Below, in pieces: positions 1 to 64,000 of a stretch of DNA of 64,000 nucleotides. The translations under genes were made by a program, and so were the position numbers. How positions within the stretch are numbered: position 1 is the stretch's first letter; each line of letters opens with the position of its first letter. The notes below the pieces were generated by a model. It did not search any database, had not been told where the DNA came from, and saw only the letters and a list, made by a program, of their open reading frames with translations. The DNA is taken from positions 1-64,000 of the forward strand of contig NIVC01002127.1 of NCBI GenBank assembly GCA_002269645.1, written 5' to 3'. Source of the stretch: Macrostomum lignano (taxonomy: Eukaryota).

Positions 1-3000
1 TAGATTGACGTGGCGCCGTCGCCAAAGAAACAATGAGAGATCTGTCTATAAAATGATTTGTTAAAATTTGTTTATATTCGAAACAGAAATTTGAATCGAA
101 CTTCAATTAGATAAAAGAAATTTGCTAATTATAGTTCTCACAGCAAGGCGTTGTTCCGAAATTTGTTATAACTGCTCAGCGTGATGATTCCACCCCAACC
201 GCTTGATAGGGAGAAAAATACCTGCGCAGATTGTTAATGAAAAGCATAATTTTAGGTCTAATATCCTGATGTAGATTAGGACCTATAGGCGTCGCATTTT
301 TTACGTAGAAGTAACAATTAAGAAGTTCAGGTTCAAATCGGCTAGGTTCTTTCCGTTCAGAAGGATACCACGGATACGTACTGGCACACGCTCACACAAG
401 GTGTACAGCAAACCTGACTTCCTCATTAGTCAGGCTCTGTGATTTTACGGGTTGACCCTCATGAGCATGAATTGCAGGACAAGCCGATCGCTAACTAAAG
501 ATCCGTGCTCGAGCCCCAAAAGTACTGTAGCTGCAGTCTGCGGAAGGGAACTCCTGTCAGGTACTTTGGTGAGGGATTCAGTGACTCTCCGCGTCTTCAA
601 GCTTCTCTGCTCAAGCCTCTACGACTCTTTAGCAATGCGTAGCCGAACAAATTTAGCTGTCAACAAAATTCACCTGCATCGCCGCGTCGCCCAAACGTTT
701 GCGTCGGCCAGCCTTTTGGTATGAAAAATAAGTCAAACCGTCGGAGCTGCCTTTCCAGAGTGAGTCCACGAATTAGCAGAACCGTGAGCACTAGGTACGG
801 GAATATACCCGTGAAGTACACGGCCTGCAGGTGATGAAAAATTGATGCAAAATTGGAGACTATACGATATTAAATGTTCTATTAAAAGATTAAACAGTCA
901 TAAACTTTTAAAAACAAAATATTAAGTACCACGCAGAGAGACGAAAATTTATTCAAAGTTCCTCTGACCTGCTCAAGTCGGTGCATTCTTTTGAGGATTT
1001 GAGGATTTGATTTGAGTTTAAAATCTGTAAAACAGTAAGGATCCAGTAATAAAGGTTTTGTATTTATTACACTATAATATTCATAGTTCACCATCTTTCG
1101 AAGTCGCTACATTGATAATTATATAAGGCACGGATTATCAATAGGATAGATGCAAAAAAACACGCCTGTGTAATAAATTTGATCGAGATAAAAAATCACA
1201 GATCAATTCATCATCCACAGAACATTTTTAGTGACATTGACTGTTGAAATAACAGGGTTGACAGGAGAACATTGGAACTAGACACGATCCAATGTACATG
1301 ATGTAATAGTATTGGCCAAGCAACCTAACTAAACAAAGTACTACGTCGCTATCCGTCGATGTAATGCAAAAGCAAATAAATATGTGTCATCGACGTCTAC
1401 AGACACTGGGGAACTTCGGCCGACAATTGTCTAATATTGTCGAATGGCAAGACCAGTTCACATAGTTATTTATGTTTTCAAACTCAATTCAATTTGCAGC
1501 GTCTACGTAGCAGGCGGAACCTTAGGAGAGGTGATCCTCAACAGGATGTGCAAAGTCTTTGCATCCCGTCTGCCGGGCCCCTTGCCAATGTCGAACTGGC
1601 ACTGGTGAAACTGTGAGCTGCGACAAAACTGAAAGTTCTTCTCTCGGAAATAGTTCACGATATCGCCGGAATCGTTCTCGCACAGGGCCACCAAGTCTAC
1701 TGTCACTCCAGTGCCGGCTGGGAAGCTGGACTCCTGCGACACCAACTTGAAAGTCCAGTTGTCGCACGACTTCTGATAGCCCATTTTCCAGTCGGCATCC
1801 CGGATGGGGCTCGGGACTGGACCGGATTGGGTGCGGATCTCAACCTAGAGCAGAAGGAAGTAAATTTAGCAACGCTTATAAAATACTGGCAGTACAGTAG
1901 TTATTAAAACAAACCACTTTGTAGAGCCTTCATCTCAGAAACGTAAGTTGCATGTTATGCCGTAGAGCCTTTGACCTTTAGAAAGGGAAAATCGATGTCT
2001 AGTCGTAGAGGCTTTGATCCCAGAAACGGAAACTCGATGTCTAGTCGTAGAGGCTTTGATCCAGAAACGGAAACTCGATGTCTAGTCGTAGAAGCTTTGA
2101 TCCAGAAACGGAAACTCGATGTCTAGTCGTAGAGGTTTTAATCCCAGAAACGGAAACTCGATGTCTAGTCGTAGAGGCTTTAATCCCAGAAATGGAAACT
2201 CGATGTCTAGTCGAATAACTTTGACCTTTTGACCCCAGAAACGGAAACTAGACGTCTTGTCCAGTTTTCGAAGAAACTTTGACCCAAAAACGGTATCTAC
2301 AAACCTCATCATAGAATTTTTGACCTCGAAACAAAGATCTGGAAGTTGGACGCCATTTACCTAAGAAATGGCAGTTGAAGATGATCTTGTAGAAGTAGAA
2401 CTTTGGTCCCATTTTTTATGCCTTTTCATAGAATTAAGAACTAAGAATCCGATATAATATTATGACCTAAGAACGGAGTCTAAATCTTTTATGTTAGTAC
2501 AAAGAAGCGAGTTCCCATCACTGAACTCATAAAGACTAAAGACACTTAATTTTTTCGACTATGGTCAACCAAGTCAACTAAACATTACTTCAAGTAGCTA
2601 CCAGCGGAGTATTGAAGTATCAACTAGGTATCTATAGGCGCATGTGGACATAGGAAAAGAAACTTAATTGAGAAATATCACGTGATCCACAGCCAAGTGG
2701 ACCTTCTCGCGAGGTCACTATTACTTGAAAAGAACGATAAAATAGAATAGCTACCGATGAAAAGCTTAAGCAAATATGAAAACACACTGCAGGGTAGCTG
2801 AAGCCAGTAAAGCAAGGTGGAGTAAAAAAAGCTGAAACTATAATTCATATTGTTTTTCTGTTAGGGCATTAATAATTGAATAGGCCAGTTAGGCCAGATT
2901 TGCCATCGACAGCTCAGCCGCAGCTATTACGCGACGCACCTGAAGGCTGCATACGGCTGTTCAGTCGCCACACACACCCTCAATTACCCCCAGCTAATGC

Positions 3001-5487
3001 TGGCACCCATTTTACAGCTGGGTGAACTGAAGCAATGCAGAGTTAAGTGTCTTGCTCAAGGACACAAATTGTTCCAGTGGGATCGGGAATCGAAACCCCG
3101 ACCTTAAGGAGAGTGCTAGTATATGTACCCTAGTTAATCCAAGAAGAACACGACTACCCTGCTGCTTAAGTGATACAACACTCTCATCTTGTGTCCCAGT
3201 TTAATTTTATTGATCAATTAATTACCTGCAAACCGAAGCGCATTGTGTTGCCAACTTTGATATTGTCCACAGCCAGGCACATGTAGCTTCTCGGTCGATA
3301 GAATTTACTAGAAAATTCGGCCTGTTGAGCTCGTGTTGCCAGGGGCACAGTGCTCTGTAGCGATAGGCTTTGGCGATCAAGTCGCCTAGGAGCTTGTTGG
3401 ACTCTTCCGTCTGACTGAGGCTGTAAAAATTAAATTTGGTCTTTGAAAAAACTTTTCTATCTCAGTGGTCCAGCGCGGCGCTCGATTCCAAGTGCAGTGA
3501 CATCAATTTGGGCTAAATTGGAATCTCGGCTTGGCTCTGTTCGTGCAATTCACATCCATGAGGCCAACCCCAAGGCACAGTGAAGTGTACATGCCTAACG
3601 ATAAATAAAGGTAGGGCCGCTGTACACTCTTATGTATGTGCCTGTGCGCATGACTGCCTACGTATCCTCCTCAGAGGAGTCGGCGGAATGGGCAGCAATG
3701 CTTCTCGTCGGTTGTGCGACAATGTCGCTTAAAGTGCGCCAGGGTACGTGTGCACACAGCCCCTGCCTCTAATAAAAAATACTTAGTTCTGGTACCGACC
3801 GTAAAATATGAAAATTAGTCTGACGTCTCTATGTCTCAGTCAGCCCAAGAGGTATTGCAAATGAAAAATCGATAGGCTTGAGTTGACGTAAGAGCTCAAT
3901 CTTATTCTCTTATAACCCTTTCAAAACACCTCGTAGTATTGATTTTATGGCTTTTATGGTTTGCTTGTTGATGAAGCTAAGTTCCTAAGACGAACTTTCA
4001 GTTGCAGAGTTAAAACCGAGTCTTCACCTCGATGACTCCAGCTCCCAGAGTTGTTTAGCCGACATCATCGGGAATCGAATCATTGGCAGCATCTCGACGA
4101 CGTATCGTTGAAATCTGTCGCCAACGCCCAGCCATGGCAGTAGCAGCTGTCGCAGTACAGCGTATTCGTCTTCTATCACCAGCTTGCCTGTGTGCAACAG
4201 GTCCCGGACGAAATCGGGACCAACCTCGAGAAACTCGTCCAGCTCGACAGCCTGTTTAGCATTCCAGCAGACGGTGTTAAAGCAGGTGGCTGCCAGTTTA
4301 TCCAGCTGCAGGTGTTTCGCCCAGGGATACCATAAAACGGCGTTGCGTATGTTTGGTGCTGGGCATTTTCCGTCATGAATTGCTCCGTCTGTTGTCTCAA
4401 CGACCACACCTGGTACTTGTCGGCTAGGCGTAGTAGGCCTGTGTTGGTGGAAGGAAAGATTTTCTATAGTTTACGGATGCGTTGTAAGTACATGTATGTA
4501 AGCATGGGTAGGCAGTTTAGTAGGTTAGGGAGGTAGGCTGAAAGATTGATAATAGACTTTGGTTTGTATCTGTTAGTAGGTTGTTAGATCGCACTGTAAT
4601 GTTATGCTGGTAGGTTGTTAAGTTAGTCGGAAGGCATTAATTAGATTGGTAAGTTAAGGTGTATGCGCAGAGTTGTGAATAAAGTAAAATAGTTTAGAGA
4701 TATAAAAATGTAGGAAGCTTAAAACAAAGAAAGTACATGCATATAAGGCCAATGCACTGATGTTCACTTTTTAACATTCAGAGGAATGATGTGTAGAAAA
4801 GTTAAAAATTGGGGAACTGTGGTCAGAGAACCTGACTGAATAGACTGAAACGCTACTTCAGGAGGCCTATATATAAGCCATGCACTAGCCAACAAATTTG
4901 CTTCTGTTGAGCGGAACTTCATAACACAACAGATGCAGTTAATTGAGTTCGTGTACGTCGGAGTTTCTGGGTTTGGGGTACCTGAAAGACTTCAGGTACT
5001 GAACGGAAGTAGGGAAAGCAACGACTTTATTGCATATCACACTCACCAATCGCCGTAGCCCTGTTAATAAAAACTCGACCAGCGTACAGGAAGCGCAAGA
5101 AATGCTCAAAGCACTGAAAACAGGCATCATCTTCGACCAGCTCGCACAGGCTTCTTTCAGCGGCGAAGTTGGACGAAGCGGACACGGACGGGGCCGGCCA
5201 GTTCGCGCTGTACAGAATCGTCCGGAAGAACTCGGACGACTTCGCTAGGACGAATTTGTGAGCGTGAAATTCTCGTTGCCGGAGCTGTGCAAATTGTCCG
5301 CCATTTTCGTTGCAATCTTCAGCTTCTTCCGAGCTCAGATCGTCCTCTTCTGAACGTCGAACAATGAGTAATAAATCACTGAGCTCTGACGAGTTGCAGT
5401 ACTGACAAATGTCCGAGACGAATCCTTCGGTGTCCGAGAGCTCCTCGCCGCTGTCGGTCCCAATGTCTGGTTTTGCCTGCAGCTTTA

Positions 5488-5540
<53 letters not shown>

Positions 5541-8500
5541 CTTTGCTGCATCACCGCCTTAGAGCTTCTATTAGAGTTGAATTCAATGCTAAGCGCATTC
5601 AATGGAGCTCTTCTGACAAATCCAGAGTGCTTTATTCGCCCCCTGTTTTTCCTGCAACTCTTGCTAGCAGCTGCAGGTAAATTAATTTTCTGCGCGCTCG
5701 TTTTACATTTTCAGGTTGGACGGCTTTTAGTCATGCGTGCAATCCGAAGCGCTTTTACGACTTTCTCTCATTCATTCTGGTACGAGCCGCGCACTACTAC
5801 CGTTCTTTGCTTCTTTCTGTCTCTATATTCCGTACTCTACTGTATTCTCTGCATATAGCCTAAAGCTACCCAAAATGATGAAACCCATGCGTTGCTTGTA
5901 TAATCTCGAGTTCAAGCCCCAGTTCTCACAATAGACACGCAGTGTTTGTTGGCACTCGGTTTACTTGCGTTTTGATTTCTATTCTGTACAAGAGAATTCT
6001 ATATTCGGCTTGCGCGAACCGTGCTGGGCTTTGCGTGGGATTGCAATGCTGGCCAAAAAACTTGGCTAGAGCACAAGTACCTCACTTTTGACGTGGAAGG
6101 AATTTCGAATAGTTTTCGATATTTATCTGACTGAATTGTTTTAAGTAAATTACAAAGGTACAAATTAAGTTATTCCATGGGTTTTTAAAATGCTTGTAAA
6201 GTTTAATTATTGATCAATGAATTTGATGAATTAAAAAATAATAATTGATTACACCTGCCCCAAATGGGCAGATGTGCAACCAACAGCTCAGCCGCAGCTA
6301 TTGCGCGGCGCATCTGAAGGCTGCGTACGGCTGTTCAGTCCAAGGACTGGGGGGTAGCCACACATACCCTCAATTACCCCAGCTAATGCTGGCACCCATT
6401 TTACAGCTGGGTGAACTGAAGCAATGCAGAGTTAAGTGTCTTGCTCAAGGACACAAATTGTTCCAGTGGGATCGGGAATCGAACCCCCGACCTTCAAGTC
6501 GTGAGACCGACGCTCAAACCACTAAGCTGCAACCCCCTGGATTAATAATTAATGATGAGTTAGTAATGAGGCAGTTACATGTAAATGAAATAATCATTTA
6601 GTATAATTTGATAATCATTCAGTAGAATCTGATAATCATTCAGTAGAATCTGACAAACATTAAAAGTAATTTATCGTTAGAATAAAGCTGATTATAAAAA
6701 AGTATGTTTAGATATATATTCTCTAAAATCACCACCAGTTTCATTTAGATATCTGTTGAAACATGTGAAGACCTAATGAGCTTACCGTGAGTGAATCAGA
6801 CTGTTCCATTCAGCGCTTGGATACTATAGTATGGTAGAATAATGTTTTTGCTAGTAGTTTATCACAAATAGTAGCAAAAAATGCTTAACGAATGCTTTAC
6901 ATACAGTTTATCGTTTTGTCAATGGTTAACAACTACTCATGTCTACTATTAGGTCAATCACTGGAACAGTAACGTTTGTTAAACTTCGGCCATGCCAACA
7001 CAATCTATCAATCATTGTTGGCTACATGTAACTCTTATTTGCAGAGGGTCGCCATCACAGATCCGAAATACATGTACATGTATCACAAACCGAAATATTA
7101 CAAACCGAAATATCCCAAACCCGAAATATAACAAACCCGAAATATCACAAACCCGAAATTTCCCAAACCCGAAATTTCCCAAACCCGAAATTTCACAAAC
7201 CCGAAATTTCCCAAACCCGAAATTTCCCAAACCCGAAACATCACAAACCCGAAATTTCCCAAACCCGAAACATCACAAACCCGAAATATCACAAACCCGA
7301 ACTATCCCAAACCCGAAATACAACAAACCCGAAATATAACAAACCTGAAAAATCACAAACCCGAAAAATCACAAACCCGAAAAATCACAAACCCGAAACA
7401 TCACAAACCCGAAAAATCACAAACCCGAAAAAGCACAAACCCGAAACATCACAAACCCGAAATATCCCAAACCCGAAACATAACATACCCGAAATATCCC
7501 AAACCCGAAATATCACAAACCCCAAATATCCCAAACCCTAAATATCCCAAACCCGAAATATAACAAACCCCAAATATCATAAACCCCAAATATCCCAAAC
7601 CTGAAATATAACAAACCCGAAATATCACCGAAATATCACCCAAAATATATATATGTTTGTGATGCCACCCCTTAGCAGATTAATAAGCAATGCAATACTC
7701 ACCTTACCAGCCGATTTAATGCCGCGAATCAGGCATATGACAACCACAATCCACGCTAGCAGCAGACAGACCACCAACTCCCATTTCGGTAGCCCCATAT
7801 TGTGGAAACCGTTCGATATGGACAGAACAAAATTGCTGAAATAAGAGTTTTAATATAGATGGAGTTCGTGCAGTTAATGAGAATCCTCAGGCCCTGTTAA
7901 CGGTCTTATCAGCACTCAACTGACACATTTATCACTTTTCTGAACTTTAGAATTCATCATATGATTCATCATATCATCAAAATGCCGACTTGCTTGCCAA
8001 GCTTCATCGACAGAATTTCTGAAACAGCTGCTTCTTTAATCGACCTTGCACAAAGCACAATTTTTGCTTAATCAAGCAATTTGGAAGTTTCGATAGACGT
8101 TGAGAACTGTGGATGATTTTGTGCAAATAAAACTAAAAAACTAGTCCTAGATCTTCATGCATTGCGTTAATGCATTTTGCAGCAAAGACAACCGCCCCGA
8201 TGTGTCATGGCACGAGAATCAGACGCGTGTACAGCTGAGCTGTTGCGGCATTTGCAGGATACTCACTGAAAGTACTCGTCGCTGGAGGTCTTGGGCGCGG
8301 GCACCGAGCCCAGAAAGTTATGCAGCAGGCTGGTATTCGTGGAGTTCAATGTCGTGGCTTCGTCGTAGAACGTCGACAAAGCGGGACCGTCGGGCGTGTC
8401 GTTTCCAGGAAACGGCCTCATGGCCCCATCCGAAGACTCCATCACCCAGCTGGCGTTGTTGGGCAGCAGGCAGCTATGGTTCAGAGCGAAGGCGAAGAAC

Positions 8501-11423
8501 CCGCCCTGACGCCTGCACCGATTTCGCTCCGACAAGGTGCGAATGTGCACGCAGTCGCCGGTGTTCCAGCTGGAGCTGCAGGTGGTCCAGGGCAGGTCGC
8601 CAGTCACTGAGCTGATGCTCTGCCAGAAGTAGAACATCGTCCAAGCGATCAGCATGTTGTAGTAGATGCTGCCGCAAAATGTGATGATAATCATCGACCA
8701 ACCGATGCCTGTTTTGTAAAAATGAGGGAAATTGTTGGAGTGCGTTACTGTTGTATATACAGTTCGGTTGACTTGCATAAAATTAGTAGATTGTGTTTTC
8801 TTAATGTTTAATGTAGTTAGGAATTTTAGTAAATATCCAGGGCGAACACAACGAGTCCTGAGAGGTTGCACGGGAGTGGGGAGTGAGTTGTCCACGTGAA
8901 TCATCATGTGATTGTGAGAGATGTCCATGAGAATCAGCAGGTGATTGTGAGAGATGTCCATGAGAATCAGCAGGTGATTGTGAGAGATGTCCATGAGAAT
9001 CAGCAGGTGATTGTGAGAGATGTCCATGAGAATCACCAGGTGATTGTGAGAGATGTTCACGAGAATCAGCAGGTGATTGGAGAGATGTCCATGAGAATTA
9101 CCAGGTGATTGTGAGAGATGTCCATGAGAATCACCAGGTGATTGTGAGAGATGTCCATGAGAATCACCAGGTGATTGTGAGAGATGTCCATGAGAATCAG
9201 CAGGTGATTGTGTGAGAGATGTCCACGAGAATCAGCAGGTGATTGGAGAGATGTCCACGAGAATCAGCAGGTGATTGTGAGAGATGTCCACGAGAATCAG
9301 CAGGTGGTTGTCAGAGATGTCCACGAGAATCAGCAGGTGATTGTGAGAGAAGTCCACGGGAATCAGCAGGTGATTGTGAGAGATGTCCACGAGAATCAGC
9401 AGGTGATTGGAGAGATGTCCACGAGAATCAGCAGGTGATTGTGAGAGATGTCCACGAGAATCAGCAGGTGGTTGTCAGAGATGTCCACGAGAATCAGCAG
9501 GTGATTGTGAGAGATGTCCACGAGAATCAGCAGGTGGTTGTCAGAGATGTCCACGAGAATCAGCAGGTGATTGTGAGAGAAGTCCACGGGAATCAGCAGG
9601 TGATTGTGAGAGATGTCCACGAGAATCTGTGAGAAAATAACATCGGTCATGAATATTTTTAATGCAAAAGTTAATGTTATGTAAAATGTTTAAGGTCAAG
9701 CAGCAACAATAATTTTGTTTTGGCCGCAAGTAAAAGAACCAAAAGAAAGAGTTGGAGCCTGAGTCCGGCTTGTTATCAAGTAGGATGAGGCATGGAGGTG
9801 AGTATACCTCGTACTAGGGTTGGCGAAAAGAAACTGCTATCACATACGAGCTACCTGCTCAAACATATTAGCGCGGGTAATAGAAAACCCAGCAGAGTTA
9901 AAGCATTCAAGCTTAACAATAAATGCTTCATTTTTGGCTCTCGCGTTCAAGAGACACACCCCCAAAAACACTTAGGCACATTAGCTATGCATATAGAAGC
10001 TGTACCTCTGGGTGTGCATCTTGCTTTTTATTGTTGAACTCGGCAGAAAATTCCAACTCAACTTGATGCAAAACAACTATATTGAGAGGAGAGCACGTGA
10101 CCCTTGAGTTCGCCAGAGTTGGTTTCGCTTTTTGAGTGCGGCCGACCTAAGATATAGCGGTGCCAAACTACATGTAAAAGACAGGGACACCCATGGAAGA
10201 TAGGGACACCCACCTAAGAGACAGGGACACCCACCTAAGAGACAGGGACACCCACCTAAGAGACAGGGACACCCACCTGAGAGACAGGGACACCCACCTA
10301 AGAGACAGGGACACCCACCTAAGAGACAGGAACATCCAGAAGACAGGGACACCCACCCAACAAGAGACAGTGGCGCCCACCAAGAGAGCCACTGTGTTTT
10401 CCCCGGAACCCACTTATGGCATAAAATGCATGTTGGTATCATATTTTATTGACTTCTATAAGTTTATTCTCACCTGTAAACAGAGGGCTAGCCTTCCACA
10501 CGGTGATTGGTCCTGTAGCTGAGTACTGTCCAAAGCAGGTCTCCATGTAGAGCAATGGAATGCCCACGGTGAGCAGCATGATGAGGAACGGTAGAAGGAA
10601 CGCGCCGCCGCCATTCTGCCATAAAGATTTGGGCAACATTTTTACAATTATTTCTTCTGCATTAGACTACTCTCGATCATATTTTCCACTTAGATCCGAT
10701 GTACTACACGAAATTGCTTTTAGAGGCTCTCTGTATTCGACATTCATGCTAATTAAGACGCGCGTGCCTAGTTCGAGGACTTCTGAACTTTTTAACGGTA
10801 CGTTTTTTTCAGAGAAAGTAGACAATTCGACAAAGAAAATTTTACGATCGAAATATACAGGTAATTCCTAGAAATTTCCCGTGTAGCTGAACCTCACTCT
10901 GTTATTCACGGTAACACTAATTATCCAGGTGTAGCTGAACCCTCACTCTGTTATCTTCACCAATTATCCAGGTGTAGCTGAACCTCACTCTGTTATCTTC
11001 ACTAATTATCCAGGTGTAGCTGAACCTCACTCTGTTATCTTCACTAATTATCCAGGTGTAATGTAACTGAACCCTTACTCTGTTATCTACGCGGTAAACC
11101 CAATTATCCAGGTGTAGCTGAACCTCACTCTGTTATCTTCACTAATTATCCAGGTGTAGCTGGAACCCTACTCAGTTATCTACGAGCTGCATATACATCA
11201 ATTATCCAGGAATAATTAGTCCTCATTCACTTATACTCTGCAGACCAATAATTAATATATGCCTCACCTTGTAGCACAGGTATGGAAATCGCCAAACATT
11301 TCCCAGTCCCACGGCATAGGAGATGCAGGAGAACAGGAATTCTGCTTTACCGCCCCAGGAGTCACGCTTTCGCTCAGCAGTGTCGGCCAGCAGATCTGGT
11401 TGCTGCGTCTCTGGCTGCTGCAT
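1..11423 (-). CDS. SLC6 Na+/Cl--dependent amino-acid transporter (GlyT/ATB0,+-like), paralog A; 3' part runs off the window, distal exons carry indels
   Basis: Exons with AG/GT borders and consistent phases: 11268-11423 ([27 protein letters not shown]), 10474-10615 (NGGGAF..), 8267-8708, 7703-7835, 674-824, 142-221 ([11 protein letters not shown]..), and a partial exon at about 1-42. Exon sizes match paralog B except 674-824 (151 vs 159 nt: 7-nt deletion plus homopolymer indels), the broken partial exon at 1-42, and the 156 vs 159 nt N-terminal exon. Could be a pseudogene or assembly error. Confidence 0.85.
1503..5602 (-). CDS. BTB/POZ-BACK protein, BTBD17-like, with N-terminal polyQ; two apparent single-base deletions
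   Basis: Exons 5047-5602 ([22 protein letters not shown]), 4028-4438 ([19 protein letters not shown]), 3226-3420 (FYRPRSY) and 1503-1844. Splice phases only join if one base is restored in exon 2 (about 4360) and one in exon 3 (about 3330). Confidence 0.85.
1960..2260. repeat. Minisatellite, 41-42-bp unit
   Basis: cgatgtctagtcgtagaggctttgatcccagaaacggaaact tandem copies. Confidence 0.9.
2909..3105 (-). mobile_element. SINE family A, 5'-truncated copy
   Basis: Near-identical to 6283-6495, lacking the A-box part of the head and a 17-nt segment. Confidence 0.8.
6283..6536 (-). mobile_element. tRNA-derived SINE with CORE-like central domain (family A), with head
   Basis: Head with A box (TTAGTGG) and B box (GGTTCGATTCC), followed by TGTGTCCTTGAGCAAGACACTTAAC..CTGTAAAATGGG, which resembles the MIR/CORE domain. 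Confidence 0.8.
7085..7645. repeat. Minisatellite, 16-bp unit
   Basis: aaacccgaaatatcac variants. Confidence 0.95.
8915..9630. repeat. Minisatellite, 33-bp unit (SLC6-A intron)
   Basis: gtgattgtgagagatgtccacgagaatcagcag; same unit at 19930-20452. Confidence 0.95.
10178..10385. repeat. Minisatellite, 21-bp unit
   Basis: gacagggacacccacctaaga; its reverse complement resembles the 44.3-45.0 kb array. Confidence 0.9.
10880..11205. repeat. Minisatellite, ~42-bp unit
   Basis: ttatccaggtgtagctgaacctcactctgttatcttcactaa. Confidence 0.9.
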
Positions 11424-13563
11424 CTGTTAGTCAGTTAATTTCAATAAGTAAGGAATTATCTATAAATTGCTTTCAATATTTGCATGGAATATCACTTTTA
11501 TCGCAATCAAACGGTGATTCATTTCAACTGATCGCTAAAAAAGTGTCTTTAACGCAGAACTTCATTTTTTGTGCAAAAATTATATTACAATTTATAGCCA
11601 GTACAATTATCCAGAAAACTTTTTGTGAAACTATAAGCTATATCCTATTCATATTTTCGATTATTAATTTGCACCATAGTTTTTTGTTGTATTTTGCATG
11701 TTTTGTGGCTTTACCTAAATGAAGCAATAATAAAATAAATAAATAAGTCTTCTATTTACAGAAAATAAAAGCTTGAACATATTATAAAGAAATTTCTGAC
11801 TTTTTAAGTAAGAACCATAAATTTTTAACCTGAAAAGTGTTATATTATTTAGATTATTTAACTAAAAAATTATAAACCAAAAATATCTCCAAAAGTACCC
11901 AAAGCAAAACTTCTAAGGCGCCTTGAGGAATATCAAATTAAAGCAGGCTAAAATAATTACTTACATTAATCTTTTGGCAACTGAAACATCAATTCAAAAG
12001 TGTTTCGTACATTAAAAAAACAAATTTGCTTAAAATATTACCTCCAATTCATCATTGATTGGAGCAGTAGGTTTGTCACGGAAACTCATGTTTGCTTGCG
12101 AGCTGCCAGAAAATTACAGGTCCTTTTTTTAACCGATTGGAGCAGCTTTGTATCTGAAATCTGCAATGCTCGTAAATTTTCTAGAAAATCGGCTTAAACG
12201 CACAATCAGTTATTTTAGTATCAACGCATGCACAGAGCCAGACTGTAAAACTAAGTCTGCTTTTAATGCATCACGGAGTCGAAAAGCCATTCAGAATCTT
12301 AAATTTTTGTATTTGCTATCGTGAGAAGTGAGTGATATACTTTGAAGCAAAAGAAAAATGTAAATATTACAAATTTTAGCAAGCGGCTGTTTATTTTATC
12401 CGTGCCGTAGTTTAGAATAGATTTTACTATATATTTTGTTATACATGTTGCTTTGCACGGTATAATATTTAGTTGAAATTTTAATTCGTTGACAATATGC
12501 TTTGCACAGTTCCAAATGGTTAATTATAAAATGGTTCCTTTTTTAATATTTTAGAACGGGGTAAACTTATGAACTAAGTTGTAATGAACATATACAAAAA
12601 TATTCCAATAATGATTGTTTTCCCCGCTTCCTTATACGACATTAACAAGCCGTGTGCCCTAAGTATTTGTTATTTTCTTTATTTGATTAAAATAAGTATT
12701 GAAAGCGTTTAGTAACAGAATTAAACGCACAAAAATTCATTCCTGACAATGAGAGGTCTGTCAAAATGTGGGCTTTCTATATATTTGCACAGACACGTAT
12801 ATTTTTGTTTTACACACACTGTGTCACTATATATAAGTGAGAAACACAGCTGTCAGCTGAATAATTTTTGATAAAATACAACACTTTTTATTAACTACTT
12901 GATGCTGAAAGCAGAATAAAATAGAGCGAATGTCTAACAGAGAGAAAACTTAGTAAAATATTTTTGAGAGACAGTACAGCAAAACTACACAACTGTTGCA
13001 CGAACGATTCGGTGGATTTAATGTAATTAAAAAGGGACGACACGATGACCATTTTTAACACTGCTTAATTAAGGCGTATTTGACGAATCTACAAAAAGTA
13101 TATGTTTGATGGGATACTAATTTCCCACACGATAAAAAATAAAAGAATTCCAGCTGACGGCAAGCATGCTGAATTAAATTTGCAAAACAAATAACAGAAA
13201 CCAATGTGTCAAAGCTGAAAAAGCAACAATTAAACCAAGGGTTGTTCACTTTGTTAAAATGATCATTTTTCTGTTTTTTTCATTTTTTCATTTTGTTACT
13301 TGACGTCCAGCAGAGGATCTTGTTGAAATCTCGGCTGTTCTAATTAAAATGAATGAATAGGGTAAAAATTGTGATGCGCTGTCTCGATCGAACTGAACTG
13401 CTTCTACGCGTTTGCCCAAACGAAACTGCGAAAGGAGCAGCAGCAGCAGCAGCTTTGAGTAACGCTGAGCACACGCCGAGATGAACCTAATGATCGAGAG
13501 GACGAGGGAACGCTCTGTTGGGTCCCGTCGATCTCTCGTCAAAGTCCCAACCGGTTCGGATCC

Positions 13564-16500
13564 CTAAACATTGACGCCACCGCCTCGAAGGATTCGCAAG
13601 AAACGCGAATCGGTAGACGCGCCAATGTTAGCCCCGTTGTTGCTGACGCCGGAGACACTCTGGAGCACAGAGTTCGTCAGCGGTTGCTGCAACAGGTTTG
13701 TTTTAAAAAGATCACTTATCCGGTCCCGTAAGAATATAGACGCTTGCTACGAGTGTCAGTCGTCAATTTGAACAGAACAGTGCCTAAAAATAGTCAAGGA
13801 CTACTCAAGTACAAGGACGGGAAACCACGTTTCTTGGAACATTTTAGGAGGCTGGTTTATGGAGATAGGAGGTTTCACAAAAATCGTTATTGCTTCTGAT
13901 ATAAAGGAGACCCAATGCTTATCTTTTGATATGCTTTGCATTTCTTAACAGGCTCTATTGATATTCATAAAGCTTTTAGTTTGAAAAATTAGGATTCTGC
14001 GTACAATCTTACATTTACTGTGTCTAAAATGGTAAAAACCTGGCTCCGTAAATTTTCCAAGAAGCGTAGTTTCCCGTCCTTCTACCTGAGTAAGTCTTTG
14101 ACTATTGACTACAATGTCGAAGGTTTCAAGCCAGCGTTCCACTCTACAACAGTGTGCTGAAAAGTTTAGATTAAAAATTCCTATTTTTATGATCCTGCAT
14201 GGTTTGGTTGACATGTTGACACGGACGCAAATCAAACGGACAGTCGTTCCAAAGCCAGCGAACACACCAACAGTCATAACAGATACGTACGCAGGCACAC
14301 ACTCCCACAGGATGCACATCGTCATTCTTGGTTATCAAGCGCACGAGCCTCTAAAATTTGATCCATTTGACGTTACTCACCTGGGACGTCTCGAACGGCA
14401 GTCCGTCGCCGTTCATGTCTTCGTTGCCGACTCTGGAACGGCGGCGGACCTTCTTGCCCATCTCGCGGCCCCAGCTGCGGTGGGGCAGCATCAGGCTGTG
14501 TATCTTCTGTTGGAAATAAGAAAGAGTATGACTGAGCATGCTTAAAAAGAACACTTTTTGGTCTGGGCGCGTCGCCACCGGGGGGGGGGACAGAGGGGAC
14601 ATGTCCCCCCCCAGTAAAATCTCTGGGGGGACATGCCAATGCTTTGTTCCCCCACCCCATCTTGTGAGTCGTTGTGGTAATCAATAATGTTTCTTCAGGG
14701 CGCCGAAATATAGCGCCTTCGGCGCCAAAATGAGTGCCTTCGGCGCCAAAATGAGTGCCTTCGGCGCCAAAATGAGTGCCTTCGGCGCCAAAATGAGTGC
14801 CTTCGGCGCCAAAATGAGTGCCTTCGGCGCCAAAATGAGTGCCTACAGCGCTAAAATGAGTGCCTACAGCGCCAAAATGAGTGCCTGCGGCGCTAAAATG
14901 AGTGCCTGCGGCGCTAAAATGAGTGCCTACAGCGCTAAAATGAGTGCCTGCGGCGCTAAAATGAGTGCCTACAGCGCTAAAATGAGGGCCTGCGGCGCTA
15001 AAATGAGTGCCTACAGCGCTAAAATGAGGGCCTGCGGCGCTAAAATGAGGGCCTGCTGCGCTAAAATGAGTGCCTGCTGCGCTAAAATGAGTGCCTGCTG
15101 CGCTAAAATGAGTGCCTGCAGCGCTAAAATGAGTGCCTGCGGCGCTAAAATGAGTGCCTACAGCGCTAAAATGAGTGCCTGCGGCGCTAAAATGAGTGCC
15201 TACAGCGCTAAAATGAGGGCCTGCGGCGCTAAAATGAGTGCCTACAGCACCAAAATGAGTGCCTGCTGCGCTAAAATGAGTGCCTGCAGCGCTAAAATGA
15301 GTGCCTGCGGCGCCAAAATGAGTGCCAAAATTTAGTCATGTACATGTACATGTTGAATTCTTGGCTTTGTCCCCCCACTTGGCTTTGATCCATATCGACG
15401 CCTCTGTTTTGGTCATTAGCCGGCCTAAGCCCCATTATTAAAAAAAAGGTTTTATTGCTGTGAAAACAGCCCATGCCAATCATCAGTACGTAACGACAGT
15501 TCGAAGATTTCCCATTTGATAAATCTGATGTCAAGAACTACGTTTATCGAAATATCAAATCACGGTCTGATTTGATAAATGTAGTGCTGCCCATTCCGCT
15601 CACTCCTGAGCACCGGCTTCATCAACGGCTAGTATACATTCACATCAAAACTAGACAACTCTTTCTTACCTGCTTCAGCGACATGTTGCCCTTCAACGTG
15701 ACAACTTTATAGATAGCAACTCCAGGTATTGGCATGACAACAAGCATCGAGATCACCCAGCCAGTAATATCGGCGCTCGGCGGAAACTCGTACAGGCCGT
15801 ACTTTGACGGCTTAATCGACGTGAAGGTGAAAATAGCCACAGAGACGAGTACCAACGGCGAGAAGAACTGCCAGACAATTCGCCAGAAGACTCGGGACTT
15901 TCGAATAAAAGGGTTCATTTCCTCGATGTTGTCTAGAAAATTGTCAGCTCCGTACACCCAGGTGATGACTACCAGCTCTAGGAATCCAACCACGAGAACA
16001 GAATAGGTGCAGCTGTAGTTATCCAGCAGTTGCAGAACGAACATTCCACCCTGAATAATAATAATATAATTAGCTTCAAGTGCTCGATAGTCTGTTCAAA
16101 CTAATTTTCAATTCTCGATGGAACGGAATATTGAGAAGCTTTAAGTCTTATCATAGATATTTGTCTGAGAATTTTGGTTGCAGTCAAACACAATAGATAG
16201 CACCAGGAGCTTGAGCACCAGGAGCTTGAGCACCAGGGGCTTTAGCACCAGGGGCTTTAGCACCAGGGGCTTTAGCACCAGGGGCTTTAGCACCAGGGGC
16301 TTTAGCACCAGGGGCTTTAGCACCAGGGGCTTTAGCACCAGGGGCTTTAGCACCAGGGGCTTTAGCACCAGGAGCTTGAGCACCAGGGGCTTTAGCACCA
16401 GGGGCTTTAGCACCAGGGGCTTTAGCACCAGGGGCTTTAGCACCAGGAGCTTGAGCACCAGGGGCTTTAGCACCAGGGGCTTTAGCACCAGGGGCTTTAG

Positions 16501-19500
16501 CACCAGGGGCTTTAGCATCAGGGGCTTTAGCACCAGGGGCTTTAGCACCAGGGCTTTAGCACCAGGGGCTTTAGCACCAGGGGCTTTAGCACCAGTGGCT
16601 TTAGCACCAGGGGCTTTAGCACCAGAGGATTTAGCACCTGGGGCGCCAGCACCTGGGGCGCCAGCACCTGGGGCGCCAGCACTTGGGGTGCCATAACTTT
16701 GCTACTCATCTGCTCTATCTTATCACGCGGTCTATTCAGTGTGTGTCCAAAACCTAATTTAATGAGCCTGAGCTAAAAAACATAAGCTTCAGAACCATCT
16801 CGCACCCGAGTTGTGCAGGGCAGGCCACAGACAAAGGCCAGCAGGCAGATGGCGCAGAGCACAATGAAAGGCCGTTTGCCGATGCTAAGGTGCCGGCTCC
16901 AATTGTCGCACACGGATGTAACCAGCGTGTTCACATTGGCAATCATGGTGCCAAAGCCGAGGGTGAGCAGCATGCCAAAGAATAGAGCGGCCCACAGCGG
17001 CGACACGGGCATCGAAGTCACAATGTCCGGGTAGAGAATAAAGGCCAAACCGGCGCCTGAAATCATGCCAAATGTTCCTTCATCGATATATAGAAACTTT
17101 CAAGACCGAATGAGCATCTCACCATCCTTGGCTACTTCGTCGATGGGCACAGACATCACGTGACTCATGTAGCCGAGCACGCAGAAGACGGTCATACCGG
17201 CATAGATTGACGTGGCGCCGTCGCCCAGTGACACCAGAAGGGAGTCACTGAATATTGATTTATTTTTAATTCGCAAAATTGCTTCAAAATACTGGCTGTT
17301 TTTGTAAGCCGCTATGCTCATATCAAGGTAAAATATATAAAATATGAGAAACTCACAGCAAAGCGTTATTATGGAATTTATTGTAGCTGCTCAAAGCGAT
17401 GATGCCGCCCCAGCCGCTGGCTAGGGAGAAAAACACCTGCGGAAAATGTTGTTATTTTTTGTAGATTTCATTTAGCTGACTCAGGCTGTCAGAGAAAAAG
17501 TACAAAGTGTACCTGCATCGCGGCGTCGCCCCAGACCTTCGCGTCGGCCAGCCGATCCCAGTTGGGAATGAAAAAGTACTCCAAACCCTTTGAGCTGCCT
17601 TCCAGAGTGAGTCCACGAATCAGCAGAATAGTGAGCACAAGGTATGGAAACAACCCTGTGAAATACACAGCCTGCAATGTAAAAAAAATTTCTTTATCAT
17701 TTAAAGAGTTGAGATTTGATAGATGTTTTCTGTGTTCTTATTAAACACAATAAATATAGATCAAATTTTCCGTGTGGTCTACTGCTGGGCAGTAGTCTGA
17801 TGATGATAGTGCAATATTATCATACCAGGTATGTTCCCGTGACCTCTAAATGTATAAAATCTGGCCAAAGTTAATTCACATGTATGCTATTTAGGTAAAT
17901 GAACTGTAAATTTACACAAATCAAATGCAAACTAATTATTAAGTTTTGTATATTTCTGATGGGTTTTTTATTCAGTCACACGCCAGCAACACTTTTAGTG
18001 TGAATCAAGCCGGCTAAGCTTTATAAACCGGCGATACATCTAGCTTGTTATTTGAATAAACTTTATACTCTTCTTAGTCCTAAGAGTCTAGAAGCTAATA
18101 AAAACTGTAAGAGAGAGAGAGTGGTCAGCCAGATCAAAGTCGGGCAGATTTGTATCAAAGTAGGTCAACGGTCAAAGTGTAATTGAGCCTAGTAGCTGTG
18201 GGGTACCTCTAGGGAATTTTCTGTAAAGATATGCGACTTTTATTTCTTGATAACCACTGGATATATTATTCGACAATAAGTTCGAGCAACAGCGAGGGGC
18301 TTTATCAAACTCAAATCTTCACAAACTCAAATCTTCACAAACTGGAATCTTCACAAACTCGAATTTTCAAAAACTGGAATCTTCACAAACTCGAATTTTC
18401 ACAAACTTGAAACTTCACAAGCTCGAATCTTTACAAACTCGAATCTTCACAAACTCGAATCTTCACAAACTCAAATCTTCACAAACTCGAGTCTTTACAA
18501 ACTCGAATCTGCTCGAAAAAATGCTCGCCTTTGAAAAGCTTCTAATTATCTATTAATTACAGCCCCGTCGCTGCAAAAATGTCTATGGCCAAAAAACCAT
18601 CTGAATCAGTGCAAAGTCATTGGCATGAGACTCAGTTCATGCCACAGATTCTATTTACCCCTAGATGGGCCACTCCAACTGCGCAATAAAACATCATTTG
18701 CCGTGTTGACTGCTAATTGCTACGTTGATGATGCATTGCTAGTCACACTAGAAAAGTGCAGTGCAAATTTACGTGTAGGAGAATAACTGCAGTGGGGTAG
18801 TCGACCAGTAGAAAGCGAGGAGGCAACTGCACTCGTGCCTCTCACGCTCACACAAGGTGTACAGGGGGATCGAATGAAACTCACTTTTCCAGCAGATTTA
18901 ACTCCCCGAATCAGGCAGAGGATCACCACAATCCAAGAGGCCAGCAGGCAGAGGACCAGTTCCCATTTCGGCAAGCCCATCTCGTGAAATCCGTTTGAGA
19001 TAGACAGGACGAAGTTGCTGGAATATAGCGGTTAAAAAGTTAATAGCCAGGTACAGTGTTTCAAAGAGCATTAAGTTAATAATAATATGCTTGTAGTTGC
19101 GCTGACGCAATTCTGCACATTCCGCTGACTCCTGAGTCAGAGTGCAGGCACAGCACTCATACACACGCTCACTCAGGGTGTACAGCGGCAATGAATTTCT
19201 AATCTTGCAGGCATGTCTAAAGACAACCCACCCTGAGAAGTCATGGCATGTACAGCTAAGCTGTTGCGGAATTTACGGGCTACTCACTGAAAGTACTCGT
19301 CGCTGGAGGTCTTGGGCGCGGGCACGGAGCCCAGAAAGTTGTGCAGCAGGCTGGTATTCGTGGAGTTCAACGTCGCGGCTTCGTCGTAGAATGTCGACAA
19401 GGCGGTACCGTCGGGCGTGTCGTTTCCAGGAAACGGCCTCATGGCCCCATCCGAAGACTCCATCACCCAGCTGGCGTTGTTGGGCAGCAGGCAGCTGTGG

Positions 19501-22500
19501 TTCAGAGCGAAAGCGAAGAACCCGCCCTGACGCCTGCACCGATTTCGCTCCGACAAGGTGCGAATGTGCACGCAGTCGCCGGTGTTCCAGCTGGAGCTGC
19601 ACGTGGTCCAGGGCAGGTCGCCAGTCACTGAGCTGATGCTCTGCCAGAAGTAGAACATCGTCCAAGCGATCAGCATGTTGTAGTAGATGCTGCCGCAAAA
19701 TGTGATGATAATCATCGACCAACCGATGCCTGTTTTGTAAAAATGAGGGAAATTGTTGGGAGTGCGTTACTGTTGTATATACAGTTCGGTTGACTTGCAT
19801 AAAATTAGTAGATTGTGCTTTCTTAATGTTAAATGTATTTAGGAATTTTAGTAAATATCCAGGGCGAACACAACGAGTCCTGAGAGGTTGCACGGGAGTG
19901 GGGAGTGAGTTGTCCACGTGAATCATCATGTGATTGTGAGAGATGTTCACGAGAATCAGCAGGTGATTGTGAGAGATGTCCATGAGAATCAGCAGGTGAT
20001 TGTGAGAGATGTCCATGAGAATCAGCAGGTGATTGTGAGAGATGTCCATGAGAATCACCAGGTGATTAGAGAGATGTCCATGAGAATCAGGTGATTGTAT
20101 GAGAGATGTCCATGAGAATCAGCAGGTGATTGGAGAGATGTCCATGAGAATCAGCAGGTGATTGGAGAGATGTCCACGAGAATCAGGTGATTGTATGAGA
20201 GATGTCCATGAGAATCAGCAGGTGATTGGAGAGATGTCCACGAGAATCAGGTGATTGTATGAGAGATGTCCATGAGAATCACCAGGTGATTGGAGAGATG
20301 TCCATGAGAATCAGGTGATTGTATGAGAGATGTCCATGAGAATCAGCAGGTGATTGTGAGAGATGTCCATGAGAATCAGCAGGTGATTGTGAGAGATGTC
20401 CATGAGAATCACTAGGTGATTAGAAAGATGTCCATGAGCATCAGCAGGTGATGACAAAATTGGAAATAAAGTTCTAGTTTATTACTAGCAATCTAGTGCC
20501 CCCTTCGGGGCGCCCAATAAGCAAGGGACAAAAATTATTTATGTGAACCCTTTTTCCTTGAGCGATTCTCCGCATGAGCCTTGACATCACAGTTTATTTA
20601 TTCAAATATTAGACCTGTATGATTACATAGATTGTTGTTGTAATAGCCACTTGATGGTCATATTAGTCTTGGTTAGGACATTAATTAGGTCAGACAATGT
20701 GTCCAATGCTTCCAGGGTATAGTTCACCCCCGCCCAAGACCAGGCAATTGGTCTTAGTCTGTTGGAAATATTCCATGGAAAACTAAAAAAAGACGTCGTA
20801 AAGGCTATGTAATTGAAGGCTGCACATAGCCCCCTAGTCATCAGGGGGTATATGAGTATAATGAGAGAGAAAAGTTCAACAGAACACTTCTGCACAGCGG
20901 GTGCAGCAGCAGCAGTAGCAATAGCAGCACGAGCTGTGCTCATGACGCGACAAGGCAGCAGTCTCGCAGACAAAGAAAGAGACAAAAAAATAGTCGGTAA
21001 ATAACTAGAAGCCCTTGAGATTCTAAAGACTCCTGCAGTAGGGTAGCTGTCAGACTCTCTCAAACAACCCCCCTCCATGGCTAAGGCTGTACGTCTCTCT
21101 GTCTCGTTCTCTTCCACTGTAATTTTATTTTAGACTGGCCAAAATATGAATGGAAAACTACTGAGGAAACTGAGTAAGGGTGGAGAGAGGGACGCCCGCT
21201 CTTTACTTAGCCGTGATTTTCCTAGATAGATAATAGTATAGAAATTAGAGCCAAGGATTACTAGAAACAATATTAATCTGGAGCGGAAACAAAGTACACT
21301 TATACAGTGTTTGATCATTCGGTATTTTTTATGCAAACATTAAAGCCAACTTACTATTTAGCCTTATTTGTCTCACGAGGCTCCAAGTTTACAAAATTCG
21401 GTGCACCTAAGATGACGTCTGCATGATGTCTGAAAATGGGAACCTTTAGCAAAGGTCTCTTGCGGCACTCCGCTACTAATATTTTAAGCTAAGGCCGTAT
21501 GGGCCATGCGTGAGAGCATGAATCATCAACCCAAAGAGTCATAAACCATGAAGATTCTACGAATCTAAGGGGAACAGGGCTGGCTGTCTTTGTTAAAGGT
21601 TGTTGTAATCTTCAATGCTAAAAAGTCGATTGCACGGGTTTTCAACGGTTTGAACAGTAGGAATACCAAGCATTTTTCTGACCGTTGTTAAGCTACCAAA
21701 GGGGTAGGGGATTCCCACCATCTGACATTTTTTCGCTGCGCCAAAACGGAAAAAAAGCAAAGCACACGAAATTCAACAACACGGGCTAACTTTTTGTTTT
21801 GCACCTTCTCAAACAGGAATCAAGTCGCCAGCCCTCTGGACCGTCGAGATATTCGATAATTTTTGCCAGAAGGTCAGATTTAGTGTATTCAGTACACCCC
21901 TGTGCGCCAATCAGCACTGCACCTCATTGCAGCCTTGCCAAGCCTCCAAATTTCATCAGCACGTCGACCATATGGGTCTGCATCAGCTCTGATTTCGTTG
22001 GTCACTGGCCTTCACCCAGGCGGAGCTTTTGGACCTTCAACAGGTAAAACCAGGTGACAATGGACACCCTGTGCGAATTTTCTAGTTTCGCTGATCAAGC
22101 CTTGACAGTGGGCAAACCTCAACTGCTTGTGAAGCTTGTGGATTGTGAATTTTGCCTTTGTTTGGAAATAAAAAGCTGTCAAGTTGAATAAAGTTCAATT
22201 TAGGTGTAGAGACATCCTGCTACATTCTTACCTGTGAAAAGTGGGCTAGCCTTCCACACAGTGATTGGTCCAGTGGCAGAGTACTGGCCAAAGCAGGTCT
22301 CCATGTAGAGCAGCGGAATTCCCACAGTCACTAGCATGCAGATGAAGGGTAGCAGAAAGGCGCCTCCACCATTCTGTTGTATTTTAATCAATAGTAAAAG
22401 TCATTTTGTTAGAATTGTATGGTAAATTTATTTGAATTATATCAATTGCACTGACTAACCAATTAAAAAAATTAATACATATTATTCAAAAAAACATTTG

Positions 22501-23447
22501 GGATATTTAAAAATATCATTTAAAAACAAAATCAGTACTATGGCAATAAAAATATTAGCTTTAATACTAATAAAACTGATAAAGATATTAAAAATGCATC
22601 TATAAATTCATATTTAATGATTTAAAACTCTAGAAAAGCTAAATTCTAAAGAGAACTACCAATATCACTAATATGAACAATTCTATAATATAATTCTAAA
22701 ACTAACTAGAACTATTTAAAATCTATATATTTGATGTACAATAAGGTTGGACAATAACATTCAATTAAGATCAAATGTATCTATAGAAGAATCATGCAAA
22801 ATCAATAAATTAATTTACCTTGTAACACAAGTAGGGAAATCGCCAAACATTTCCCAAGCCAACAGCATAGGAGAGGCAAGAAAACAGGAATTCCGCTTTG
22901 CCACCCCAGGAGTCCCTGGTCTGCTCCTTGTCCTTGGATTCACCTTCTTCTGGTACTGGCTGTTCAGCAAGATTCATCTGTTGATAGATAAGCATAATTA
23001 ATAAGCATTGTTAATTTTTTATTGCATTTAATAATTTTTTTCTTGAAACAAACAAGAATTACTGGTAATGTTTCCTTTGATAATAATAGAAAATTAAGAT
23101 TAATTATTTTTTTTTATATGCAAAAAGATGTTTATTCACATTTAATTTGACTATTTTTGTACAGTGACAATGTGGTTTCTATTACAATAGCTTTTGAGGA
23201 GCAAATATGAAATTTAGAAAGAGAAAATGGGGATTTATTAAGGAAGTATATTATAAAATTTCTTCTGAATTTATGTGATTTGAATACATATAAGAGTAAG
23301 TTCAGTGTTTTTTAGGAAAGGAACTCTATTCTATTTGAAACTAAATGTCTATGTATATATATGACAAATCTTGAAGATTATTTTCAAAATATAGCTTACC
23401 TCAAAGTCGTCAGCAATAGGATCAGATTGTTTTTTACTTAAGCTCAT
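13564..23447 (-). CDS. SLC6 Na+/Cl--dependent amino-acid transporter (GlyT/ATB0,+-like), paralog B, complete, about 722 aa
   Basis: Exons 23400-23447 (putative first, [16 protein letters not shown]), 22819-22977, 22232-22373, 19288-19729, 18885-19017, 17513-17671, 17357-17436, 17123-17247, 16806-17056, 15670-16050, 14381-14506, 13564-13686 join in frame (2169 nt). Motifs: TM1 [25 protein letters not shown]2 [16 protein letters not shown]6 [34 protein letters not shown]. The first and last exons are less certain. Confidence 0.92.
13797..14100. repeat. Imperfect ~60-bp inverted repeat pair (old MITE?)
   Basis: 13797-13855 (actactcaagtacaaggacgggaaaccacg..) matches the reverse complement of 14040-14100 with mismatches; no TSD found. 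Confidence 0.5.
14564..15406. mobile_element. Possible hAT-like MITE enclosing a 21-bp minisatellite
   Basis: Direct repeat ttttggtc at 14556-14563 and 15407-15414; degenerate inverted ends (TGGGCGCGTCG vs CAGAGGCGTCG) with G-run subterminal tracts. Confidence 0.45.
14710..15330. repeat. Minisatellite, 21-bp unit
   Basis: gcctgcggcgctaaaatgagt variants. Confidence 0.95.
16198..16690. repeat. Minisatellite, 15-bp unit
   Basis: caccaggggctttag. Confidence 0.95.
18305..18510. repeat. Minisatellite, 16-bp unit
   Basis: caaactcgaatcttca variants. Confidence 0.9.
19930..20452. repeat. Minisatellite, 33-bp unit (SLC6-B intron)
   Basis: Same unit and same intron position as 8915-9630. Confidence 0.95.
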
Positions 23448-24266
23448 TGCAGCTTTAGTAAAAAAGGTTTTATTGTGAAATAATCAGTCAAATTCTTTAT
23501 AAATAGTCTCTCAAATATTACCACGGATTGACTGAAAACTTAATGTACATTAACCCCCTCTGTATAACAAATGAATTTATTTAAAAACAGAAAATAGAAA
23601 AATATTTAGTTTGCTAGACACAATGAATGAGCTCAGCACTTAGTATGGAAAATTCCAGAGCCAGTTTTAGTGGTTTGAATAAAAGCCAAAAATATCGTGC
23701 TATTTAAAACAGAAGAATATTCACTTTCAATTTCCAGCCACATGCAAGCATAAATGTTTAATATTAAAATACACGGGCTTTATTTTCTATTCTAATAGGT
23801 TGTAAATAGCGGTTAGTTAAACTTTTTGTTATTTCACATAATTGCAGCATTATTTAAATGCAGTACAAGCCGCTAATTTATTTTATAAAATATATGCGTC
23901 CTAAAATTGAGACATCTCAAGTTAAGTGTATATTGGATTAATGTTTTCGCGTCTGCTTAAGTCATCACTGTGTCTGCCTAGCTAAAAACTTATAACTAAA
24001 TAATTTGAAATATATGCTTGAATCATGACTTCGAATTCGACATGTAATTGCAAGAGTAACCATACAAATGAAATTAAGCTCGGACAAATATGTCTTTTTC
24101 GTAAGTTCAAAATTTGGAGGAGTTCTTAATCCTGACTGGAGCTGACAGACGCAAAACTATCAAAAATTTTTAATATATTTCGTGCGTTGGGAACTAATGC
24201 GTATTTAATTTGTACCTTCAAAAATAATTAATTTACCGGGGAACTTTTGGGAAAATTGTGATAATT

Positions 24267-24726
24267 GGTCACTGGTCAGATCGTCATATTCCATTTCGTC
24301 ATATCGGATGACGAAGTGACCAGAAGCAAAGTAGCTTGAAAAATAATATGACGAAGTTATGCTGGATGCTAGTTATGCTGGATGCTTCTTCATCAACCAA
24401 TTAATCTGTGTGAGATTCGAGTTAGTGTAAACTATTTTTTTGTTTTTATTAACTATTAAGCTGCGGCAAGCAGAACCGATTGATCGACAGGTTTTATCAA
24501 TCGAGATGACAAAATGACTGGGATCATTAGGATTTCCAAGTAAAAATGTTTGATTGCCACGTTAATTCACTTGAAGTTGGAACTACGAGTAATATGATTG
24601 GTGGAAGACAAAAATGACTCTCTTCAGGTAGTGCATGCTAATTAAGATGACGAAGTGACCAAAGTTGAGGTGAGCACCCCAGACACCCAGATGACGAAAT
24701 GGCAGATGACGAAATGACTAGGAACC
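24267..24726. mobile_element. MITE, 460 bp, GG-starting imperfect TIR (Mutator- or Merlin-like)
   Basis: About 37-bp imperfect TIR containing CCATTTCGTCAT, internal ATGACGAA repeats, and TSD tgataatt at 24259-24266 and 24727-24734. Confidence 0.8.
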
Positions 24727-25599
24727 TGATAATTTTTTATTTCCTAGAAAAATGTACGTCAGTCAATATGACGAGGAGAAAAGATGATTGAGAACCAGGA
24801 TGGCCATTTTTAAAAATCACATTTTTTCGCATTTTTGTGTCGCAGCGGATGTCATGACCACATCAACTCTAATTAGAAAATTGTCACCAAGTTTTTTTTA
24901 TAAGCTGGATTTATTTAATTTTTAGGTTGGTTGGAACTGGAAGACGGAAGCTTCAATAATAACGAGTAAAGATTGAAATAGCCCTAGCTTAGTAGAGCAT
25001 GACCTTTGAGTTTTAGGGACTGTTAGCTATCTGCAAACGTTTCATAAAGTTTGAGAATGAATATAGCCAGACAAAACCATAAAATTGAGTGTCGGAGTAC
25101 GTGACTTATAAGTATTGATTCCTCAGATTATGATTATAAAAATGGTACTTCTATTGCATAGCGCCACCAATATGGAAGGTTTCTAAATTATTTTTAGCAC
25201 GAACGAACTTTTAGCATGTATAAATTAAGTTATCGGGAATTACACGTACATGTACGTGCAAAAAATGTATAGATTTAAACATTCTTAATGAAATTTTATG
25301 AGCAGATGATTAAAAGGTAATTTTTAGGGAGATAAAATAAGTCTTAATTAAACTGCGTACTAACCAAGGCCAACTCAGCTTAACTTTGCTGGTGCTGACG
25401 AAAAAATGAGGAGGGTTGTCAGGGAAAAAGTGCACCAGAAGCGACTCGGAAATACGTTTTGAATGGATATCAGAGAGTGCAGAATGAGCGTCAAGAAGAG
25501 CCGAAAAGGGCCGTCAGCTGGAAGCGTCTAAACGGAGCGTCAGGAAGCGTCGTAAAGGGCCGTCAGGAAGCGCCAAAGAGGATCGTCAGGAAGCGCCAA

Positions 25600-26362
25600 A
25601 AAAGAGCGGTAGAAAGCGTCAAAAAGGAGCGGTAGAAAGCGCCAAAAAGGAGCGGTAGAAAGCGCCAAAAAGGAGCGGTAGAAAGCGCCAAAAAGGAGCG
25701 GTAGAAAGCGCTAAAAAGGAGCGGTAGAAAGCGCCAAAAAGGAGCGGTAGAAAGCGCCAAAAAGGAGCGGTAGAAAGCGCCAAAAAGGAGCGGTAGAAAG
25801 CGCCAAAAAGGAGCGGTAGAAAGCGCCAAAAAGGAGCGGTAGAAAGCGCTAAAAAGGAGCGGTAGAAAGCGCCAAAAAGGAGCGGTAGAAAGCGCCAAAA
25901 AGGAGCGGTAGAAAGCGCCAAAAAGGAGCGGTAGAAAGCGCCAAAAAGGAGCGGTAGAAAGCGCCAAAAAGGAGCGGTAGAAAGCGCCAAAAAGGAGCGG
26001 TAGAAAGCGCCAAAAAGGAGCGGTAGAAAGCGCTAAAAAGGAGCGGTAGAAAGCGCCAAAAAGGAGCGGTAGAAAGCGCCAAAAAGGAGCGGTAGAAAGC
26101 GCCAAAAAGGAGCGGTAGAAAGCGCCAAAAAGGAGCGGTAGAAAGCGCCAAAAAGGAGCGGTAGAAAGCGCCAAAAAGGAGCGGTAGAAAGCGCCAAAAA
26201 GGAGCGGTAGAAAGCGCCAAAAAGGAGCGGTAGAAAGCGCCAAAAAGGAGCGGTAGAAAGCGCCAAAAAGGAGCGGTAGAAAGCGCCAAAAAGGAGCGGT
26301 AGAAAGCGCCAAAAAGGAGCGGTAGAAAGCGCCAAAAAGGAGCGGTAGAAAGCGCCAAAAAG
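25600..26362. repeat. Minisatellite, 23-bp unit, highly homogeneous
   Basis: aaagcgccaaaaaggagcggtag. Confidence 0.97.
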
Positions 26363-26887
26363 ATCGTCAGGAAGTGCCAAAAAGGGCCGTCAGGAAGCGC
26401 CAAAAGCATTTCAGGGGGGCATCAAGAGGGGAGAAAGCTACAGCTTTCATTTCGATCAGCTCTATGGCTGCATCTATTTTAGGTTTGATTTCAATCCGGC
26501 TCAGAAATCTTGTCCAGGATTCATTAGCATGAGCCGTCTTCATCATTGATTATTGCAGCGGGGAGGCAGCTTAAGAAGCCTATTTTCGGGGCCAGACAAG
26601 GCAAGCACTGATCCGAAGTGATATAATCTTTCGTTTGGTGGTTTATTTTTGGAATTCCTAATAGCCCGTCGCCCCAGAGTTTGTCGGGGTGGGGGGAGAA
26701 CGGAGCTTTCTAGCAGAGTTTCGAAAATCAATGTCTTACTAAAGATTTTTGTTTCAGTGGCTTGCGTTCGGATTATGAAATTAATATTTTATTACAAGCT
26801 AAATAGAGTTCATGGTGGAAGACTTGGACTTGTTCCATTAACCCGTATCTTTTCCTCTGATTGTGTAATATTCGTATCATATACCCC

Positions 26888-27725
26888 TCTCTCCCCGATC
26901 ACTTCCCTCTCACCCTCCATCTCCCTCTCACCCTCCATCTCCTTCCCACCCTCCATCTCCCTCTAACCCTCCATCTCCCTCCATCTCCCTTCCAACCTCC
27001 ATCTCCCTCCCACCTTCCATCTCCCTCCCACCCTCAATCTCCCTCCCACCCTCTATCTCCCTCACACCCTCCATCTCCCTCCCACCCTCTATCTCCCTCA
27101 CATCCTCCATCTCCCTCCCACCCTCCATCTCCCTCTCACCCTCCATCTCCCTCTCACCCTCAATCTCCCTCCCACCCTCCATCTACTTCCCACCCTCCAT
27201 CTCCCTCTAACCCTCCATCTCCCTCACACCCTCCATCTCCCTCCCACCCTCAATCTCCCTCCCACCCTCTATCTCCCTCACACCCTCCATCTCCCTCCCA
27301 CCCTCCATCTCCCTCTCACCCTCCATCTCCCTCTCACCCTCAATCTCCCTCCCACCCTCCATCTACTTCCCACCCTCCATCTCCCTCTAACCCTCCATCT
27401 CCCTCCATCTCCCTCCCAACCTCCATCTCCCTCCCACCTTCCATCTCCCACCCACCCTCTATCTCCCTCCCACCCTCTATCTCCCTCCTACCCTCCATCT
27501 CCCTCCCACCCTCCATCTCCGTCTCACCCTCCATCTCCTTTCCCACCCTCCATCTCCGTCTCACCCTCCATCTCCCTCCCACCCTCCATCTCCTTCTCAC
27601 CCTCCATCCCACACCCACCCTCTATCTCCCTCCCACCCTCCATCTCCCTTCCCACCCTCCATCTCCGTCTCACCCTCCATCTCCCTCTCACGCTCCATCT
27701 CCCTCTCATCCTCCATTTTCCTCTC
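26888..27725. repeat. Polypyrimidine minisatellite, 18-bp unit
   Basis: ccctccatctccctccca variants. Confidence 0.93.
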
Positions 27726-28349
27726 ACCCCTTAAATCCCCATCCTGGATTCTCACCGACCCCAACTCAGACTTCCCACAGTGTAACTAACTGATGTTCCC
27801 ACATCAGGCCAATGTCAGGCAGACAGTTCAACCAATGGGATCATGGGGAGCGGAGCTTTTTTAGATTAAGAAGCCTCCTCAGAAGCCTATAAGCCAGCAA
27901 GCTAAAGTGTGATTTCTACGCTCTGAAAAATAGAAACAGATATTTTTTGCAAATCTGCATAGCTTTTCAAACTAGCAAGAAAATATCCTCATTGCAGGTA
28001 AGCCTTACCAAACTAAACTGCTTAATTAATTAAAAATTAAAGTTGAACGAATAGCAGAAATTTTTATCAGGATAATACCAGTACTTAGTTATCTTTAAAA
28101 TTGAGCATTCAAAACAAGTCATCGACTGAGATGATAACGGCATTGTGGTTTCAGGGTCAATTGAAGGTGAAAATAGTAATGAAGCTTTTGAAATTGTCTG
28201 AATTCTTAGAGTTTTAAAAGGCGTGAGAGCCCTGCTTTTTGTAGTGGGTCTTTGCAGTTGGGTTCTTTTTCTGGAACTTCGATGGTTTTCTTTTAATTAA
28301 TTTAATCACCCCTTTCACCTTCATCTCTGTCTTCTTCTCTCCATCAGAT

Positions 28350-29285
28350 CCTCAGTTGCTGGGCCAGTCTCCCAGAGTGTCAGTTTCTGGGCCAGTCTCC
28401 CAGAGTGTCAGTTTCTGGGCCAGTCTCCCAGAGTGTCAGTTTCTGGGCCAGTCTCCCAGAGTGTCAGTTTCTGGGCAAGCCTCCCAGAGTGTCAGTTTCT
28501 GGGCCAGCCTCCCAGAGTGTCAGTTTCTGGGCAAGCCTCCCAGAGTGTCAGTTTCTGGGCCAGTCTCCCATGCAGAGTGTCAGTCTCCCAGATCCTCAGT
28601 TTCTGGGCCATGCAGTCTCCCAGATCCTCAGTTGCTGGGTCATGCAGTCTCCCAGATCCTCAGTTGCTGGGCCATGCAGTTTCTCAGATCCTCAGTTGCT
28701 GGGCCATGCAGTCTCCCAGATCCTCAGTTGCTGGGCCATGCAGTCTCCCAGATCATCAGTTGCTGGGCCATGCAGTCTCCCAGATCCTCAGTTGCTGGGC
28801 CATGCAGTTTCTCAGATCCTCAGTTGCTGGGCCATGCAGTCTCCCAGATCCTCAGTTGCTGGGCCATGCAGTTTCTCAGATCCTCAGTTGCTGGGTCATG
28901 CAGTCTCCCAGATCCTCAGTTGCTGGGCCATGCAGTCTCCCAGATCCTCAGTTGCTGGGCCATGCAGTTTCTCAGATCCTCAGTTGCTGGGCCATGCAGT
29001 CTCCCAGATCCTCAGTTGCTGGGCCATGCAGTCTCCCAGATCCTCAGTTGCTGGGCCATGCAGTCTCCCAGATCCTCAGTTGCTGGGCCAGCCTTCCACC
29101 AGATCCCCAGTTGCTGGGCCATGCAGTCTCCCAGATCCTCAGTTGCTGGGCCATGCAGTCTCCCAGATCCTCAGTTGCTAGGCCATGCAGTCTCCCAGAT
29201 CCTCAGTTGCTGGGCCATGCAGTTTCTCAGATCCCCAGTTGCTGGGCCATGCAGTCTCCCAGATCCTCAGTTGCTGGGCCAGTCT
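28350..29285. repeat. Composite minisatellite, 28- and 32-bp units
   Basis: gtgtcagtttctgggccagtctcccaga then gatcctcagttgctgggccatgcagtctccca; related to 56545-56978. Confidence 0.95.
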
Positions 29286-29318
29286 CCCGCATATTTAAGA
29301 GCATTCCGAAATTCGAGC

Positions 29319-29822
29319 GTCATACTCATACTCATACTCATACTCATACTCATACTCATACTCATACTCATACTCATACTCATACTTATACTCATACTCA
29401 TACTCATACTCATACTCATACTCATACTCATACTCATACTCATTCTCATACTCATACTCATACTCATACTCATACTCATACTCATACTCATACTCATACT
29501 CATACTAATACTCATACTCATACTCATACTCATACTCATACTCATACTCATACTCATTCTCATACTCATACTCATACTCATACTCATACTCATACTCATA
29601 CTCATACTCATACTCATTCTCATTCTCATACTCATACTCATACTCATACTCATACTCATACTCATACTAATACTCATACTCATACTCATACTTATTCTCA
29701 TACTCATACTCATACTCATACTCATACTCATACTAATACTCATACTCATACTCATACTCATTCTCATACTCATACTCATACTCATACTCATACTCATACT
29801 CATACTCATACTCATACTCATA
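29319..29822. repeat. (CATACT)n microsatellite, ~500 bp
   Basis: Direct reading. Confidence 0.98.
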
Positions 29823-30261
29823 CGCCACCGTCTTTAAAGGCTGTAATTATACGAGCATGTATGCGAAGTTATTAATAAAATATCGATTTTGGTGAAAAAA
29901 AATCGATAACACTAAGTGGGTGTTTCGCAGTATGTACAAGTACAGATCCTAAAAATTCTCCCAGCTCAATTGCCAGTGCACAAGGCGGGCGGGGGGATTA
30001 TACTATTACATAGCTGAGAAACTGTGAACAAAGCGATAAGCCCCGAGATCGGGGTGGTAAACCAAGCTTAGCATTTGTAATCTCGCTAGCAATCAGAAGA
30101 AGAAATAAAGAATGAGTCGTTCTGATCACAGAAAATTTTACACTTCCGTTTGGGACTCGGTTTGCGGATCAGTCCTCGGACTAGTATGCAAAATAACAGA
30201 AAGATCTTTTTGCTGGTGAGGCCCAACCGCGAAGCCAACTTCCGTTCGCAGAAATTCTCAA

Positions 30262-30570
30262 CCTGAATGTCTACTGCTGTTTATCTACCTGAATGTCTAC
30301 TGCTGTTTATCTACCTGAATGTCTACTGCTGTCTATCTACCTGAATGTCTACTACTGTTTATCTACCTGAATGTCTACTACTGTTTATCTACCTGAATGT
30401 CTACTACTGTTTATCTACCTGAATGTCTACTGCTGTAATTAGTAGTAGATAATCTACCTGATCTACCTGAATGTCTACTGCTGTTTATCTACCTGAATGT
30501 CTACTGCTGTTTATCTACCTGAATGTCTACTGCTTTTTGTCTATCTACCTGAATGTCTACTGCTGTTTAT
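30262..30570. repeat. Minisatellite, 26-bp unit
   Basis: acctgaatgtctactgctgtttatct. Confidence 0.93.
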
Positions 30571-31605
30571 TCATCTAAATACGCATTTTTGGTTATCTAC
30601 ACGACTGTCTACTTTTAAGTGATCTACACGTACTGGAATGTGGTCTATCCGAGTGCCTGCATTTTAATTTTATCCCGATTCAATTGATCAATCTACCCAA
30701 TTCCGTTACGAACTAATTCATGCTTGTCTATTTGCATTTCTCCTCATCGGTACAAATTCTTATAGCCATACTAAATCACCAAGTTTATCACCAATTCTCA
30801 AATATTTCGGAACTAAACTAAATAAAAAATAAGGTTAATTGGGTTCCTTTTGCCAGGTTTTCCTGCGCAAAACATTTTTTGTTTTCTTCGAGGCACTAAA
30901 AAATTCTAAAAATAAGGTAATGTCGTTAATGCGTTGAGCCTGAAACCAGGGAAGTCGTACTCGATCAGTGAGTCCACGGCGCTCAGGCAGCTGTCACAAC
31001 TGTTCACTGCAACTGGAGACCAATACTCAATCTATCGATTTTCATTATTATTTCTCTAACGCCCTATTTCTTATGCTCTATAGCTAATCTTTTATTTCGC
31101 TTTTCAAGAGAACTTGAACTTGAAGGCAGGCAGCTCGTCCGCTCGCGTGCGTTTTCTCCTATTTAACGCCCCCTCATATGCACACAACGAGAGCTGGGTT
31201 AATTTCCAAATCCATACAGCTCTATTTTCATTTAGCTATCTGGGCTCCCATGTCTTCACGCCGCGAATTTGCCTTCTCTCTCTCTCGCTCACCAGCAGAT
31301 AGCTACTCCTATTGGAGGGGAATGAATGGTTCGTACACAAAACGGTCTAGCGGAGGCTTGGAGCCACGCACACGTCCTGCAAGACAGCTCACGCCCGCGC
31401 GTCTCTCACTCTCTGCAGCCGCACCGTTCAGCGTTGGGTCGTATTTCAATTTGTTCAATCCAAAAAATACCCGATCAAGCCAACCCACCGTGTACCTCCC
31501 CTTTCTCCGCCCGTTTTTTTCTGTTCAGCCAAGTCCTTTGCTACCTACTACTCCGCCTCCGCCTCCTCCAGTAGATTATGGCCTGTGACTCTTGGGAATA
31601 CGTGG

Positions 31606-31640
<35 letters not shown>

Positions 31641-32699
31641 GAGGAAAGAATGGGGGTAAAGCATTTCAGTTTGATCGGCAAACACTGCGGCTGAAAAAAA
31701 TCCTTCTTGCTAGCGAATCTAGACAGAGAGAGACAGAGCGGCTATAGGAGCTGACCATTGTCCGTCCGTGTCGTTCTGAGTTCTGGGAGTCTACTCGCTC
31801 TCTCTTTCTCTTTCTCTCTCTCTTCAAGAGGAGAATAGTAGAGGACAGACACCCCACGCACGCAGCGAGAGTCTTCAGAGTTTCATAGCAGTGCTACACT
31901 TCGCGCCCACAGAAGAGTCCAGTTACTCAAATCGAAAGTTCCTCTGCAGCTTTCTAGCCCTCCGTCTCACTTTGTCCGCAAAAATATTTCTATTCCTCTG
32001 ACAGAAAGAGAGTGTGAAAGCCAATCTATACACCCATTCAGCTTTAGTCTGCTATTGCAGCTTTGAGAAGGCAGCTCAACAACTGTCAGTTGCCGTTATA
32101 AATTGAGTCTAACGGACAGCAGTAGATTTTTTTCTTAATCCTCTCCCCGCCTCACCTTCTCAACTCCAGTACGCTGTTCTCCGATTTTTCGCTAGATTTT
32201 TTCACTAGAAAAGTTGAGTTGTCTTCGATTACTGCTCACTGCCCCACCCAGCCGGCAACCCTCGCCTCAAGTTGTTGCCACAGGTTCAATAGCTGAGACT
32301 TGACAAATATTACTTGCTGACACATCTGTCGACAGACCAAAACTAAGCGCTTGGCTCTTCAATTTCTGTCTTTCCCTGTCTCGATGCGGTGGTAAGTGAG
32401 AATTCTGCATGCCATTTTTTGCCTTTTATGCGTCGAAATTTGAGCTTCTCAAATAAATAGTTTGCATCTTCAGTCTAAAGAATTTCTTCCAGTTTCTTCG
32501 TGACATCAGAAACATATTTTCTTAAAAGAGCTTATATGCCATTTTGACGACATCATTTACAGGTTATAATTTCTGGAATTTATTTTTTATCAATAATGAA
32601 TTGGAGTACGAATTATTTGCACCTGTAAAGCCACTAGACTTATTATTATCATGTGTATCCAATGCAACATCTACCATGACTCCAAATATTTATATACTT

Positions 32700-33392
32700 T
32701 TGCGTCCACATTCGCATCCACATCCGCATCCACATTCTCATCTGCATCTACATCCACATCCGCATCCACATTCTCATCTGCATCTACATTCACATCCGCA
32801 TCCACATTCTCATCTGCATCTACATCCACATCCGCATCCACATTCTCATCTGCATCTACATTCACATCCGCATCCACATTAGTATCTACACCTGCGACTA
32901 CATCCACATCCATATCCGCATCCACATTAATATCTACACCTGCGACCACATCCGCATCCACACCCGCGTCCACATCCACGTCCACATCCACATCCGCATT
33001 CACATCCGCATCCACATCCACATCCGCATCTACATCCACATCCGCATCTACATCCACATCCGCATCTGCATCTACATCCGCATCCACGTCCACATCCGCA
33101 TCCACATCCGCATCCACATCTGCATCCACATCCGCATTCGCATCCACATCCACATCCACATCCGCATCCACATCCACATCTACATGCACATCCACATCCG
33201 CATCCTCATCCACATCCGCATCCACATCCACATCCACATCCACATCCACATCGCATTCGCATCCGCATCCACATCCGCATCCACATCCACATCCACATCC
33301 ACATCGGATTCGCATCCGCATCCACATCCGCATCCACATCCACATCCACATCCACATCGCATTCGCATCCGCACCCACATCCGCATCCACAT
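32700..33392. repeat. Degenerate (CATCCR)n hexamer array just upstream of the SK start
   Basis: catccg/catcca/catcta units. Confidence 0.93.
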
Positions 33393-33450
33393 TCCACGCA
33401 ACCCCCAGGAGCCCACACATTAGCTGCAGCGGCTGCATTGTTGAGTTGGC

Positions 33451-36400
33451 ATGAGCGGCAAGGCGCAGGGCAGCAGTATAGTCGAGGACCCCGGCATACC
33501 TTTAGTCGGCAAAGGCGGCAGCATGAATGGCAGCAGCTACGGTTCGTCTGTCGGCGAGCAGCCTAAGACCTACAAATACGAGAATGTTGGCGCTCGTTTG
33601 GCCCGTCGGAAGGAGCTGTTCGTTAGGCGGAAGCTAATCGCCGATTTGAGCTTATTCTTTGCCATGCTTGGCATCGTGCTAATGATTGTTGAAACCGAGT
33701 TGTGCATGGCGAACGTGTTCAACAAAGGCCAGCCCGGATCTATCATCGTGAAGAGTCTAATTAGCATTACCACGGCCATTCTTCTTGGCTTTATCACCTG
33801 GTACCACTACTTGGACATCAAGGTATTCATGATTGATAACTCCATCGATGACTGGCGGCTAGCCATCACTATGTCGCGAGGTTTCCATCTCGCTCTTGAG
33901 CTGCTGGTGTGTGCCGTGCACCCGATACCAGGACAGCACGAAGTCCAGATGCTGGTGTACGATGACACCAAGAGAGTGCGACTGCTTCAGGTAAGTTATG
34001 TTGTTTAATAATATACAAGTCACTCCAGTGAGTGAAGTCAAGGAGTTATTTGCATGTTGAGTAGGAACTTTTAGGACTTTGATTCATAGTTTGCTTTCAT
34101 ATCCGCATCGGTATATGCATAATTCGAGCTACGGCTAGTATAAATACAAGCTCAAATCCGCTTTAGTAGGGACTTTACTGATTAACTGATAGTTACAGCC
34201 TTTTTACCGATTAATTAACAAAAAATCGTTTCCTGCTCTGCTCAGGTGATTCCTATCGACGTAATCTTCAGTCTGCCCATGTTTCTAAGATTCTATCTGG
34301 TCTGCCGAGTCATGATGCTGCACAGTCGCCTGTACCAGGACGCTTCATCGCAGAGTCTGGGCGCTTTGAATAGGATCCACTTTAACTTCCGGTTCATCTT
34401 CAAATCCTTGATGAATCTCTATCCAGAGTACGTTCTAACAGTAATGGCTCTGTTCCTGTTCATCTGGGCATCTTGGGCAGTTCGCGCCTGCGAGATGTAC
34501 CACGGCCAGGAGCACAGGAACTTTCTAAACAGCATGTGGATGACGGCCATCACATTTCTAACTGTTGGATACGGCGACATTGTACCGGCGTCTTACTGCG
34601 GTCGAGGCATTGCCGTGCTCACTGGTAAGTAAAAAATTAGGCCAAGGGATTCCGGCCTTTCGAGTTTAAATCTGTGGTAGAATCATCCAGTCCAAAGTCC
34701 GCGGCGTATGACCACGAAGCTGAACTATCGAATACTCCTAGTAGTTTCTAGGAAAAATTGGTGACTGTTTGAGTGGGGCAGAGTTGCCTAGCGGTAAATT
34801 CGCCTAACTTACGAACAACGAACCCCTGGTTTGAATTCTTACTAAGCCACATTCATTTGGGGCTTGTGCCAAAACCTCCAAGGCACAAAGTGTACATGCC
34901 TGAATATTAGAAAGTCAGGACCCCTGTGCACCCTGTGTGAGCGTGTGTATGAGTGCTCGACTGCGCGCTTGTACGAAATGTGCTCACGAGTCAGCGGAAT
35001 GGGTGGAATTCCCTCAGCGCTGGTTGCGGGACGATGTCGCCTAAGGCGTTTCGCCAGGTTGCAATTATTATTGCTACATTTATTAATTCCTGTTTGAGGC
35101 GCCCTTCTGCACGAATAACGCACTAATCGACAGCGTGAAGAGTTTTAGGAATTATCTAGGCACCGACATTAGCAAAAGACACTATGGTTGTTTTGTTTTC
35201 CAAAAATTATTAAGAGTCTCAAAAGTATCAACTTAACGCTCCGCCGCTCTAAGTGTCAAAAAAGCTTTTAATCAAAGCAAATCTAAGGCATGAATCGGAT
35301 AGCGCAATTTTGGCAGCCTACTTAGCTACTAAAGCATACCAAATTTGGTTGTCCAATACGCTCGATTCTATTTACAAAGTTCGATCGGCATGTATAGATA
35401 GCTTGATCGGATTAACATGAACCTGCAACAACATGAAAATGTTGCGTCGCGAATGTAGGACAGCTTGCTGGAATGAATAGTAAAATCTGCATGTAACACT
35501 GACAAGCATGCAGGAGTTGTTAGCTTACAAAGTGCTTGCTCAAATTGGATTAGGGGCGCAAATCTGGCATATGAAGAATAAAAAAGCTAACTTAGTAAGC
35601 TATGTATGAGTCAGACCTTCTTCCATACTGCCCACGCGTTGTAAAAAACAATTAAGCTTGAAACGCAATCGACGAATGATTCGGTATATTTGGTAATTCT
35701 TGATCGACAAAGTGACATGGGTATGAATGACAATTACTAACACTTTACCAACAGTTTATTATGATCACAATGTCCATAGTATCACTTAATGACACTTTTT
35801 GGTCTCCTCACAAAAGACTTTACCATTAAGCCTGTTCTATCAATTCGTTCACTAAGAGCCACATTACCGACCGCTGTAAGGTGACCCACCAACAAGGCGT
35901 AGGGTAAATAGATTTCTGACGATAGAAAGCCAATTGGTCTCAGTGTACCCTGAGAAAAGTGTCTCGTATGTACCCGCGGGCATCTGCGTGCTCAAGGATC
36001 AGGTAAATGAGTATGGCTGATTTCCTAGTCTCCAAAAACTACGAGCAACTAAGCTAAAGTACTTCTGTCTAAAACTGCACACAGGCCTCTTTGGCACCGG
36101 CGTCACGGCTCTGGTCGTTGCGGTGCTCGCCCGCAAACTCGAACTGTCTCGGGCAGAAAAATACGTGCACAACTTTGTCATCGATATTGAGCTGGACAAA
36201 CAGGTGAAACACGCGGCGGCAAACATCCTTAAAGAGGGCTGGCTGTCCTACAAGTACAAAAAGGCTGGCAACACAGGCAAAACGTTGAAACACCAACGAA
36301 GACTTTTACACTCGATTCACCGGATCCGAGACCTTCGAGGCGATCAGAAGCGTCTAGCTGACAGCTCGGTTAGCCTGACGGAGATGCATCGCAATCAGGC

Positions 36401-36512
36401 GTTTATGATGACCAGCTTGACCACCGTGCAGAGTCGCAGTCGAGAGATGGAGTCTCGTCTAGCCCGCATCGAGGACAAACTCGACAGACTGCTGCAACAG
36501 TCCAGGGCTTGA
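33451..36512 (+). CDS. SK: Small-conductance Ca2+-activated K+ channel (SK/KCNN family), 448 aa
   Basis: Exons 33451-33990, 34246-34624 and 36085-36512 join in frame. S4-S5 linker [11 protein letters not shown], pore [13 protein letters not shown], calmodulin-binding domain [27 protein letters not shown]-terminal coiled coil. Confidence 0.95.
34775..35095 (+). mobile_element. Probable tRNA-derived SINE (family B)
   Basis: Degenerate A/B boxes, then AGTGTACATGCCT..CACCCTGTGTGAGCGTGTG..GAGTCAGCGGAATG and an ATT-rich tail. Related segments at about 3460-3775 (+), 19075-19250 (-), 18830-18865 (-) and 385-410 (-). Confidence 0.55.
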
Positions 36513-39296
36513 TTGAGTTAACTGACTGGCTGAGTTTCTATTGATGGAATTCTATGCAAGGTTCGTGCTGTCCCCAAAATTTTGTTAGTTTGGCCAGATC
36601 CTGGGTCGATAGTAATATCTCTGGATTTTCCTATAACAGAATATATTAAGGCTTTAATGCCCCTAAGAGGAGTTTTCATATATAGATAGCCATACCTAGC
36701 AAATAGTAATTTTGAGAAATAGATTAATCTCGACTCGGCATTTGTAGTGGTTGCTTGACGCTTGGACGGAATTAATTTAATTTGAGGATGACGATCAATG
36801 CCCAATATTGATTAATAACCCAGTCTGAAAGCCTTGGGAAAATGCAGACTTGTTCAGCTTCGGTTCAGATGAAGTGCTTGCTACTCACTAAAGTATAGCT
36901 ATCTTTATTGAGACGGTTCACATTGTCGCTAGTAACTCCCTCTGCGGGTCAAGATTGCTCAAATCAATGTTCAATCGGTTCAGACCAAGTTAAAGTTTTA
37001 TTATAACAATCTTGAGCACGCAGTGTCACTAGCGGTAGCTAATGTAATTTTTAGTTAGCGGTTGCTGTTCTCGATGTGATTGTGGAATATGGTTTACATT
37101 TATCCGCTGTTTTGCTGTCTTAGTGATAAAACTTTGTTTTTTTGCGCACTCAACGTGTTTCAATGGTCAACAATAAACAGTCAATGGTCTTTGGGTACCC
37201 GTTTTAATTTTTGTTTGTCTCTGAGTACAAGAATTGTGCAAACTTCATACTGTTAATTTTCTGTGTTGTCTAACTTTTCTGAGATTTTTCTGTTCAATTC
37301 TGTGAAACTTTCTAAATGAATTTGCTTGACAATTTTTTTCTTAAACATGTCTACTATGCGGCAATCTTTCTGTTGCTTTCGCAGTCTGTTTTTTGGTATT
37401 TTGCTAATGTCTTTTCAAAATGTTTGCTAGCAATAGCCCGCGAAAAGGTCAGCAATTGTTCCTTGCACAGACGGGCAGACGTTGCACCACCCAAAACCGT
37501 GATTCAAGGCATAAAATTGAGTGTATAGATTCGTCTTAATATTTGTTTTGGCTTGTGTTCTGTTCAGTCGTGTTTTTGTCCAATATTATTATGTTGTTTT
37601 TGGATTAAAATTTGTTATAGAAGTTGTTGATGTCTTTTTTTCAAGCGTTGCCTTGTCGTTTCCGACGCTTATCGGCATGATTGGAAAAAAAGTACTTTTA
37701 CATCACAACGACGTTTGGCCGACGTAAAACGTTGTCATTCGTCGGAGTAATGTAAAAAGATCATGGCAAAGGAAATTTCCGGCTTCCTTGAATAAATGCC
37801 GATCAGATTAGTTTTTGCTGCTTCGAAGTCTGAGTTTTTTTGCAAATTTTGGTGCGTGATTTTGTCCCAATAAAATATTACAGTTATACTGCACTGTTAT
37901 AATTCTTATTATATTTGCGACCTTAATATTAATACTATATTTTACGTTTTTTTTCAGGCGGAAGTGTTTAGTAGCTAAAATATGTCAAAGCCGCTGCAAC
38001 TTAATTTATTGTTATTAGACAGGCTTACTCACCAAGCATTATTCGTTTATTTCTTATGGCACTACTCGCCAGACTTCTGCGCGCACCTACTACGACATGT
38101 TCGGGGTGATGATATTGTTTTTGTACGTGGTTATTGTGCGCTTAAACGCGTCATCTAGTGTTCATCTTTCCCTGCAGGCTATAAATGTGTATCGTCTCTT
38201 TCGAGATTAAAAAATTGCAATACCAGCAATATCTATATATTACCTCGCATATTTGGTTTCATGTCGATAAAGAGCGTAAATATAATGAACGTTAATTATT
38301 TTTTTCTGTCGGCTTGTGTCCGTTTACAAACAAAAAATGGCCTCTTGAAGTATAAATGTATGCTCACGTGTGTGTATCCTGTGCAGCATTCCGACGTCTG
38401 TCGCCGACAAATACAGTAGATGTCTTTTTACAGTACATCGTTTTATGATGATACATCTTCTAGAGACGTTGAAACGTCGGATTGATTTTAGACACAAGGC
38501 CATATGTCTCCAGAACTGCGACCCAGAAACTTCAAAACATCCAGTCCGGCCCGCTCAATGTCCTCTTCTCAGCTTCCTTCTCTCTTTCCACTCTTTTCTT
38601 CACTCTTCTCAATTCTCTCCTCCCCCCTATTCTCGCTTCTCTTCCTCTCCCATCTTTTCTCTCCTCTTTCTTCTCACTTTATTCCCTCTTATTTTTCTCT
38701 CATATCCATGGCCCGTAACCATGAGCTAGTAGGTTCTGGCCCATGAGGTAAATTTTTTTCCAAAATCTGCTCTAACGATGGTCATCCCAAAAGTTTCAGC
38801 TAACACTTATTTATTTTCAACAAACGAGTTGTCAGAACAACGAACTGCTCAAAGTCACTCAAAATAACTTTTATTGGTTTGAATCGTGCGTTCCCAGCTG
38901 CCAGGCAACTTCTAGATGCCGTCAGCAGCGCCGGATTTGCAATGCGGCGGATCACGCTGAACAGGCAGGTCTAGGCAGTAAAACCGACGCCCTCAAAGCT
39001 GGTTTTTGAGCTTTGGGAAGACGTCGAAATCACACTGAGAATATGAAGTCTTTGGAGAGTAAGGAGGATGACAGGATGAGCAGAACCTCCCTCTGGTAGT
39101 CCCGCAGTAGGTCCTGCACAGTGAGTGCGGTGTGCGAGCTAGCATTGCCGTGCAGAAGGAGTGGACCAATTGCCAGGGTCTGTGGCCACTTCTTGCGCAG
39201 GACAGGCCAAAGATGATGAATTATGAAGCTCCGATAGTTCTGTTGGTTGATGTTTTTGCCCTCAGGAACGCGGTGGATGAGAATAATTCCAAACTG

Positions 39297-39331
<35 letters not shown>

Positions 39332-40546
39332 TTCGCCGCAGAACCGATGGTCTCGATGACTGGGCAAAGCTTTTCGACTGCCACTCGGAGTTCTGGCTCT
39401 TGAGGTTGGGCTCGTACGAACAGATCTATGTCTCCTCCAGCGAGACGTATAATAATAATATCAATTAGTATTATGATTAAACTTTTGTGTAAAAATACTT
39501 TTAGAATTGAGACAAACCCACTACATCCATAGTTGCAGCCTACAGATTAAGGAATACAAAATCCCGGGTTTTGCCAATCCCGGGATTCTCACGATCGGGA
39601 TATCCCGGACTATGCCAATCCTGGGATCCCGACGAATTGAGCCTGGATCCAGGGATCGAAAAGGTTCCTTAAATTTTGTTGGTGCAATTTTGGTTCACGA
39701 AGCCAGCTAACCTGATTTTAAAGGGCTTTTAATGATAAAGATAGAACACACTAAAATATTTTGCTAACAAGAAACTGACAGTGAGCTCGGAATTGGAGTG
39801 TGATGTACTGGCTGGTGTAATATACGTGCTTTGTTACATGCCAGTATCAGCTCAGGAAAATCACACTTGATTGTGATCTAACCTGGGGGATGATAGCATA
39901 CAGAGCTATGGCCCCAGGTACTGATACCGTACCAGGGTAGAAGCAAGGACTACTAGAAGTGTTCCTAGTGGTCCTTGGGCAGAATGGGATCAGACCTCAC
40001 CCTCCCCAGGCACCCCCCCTAGATAGAGAATTGGTACATGTAGCTCTGGTTGTGGTCCGATAGCAAGGTCCCACTGTTCTAATCCCAACTACGGCCAAGG
40101 ATCGAGTTTTGAAGGAGGGACTGCTTAAATTAGTTATACATTATTACACCTTAAATACCCTTGCGACCTGCTAACAGCTTCTGTTTTGTGTCCCTGCAGC
40201 CCTATAGCCTTCTACTTACTAGTCTGCATGCTCAAAAGATTAAGAAATCAAAGTAGGATAACTGGGTTGTGATTTACTCGTATTTCTGCAGTATTTCAGC
40301 TGCAAATACTAGTACTCGAGAATGGATCTTTGAATTATTGCAAAGCGAGATCGGGTAGTGGTCCCTGGGTCAATCCCGGGATTTTCGAATCCCGGACAAT
40401 AGTTATCCCGGGATTCAGGCCTAATCAAAATTGGAATCTGTTCAAAACATGGAGGAAAGAATAGAATGGAGTGCTAATCTTAACTTTTAACATCCCTTTC
40501 CCCCTCGTTCCTTCCTATTGGCTCAAGGCATGTGAGTTTTGCTCAC

Positions 40547-40910
40547 CTGATGATGATGCTGGTTGGAGCTGAGCCGTCAAGTGCTGCTGAGTGTGAAGCT
40601 GTTGCTGAAGATCCTGACGATGGCCTTCCAGGACTTGCAGTTCGGGCAGCTCCACCTCCTGTCGCAGCGCCGCCAGCCGGTCGCTCCCCGCCCCGGAGGC
40701 GCCTCGCCCGGGCTGCCGATGCCGTCCTCGGCGTCCGGAGAAGAAGTCATCTCGGAGTTGTTTAAGTCTTCGTCAGCTTGCTCTAAACCGAGTGCAGTAG
40801 ACAAGCGCTCGGCGAGCTGTTGTTTGCGGCCCGTAGTAGGCAGGCCTCTGTTTCGCAGCTCAGCCTTGAGTTGGTGCACGTTTAGTCGCTTTGGGCTGGC
40901 ACTCATGGCG
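40547..40910 (-). pseudogene. SAP-domain exon fragment (cargo)
   Basis: MSASPKRLNVHQLKAELRNRGLPTTGRKQQLAERLSTAL fits the SAP motif. An acidic linker follows; a shifted frame then gives a coiled-coil-like stretch ending at a G|gtgagc donor (40546) next to the left TIR. Confidence 0.65.
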
Positions 40911-41117
40911 GTGGCTGAGCAAAAAATTGAGAAATGGCGACGGAGACAAGCCGGGCCGGGTGCAGAGGCTTTAGCTGGCTGGCGCGGCCAACACCCCCAG
41001 ACCTCAACCCCCGCCAAAGTACAGCGATATGTACAGCGGCACCCCCCGGCGTGTCTAACACACCTTACTCAGAGAGTAACGATTGCATTACCTAAAGCTA
41101 AACAGCATCTGAGTGAA

Positions 41118-41255
41118 TGTCACTGGGTTAATGTCACTGAGCCAATGTCACTGGGCCAATGTCACTGGGCCAATGTCACTGGGCCAATGTCACTGGGCCA
41201 ATGTCACTGGGCCAATGTCACTGGGCCAATGTCACTGGGCCAATGTCACTGGGCC
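41118..41255. repeat. Minisatellite, 14-bp unit, inside the cargo element
   Basis: gggccaatgtcact. Confidence 0.9.
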
Positions 41256-41581
41256 AGTGCCCATAATGCATAAGCAACTGATGGATCAGACCTTGCTGGC
41301 AAAAGTGATCTTCCAGTCCTCCAGACCTTCCAGGCCTCGCACAGAGCCAAGAGCACAGGTGCGTCAGATAACGCAGTAGGCAGAATGCCCTCTAATTGCC
41401 CTCTCCAGCAGGCAGATGCGGTCTCTGGGCTGCGAACTGTCACCTGCCCTATGCCAATGTAAACTGTGCGCCCCCACCCATGCTGCAGCTGCCGCTTGCG
41501 TACATAAAAGCTAGACCTGTGCGAAAACAATTCAGTTTTCGTTTTTTAAAGAAATAAGATTTCAAGACCTGCGGTGTTGCA

Positions 41582-43280
41582 ATGAGCCTTGGAGACTCCA
41601 GCGACAGCTCGATTTCGGACGCGCCTCCCGCTACCCCAAATTCTCTCTGCATCATCTGCGACCAAGCTGCAGTCGGTGTGGCTCCGTTCTCCCGCTGCCA
41701 CATGTGCAGTCAACACCTCAGTGTCGATGTGGCCAATCTATTCAAGCTCAAGGAGGAGGTCGAAGAGCTGCTGCGTGCCTACTCACAGGAGTCACAAGAC
41801 TCACATGACTCAAAAGAGTCACAAGAGTCACAAGAGTCACAAGAGTCACAAGAGTCACAAGGCGCAGCAGGTGCAGCTGGCCGTGCAGCGCTGCTGCAAC
41901 CAAGACAAGACGCTGAGTCGCTGCGTCGTCTCGCTCTCGACATCCAACAGCAGCTGCAAGAGGTCAATCACAAATTCGATTTGGTACAGCAACACATCGA
42001 CTCGTTTCGTAGCAAGGTGACGGGCCAGCTCTCAGGTGTGCTTGAGGCAGTGCGTGTGTGCGAGCGGGACCTCGAGGGCGTCTCCCAGCTACAAGCAGGA
42101 GGTGGCCACGGCGGAGGCTGCAGGCGACATGGCGGAGCTGCTTCGCCTGGTCGAGTCCATGCACGAATCGCTTGGAGACTTGGAGGCCGACTTTGAGAGG
42201 TCAGAGCGCCTGCTCAGCGACCAGAGCGACAATGAGGAGCTGTAGCTGCGGCTTCTGGGCCAGCTCGAGCGGGTGGTCGGCATTTGTGCGGGACGTAGTG
42301 AAGACGGTGACTGGTCGAGAGACGCTGCGGTGAACGCGACATCCGAGGAAATAGACGCTGCTGAGAGAGAGAGAGAATGTTGGAACCGATGGTCTTCAGT
42401 CACGAGGTGAAGCTGGATGGCGATGTTCGGTGTCTGGCTGTGTGCAGCGACACCAGCGGATTCGTTGGTGACCGCTCAGGCCGTGTGGTTCGTGCCGACT
42501 CAGCGAGAGACGGCAGCGAGGCTCTGCCTCAACCCTGCATCTTGACAATCATACTTTTCCGACAGAGACCACCTACTGGTGCTGTCGGTGGACGGCTCAC
42601 AGAAGTTGCGATGCCACTGCAACATCGACTTGAAGAATATCATCCGTGGACTTCACTGCGACCGTCAGCTGCTTTTCATTGCTCAGCGTGACGCAGTGAC
42701 AGTGACGGACCTAAGCGGTTGCGAGGTACGTCGAGTCCGCCCACACATCGTGGGCTTCGGTGACATCTGTGGAATCGGCGGCAACGCAGCCTCCGTGTTT
42801 GTGTCCAGTGGAAACAAAATTGCTGCATTCAGCAAAACGACTTGGCAGATGGAGACGGTCATCACGCTGTCTCAGCTTCCTGATGCTCGACTGGGTAACC
42901 TGGTGACTCACGACAACTGCATCCTGGTGAGAGACTGGAAGCACAAGCAGGTGCACAGAGTGCGCATCGACACCCAGCAGCTGGTGGCCTCTTTCCCGAC
43001 TCAGCGTTCCGGCCTACGACAGTTTGGTGGTCCAGCCGATGTGGCCGTCGACAGCAGAGGCCGCCTGTTCGTGAGTGAATTCGCTGGTCACTCAGTGCGA
43101 GCGGTGGCTGCAGACGACGGGTCGCTGCTGTGGACTCTGGGGACTCCGGGCGTGAGCGGCAGTGGAGACGGCAGATTCAACAGACCATGGGGTCTGGCGG
43201 TGGTGACGGGAGGTCCGCGCGAGCAGCTGGTGTTGGCTGACTTTATGAATAGCAGACTGCAGGTGTTCAGTTCATCCTAA
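41582..43280 (+). pseudogene. Intronless Zn-motif / coiled-coil / NHL-repeat (TRIM-NHL-like) reading frame, disrupted (cargo)
   Basis: N-terminal CxxC..CxxC, (SQE)n run, coiled coil, and C-terminal NHL repeats (FGGPADVAVDSRGRLFVSE; FNRPWGLAV..ADFMNSRLQVF). At least three frame changes (about 42080, 42370, 42560) and an in-frame TAG at 42243-42245. Confidence 0.75.
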
Positions 43281-43520
43281 TTTTATTCACATGCCGAATA
43301 TTAATCGGACTGTGGGGTTTCTGCAGTTGATTGATTTATTGGAGGCCGGGTTTTCATTAGATTTTTTTCCATTGTATTATGCAATTTCTTACATTTTATG
43401 ACCCTCTTTGTCTGATAATTGTTCATCAAGTCCAATATAATCAGAATTTATATTTATTGAATAGAAGCACATTAAATATTATGCATGTATTAAGTAATTA
43501 AATTAAAGTCGCGTTGATCC

Positions 43521-43831
43521 CATGGAGGAAAGAATAGAGTGAAGTGCTAATCTGAGCCAGTTATTTTTGTCTCGCTCGATCTTAACTTTTAACATCCCTT
43601 TCCCCCCGTTCTTTCCTATTGGCTCGTGACTGCCATAGACAAAGTATTTTTCGTCTCGTTTTCTTTTCTGTTCCCCTCTGAAAGGTATGTCCCAGCATAG
43701 TACGAGCTCGCATCAAAATATGCTCTCAGCCAATAGGAAGGAACGGGGGGAAAGGGATGTTAAAAGTTAAGATCGAGCGAGATAAAAATAACTGGCTCAG
43801 ATTAGCACTCCATTCTATTCTTTCCTCCATG
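43521..43831. mobile_element. 311-bp MITE-like palindrome formed by an internal left-TIR copy and the right TIR of the large element
   Basis: About 105-bp inverted repeats (43521-43625 vs about 43725-43831). Its own flanks (gttgatcc / gttaaaaa) do not form a TSD. Confidence 0.7.
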
Positions 43832-44329
43832 GTTAAAAACTGGAATTCATTTTAATAGTTTAAGATCTACATATTCTATACTGCATTAGGAAAAGTACAT
43901 GCCAGCAAGTATTTTTGATTATTATTTGTTTTTCATTTCCTACAAATGTTAATCCTTCATGAAAATTGCTTTCCTAGATTTACATGTACAAGTACGCTAG
44001 CTGTAGTATAAGCTCTATTCTTAATCTGCTGCAATATACATGTACGATCGTAGCTAAGCCGATTCGCATGTATTCATAAAACAAGTAGGTATAGTGTTGT
44101 CGGTAATCCATGCAGGGAACGAGAAGTTTGTCGCCGAATAAAGCTATACTGTCGCCAGAAACTCATGTACGATCGATACTTGTGTAACAGCTTCTGTTTT
44201 AGATAATGTAAATGCGTTAAAAATACATGTACAAAATTAAGACACCCACAGACTCCCACTATCAGTGGCGTACGAAGGAATTTTTTTTGAATCAAAGGTA
44301 CCACAAACCTATCGGGCACCAATATCTGG

Positions 44330-45022
44330 CGTCTTGGTGGCGCCCCTGTTTATTGGTGGGCACCCCTGTCTTTTGGTGGGCGTCCCTGTCTCTTGGTGGG
44401 CGCCCCTGTTCCTTGGTGGCACCCCTGTTCCTTGGTGGGCGCCCCTGTCTCTTGGTCGGCGCCCCTGTCTCTTGGTGGGCGCCCCTGTTCCTTGGTGGCG
44501 CCCCTGTTCCTTGGTGGGCGCCCCTGTCTCTTGGTGGGCGCCCCTGTCTCTTGGTGGGCGCCCCTGTTCCTTGGTGGCGCCCCTGTTCCTTGGTGGGCGC
44601 CCCTGTCTCTTGAATTGGCGCTCCTGTCTCTTGGTGGACGCCACTGTCTCTTGGTGACGCCCCTGTTTATTGGTGGGCGCCCCTGTCTTTTGGTGGGCGT
44701 CCCTGTCTCTTGGGTTGGCGCTCCTGTCTCTTGGTGGACGCCACTGTTTCTTGGTGGGCGCCCCTGTCTCTTGGTGGGCGCCCCTGTCTCTTGGTGGGCG
44801 CCCCTGTTCCTTGGTGGCGCCCCTGTTCCTTGGTGGGCGCCCCTGTCTCTTGGTCGGCGCCCCTGTCTCTTGGTGGGCGCCCCTGTCTCTTGGTGGGCGC
44901 CCCTGTCTCTTGGTGGGCGCCCCTGTTCCTTGGTGGCGCCCCTGTTCCTTGGTGGGCGCCCCTGTCTCTTGGTCGGCGCCCCTGTCTCTTGGTGGGCGCC
45001 CCTGCCTCTTGGTGGCGCCCCT
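44330..45022. repeat. Minisatellite, 19-20-bp unit
   Basis: ggtgggcgcccctgtctctt variants. Confidence 0.95.
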
Positions 45023-48000
45023 GTCGGGGGGGGGGGGAATCGATCACAATGGTGAAGATTTTCAAAGCTCAGGGACAAGCTAGCTGATCAATTGGGGTGA
45101 CGATGGCGAGGTTTGCTCGAGGACGGGCCGAAGCAACTTATTATATTTATAGGCCACATGAGAGTCACATGGTGACGTCACCATCGAGCCGTACGTTAAT
45201 TGGCTGGAAAAAGGGTGTCTAGGAATGTGGCTTAGGATGAGTCACTGCGGGATCAGTGCAGGGGTAATGGGTGATTGCATGGACAGGTGAGAGTAATAAA
45301 TCACTACAAATGACAATCTGACATATACATGTAGGTCACGCTTGTTGATACAATTTGTAGTTTCAAACATAAGAGCAAAAAGAGGGTGACATTTAAGTGT
45401 GAATCGCACAACAACCCGGAGGTCAAATTTTCATGCACAGAGTCAGACGTACGCGTTTCCACTGGACATGGATTGCCGTCTATAGAAACAAAATGGCTTG
45501 CAGAAATTTCTGGGCAAATAAAATAACGCAATCCAGGCCACCCTTTGAGAATATGATGATAATAAAGTCATGAAGTATAATTTATGGAAAATAAAAGTCT
45601 CGAGTGAGCAGATATTCGAGAGCATCAACCATTAAGCATTCTCTCATTGACAGCCTCTCTACTGAACAAGAAATATAAATCAATGCAGGAATTCAACCTC
45701 TGAAAGCTTTCTAACTCCTGCAGCAAATCTTAACTTCTCACCTTCTAGACTTCCAAAAAGTCATATTCGAGTGTGTAATATGAATCGAGTCTGAGCTAGA
45801 GTCTGAGTCTGAGTCTCGACTCTCAACCATATCCTATAAATTAGTAAAAGTACAACTTGAAATTTTTTAACGTTTATCCAGGATTTTCCCATGGGGTCCG
45901 CATCTTTGGAATCGCCATTTCATTTGAGGGGCCGGCATTTCATTTGAGGGGCGCCACTTCATTTGAGGGGGGGGGGCATTTAATTTGGGGGGGGGCACGG
46001 GTACCTCAATCTTAATTCTTCTCTAAGGTGGTAATCAAAGGTCTCATAGATAAAAGTTTTATTGGCATCTGCGGTAATTTCGCTGTATTTAATATCGAAA
46101 AATTGTTTAAAGTTTTGCGAATCCGCCGCTGTAATAATATTCGACCTATCTTCCTATTTATTTCGGATTTACATGCTATTTTGTATGTAAAATAGAAATT
46201 CACAATGTACTACTTCCAATAGGCAAATAGTCCGGCAAAATCGTCTTTAAGATTATGTAACTTTTTTATCTTATCAGTCAAATATATTTCTACTAAAAGT
46301 AATAATGATTAATATTTTGCACAATAGGATGTTTATCCTTGACACGGCATCAAAATCAATCGGTTTAAGAAGTCAAAATATAAAAAAATCGGAATTCTTG
46401 AAGCTATTTATGTCTTCTGATTAGGCCCTTAATTCTTAAAAGCTGCACACAGGGTAAATTGCAATTGCAGAATAGTCGATTCGATCGATTCTGAAACAAG
46501 AGGCAAGACAAATTATAAAAAGTGCATATCAAAACAAAACAATCAAGTTTCTTAGTCAAAAGTACATCCTATTGAATATTTTAAGGAATTAGTGCTTGTG
46601 ATAGGAAACGTTATCATCTGTCACTAAAATAGTAAAAATACATCAGGTTAATAATACAGCACTTTAGAGTTTGAAATTAACTCTTGGAAATAAATAAATT
46701 ATAATAAAAAAGAAATAGTAACATGTTGATAGCCTCACTTGTAATTCTAGAACTATTTTAGCCACTGCATGTAAATGCATGTAAATCAGTACAAACATGT
46801 ACATGCATATCTTTAGTTGAAGAAACCACAAAACACTAAAACGTTACACCGAAAAATTTAACAAGGGCTAATTATTTTTGTTAAATGTTATTCACTACGT
46901 GTGTTATAATTTACAAAAATATTGTACCACTTAGCCTAATACATTTATTAAAAACTTTAAAGTCCATGGGGGCCTTTTTTAATTTAAATGTAAATTTCAG
47001 GAAACTCAGATAAAACTGAGAAATGCAGATCTTCCTCACCAGTTGTAAAGCACAATGATCAAATACATCAAATTCGCTGCAGATACCATGTAGCCAAATG
47101 GACACATTGAAAGTAAGTACATCGCAAGGCGGTTAATCTGTTTATTTAGCGTTCAAAAATAAAAGGTAAAGACACACTATAATGGACGCATAGGTAAGAA
47201 AAACAAAAATGACTAGCTTTGGAAACATCAGTTGAATTCCTAAAATCATTTTACGAATATTAAATAATAGAAAAACTTGCGAGTGAATAAGGGAACGGAT
47301 TTCAGATGTACCTTGGGTCTCCTAGACGAGTTGGTTGAAAATTCCCGTATAAATCAAATATGTTCTCAAATAGATACTGTAAAAGAAAATTTGCTATGAA
47401 GGAATGTTTTGTTATTCCTAGTGAAAATAAAAACAGTTAAAAACATTTGTTCAAACCTAAGCTTGCAGTTAGCCCCAGTATTTTTCATATCTTTAAAACT
47501 TTGTTGAAAACAAACTTTTTAACTTCGGCATTTTTACGAGTTGCCCAATAAATCCCAATTTTAGTTTTCAAGGCCTTGATCACTGTACGTGTACAATAGT
47601 TCTTTTTAATCAATGTATTATATAGCGCTAGCAATCTATCCCGTATTACGCGTTTATTTATGTAAAAATTTTCTTTTTCTAATCGCGCCTTATTTTTGTT
47701 TAAGCACTCTATTTTTGGTTATTTCTTTCTTACATATTTGCTTCAAAAATACCCTTCATATTTAATGCCTAATAATTGCCAGCAATCCTTTTATCTGATT
47801 TTTTTGTCTGATTAATACATATAAACTTATTTTTATCACCTACGAATTCAAGTGACACCATACTTGTCTTTTAATTCCTTACTTAAATACTTTTTGCTTT
47901 GTTTGCCGTTAAAGATTTTTGAAGTTTCGTAGAAAAAAAAAATTGGCGCCCTTTCAAATACTATATTATTGTAAAACTCGCCGCACAGATCCCATTCTAT

Positions 48001-49007
48001 TGAAATAATATTAATATTAAATACACTGACATATACTGGCCAAACAGGCTTCTTGCCTGAGCCAAACTTACTACTACTACTACTAGTAATGGCTCCTCTA
48101 ATCTATATGTCAGTATATAAATATAGGTAGATAGCTTGCTCTGTGCCATCTGCGCCTGACATTTGAGGCAGAAATCCAATTCTGCAGGCCTAAGAAAATT
48201 CCCCAGAAAATAGGCCCTAGCATTATGCCAGTATCCCGAGCTATTGCACTAGGTATGCCTCTAAGTCTAATTTTAACTGTAGGTTTAAGTAATTAAAATT
48301 AAAAGCCAATGATATGAATATAATATAATATTAATGAACTAATTTTACCTTCATTTTAGAGACTTCAATAAGGGTCCTAAAGTTAAAGGCAAATTTAGGA
48401 AAAAATATGGCCTAGGACTCGACTAGCTAACTAAGTAGGCCTAAAGGATATCAGCCTTATGGAATTTCCTTGGACCCTAGCCTAGGCAGTAGCCTAGGGA
48501 GCTTTTAAGGAAATTACTATTACTAGGCCTAAGCCTAATTAGACTAGAGCCTAGGGCCTAGGCCTATGTTAGGGACCTTGTTACTAGCTATGGTCCTAGT
48601 CCCTAAAAATTGAGAATAACAATAAATTCTTTAGGGTCCCTACTAATAACTAGAATATAACTTATAAGTAATATTCTACTGATATCTCAATAAATATAAT
48701 AGCTATTCCAAATTTTACCACAATTTACTATATTTTAGATCATACATGCCCAACCTCAAAATTTCACCCGTTTAGTGCAACTTAGTTTTGTCCAGATTTG
48801 CGACTTACCTATGTACCACCACACTGAAGGACCAGGGGGGGGGGGTTAGCACGCCTTGTGCATGTTTGTGCTTATTGAAACATGGAAGTACCTCATTTCT
48901 CTTCCCTTTCTCCTGCCCTTACTTACTGATTGATTTATCATTCACTTATGTAGCATTGTACTAAACTGCATTGTAGCCTGTACCCTGTAGGCTATATTCT
49001 CTACATA

Positions 49008-49747
49008 CCATAGTCAGGAAGGTGGCAAAGTGTGCGCCGGAACAAATTTTGGCCTCTCCCAAAATTGTGCGCCGTGCGCCGACACAAAAACCCTCGTGTG
49101 CGCCGTTGTGCGCCCGCCACTACCTGCCTTGCGACAATAAAAGACCTTTTTTTACAACATAGCAACAAATTTTGTGCGCCAATATTTTCAATAAACCCTA
49201 CCCCTAATATTTCTTATAGTTATTACTATGGTACAGGCATTCAAAGTAAAAAAATATATTTTTTTTTAAAATATATATGGTTACGGGCTATCTATATTAT
49301 ATTATGAGAAATTAAGATCGTTAAACCGAAAATAGAAATTAAAAAAAAATTTAATTTAATTTCTAATTTTTAAAACAAAACAAACATAAAAAGTAAGCAA
49401 ATGGCAAAAACAAAGGTAAAAAGGAAAAGGAAAATATTTTATTTTATTTTTTATTTTTTGGTAGAATGCAGTGTTACATTAGATAGAACAGTGAATAGTG
49501 TACTGTAACAAGTAACGACTTACATCGTTACATGGGATCGCCACAAGGGTAACGCTGCATGTGGCGCGGCGCCCGCTGCGCCGCGCCGCCATGCGCCGGT
49601 GTCCTCTGGTGTGCGCCGCTGTGCGCCAGTGCGCCGCTGTGCGCTGTTGTGGCGCGCCGCTGTGCGCCGTTGTGCGCCGTTGTGTGCCCAAAAAGGGCTT
49701 GTGTGCGCCGGAATTTTCCGACCAAACTGCCACCTTCCTGACTATGG
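49008..49747. mobile_element. MITE, 740 bp, 20-bp TIR, 8-bp TSD
   Basis: TIR CCATAGTCAGGAAGGTGGCA; TSD tctacata at 49000-49007 and 49748-49755; subterminal GTGCGCC clusters at both ends. Confidence 0.9.
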
Positions 49748-49888
49748 TCTACATACTGTACTGTATATGTCTAGCAAACTAACTTGTATATGTACACTCG
49801 TGCACTCATACACACATATATATATATAGGTGTATATTCTTTGAGTCATTATATACTTCATTTAAAGATAGACCTGCACCTGACTATA

Positions 49889-51181
49889 TGAGGGCTAAGC
49901 AATAAGTTTCCAGATGTGCCCAGACAGAAATAGTTTAAGAGAAAAAACAGTTACATTTTTTCAAAGTACTTTCCAGCAGATTCGATGTAAATTTTTATGT
50001 ACTTTACCACTTGCTGAAATAGCTGGACCAATCTAAAGCAGGCACCTCTTCCACATGCCGAATGAAAGCCTCCATTGCAGCTTCTAATGATCCATAGTGG
50101 ATTTCACGCATCCTGCGCTTGATTTGTGGAAACAGGGGGCCAGGTCAGGGCTGTAGGGTGGATGACCGAGCTCTTGAATGAGCTCTCCGGCCAGGAACTC
50201 TGCCACCTGTCAAGCCTTGTGGGCCGGGGCATTGTTGTGATAGAGAAGGATGCCCCAAGCTCGAGTCCTTTGGCGATGCCTAGAGAGAGTGCTCAGCACT
50301 TCTGGCAGGCAAACATTGGCGTACTAGTCACCAGTGACTGTGTGCTGCTGCACAAGTGGAACTGTGGCCAGATGACCAGTTTTTGCCACAAAAATGGCCA
50401 CCATCTGCTTTGCCACACTGCACTCTCACCGAAGCTTGGATGGTGGGGTGCTGCCAACTGGAGTCCACTGGGCCAACTGCTGCTTAGTCTCTGGGGCGAA
50501 ACTATGGATCCAGGACTCGTCACCACTGACAATATCCCAGACCAAGTTTGAGCTGCCTCCATTGAATCTGTTGAGCATAGTGCGGCACCAGGTCACTCGA
50601 GCCTCTTTCTGCTCCGGAGTCAGCTGATGAGGCACCTAGCATGCAGAAATCTTGCTCAGGTTGAGATGTGAATGCAGGATTGTCCTGATGGATCCTGATG
50701 AAATACCCACCTCTGCCTCTATCTGGGCCAGTCACTCGGGCATCATCCTCAACCATGGCCTGGACAGCAGCAACATTATCCTCAGTTGTTGTGGAGACAG
50801 ACAAGCTGCTGCGCTCCTTATCATCCAGACTCTGCCTGCCACATCAAAATTCAGCAAACCAGTCAAAAACGGTGGATCTAGATGGTGCTTCATCCCCAAA
50901 AGCTCCTCGCAATCGCTCAAGACTTTCTTGCTGCCGCAAACCACTTTTAAAATGGTAGTAAATCATTGCTCTAAAATGACTCCTATTGAGCTCCATTGTG
51001 AATTTGATAGATAGGGTGGCTATGCTAGCTTGGTTTGGGATGCTACACTGGCTATATATGACCAGTGTGTTTGAAACTTTACAAATATTGTACTTATATA
51101 ATGTACTTGACACCTATGGTGTCAGATTTTGTCAGCTGCCTCTCAACTATGCACACCCAGAAACTTATTGCTCAGCCCTCA
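49889..51181 (-). mobile_element. Tc1/mariner element, 1293 bp, defective transposase
   Basis: TIR TGAGGGCT(A/G)AGCAATAAGTTTC with TA on both flanks. Transposase starts at 50996 (MELNRSHFRAMIYYHFK) and shows WVPHQLT, SGDESWI, HNNAPAH and HPPYSPDLAPC, with several stops and frameshifts. Confidence 0.95.
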
Positions 51182-51512
51182 TACACTGAATCCTACATGT
51201 GAATGGGATAAAAAAGGCCATGAAGACTATTCTATCAACCAGTGCCCCCTTTCTGCAGCTAAAGAGCGAAAGCCATTGCTCTTTATACAATGGAAACTTG
51301 GTCGTGTAACTCTTGGAAAAGTTAATGATTATTCTGGTGCGCATTGAATATTAGAATAAAATTTATAGCCTAGGGATCAGGTGATAGTGCAGCTGCAGCA
51401 CATTCAAGAGAACTAGAAACACCACCATCCCACACAGAATACAAAATCCAGAGGTGCAAAATCCAGAGGTTGCTTCTAATAGAGATCTATCTATGCAGAA
51501 TGCAAAAATTGA

Positions 51513-51730
51513 GATTCTTGCAAATGCAACAACCCACAGGACGTTACAACAGATAAAGCATCTGTGATGACAGGAAGTAGAGTTGGACTTACAAGTTTGC
51601 TAAAACCATGGGCAAGAAACAATTTCTTCCAACACCATTGTGCTGCACACAAATTGGAGCCTTCTATGTATCATGCCTTCAAAAATTTGCCATATATACA
51701 ATGCCTGGATACACTACTACAACGCCTAGA
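51513..51730 (+). mobile_element. hAT transposase relic
   Basis: TTDKASVMTGSRVGLTSLLK..HCAAHKLE resembles the hAT TDGAxxMxG and HCxAHxL motifs. The fragment is short, with a stop upstream and a minisatellite downstream. Confidence 0.6.
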
Positions 51731-51754
51731 GGACAGGCAAAAAATCTCCCGATT

Positions 51755-52090
51755 GCAACTTAGTTCCTCCCAATTGCAACTTAGTTCCTCCCAATTGCGA
51801 CTTAGTTCTTCCCGATTCTGACTTAGTTCCTCCTGATTGCGACTTAGTTCCTCCTGATTGCGACTTAGTTCTTCCCGATTGCGACTTAGTTCCTCCTGAT
51901 TGCAACTTAGTTCCTCCCGATTGCGACTTAGTTCCTCCCAATTGCGACTTAGTTCCTCCCAATTGCAACTTAGTTCCTCCTGATTGCAACTTAGTTCCTC
52001 CCGATTGTGACTTAGTTCCTCCCAATTGCAACTTAGTTCCTCCCGATTATGACTTAGTTCCTCCCAATTGCGACTTAGTTCCTCCTAATT
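51755..52090. repeat. Minisatellite, 21-bp unit
   Basis: gcgacttagttcctcccaatt variants. Confidence 0.95.
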
Positions 52091-52352
52091 GCTACTTAGT
52101 TCCTATGTTCTCTTTTTTTCTCTTTCTCTTTCCTCTTTCTCTCTCTCTCTTCTTCCTTTCTTTTCCTTTTCTCTTCCTCTCCTTTCTTTCTTCTCCCAAT
52201 TTTTCATTTTTCCCATTTTCAATTTTGCAACTTACCTCAGCCGGTGGCCATTTCACCCATGTGGTTCAGACAGATCGGACGGGTGTTGGGCATGTATGAC
52301 CTTAGTCACAGAAATATTTTTAATAGGGCCTATATAATATTATATATTATAC

Positions 52353-52545
52353 CAGTGGTTCTGAACCTATAGGCTGCAACTCCCGTTGGGGTTGCCTGAC
52401 CATTTTCTAGGGGTTGCAGCACCAATAAATAATAATATGTCATGCTAAATGATGCATTATATTGATTATAAAAGGGGTCACAAACAAAAAAATGATGCAA
52501 GTGAATAAATTAAGGTTGCCTGAAAAAATAGGTTGAGGACTGCTG
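52353..52545. mobile_element. hAT (Charlie-like) MITE, 193 bp
   Basis: Ends CAGTGGTTCTGAACCT / AGGTTGAGGACTGCTG (12/16 inverted match); perfect TSD tattatac at 52345-52352 and 52546-52553. Confidence 0.85.
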
Positions 52546-52711
52546 TATTATACCTACAAGAATACTAGGAAAGATTAGGCCTAGCTATTGCTAAAAGCAA
52601 CAAAATTAGTATTCTCTTTTTATTCTAAGCCTTTGACTTTAATTGATCTTGCTATAAAGTTTTTGGTTCTTTTAGTTAAATCAAATTTGAATTGAATAAG
52701 TATAAAACAAT

Positions 52712-52766
<55 letters not shown>
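52712..52766. repeat. (TA)n microsatellite
   Basis: Direct reading. Confidence 0.95.
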
Positions 52767-52767
<1 letters not shown>

Positions 52768-53420
52768 GAGTATATACGAGTATATTAATAGTTATAGAAG
52801 TTATTACCTCAATCACAGAATGTGTATGTAAATACATGCTTAACACTTGGCTGACCCTGCCAATTTTATCTGGTTGGTGAGAGGTCTTGCCTAGGTAAGT
52901 AGCAAAAATGCCAACCTGAAAAAATAGATGCATTACTAATTAGATGATGAGGCATTTAGCCCTAGTAATACAGTCATAATTACTCTTGCAGTTTATCTAA
53001 AAGTATATTAATTTTGATTTAGGATTTCTTTCATAGGTAAGTTGCATTTTTGGTCAAAAAGTAAGTTGCATGGCTTGGTGAAATTTTGAATTTGGGCATG
53101 TATGCGTATATGTAATGTCAAAAAATCTCTGTTGTTTGAGTCTTCAATCCTAGGGACTTATAAGCTGCCTACAGATTGAAGGTAAAAGCATTCATCTTTA
53201 CTTTAGCTCTCACTATCTCAATGAGAACATGGGCAGTGTGGGCACATGGCATAAAAAACCTGGCACCTAAAGTTGCCCCTGTTCTGAAACTGGCAATATA
53301 CATTTATTTCTATTTGAATATTGTCATAAAACCTAGGAAAATTCATAATGCACTCTGATCTTATTGTTACAGCCATCTCTAACCCAAGTTAAGTTTAACT
53401 GAAAGCTGCAATTGTAAAAG

Positions 53421-56400
53421 GTTAACCCAAAGTCTCAGTTGGCATATCTAGAACATTATATAAGGCGATTATCTGCTATGCTGACCAGTAGTGTCAGCTC
53501 CACAATTGGTGGCAGTGTAAAACCGCCTGTGTCAGCTGCAGCGGTGAGTTCATCTAGCAAATCTCCGGGTCACCAGCATCTTCGCCGGCTTGGTTGTCAG
53601 TGCTCAAATCCTCCATCAGTGAATGGTTCCGGTTTGATCTGCTGTCCAGGCTGTTCAGACTGGTTTCATCGGGACTGCGTTAGTCACCTGCTTGCTAATG
53701 TTAGTAATAATAAAGTTGGAGGCGATAAAGATAGTTCGACTGTGAATTCATTTCGATGCGAGTCGTGTCTCAGACTGCGACGGAATCCGAGTCCCGGTTA
53801 GTGTAGATTTCTAAATGTATTCTCATTTTTAGTCAATGGATAATTTAAAAAGCATGTCTACATCTACTTTAAAAAACCATTGGGAATTTCATTGGATTCA
53901 TCAGATAATGTCACCCACCAAAGGAAGACTAAGAGAGGACTCTATTACCCACTAGAAAAGTAAGTGTGAGGGTTCTATTACCCACCGTAGGGGGACTAAG
54001 AGAGGGTTCTATCACCCACCATAGAAGGACTAAGAGAGGGTTCTATCACCCACCATAGAAGGACTAAGAGAGGGCTCTATCACCCACCATAGAAGGACTA
54101 AGAGAGGGCTCTATCACCCACCATAGAAGGACTAAGAGAGAGGGTTCTATCACCCACCATAGAAGTACTAAGAGAGGGCTCTATCACCCACCATAGGATG
54201 ACAAAGAGAGGTCTTTCACCCACCATAGTAGGACTAAGAGAGAGGGTTCTATCACCCACCTTAGGACGACTAAGAGAGGTCTTTCACCCACCATATGGGC
54301 ACTAAGGTAGAGGGTTCAATCATCCACCAAAGTAACTGATACATGTATAATGTATCAAGTTGATGAATTCGCAGGCACTCCCGAGCACGGCTACGCTTAT
54401 GATGATCAACATCAACAGTCTCAGAATCTGCAACTCCATCTGCAGCAAGCAGTGCCTCATCATAATCAGCAGCAGCAATCTCAATTGCTGTCGCCACAAA
54501 AATTGTCATCGCCAACAAAACAGTCTCACGGCGCGGCGTCTTTCTATGAAACCTCAAGCGCAACCTACGGAGGCGGCGCCGGCCGTGGCGGCAGGAATTC
54601 CAGCGGCTCGAAGAAGATCAGCTTCTTGCCTAGATCTGATTCTTCTAGTAGCGGCCAGCAGCAACTAAGCAAACCGTCTACTAGTAAGGCGGCTGTTAGC
54701 GATGGTTAGTGATCGAATGGATTTATATGTTCTTGTCCATGGTATGTCTTGGTGTGTCCTTGGTATCTGTCTTAGTGTGTCCTTGGTATGTCTTAGTGTG
54801 TCCTTGGTATGTCTTAGTGTGTCCTTGGTATCTGTCTTTGTGTGTCCTTGGTATGTCTTAGTGTGTCCTTGGTATCTGTCTTATTGTGTCCTTCGTGTCT
54901 GTCTTATTGTGTCCTTGGTATGTCTTAGTGTGTCCTTGGTATCTGTCTTATTGTGTCCTTGGTATGTCTTAGTGTGTCCTTGGTATCTGTCTTATTGTGT
55001 CCTTGGTATCTGTCTTATTGTGTCCTTGGTATGTCTTATTGTGTCCTTGGTATGTCTTAGTGTGTCCTTGGTATCTGTCTTATTGTGTCCTTGGCATGTC
55101 TTATTGTGTCCTTGGTATGTCTTAGTGTGTCCTTGGTATGTCTTAGTGTGTCCTTGGTATCTGTCTTTGTGTGTCCTTGGTATCTGTCTTATTGTGTCCT
55201 TGGTATCTGTCTTATTGTGTCCTTGGTATCTGTCTTATTGTGTCCTTGGTATCTGTCTTATTGTGTCCTTGGTATCTGTCTTATTGTGTCCTTGGTATCT
55301 GTCTTATTGTGTCCTTGGCATGTCTTATTGTGTCCTTGGTATGTCTTAGTGTGTCCTTGGTATCTGTCTTTGTGTGTCCTTGGTATGTCTTAGTGTGTCC
55401 TTGGTATGTCTTAGTGTGTCCTTGGTATCTGTCTTTGTGTGTCCTTGGTATGTCTTAGTGTGTCCTTGGTATCTGTCTTAGTGTGTCCTTGGCATGTCTT
55501 AGTGTGTCCTTGGTATGTCTTAGTGTGTCCTTGGTATCTGTCTTTGTGTGTCCTTGGTATGTCTTAGTGTGTCCTTGGTATCTGTCTTTGTGTGTCCTTG
55601 GTATGTCTTAGTGTATCCTTGGTATCTGTCTTTGTGTGTCCTTGGTATGTCTTAGTGTATCCTTGGTATCTGTCTTATTGTGTCCTTGGTATCTGTCTTA
55701 GTGTATCCTTGGTATCTGTCTTATTGTGTCCTTGGTATGTCTAAGTGTGTCCTTGGTATCTGTCTTATTGTGTCCTTGGTATGTCTTAGTGTGTCCTTGG
55801 TATGTCTTAGTGTGTCCTTGGTATCTGTCTTTGTGTGTCCTTGGTATGTCTTAGTGTGTCTTGGTATCTGTCTTATTGTGTCCTTCGTGTCTGTCTTTGT
55901 GTGTCCTTGGTATGTCTTAGTGTGTCCTTGGTATCTGTCTTATTGTGTCCTTGGTATCTGTCTTAGTGTGTCCTTGGTATCTGTCTTTGTGTGTCCTTGG
56001 TATCTGTCTTATTGTGTCCTTGGTATCTGTCTTAGTGTGTCCTTGGTATCTGTCTTATTGTGTCCTTGGCATGTCTTATTGTGTCCTTGGTATCTGTCTT
56101 ATTGTGTCCTTGGTATCCGTCTTATTGTGTCCTTGGTATCTTTCCTAGTGTCTTTTATTTGTTTATCGATTATGCTTCTGTTGATGCCTACTTGACACTT
56201 CTAGTTTGTTGGTTTTCTTCTAAATTTCCCCGCCTGCATATTTCACTTATTCACCTATTCAAAAACTTATTGCAACCAAATAACCTGTCTGACTAAACTC
56301 AGGTGGTAAAGGCGCCGGTTCCTCTGGCCGTCGTGCACAGGACGCCCCCGCGGGCTCCGCTAAGTCCAATACTGATGCGGCCTCGCCTCCGCAGATTGAC

Positions 56401-59400
56401 GTGCTGGCTGAGATCTTTAGCGACACGACGCCTCGACATTCAGAGCACAAGTGGCCGGATATGAACTGCCGCATTTGCCAGACTGGATCGCCTGAGCCTG
56501 AGGTTTGAGTCTCCACTGGCTCTGTAGTGTGTGCCGGCTGTTGTCCCAGATCCTCAGTTGCTGGGCCAGCCTCCCGAATACTCAGTTGCAGTGCCAGCCT
56601 CCCAGATCCTCAGTTGCAAGGCCAGCCTCCCAGATCCTCAGTTGCTGGGCCAGCCTCCCAGATCCTCAGTTGCTGGGCCAGCCTCCCAGATCCTCAGTTG
56701 ATGAGCCAGCCTCCCAGATCCTCAGTTGCAGGGCCAGCTTCCCAGATCCTCAGTTTCTGGGCCAGCTTCCCAGATCCTCAGTTTCTGGGCCAGCTTCCCA
56801 GATCCTCAGTTGCTGGGCCCGCCTCCCGGATCCTCAGTTGCTGGGCCCGCCTCCCAGATCCTCAGTTGCTGGGCCCGCCTCCCAGATCCTCAGTTGCTGG
56901 GCCCGCCTCCCGGATCCTCAGTTGCTGGGCCAGCCTCCCAGATCCTCAGTTGCAGTGCCAGCCTCCCAGATCCCCAGCCCCTATCAGCGCAATTCCGCCA
57001 TACACTTCTGCCGCAGTACTTCAAAGCCAAGCCTCTCCAACCAATCGCAGAAGCTCCTCAGACAGCCTTTACGTCGCAGCGGCTTGCAATACGACGACGA
57101 TCGCGCAGTCGCATCGGTGCCTCAGCCTCCGCCAGCTTCATCAGACGGCATACCATATCATTCATACTACACAACCGCAGCTGTCGCAGACGAACCTTCA
57201 GCGGATGGCAACACCGAGAAGTCGTCAGTCGGTCAAGCAACACCTGTCGTCGAACAACAGCCTGACGACGCCGATCCCATGGATCTTGTCGACGACGAAG
57301 ATGACGAGAAGGAAGCTGGGAAGAATATTAATGCCGATAGCCGCGAGGCTCTGGCTAGGCAGCAGCTTAGCAAGCGAATTGCTGGGGTGGCTCAGCAGCA
57401 GCAGCAGCCACCGCGTCGACACGTTTGGTCCGGCATAGCCGACAGTCAGGCGGGAGAATTCCGACTTCGAGCCTATCCGGTCAGCGGCGCCGACTGCACG
57501 AATCCTAGGCGAATTGTCGGCCATTTTCCTGCGGATCGGCGGCTTATGCTGAAAGGCCGTTTGGCTAGGAGTACCTGTTTTGATTATCTTAAACAGATGC
57601 AAAGAGTTGGTACTAGAGATATATTGGTGCTTAGCTGCGTGCCAGATGGACAGGTGAGTCTGTAAAATATCACTTTTCTGGGTTAGTGATAGAAATTGAT
57701 TTTTAAGTTATAACTAATGACCGTTTAGACTATTGTATTGTACCATAAAAATGGCCGGTTTAATGTTTAGGTCATAACTAATTACGGGTTTAATGATTGA
57801 GTCACAAACAAGGACAGGTTTTATAATTAGAATATAACTAATGACCAGATTGATGATTGGGTCATAACTAATGAGCTATTTAATGATTGGGTCATATATA
57901 ATAACCGGTTTTATGATTGGTTCATAACTAGCGATTGGTTTGATAATTGGTTCATAAGTTATATATAGTCACGGTTTGATGATTGGGTCATAACTAATGA
58001 CCATTTTGATGATTGGGTCATAACTAATGACCAGTTTGATGATTGGGTCATAAATAATGACCAGTTTGATGATTGGGTCATAACTAATGACCAGTTTGAT
58101 GATTGGGTCATAACTAATGACCAGTTTGATGATTGGGTCATATATAATCACCGGTTTTATGATTGGTTCATAACTAGCGATTAATTTGATAATTGGTTCA
58201 TAAGTTATATATAGTCACAGTTTGATGATTGGGTCATAACTAATGACCATTTTGATGATTGGGTCATAACTAATGACCAGTTTGATGATTGGGTCATAAC
58301 TAATGACCAGTTTGATGATTGGGTCATAACTAATGACCAGTTTGATGATTGGGTCATAACTAATGACCAGTTTGATGATTGGGTCATATCCAATGATTGG
58401 TTTAATGATTGGGTCATAACTAATGACGGGTTTAATGATTGAGTCACAACCAAGGACAGGTTTTATAATTAGAATATAACTAATGACCAGTTTGATAAAT
58501 GGGTCATAACTAATGACCGGTTTTATAATTGGATCATATCTAATGACCAGATTGATGATTGGGTCATAACTAATGACCAGTTTGATAATTGGGTCATAGT
58601 TAATATTAACTAATGACTGGTTTGATGATAGGGTATATTTTACAGTAAGAATTAATTCAGCAAAAATGCTCCCATTAACGCAGCCGCACAAGCAGTCCTA
58701 CCTTGGCCTTCACCAAGCTCTAGTCGTGAAAGACATTGTTGCCGTGTGCGTGAACAAGCCGCCTCACGTGAAGGATTTTTATCTGTACGCCCTGCCTGCC
58801 AAAGCTCCCGTACCCTCCGTGCTTCTGCCTTTCAAAGGCCCAGGTAGGTTGCGTTGCGTTTCGTTTAATTTTTCTGGGTTTCTTAGAATCCAACTTTTTC
58901 AAATGTATGGATTTCGATCCCAATTGTAGATCTCATTATCGCCACATGCAAGCTCCCAATCGGAAGTCCACAGACCAAAAATCCCCATTCTCAATCCCAG
59001 AATCCTCATCCTCAGTCCAAGAATCCCCATTATCAGTCCTATAGAATCCCCATCCTCAGTCCTAGGCCTAGAATCACATCCTCAGTCCCAGAATCCCCAT
59101 CCTCAGTCCTATAGAATCCCCATCCTCAGTCCCAGAATCCCCATCCTCAGTCTAAGAATCCCCATCCTCAGTCCAAGAATCCCCATCCTCAGTCCAAGAA
59201 TCCCCATCCTCAGTCCAAGAATCCCCATCCTCAGTCCAAGAATCACCATCCTCAGTCTAAGAATCCCCATCCTCAGTCCAAGAATCCTCATCCTCAGTCT
59301 AAGAATCCCCATCCTCAGTCCTATAGAATCCCCATCCTCAGTCTAAGAATCCCCATCCTCAGTCCTATAGAATCCCCATCCTCAGTCCAAGAATCCCCAT

Positions 59401-60859
59401 CCTCAGTCCAAAAATCCCCATCCTCAGTCCAAGAATCCCCATCCTCAGTCCAAAAATCCCCATCCTCAGTCCAAGAATCCCCATCCTCAGTCTAAGAATC
59501 CCCATCCTCAGTCCAAGAATCCTCATCCTCAGTCTAAGAATCCCCATCCTCAGTCCTATAGAATCCCCATCCTCAGTCTAAGAATCCCCATCCTCAGTCC
59601 TATAGAATCCCCATCCTCAGTCCAAGAATCCCCATCCTCAGTCCAAAAATCCCCATCCTCAATCCAAGAATCCCCATCCTCAGTCCTATAGAATCCCCAT
59701 CCTCAGTCCAAGAATCCCCATCCTCAGTCCTATAGAATCCCCAACCTCAGTCCCAGAATCCCCATCCTCAGTCCCAGAATCCCCACCCCCAGTCCAATAA
59801 TCCCCATCCTCAGTCCCAGAATCCCCATCCTCAATCCAAGAATCCCCATCCTTAGTCCCAGAATCCCCATCCTCAGTCCCAGAATCCCCACCCCCAGTCC
59901 AATAATCCAGAACCGTGAGTAACGGTGAGAAAATTCCAAATACAATTTAATTACTCGCAGGCTTAAGCGAAGATCGGCCCCACCTGCTGCTGGCAATCAT
60001 AGTGAAATCTCGGGGCGAACAACATCAGCAGCCTCATCAGCATCATCACCAACAATCCGCGGTGTCCTACGAAACGTCGAAAAATCCGTCGCCTCCTCTA
60101 TCGCCGTCGGAAGTGCCCAGTCCGACGCCCAGTAGCGGTGGCGAGCCAGACTATTACGACTCGGTGGTCGGTGGTATTCAACAGCAGCAGCCGCCGCCTC
60201 CTCCGCCGCCGCCGCCTCCACCGTCTCAGCCAGCGGCGCCTTCTTTAGCTACGCCGGCTGACGGTAGCGACACTCCGCCGCCTCCGCCACCACCGCCGCC
60301 TCCGCCGCCGCCTCCGCCTCCGCCGCCGCCTCCGCCGCCGTCGCAGCAGCAGCAGCAGCAGCATCAGCCGCCTATGCCGCTGCCAGTAGACGACGTCCCT
60401 GTGGCAGCTTATTCAACCTCAGTGCCAGCTGATTATCTTGTCGACGCATCGCCAACAGCAACTCTGCCAAGCTATTGGTCGATGGAGCCTCAGCAACAGC
60501 AGCAGCAGACGCTGGATGTCTATAGTACTAGCTGGCCAAGTGTTGAAGGCTATTCACCGCCTCCTCCGCCACCGCCACCTCAGCATCCTCAGCCTCATCA
60601 TCATCATCAACCGCCTATGATGCCCTATGGACAGCCTAATAATAGTCAGTTTCCGTTTATGCAGCACCAGCATCATCAGCATCCGCCGAATTTCCCACCG
60701 CATTTTGCGCCAGTACGTCGTGGTGGCGGTGGCGGGCCACCAGAGCGAGGCTTTCATCGAGGACGAGGTGGCGGCCGCGGCTTCTGGCACCATCGAGGTC
60801 GAGGCGGAGGCGGAGGCGGAAACTATCACAGAGGCGGCGGTCATTTCGCGCCCTATTGA
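53421..60859 (+). CDS. DIDO1/PHF3-like PHD-SPOC protein; 5' exons not identified
   Basis: Exons about 53421-53796 (PHD: CQC..CPGC..WFHRDC..CESC), about 54375-54704, 56303-56502 (DTT..H..H...NCRIC motif), about 56988 or 57051 to 57653 (SPOC start VWSG..RAYPVSG), 58684-58843 (HVKDFYL..VPSVLLPFKGPG) and 59961-60859 (RPHLLLAII, Pro-rich region, RGG tail). Phases are consistent; several acceptors are ambiguous. Confidence 0.85.
53925..54330. repeat. Minisatellite, ~34-bp unit (intronic)
   Basis: gggttctatcacccaccatagaaggactaagaga. Confidence 0.92.
54735..56145. repeat. Minisatellite, 21/23-bp units (intronic)
   Basis: gtgtgtccttggtatgtctta and ttgtgtccttggtatctgtctta. Confidence 0.96.
56545..56978. 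repeat. Minisatellite, 28-bp unit (intronic)
   Basis: gatcctcagttgctgggccagcctccca. Confidence 0.95.
57795..58630. repeat. Minisatellite, 30-bp unit (intronic)
   Basis: gtttgatgattgggtcataactaatgacca, with higher-order duplicated blocks. Confidence 0.93.
58985..59908. repeat. Minisatellite, ~21-bp unit (intronic)
   Basis: agaatccccatcctcagtcca variants. Confidence 0.95.
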
Positions 60860-62473
60860 AGCAGTTGACTAAAACTAAACTGTTAATTGTGATCTTTTCA
60901 TAGTGACGCTTGGCAGCAAGGATTTAAATAATTGCGCTTGATTACATATTTGTTCGGATTTCTGCTAGATAATATCTTGATAGACTAAAATATAACAAAA
61001 AACGCTAGTTCAGCTACTTACTGTAAGTAGAATAACATGGTTTTTTAGTTTCTTTTAATTGAAGGCTAATGCAAAATAAGTTGTAAAGATTGCTTTGTAT
61101 ACTACAATGATAACGAGTTGAACTCTTGGTTTGCAATAATTGCTTTATTTTGTTTTCTATGTAGTACTACAGTAACTTGTGATTGCTCGATTCTTGTGTC
61201 ACATGTTCTGAGCAAGAATTGCATGCATCTGTAAATATTTTATGTCGCTAAAACAATACTGAGAAATTCTGTCGTTTTTTACTGCGTGTTACTTTTTAGG
61301 AGTAAATAAACTGATCACCGTTTAAGTTCGAGTTCTGACTTATAGTTTTCTAAACATAATCAATAATAGATTAAAAACTACACTGCCTGTTTTGTAAATT
61401 GAATTGTTATTCTTAGTATAAACTATTTTAGTTGCTTAATTCTTTACTCTCACCTCATTCAAAATTTATAATTTTTTCGAGTGAACTGAGCTAAATTTAT
61501 TTGTTTATCCACTCCGTTTTATTAGCCGATCTATTTGTCGCTTTTCCTTGACCGCATGCATTATTATTTCTTTCAGAAGCTTTAGGGTGTAGAAATCGCT
61601 AGTGATTTTCTACCTCTTGATTCGCATTGTTAATCCTGTATTTTACTTATTGCTTTTTCTGGGAATATAAGACTCACCAAGTTGTATTATTAAAAAGCTA
61701 TTTATATTTGTCTGTCGTAATAATTAAAACTAATCTCGTGTTTCAAAATTTAAATTGGCGCCAAGATATTATTCTTTGTTGACGTCGTTATCAAAAGGAA
61801 ATTATAAAAAGTGTGTATTGGGATTTCAGTTCACGTCGAGTTGTCGTACTTTTGTCTTAAATTCAAATTTTTGCGGTTCGTTAAAACCAAATTAGTTTTG
61901 GCGCCAATTCAAAATATTCGCTTAAATATTTGTTTTCGATAAGTTAGTTGTGTGAAAAGAATTAAATCTTCATATAAACAAATAACATTGTCTAAATACC
62001 TTAATAATACATTTAATTAAAATTTTATCTAGAGTAAAGTACTTTAAATTTCGCTGAGCATTCTGTATTTTATTACTTACTAAATTTGGTTAACTTGCTG
62101 CACTCATCCCTTGTAATTAATAACCTTAATTAGTAAATCACAAATTGTCGACTATGATATCCTAAATAATTGAGTCAAATACATTTCGCTTCATTCAATG
62201 ACTTTAACGCCTTTAATTACTGATCAGCCATTGGACTGAATTAAACCACCTGAGTCGTTTTTTGTCTGAATTTTATTGTTCCTTTTGTACAAAGCTTACT
62301 ACGATACATATCGGTTATTTACAATAGCTGGTATTTTTGACATTAAATAATTATTAAAATTGAAGACAAAATAAATTTCGATGCCTACGTACTGCAAAAA
62401 CAGATAAGGGGCAACTCGATTAAAACTAATTAACAATTAATATTAATTAATATTTCAGGCTGGTAAAAAGTTT

Positions 62474-62545
62474 CTCCCCGACCGGGAATCGAACCCGGGC
62501 CTTCCACGTGACAGGCGGAGATACTGACCACTATACTATCGAGGA
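62474..62545 (-). tRNA. trnD: tRNA-Asp (GTC)
   Basis: 72-nt cloverleaf TCCTCGATAGTATAGTGG..CTGTCAC..GGTTCGATTCCCGGTCGGGGAG. Acceptor, anticodon and T stems pair, and a TTTTT terminator follows at 62465-62469. Confidence 0.96.
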
Positions 62546-62582
62546 GTTACTTATTGGAAAAGATGTTTTGGTATATAAAGAT

Positions 62583-63939
62583 TCAACCAAACTGCAGGCG
62601 CTCTATGTAGAAAAACGTCTGATTTGGCAAGACGGAATTTTTCGAAATTTGTCGATGCAGACAAATGTCAGCTTGTCGTTCTTTTTAAGCCGCCTAACGC
62701 CGTACAGAATGCATTTAGTGAAGGCGCCAGCCAGATGGCTCTGCTCGCAGTGGATCCAATTGTTGTTGTTTAATTGAATGGAAGTCTCCACTGGCATATC
62801 TGTGATGTCGTCGCGGAATGTAACCTGAGAAAATTTGATGATTCGAAATGATTTCAATTAGCCTTAGTCCAAGATAAAAGCAGCTTATTAAATGAAATCA
62901 ATTAATGCGAAGAAGGTGTGTGATGTTCTACCTGAGGTGTGTTATGGACTCCCTGAGGTGTGTTATGGGCTTCCTGAGCCTGAGATGTGTTATGGACTCC
63001 CTGAGGTTTTATGGACTCCCTGAGGCGTGTTATGGACTCTGAGGTGTGTTATGGGCCCTCTGAGGTGTGTAATGAGCCATCTGAAGTGTGTTATGGACTC
63101 CCTGAAGTGTGTTACTGTTATGGACTCCATGGGGTGTGTTATGGGCCCTCTGAGGTGTGTTATGAGGAGCTGTCTGAGTTGTGTTATGGGCTGCCTGAAG
63201 GTGTGTTATGAGCCTCTGAGGTTGTGCTATGAAGTCCCTGAGGTGTGTTATGAACATCCCCTGAGGTGGGCTTTAATTTTGGGGCAACCCAAGCTGTGTC
63301 GTAATTATTATATAGCCAGTTCCGTCGTACGAATTTATAAATATGGTAATTCTGTCGAAACTTGAAAAAATTCATTTCTAATTAACAGCTCAGCAAAAAC
63401 CAACTCACCTGTGCAAATACTCGATACACTCCCAGATGATTAATAATTAGTTTCGCCATCTGGCCATCGTGATGAAGCTGTGCAAATTCTTTAGACCTGT
63501 TGCGCATCGAGTAGCCTCTTGCTGAAGGCTTGATGCTATCTTCTGTTAGGGGTCCGAAACTGTGGCCTGAATTGGGAAGGTGAACAGTAATTCATTCGGT
63601 TTTTTAGCAAGGTGATGGGGCTGATTTTAGGTGCAGTTGTTGATCGAAAGGGTAGTGTAGTGGATGGATCTGGGTAGTTTATTGCAACACAAAGCATGGG
63701 TTGAGTAGTTTAGAGGATTAATTTGGCTGTTTAGTGGATGGTTTATGTTGCTTAGTCAGTAGATGAGGTTATGATGCGGATTAGGCAGTTTAACAGAATT
63801 GTCATCTTTGCTCCCGGCAACTCTCACCCGTGGTGACGTAATCCGTTCCTTGCAGACAACCATTGTCGAGTCTTCTTTTGCCCACCGTTGAATGACACAC
63901 GTCCATTAGCTTGGTTTGAAACACAAGTCGCATCCATGC
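62583..63939 (-). CDS. Probable TNF-superfamily ligand, 3' exons (gene begins beyond the right edge)
   Basis: Exons 63828-63939, 63409-63566 (..KLIINHLGVYRVFAQ) and 62583-62824 (VTF..KCILYGVRRLKKNDKLTF..) join in frame and give the TNF-like G-x-Y-x-V-x-A-Q-V-T-F pattern. A shifted frame near 62640 gives the TNF-like ending QTFFYIERL; as written the frame stops at 62603. Confidence 0.6.
62930..63265. repeat. Degenerate minisatellite, ~22-bp unit (intronic)
   Basis: ctgaggtgtgttatggactccc variants. Confidence 0.85.
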
Positions 63940-64000
63940 CTGAATGAAATGATATGAAATGTATGAAATAGTAGAAAATCCGTCATCGACTACTACATGT

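Follow-up and report, generated by a model that had tools for sequence, protein, structure and literature searches.

Mosaic similarity between two tandem SLC6 genes of Macrostomum lignano, probably the product of repeated gene conversion

Two tandem SLC6 genes

The first 64 kb of M. lignano contig NIVC01002127.1, here called the window, contain two tandem, head-to-tail, minus-strand SLC6 (GlyT-like) genes, copy B upstream and copy A downstream, 11 kb apart (Table 1). Copy B has GT-AG at all splice sites and an intact ORF, and its product is the NCBI protein PAA60651 (P0123); L004 matches the window at 100% identity. NIVC01000839.1 encodes an intact protein of the A type, P0003 (PAA76169). What is called exon 3 throughout is the fourth coding exon, because a further coding exon, exon 0, was found upstream in both copies. 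The indels in exon 5 of copy A, which are not present in L001 and are located less than 0.8 kb from the contig end, would destroy the reading frame and produce a stop in exon 6 if copy A is spliced like copy B. With frameshifts in exons 5 and 7 of the window copy A, it is doubtful whether both genes are functional here. NIVC01002127 begins within the second of the similar blocks described below (tract 2), NIVC01000839 stops 229 nt past the A array of intron 2, and overlapping contigs differ by many 1-bp indels.

The copy B model is matched over its full length by Pfam PF00209 (SNF; 609.9 bits, E = 5e-183, gathering cut-off 27 bits), and among PDB entries it comes closest to GlyT2, GlyT1 and the proline transporter, with GlyT2 (9km2; E = 3e-157) aligned to query residues 13-154 and 240-643. 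By this likeness, both genes are assigned to the SLC6 family and are predicted to be glycine/proline-transporter-like. They share with the glycine/proline branch (GlyT2, GlyT1, PROT) the full-length SNF domain, an alignment to GlyT2 over residues 13-643, and the extracellular loop 2 (EL2) motif LPW..C...WNT.DC, which is kept in the M. lignano gene. Unlike in GlyT2, GlyT1 and PROT, EL2 here consists of about 85 residues of lineage-specific sequence, and its identity to a third M. lignano paralog is just 50%. The alignment to GlyT2 places TM3 and nearly all of EL2 in exon 3, in agreement with the original prediction.

Table 1. Positions of the two SLC6 genes, their repeats and the putative conversion tracts in the window
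Feature	Position	Strand	Basis or remark
Copy B, intact SLC6 (GlyT-like) gene, 12 coding exons	13564..23447	-	
Copy B exons 0 to 3	exon 0 23400-23447, E1 22819-22977, E2 22232-22373, E3 19288-19729	-	
Copy B exons 4 to 7	E4 18885-19017, E5 17513-17671, E6 17357-17436, E7 17123-17247	-	
Copy B exons 8 to 11	E8 16806-17056, E9 15670-16050, E10 14381-14506, E11 13567-13686, then stop codon	-	
Copy A, downstream tandem paralog, truncated within exon 7 by contig start	1..12089	-	exon-by-exon alignment to B
Copy A exons 0 to 3	exon 0 12042-12089, E1 11268-11423, E2 10474-10615, E3 8267-8708	-	
Copy A exons 4 to 7	E4 7703-7835, E5 674-824, E6 142-221, E7 starting near 45	-	
Copy A exon 5	674..824	-	151 nt vs 159; indels +1, -1, -7, -1
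Copy A exon 3 (TM3 and EL2), core of putative tract 1	8267..8708	-	10/442 nt differ from B
Copy B exon 3, core of putative tract 1	19288..19729	-	
Copy A proximal intron 2: unique part (8709-8884), partial repeat and first four repeats	8709..9051	-	
Copy B counterpart, proximal intron 2 and first four repeats, presumed donor type	19730..20072	-	
Copy A intron 3 start, where tract 1 fades	8183..8266	-	
33-bp minisatellite, copy A intron 2, 22.5 copies	8885..9627	.	TRF, repeat-variant maps
32/33-bp minisatellite, copy B intron 2, 16.9 copies	19907..20452	.	TRF, repeat-variant maps
16-bp minisatellite, copy A intron 4	7081..7628	.	partner in B 18306-18510
Putative tract 2, copy B side	16899..17225	-	3' 103 nt of exon 7, intron 7 (66 nt), 5' part of exon 8
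Start of putative tract 2 visible in copy A, at contig beginning	1..23	-	23/23 nt = B 17203-17225

Two blocks of similarity in a divergent pair

Ten of the 442 nt of exon 3 differ between the copies (exon positions 128, 218, 233, 324, 329, 338, 354, 359, 389 and 404), eight changes being synonymous and two non-synonymous (P/T and T/A). For exon 4 the count is 33 of 133 nt, with 24 synonymous and 9 non-synonymous differences by the Nei-Gojobori count, and both totals, as well as the mostly silent nature of the exon 4 changes, reproduce those first reported for the locus. Exon 3 stands apart from the remaining exons of the window (Fisher P = 1.4e-18), and a comparison of Ks by exon, which had been suggested as a check, is far from uniform: dS between A and B is 0.086 in exon 3 versus about 1.2 in the unconverted coding sequence (1.19 in the remaining 368 codons, outside both tracts). 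It had also been noticed that seven of the ten exon 3 differences cluster at the exon end farthest from the minisatellite array; these seven lie within 81 nt (scan statistic P = 0.011), and the displacement of the differences away from the array is borne out by a mean-position test (P = 0.014).

The similarity extends beyond the exon on both sides. In the window, A/B divergence is 2% in the intron 5' of exon 3, 1% in exon 3 nt 1-320, 6% in nt 321-442 and 15% in early intron 3, and the zone of highest identity is centered on the junction of intron 2 and exon 3. Intron 3 begins with 6 differences in its first 40 nt, followed by a 15-nt indel and a weak 29-nt match; the copy B stretch corresponding to the start of copy A intron 3 lies at about 19218-19287. 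At the other end, tract 1 terminates inside the minisatellite. Near-identity had been claimed for the upstream intron and the minisatellite together, and it holds for the 176 nt of unique intron (3 substitutions and 1 indel between copies) but not for the arrays, in which positional homology is limited to the partial repeat and the first four repeats (aaac in A, maan in B). The distal two thirds of the copy A array consist of A-private variants, the copy B array has private variants e, h and i, and no homology between A and B was found past the distal end of the arrays. The 16-bp arrays of intron 4, about 70-73% identical between A and B, provide an internal contrast to those of intron 2.

The original prediction confined homogenization to exon 3, whereas a second tract of 327 bp is present in exon 7, intron 7 and exon 8. 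Window copy B and the A copy of L001 (9347-9673) differ there at 7 positions (97.9% identity; dS = 0.032), and the flanks within exons 7 and 8 are about 60-73% identical. From the topology of the SLC6 family, we take tract 2 to encode TM7, EL4 and TM8. TRF and alignment detected no shared minisatellite at tract 2. Outside the tracts, introns of the two copies either fail to align or reach no more than 73% identity, so the earlier statement that the other introns do not align is correct for most of them, but not for the intron 4 arrays or for intron 7, in which 4 of 66 nt differ (about 94% identity, the A copy being off-window). Over the whole coding sequence, the three longest stretches of identity measure 131, 99 and 96 nt; none of 10,000 permutations reached 131 nt (mean longest permuted run 42 nt), and runs of at least 96 nt occurred in 0.02% of them. 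The tracts have sharp edges, which fall within exons 7 and 8 and within the array.

Exchange on other contigs

Multiple contigs carry the locus because the line has three subgenomes, for which about 1.4-2.4% SNP divergence has been documented (PMC10733133). Exon 3 of window copy A equals that of the A copies in L001 and L005, exon 3 of window copy B equals that of the B copy in L005, and the same ten A/B differences are kept in L005 and L001. Being common to two contigs, these ten differences predate the contig split, and are old and locus-specific. The proximal intron behaves otherwise, grouping by contig and not by paralog. Window copy A differs from the L005 B copy by 1 substitution and 1 indel over 180 nt, and from its own counterpart, the L005 A copy, by 10 substitutions and 2 indels; within L005, A and B differ by 9 substitutions and 1 indel in 180 nt.

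The arrays have their own histories. Seven intron 2 arrays were compared, and they range from 3 to 24 repeats with differing variant maps, as represented in a PacBio CLR draft assembly, in which array lengths are unreliable. The A array of L005 has 7 repeats (eheheie), identical as a whole to repeats 3-9 of that contig's B array, and in L003 the 'ub' repeats are shared between copies. Across these three loci only, the shared part is the four exon-proximal repeats in the window and a slice internal to the array in L005. The frequency of recent exchange falls from the array to the proximal intron, then exon 3, then intron 3, as judged from three loci in one assembly.

In L003, an A5'/B3' chimera (P0125) stands between B and A. 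Its junction lies between exon 3 nt 128 and nt 376, in the homogenized block; the copy at the A position has B states at exon 3 sites 233-404 and in early intron 3, and a variant at exon 3 site 183 is confined to the three L003 copies and present in all of them. The two repeat units of L003 are 97-97.7% identical, a value that fits an old duplication and a homeolog mis-join equally well.

Origin of the mosaic

What could have made short blocks of two such divergent genes so alike? We think it very probable that repeated interlocus (ectopic) gene conversion, in several tracts, has patched two anciently duplicated tandem SLC6 genes. Gene conversion was the cause originally proposed, and the homogenization of introns and silent sites, the sharp edges and the clustering by contig elsewhere all argue for it. 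The tandem duplication would have occurred long ago, synonymous divergence now being near saturation. The paralog, 11 kb away, would have served as template for the repair of a break in one copy, and each repair would have replaced a few hundred base pairs, with exon, intron and silent sites affected alike. Tract 1, of about 0.85 kb, would start at the fourth intron 2 repeat, take in the proximal intron and exon 3, and end about 40-85 bp inside intron 3. It appears to be layered: an older event would have left the ten locus-specific exon 3 differences, and a younger B-to-A event, in this contig only, may have re-homogenized the proximal repeats and the 176-bp intron, with its 3' edge between 8714 and 8581. 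The B-to-A direction is suggested by parsimony, applied to three loci only.

Purifying selection alone has next to no chance of having maintained the similarity of exon 3 and of exons 7-8: dN/dS is indeed low throughout, at about 0.04-0.07, but synonymous sites and introns are homogenized too, and identity shifts abruptly within exons. For Mlig_3_7, PacBio reads from a hexaploid-like line were assembled with Canu and polished by Pilon with reads from both DNA and RNA-seq; chimerism between subgenomes is reported for 36% of its scaffold length. In the light of such polishing and chimerism, some of the fine mosaics could be products of the consensus, above all the young tract and the arrangement in L003. 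The positions at which the two contigs end, NIVC01002127 in tract 2 and NIVC01000839 shortly past the A array, and the 1-bp indels between overlapping contigs, would also be compatible with a collapsed or mixed consensus or with Pilon cross-correction by paralog reads, including RNA-seq. It is nevertheless improbable that the mosaic arose in this way, since the A-type and B-type exon 3 states recur in independently assembled contigs, the B-type amino acid states are also found in an ML2-based UniProt model, arrays and flanks are locus-specific, the tracts span introns and end inside exons, and cross-mapping cannot yield identity from the roughly 20% divergence of neighboring exons. Gene conversion could still have taken the form first envisaged, one recent event, begun by a break in the shared minisatellite, that homogenized exon 3 alone. 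Such an event would account for a tract ending in the array, for divergence that climbs with distance from the array and for the seven-site cluster (P about 0.01), but it has only a slim chance of being correct, given the second, equally similar tract elsewhere in the gene. Furthermore, the exon 3 differences occur on two contigs and the intron identity is private to the window contig, which implies at least two events of different age.

The intron 2 array could be an active, break-prone hotspot from which tracts spread with decreasing frequency, as at human minisatellites that have hotspots in their flanks, and we give this somewhat less than an even chance. Every contig has a recent exchange that touches the array (the proximal repeats in the window, eheheie in L005, 'ub' in L003), array length is variable, and exchange drops away from the array; an active role is also consistent with the minisatellites often noted near human conversion tracts (PMC3966225). 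However, tract 2 has no shared minisatellite, other intronic arrays of the pair, such as that of intron 4, lack converted flanks, and the three loci come from one assembly with unreliable array lengths. Close to an even chance, in our estimation, is a passive minisatellite, with conversion starting anywhere in the similar block and array turnover merely erasing positional homology. Identity is lost rapidly within the array after four repeats, it peaks at the intron 2/exon 3 junction, the L003 chimera junction is in exon 3 and not in the array, and tract 2 arose without an array, all of which would be expected of a passive repeat, although this leaves unexplained why each of three loci has had its own recent array event. 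That exchange is most frequent at the minisatellite makes an initiating role no more than plausible, and it is rather unlikely that the intron 2 minisatellite is a genuine initiator that repeatedly seeds both paralog conversion and unequal crossover in this flatworm.

Gene conversion between tandem duplicates is familiar from the human gamma-globin genes, RHD/RHCE, CYP21A2/CYP21A1P, and the red/green opsin genes. The M. lignano pair resembles them in being old, nearby paralogs with mosaic tracts of a few hundred base pairs and mixed ages that include introns and silent sites; it differs in belonging to a neopolyploid flatworm, with its own events at each of three homeologous loci. A systematic conversion signal is known in human segmental duplications (PMC3790853). 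A full-text literature search found no earlier account of gene conversion in Macrostomum. At FUT2/Sec1-type loci, the conversion tract overlaps the junction of unequal crossover (NAHR) (PMC3966225). This is reminiscent of the homogenized block that also holds the A5'/B3' junction in L003, except that the chimera here comes from one draft contig with units 97-97.7% identical and could be a mis-join. The hypervariable human minisatellites MS32, CEB1 and MS31 undergo polar, conversion-driven turnover beside a hotspot. A 33-bp array of variable length, variant repeats apparently common to several loci, and exchange that may be concentrated at one end with co-conversion of the flank, as in the window but not in L005 (in draft sequence from three loci), recall these systems, but exchange here would involve paralogous loci instead of alleles.

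As an instance of concerted evolution the pair is clear but not out of the ordinary, events of this kind being known, and its value lies in a clean, well-bounded mosaic in a regeneration model with a genome that is difficult to assemble. Trees and Ks-based dating would be misled if converted exons were included, since Ks within this single gene pair varies between 0.03 and more than 1. Contigs break, and gene models are fused or chimeric (A0A1I8GB13, P0125), at the near-identical blocks, which makes these blocks a practical hazard for annotation. Should the array have a role, the three subgenomes of one inbred line would be natural replicates for the study of ectopic conversion after polyploidization. 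If it is truly an initiator, two ancient transporter genes would owe the identity of their TM3 and EL2 to the array, which would also give rise to chimeric genes and to differences in copy number between the three subgenomes of a neopolyploid; the human minisatellite hotspots would then have a tractable counterpart in an invertebrate.

The tandem gene pair and its surroundings

Two mutually matching exon sets lie on the minus strand of the window as two tandem genes, in AT-rich sequence (GC 43.6%, N count 0) for which TRF gives 44 rows, some overlapping and describing one array. The window makes up the initial 64 kb of contig NIVC01002127.1 in assembly Mlig_3_7 (GCA_002269645.1): locus L004, which encodes protein P0123, matches window 33447-3564 at 100% identity and at equal record coordinates. 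The product of copy B scores 610 bits against Pfam SNF and aligns best with GlyT2, GlyT1 and the proline transporter. Copy A lies about 1.5 kb downstream of the copy B stop codon. An intact A-type copy, protein P0003 (PAA76169), is encoded on contig L001 (NIVC01000839.1), with which window copy A shares 98.5% identity in alignment. The 896-aa UniProt entry A0A1I8GB13 (P0002) is a read-through fusion of the whole of copy B with copy A exons 1-3, running on from B exon 11 across the sequence between the two genes.

Coordinates of the gene copies and associated features (window positions unless a contig is named)
Feature	Position	Strand	Remarks
Copy B	13564-23447	minus	intact; 12 coding exons; GT-AG introns
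Copy A	12089 down to 1	minus	leaves window within exon 7
Exon 3, copy A	8267-8708	minus	
Exon 3, copy B	19288-19729	minus	
Tract 2, A type	L001 9347-9673		
Tract 2, copy B	17225-16899	minus	
Nested BTB-BACK gene	4176-5551	minus	ORFs 5030-5710, 4027-4470; Pfam BTB 1e-8, BACK 5e-11
Direct repeats	2892-3105 and 6266-6494		~215-230 bp, 88% identity
Intron-4 16-bp minisatellites	A 7081-7628, B 18306-18510		~70-73% identity
L003 triple arrangement	NIVC01000032.1 1-28914		B, A5'/B3' chimera (P0125, PAA93181), A

The exon called exon 3 is the fourth coding exon of the gene. It codes for TM3 and for an EL2 of unusual length, in which some 85 residues have no aligned counterpart in GlyT2; the products of copies A and B differ here at two residues. 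A third paralog, C (P0004, locus L002, NIVC01001983.1), has no 33-bp array, and its exon-3 peptide is 50% identical to that of A and B. It was rejected as an outgroup for polarising exon-3 changes because its EL2, at this 50% amino acid identity, is too divergent and an additional intron, with an (AACACC)n array, interrupts its exon 3 (L002 12195-13887). A (GTTA)n microsatellite begins exactly at a splice donor in L001, from position 9767, the first base of A intron 8, and one also starts exactly at a splice donor in paralog C (L002 21084-21148), apparently after a different exon.

Window copy A has exon 5 (674-824) of 151 nt as against 159, through indels of +1, -1, -7 and -1 (net -8 nt), and a compensating +1/-1 pair in exon 7 (1-45); the intact A allele in L001 is the reference for both. 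These indels would truncate the protein encoded on this contig, and the NCBI annotation of the contig contains no A gene. Either copy A is here a null allele (pseudogene), although an intact A allele exists in L001, or the frameshifts are consensus errors near the contig end; the sites lie less than 0.8 kb from the contig start, most are of homopolymer type, and the same sites are intact in L001. The 6.9-kb intron 4 of copy A also contains, on the same strand, a BTB-BACK domain gene (NCBI model of 255 aa) that is absent from the 1.2-kb intron 4 of copy B. Direct repeats bracket this gene, which suggests that it entered intron 4 within an inserted element or segment.

Two homogenised blocks in a diverged pair

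The divergence of A and B is far from uniform along the genes. Exon 3 differs at exactly 10 of 442 nt (8 synonymous, 2 non-synonymous), exon 4 at 33 of 133, and Nei-Gojobori dS is 0.086 in exon 3 versus 0.71 to saturation in the other exons visible in the window. Seven of the ten differences are packed into 81 nt at the 3' end of the exon (P = 0.011), and the 176-nt unique part of the upstream intron carries only 3 substitutions and 1 indel. The hand counts of the original prediction are therefore right. Its description of the intron-2 minisatellites as nearly identical holds only for the first four repeats (variant types aaac in A, maan in B) together with a partial one, the remainder being private variants, and distal to both arrays A and B do not align. 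At the other end, 6 of the first 40 nt of intron 3 differ and homology then fades across a 15-nt indel; a further extension of this first tract into intron 3 was rejected, the only candidate being a weak 29-nt match (score 15 versus a shuffle maximum of 16). The other introns had been said not to align, which needs qualifying for intron 4, where the two copies hold a paralogous pair of 16-bp minisatellites. Their identity exceeds the neutral expectation at dS ~1.2, so either an exchange of intermediate age or constraint on the arrays is possible. GC3 is 0.82-0.84 in exon 3 versus about 0.6 in neighbouring exons; this is not evidence of GC-biased conversion, because unconverted paralog C has a GC3 of 0.74-0.83 in the matching region.

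Homogenisation had been placed in exon 3 only. L001 supplies the stretch of copy A that lies beyond the window, and with it a second tract of 327 bp is found, gapless and with 7 differences. The tract takes in the final 103 nt of exon 7, all 66 nt of intron 7 and the beginning of exon 8; outside it, exons 7 and 8 of A and B are about 60-73% identical. By SLC6 topology it covers TM7, EL4 and TM8, and its visible start in copy A is the first 23 nt of the window. When the complete CDS is considered, dS comes to 0.086 for tract 1 and 0.032 for tract 2, against 1.19 for the remaining 368 codons. The three longest stretches identical between A and B measure 131, 99 and 96 nt. Permutation gives a mean of 42 nt for the longest such stretch; none of 10,000 permutations reached 131 nt, and 0.02% gave a stretch of at least 96 nt. 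The restriction to exon 3 is therefore wrong.

Layers of exchange and the minisatellite

The DV1 line has three subgenomes with an SNP divergence of 1.4-2.4% (PMC10733133), and the contigs bearing this locus are therefore probably homeologous copies. Contig L005 (NIVC01004226) carries B and an A copy equal to that of L001, and L003 (NIVC01000032) carries three genes: B, the chimera P0125, whose exons 0-2 are of A type and exons 3-11 of B type, and A. The tract-1 region was compared by an eight-sequence alignment and pairwise counts. In exon 3 each window copy is identical to its L005 counterpart (0 differences each), and the ten differences are the same in the window and in L005/L001; they are thus reproducible and predate the split of these contigs. 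The proximal part of intron 2 comes in two types; in L005, 9 substitutions and a single indel across 180 nt separate A from B. In window copy A this part matches the B type except for 1 substitution, and it is 10 substitutions away from its own counterpart. A B-type segment therefore probably replaced the A-type proximal intron in window copy A, running from the array to an edge bracketed by intron position -6 (8714) and exon nt 128 (8581). The three L003 copies all have the A-type proximal intron, and they alone share a variant at exon-3 site 183; the copy in the A position is of B type at exon sites 233-404 and at the start of intron 3. Such contig mosaics are the pattern expected of repeated conversion in different directions. 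The divergence gradient in the window, which had been read as a single recent tract, is explained in this way as two nested layers, the shared exon-3 differences belonging to one and the B-type intron of window copy A to the other. Tract 2 is rated secure, and so is the older of the two layers in tract 1; the young B-to-A layer is probable.

Is the minisatellite needed for conversion? In human genes, minisatellites are frequently reported close to conversion tracts (PMC3966225). The intron-2 array has 22.5 copies in A and 16.9 in B, and seven arrays mapped by variant repeats range from 3 to 24 repeats. In L005 the A array in its entirety (eheheie) is the same as repeats 3-9 of that contig's B array; in the window the repeats common to A and B are the exon-proximal four; and in L003 the chimera and the A copy have the repeats ub in common. 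Each of the three loci therefore had a recent exchange of its own that involved the array. Farther from the array such exchange is less frequent, reaching the proximal intron at 2 of 3 loci and the 3' end of exon 3 with early intron 3 at 1 of 3, which fits an initiating role for the array. A strict requirement is argued against: neither TRF on the window nor the A/B alignment places a shared minisatellite at the edges of tract 2, the intron-4 minisatellite pair adjoins unconverted exon 4, and the chimera junction falls outside the array, at a point from nt 128 to nt 376 of exon 3. The 33-bp unit was also considered as a dispersed repeat and rejected, having no other occurrence in the window and being absent from locus C. 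Elsewhere in the window, distant minisatellites share repeat families at about 75-80% identity (28345-29292 with 56544-56977; 10176-10387 with 44333-45025, this second pair in inverted orientation), which suggests dispersed families, possibly carried by mobile elements.

Possible assembly artefact and recurrent conversion

Could the mosaics have been made by the assembly? Mlig_3_7 was built from PacBio reads with Canu and polished by Pilon with DNA and RNA-seq reads, and 36% of its scaffold length was later classed as chimeric between subgenomes. Contig NIVC01002127.1 starts exactly at the 5' edge of tract 2 in copy A exon 7, and NIVC01000839.1 terminates 229 nt past the A-locus minisatellite; contig breaks therefore coincide with homogenised blocks. 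The window also differs from L001 by 47 indels, mostly of 1 bp. All of this calls for caution, but the states of both types reappear on different contigs, an ML2-based UniProt model also has the amino acids of the B type, the arrays and their flanks differ by locus, and the tracts take in introns and end inside exons. Moreover, cross-mapping is unable to produce identity where neighbouring exons differ by 20-25%. The L003 arrangement is either an old triplication by unequal crossover or a mis-join of homeologs at a homogenised block, and the 97-97.7% identity of its units is consistent with both.

A full-text literature search yielded no earlier account of gene conversion in Macrostomum, and the DV1 subgenome paper does not mention it (PMC10733133). 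Gene conversion is very probably the correct mechanism for the similarity of A and B, and the picture of a single event in exon 3 gives way to one of recurrent exchange in more than one tract and of different ages, most active in the minisatellite region. The A/B pair is a new instance of a well-known process.

Follow-up and report, generated by a model that had tools for sequence, protein, structure and literature searches.

Relocation or assembly of kilobases of gene sequence by transposon ends is known from the Ac/Ds elements of maize and from about 55 animal genomes, in most cases as single-copy relics. Examples are the macrotransposons and composite insertions formed by the maize hAT elements Ac and fAc (Huang & Dooner 2008, as cited in PMC9910405; Zhang et al. 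2014, PMC4270019), which excise and reinsert with 8-bp target-site duplications (TSDs; PMC9910405, PMC4270019). In animals, Tan et al. (2021) described 370 Pack-TIRs in 100 genomes and attributed the single-copy ones mostly to gap filling (PMC8277862). Plant Pack-MULEs and multiple- or tandem-TIR MULEs carry gene fragments from multiple loci between terminal inverted repeats (TIRs) of ~100 bp, and now and then have a third TIR (PMC5861414, PMC3310237).

Here we analysed a 64-kb window of Macrostomum lignano DNA (64,000 nucleotides), in which a preliminary description had read the interval 40448-43831 as a P-like Pack element. We found that this interval consists of a solo MITE arm, ~3.0 kb of non-transposon DNA and a complete foldback MITE, with a SAP ORF fragment, a CCAAT-rich minisatellite and an intronless coiled-coil/NHL copy between the arms. 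Its features are as follows:

40440-40447, unstranded: left copy of the putative 8-bp TSD, GTTCAAAA (7/8 vs 43832-43839)
40448-40531, plus strand: solo (fractured) MITE arm with tip CATGGAGGAAAG, recognised by identity to the right arm
40546-40927, minus strand: SAP-domain ORF fragment, pseudogene, with ATG at 40906 (Pfam, tblastn)
41116-41256, unstranded: minisatellite with 10 copies of the 14-bp unit AATGTCACTGGGCC (TRF score 261, 96% matches)
41408-43507, plus strand: intronless Cys-motif/coiled-coil/NHL gene unit, pseudogene (homology to M. lignano copies)
43520-43624, plus strand: inner (left) arm of the MITE (palindrome detection, flank comparison)
43625-43727, unstranded: non-palindromic MITE loop of 103 nt between the arms
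43728-43832, minus strand: outer (right) arm of the MITE, whose last 33 nt are the right TIR of the preliminary description (palindrome detection)
43832-43839, unstranded: right copy of the putative 8-bp TSD, GTTAAAAA (7/8 vs 40440-40447)

The 33-bp perfect terminal inverted repeat on which the earlier reading was built is real: positions 40448-40480 are the reverse complement of 43799-43831 at 33/33 positions, with 0 matches expected in shuffles. The simple two-TIR structure drawn from it stood only in part, as the match is inverted but its right side is the outer arm of a MITE and its left side a solo, deleted arm of the same family in inverted orientation. The complete palindromic MITE measures 313 bp (43520-43832), with 105-nt arms that are 96% complementary and a 103-nt loop, and folds into a predicted hairpin of -124 kcal/mol (z=-24). 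It has the size (<800 bp), the non-coding sequence and the TIRs of a MITE, but neither an 8-bp TSD of its own (4/8 flanks) nor, in the DNA examined, a high copy number (3 arms in the 64-kb window, none in 41 kb of M. lignano). Since the right TIR is one arm of this complete copy, the proposed element also encloses a third arm (43521-43624), which has the same orientation as the left arm.

The similarity of the solo arm extends beyond the 33 positions first noted to ~77-84 nt (40448 to about 40531), broken by the internal loss of 29 bp, which is framed by ATCT microhomologies (near 40477-40480), and by a 1-nt insertion. Aligned with the right arm (43728-43831) in reverse complement, it matches at 33/33 and then 47/48 positions (about 80/81 over the shared arm), meaning that TIRs are present at both ends as in a Pack-TIR. 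Compared with the inner arm (43521-43624) it has three more mismatches, and at the sites where the inner arm differs it agrees with the right arm in 3/3 informative cases, a weak signal (p about 0.04). The inner end of the solo arm coincides with the arm/loop boundary; a continuation into the MITE loop, from which the arm's orientation could have been read, was considered and rejected, since 178 and 235 of 500 shuffles scored equally well. Given that the SAP fragment adjoins the solo arm on its inner side, at this very boundary, the contact is best explained as a break or repair junction and not as an insertion junction. The terminus of the inner arm, by contrast, is a clean transposase-type junction: it meets foreign sequence (GTTGATCC) 13 bp past the end of the NHL 3' homology. 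No arm copies were found beyond these three in the 64-kb window or in 41 kb of further M. lignano DNA, and exact-pattern scans with the arm tip and the inner arm gave 0 matches in JGI metagenome contigs and prokaryote genomes. A 22/24 blastn-short match in the same 41 kb was discarded as part of a 44-bp satellite.

The outer flanks GTTCAAAA (40440-40447) and GTTAAAAA (43832-43839) agree at 7/8 positions, a level reached by chance in 0.06% of 8-mer pairs drawn at random from the window and in 0.3% of AT-rich pairs. The earlier report of an 8-bp TSD is thus correct as regards the flank match, while a genuine TSD, GTT(C/A)AAAA, is what we infer from that single pair. The complete MITE taken alone has no 8-bp TSD (GTTGATCC vs GTTAAAAA, 4/8), and the arrangement of a 7/8 match outside and an unrelated inner flank is that of a macrotransposon, as is the presence of correctly oriented ends of two separate elements around host DNA (40448-40531 and 43520-43832). 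All three arm flanks start with GTT and every arm tip carries a palindromic CATG (or CCATGG), which permits an alternative, perfect "TSD" of CATG for both pairings or CCATGG for the complete MITE. Were this palindromic tip itself the target duplication, the 7/8 match would be a coincidence.

Among known systems, the Ac/fAc macrotransposons resemble this locus: in both, host DNA is enclosed by a complete element on one side and a broken terminal piece of the same family on the other, and the outer ends are used together, with an 8-bp TSD outside (putative here) and none for the inner end. Unlike in maize, the elements here are 313-bp foldback MITEs in a flatworm, and their mobilisation is deduced from a single 7/8 TSD. 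With animal Pack-TIRs the locus shares a transposase-less TIR element, non-TE sequence and non-functional or fragmentary cargo; it is also single-copy in the data examined, a state that the animal survey linked to transposition-independent gap filling. It differs from them in its cargo of about 3 kb with two transcription units, in the extra complete arm and loop at one end, in having no cis parental copy in the window and no resolvable breakpoint microhomology, and in a TIR that is neither hAT nor Tc/mariner. MULE TSDs measure 9-10 bp; the plant MULEs match our locus in arm length, multi-locus fragments and occasional third TIR, and are set apart from it by the 8-bp putative TSD, the animal host and the absence of amplification evidence here.

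The Drosophila P end begins with CATG and its TSD is 8 bp long. An initial CATG and a putative 8-bp TSD are what the candidate shares with P and P-like non-autonomous elements, and the resemblance at the tip comprises 4 bases only; its arms measure 105 nt vs 31 bp in P, it sits in an AT-rich target, and a partner transposase of the THAP/P type did not turn up in the window. The P-like assignment was therefore an unsupported guess: the window contains neither a THAP/P nor a hAT transposase, the only transposase remnant being mariner. The hAT consensus combines an 8-bp TSD of the form nTnnnnAn with a TIR starting YARNG; GTTCAAAA fits the former, yet the third base of CATGG is T and not the R of the consensus. 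For comparison, a genuine hAT-like insertion in another sequence (L001) begins TAGGGGG and is flanked by a perfect 8-bp TSD.

A six-frame Pfam scan of 40448-43831 bore out the reported absence of a transposase, SAP and NHL being the sole matches. Two divergent gene-like sequences had been described inside the interval; both are real (SAP on the minus strand, NHL on the plus strand), but both are pseudogenes. On the minus strand, a SAP domain (Pfam PF02037, E=5.4e-10; 39.1 bits vs a cutoff of 23.9) spans about 40796-40891, within an ORF that is a broken fragment. This fragment is 86% identical to residues 1124-1195 of M. lignano A0A1I8HJ75, a relative recovered by exhaustive HMMER search alone (word-based homology search gave nothing). 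When searched with tblastn, the relative aligned in three pieces and three frames, the reading frame shifting near 40700 and between 40611 and 40581. The 3' part of the fragment is missing from the solo arm's inner edge onwards, and the M. lignano ORF runs on beyond this breakpoint. Because M. lignano homology crosses the GTGAGC beside the arm in another frame, this apparent splice donor is probably meaningless. Outside the unit we saw no downstream SAP exons, and a gene continuing leftwards across the arm was rejected as an explanation for the SAP exon, the minus strand of 36513-40447 having neither a Pfam domain nor homology to P0114. Elsewhere in M. lignano, the neighbours of the SAP ORF are GPCR genes.

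The NHL frame occupies 41582-43283 on the plus strand (NHL Pfam E=2.7e-9), and homology to M. lignano NHL copies spans 41408/41580 to 43270-43507. Relative to an intact, 600-codon M. lignano copy (L002:1385-3187; 91.3% nucleotide identity), the remnant carries three frameshifting insertions (+1 at 42084, +5 at 42372 and +1 at 42547), and the ORF at 42036-42245 terminates at an in-frame TAG (42243-42245) where relatives have Q. The minisatellite lies between the two divergent ORFs, and each join of its units yields a CCAAT motif. The label "TRIM-NHL-like" given to this cargo is right for the NHL repeats and wrong for the remainder: at E<=1, Pfam detected no RING or B-box in the intact relatives, only a short C-x2-C...C-H-x-C-x2-H motif being present, so the combination of RING, B-box, coiled coil and NHL is incomplete and "TRIM" is valid just for the NHL part. 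TRIM-NHL proteins (TRIM71/LIN-41, TRIM2/3, Thin/Abba) do provide the best matches to the C-terminal NHL repeats of the cargo family (E=1.8e-13 to 3e-10), which also has a coiled-coil region ahead of NHL; beyond the two missing domains, it departs from them in being intronless and, in the window copy, a pseudogene.

In the 41 kb of M. lignano DNA examined, at least 6 copies of the NHL gene are present on contig NIVC01000303.1, with no SAP neighbour and without these arms; no convincing TIRs surround them, and many members of the family are pseudogenes too. That the element spreads or expands the SAP and NHL families, as had been proposed, is thus unsupported: no other copy occurs in the 64-kb window, and the six NHL copies, lacking these TIRs and SAP, indicate that the NHL family expands independently of the element. 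As both cargo ORFs are non-functional, the element is not spreading working SAP or NHL modules either. Neither the 40 kb on the left nor the 20 kb on the right contains a parental copy of the cargo, contrary to the cis bias reported for gap filling. Both pieces may be captured cargo: no transposase is among them, they are not syntenic single-copy host sequence but dead copies of ORFs that have relatives in other M. lignano contexts, and the two MITE pieces around them have no separate TSDs of their own. The arrangement that the preliminary description had named as refuting it is thus not the one observed.

Taken together, these observations lead us to favour, at about even probability, a reading of 40448-43831 as a single, one-off TIR-bounded unit, either a macrotransposon or a gap-repair Pack-TIR. 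Its grounds include the matching outer flanks and a complete MITE that has no TSD of its own although its arms are 96% identical, as would be expected if, in its latest move, the right end had been paired with the solo arm. The earlier view of the interval as a transposon unit is retained insofar as 40448 and 43831 are plausibly paired ends, but the three arms are at odds with a simple two-TIR Pack element; a solo arm together with a complete foldback MITE fits a composite or an ectopic gap-repair product. The working ends would be the fractured arm (40448-40531) and the outer arm of the MITE (43520-43832), with one common 8-bp TSD. Two routes of formation may be envisaged, which the data do not separate. 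In the first, macrotransposition, a transposase supplied in trans would act on two MITE copies lying close together, one of them already broken at its hairpin loop; cutting at their outer ends, it would move both, with the DNA between them, into this intergenic site. In the second, ectopic gap repair, a resident MITE would break at its hairpin loop, and repair synthesis would copy SAP-NHL DNA from another locus, meet another MITE copy and re-anneal there. No present function of the unit is evident, and the cargo is decaying.

A priori, composites are far rarer than simple insertions close to each other, which speaks against a single unit, as does the lack of a parental cargo copy nearby. We also considered two independent insertions of the same MITE family ~3 kb apart, into resident intergenic DNA that already held both pseudogenes, an alternative that we regard as less likely but as a serious rival. 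A deletion starting at the fragile hairpin would later have removed the loop and second arm of the left copy along with neighbouring DNA, the 3' part of SAP among it; that the solo arm stops exactly at the arm/loop boundary, where palindromes break, is in keeping with this. Such insertions are the commonest origin of nearby ends of one family, DNA transposons also hop locally, and a dead resident NHL copy is unremarkable as many M. lignano NHL members are pseudogenes. The 7/8 flanks would then reflect chance or target preference, at which the shared GTT hints, and the true TSD would be lost or would reside in the CATG/CCATGG tip, where a perfect duplication is possible. This account nevertheless needs the outer flanks to be a coincidence at the 0.06-0.3% level and, because the MITE has no 8-bp TSD despite 96%-identical arms, a target specificity of the CATG type or else a further event. 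Against it, too, the rest of the SAP ORF is absent leftward of the solo arm, and both cargo ORFs have other neighbours in M. lignano.

The preliminary description had instead proposed an active, multi-copy, non-autonomous P-like Pack element that captures and spreads host SAP and NHL modules. The TIR pair, the near-perfect 8-bp flank repeat, the absence of transposase and the two-locus cargo are formal Pack hallmarks, and the TIR starts with CATG as does the P end, yet we consider this reading unlikely: the window holds no further copy, the NHL copies (at least 6) and one SAP copy in M. lignano are unlinked to each other and to the TIRs, both cargo ORFs are broken, the three-arm anatomy is unlike that of a simple Pack element, and the case for P comes down to four bases next to an AT-rich target with no matching transposase in the window. 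Finally, an artificial juxtaposition by mis-joining or repeat collapse at the MITE copies is very improbable, even though minisatellites and repeats abound in the window to an extreme degree and palindromic MITEs are classic mis-assembly points, as the sequence is continuous with no Ns and a mis-join would not give a clean solo arm, a private 29-bp deletion and matching outer flanks.

If the interval is indeed one unit, it represents a clean flatworm case in which the ends of DNA transposons have moved or put together gene sequence on a kilobase scale, and the DNA transposons of Macrostomum, so far little described, gain an unclassified foldback MITE family. It would be a known kind of event, and shows no sign of gene spreading. 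It is unlikely that the CATGG-ended family is still active, possibly P-like, with ends able to mobilise kilobase-sized blocks of host DNA, and that the 3.4-kb unit is one of several copies shuffling NHL-propeller and SAP modules around a recently duplicated genome; were this so, it would offer a tractable animal system for Pack-type gene duplication, M. lignano being transgenic-ready. For annotation, the lesson is that both ORFs should be labelled pseudogenes.

An SK-channel gene and a PHD/SPOC gene border the 17-kb stretch that contains the interval, and this stretch is rich in minisatellites and transposons. A protein search for an orthologous or homeologous locus using the SK-channel gene gave a best match of 61% identity. 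Adjoining the left flank, a candidate element bounded by CAGATT...AATCTG (39543-40440) and containing clusters of the motif ATCCCGGG was rejected as it has no TSD. An Rfam scan of the window returned two tRNA matches only, both far from the unit.

The preliminary description took 40448-43831 as one Pack element with a pair of terminal inverted repeats (TIRs). The perfect 33-nt reverse complement on which this rested is real (40448-40480 against 43799-43831; none expected in shuffles), but its setting was mis-described, as it joins a solo arm to one end of a complete foldback element. The features concerned, and those around them, are as follows.

Features of the window (coordinates, strand, description)
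6467-6536, minus: borderline tRNA-like match (30.5 bits)
33451-36512, plus: SK potassium-channel gene
40448-40531: solo arm
ATG at 40906, minus: SAP ORF (Pfam SAP, E = 5.4e-10)
41116-41256: 14-bp minisatellite (AATGTCACTGGGCC x10) with ten CCAAT motifs, between the SAP and NHL ORFs
41582-43283, plus: coiled-coil/NHL frame of an intronless family (NHL Pfam match)
43520-43832: complete MITE (inner arm 43520-43624, outer arm 43728-43832)
50126-51113 (about 50.8-51.1 kb), minus: mariner/Mos1-type transposase remnants (HTH_48, E=3.1e-10; also a DxxSGDESW-like piece)
from about 53439, plus: PHD/SPOC gene
62474-62545, minus: solid tRNA gene (58 bits)

A foldback MITE-like element supplies the supposed right TIR with its outer arm. 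The repeat finder delimits the element as a complete palindrome of 313 bp, with arms of 105 nt each (96% complementary) and a loop of 103 nt; folded as single-stranded DNA, it reaches -124 kcal/mol (z = -24). Its inner terminus forms a clean junction with unrelated DNA, 13 bp beyond the NHL 3' homology. The supposed left TIR is a solo arm, whose likeness to the MITE arms extends to about 40531 and ends at the arm/loop boundary, and in which 29 bp are deleted between ATCT microhomologies and 1 nt is inserted. The 64-kb window holds only these three arms of the CATGG MITE (solo, inner and outer), and the solo arm sides with the outer arm against the inner at all three informative positions. Exact-pattern scans for the arm sequence in JGI metagenome contigs and prokaryote genomes gave no matches. 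Of M. lignano contig NIVC01000303.1, two stretches of 20 kb (L001 and L002) were analysed. In L002, a tandem array with units of about 44 bp (16320-16600; GATTAGCAATCCATTCTAATCTTCTATCTGCGAGGTTGGCTATA) resembles the MITE tip (GATTAGCACTCCATTCTATTCTT), with 22/24 matching positions (E=0.006); it may be a satellite from a related TIR, or the likeness may be chance.

The reported agreement of the flanks also holds: the 8-mers at the outer ends of the solo arm (40440-40447, GTTCAAAA) and of the right arm (43832-43839, GTTAAAAA) agree at 7/8 positions, a chance of 0.06% for random and 0.3% for AT-rich 8-mer pairs from the window. No 8-bp duplication flanks the complete MITE by itself (GTTGATCC vs GTTAAAAA, 4/8), and the sole "perfect" alternatives are its palindromic tips, CATG or CCATGG, which are inseparable from the TIR itself. 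On its inner side, at the hairpin arm/loop boundary, the solo arm borders on the SAP fragment; this junction stems from breakage or repair and not from insertion. One event with the solo and outer arms as partners explains the flank match, the MITE without a target-site duplication (TSD) and the SAP/arm junction together, and we give even odds to the two arms having acted as partner ends of one unit. Two independent MITE insertions, with half of the left copy deleted later, are a less probable though serious alternative: neighbouring insertions are a priori much commoner than composites, but this account requires the flank match to be a coincidence of 0.06-0.3%, and either a CATG-type target of the MITE or a second event affecting the complete copy.

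A single unit could have arisen by macrotransposition of a fractured and a complete MITE, a process known from maize Ac/fAc (PMC9910405, PMC4270019). Alternatively, a resident MITE would have been broken at its loop, and ectopic synthesis-dependent repair would then have copied SAP-NHL DNA up to another MITE copy; Tan et al. traced most single-copy Pack-TIRs of animals to gap filling (PMC8277862). Repair is weakly favoured by the identity of the solo arm with the outer arm at the three diagnostic sites, and weakly disfavoured because no parental copy of the cargo was found within the window, and the two routes cannot be separated. We favour a one-off composite or Pack-TIR, made of foldback MITE ends and pseudogene cargo, which is an already-known kind of structure.

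As previously described, the interior has no transposase (a six-frame Pfam scan of 40448-43831 gave SAP and NHL only) and carries two divergent gene-like sequences, SAP on the minus and NHL on the plus strand, their start codons separated by a 675-bp spacer; both ORFs, however, are dead. A word-based homology search with the SAP ORF gave zero matches; its one close relative, M. lignano A0A1I8HJ75 (residues 1124-1195, 86% identity), came to light in an exhaustive HMMER search. The entry, a gene model of 2481 residues, is a chimera: it joins cadherin repeats and retroelement-like zinc-knuckle sequence to two GPCR copies and to the SAP ORF, which sits between GPCR genes, and it is no guide to a real protein architecture. 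With tblastn it aligned to the window in three collinear pieces, each in a different frame (40927-40691, 40709-40611 and 40581-40546). The solo arm's inner edge marks the end of the homology, beyond which the M. lignano ORF runs on. The window sequence is thus a frameshifted, 3'-truncated fragment; no continuation was found on the minus strand further left of the solo arm.

The closest relatives of the NHL frame are Macrostomum lignano proteins (82-84% amino-acid identity). L001 and L002 together hold about six NHL gene copies with 86-92% DNA identity to window 41408/41580-43270/43507; these are 85-90% identical among themselves, and the divergence of the window copy falls inside the paralogue range. 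One of them, L002:1385-3187 (600 codons), is intact, as is a divergent paralogue (569 codons). Against the former (91.3% identity), the window copy has insertions of +1 at 42084, +5 at 42372 and +1 at 42547, as well as an in-frame TAG at 42243-42245, and is therefore a pseudogene. The label "TRIM-NHL-like" is apt for the repeats, which are nearest to those of TRIM71, Thin and TRIM2/3 (E = 1.8e-13 to 3e-10), but not for the rest, as Pfam detected no RING or B-box in the family even at E<=1.

None of the L001 and L002 copies has CATGG MITE arms, a SAP neighbour or a convincing flanking TIR. The proposed spreading of SAP and NHL modules is unsupported, since both ORFs are dead, no second copy was seen and the NHL family multiplies in M. 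lignano without CATGG ends. Compared with window 41300-41600, similarity is gone directly upstream of the ATG in 3/5 copies, and past the stop or 3' UTR it is soon lost in all those compared. The duplication unit of this intronless gene is essentially the transcript, which could reflect retroposition of trans-spliced mRNAs. One copy is interrupted by a 2.6-kb non-autonomous hAT-like insertion (L001:7346-9930; TIR TAGGGGGCGACC / GGTCGCCCCCTA, GGGCCCGGG-rich subterminal repeats, perfect 8-bp TSD GTGCGAGC), which shows recent hAT activity within the cluster and has no kinship to the CATGG MITE.

The assignment as P-like is unsupported: four bases are shared with P ends, and no autonomous partner is present in the window. 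hAT elements have the TSD consensus nTnnnnAn and TIRs starting YARNG; the putative TSD here would fit the former, whereas CATGG does not match the latter.

Around the segment, transposons and minisatellites abound over a 17-kb stretch between the SK channel and PHD/SPOC genes. Left of the segment (about 38.9-39.2 kb) is a second fragment, similar to a mariner C-terminus, and neither mariner-type remnant has kinship to the CATGG ends. Inverted clusters of a palindromic motif, (A)ATCCCGGG(ATT), at 39551-39635 and 40372-40422 adjoin the solo arm; 39543-40440 may be a decayed TIR element (CAGATT...AATCTG), around which no TSD was found. Some 35 copies of a GC-rich 20-bp unit (TCTTGGTGGGCGCCCCTGTC) form a minisatellite at 44332-45025, 500 bp downstream of the MITE, and the window is full of such arrays (e.g., 14730-15335, 16178-16696, 25563-26409, 26861-27793, 28356-29875, 32651-33454 and 54702-56195), which give rise to long spurious ORFs. 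Near-duplicate minus-strand ORFs at 8263-9060 and 19273-20058, each with an SLC6 exon (SNF, E=2.3e-15) and a tandem repeat (11 protein letters, not shown), indicate a segmental duplication of about 11 kb.
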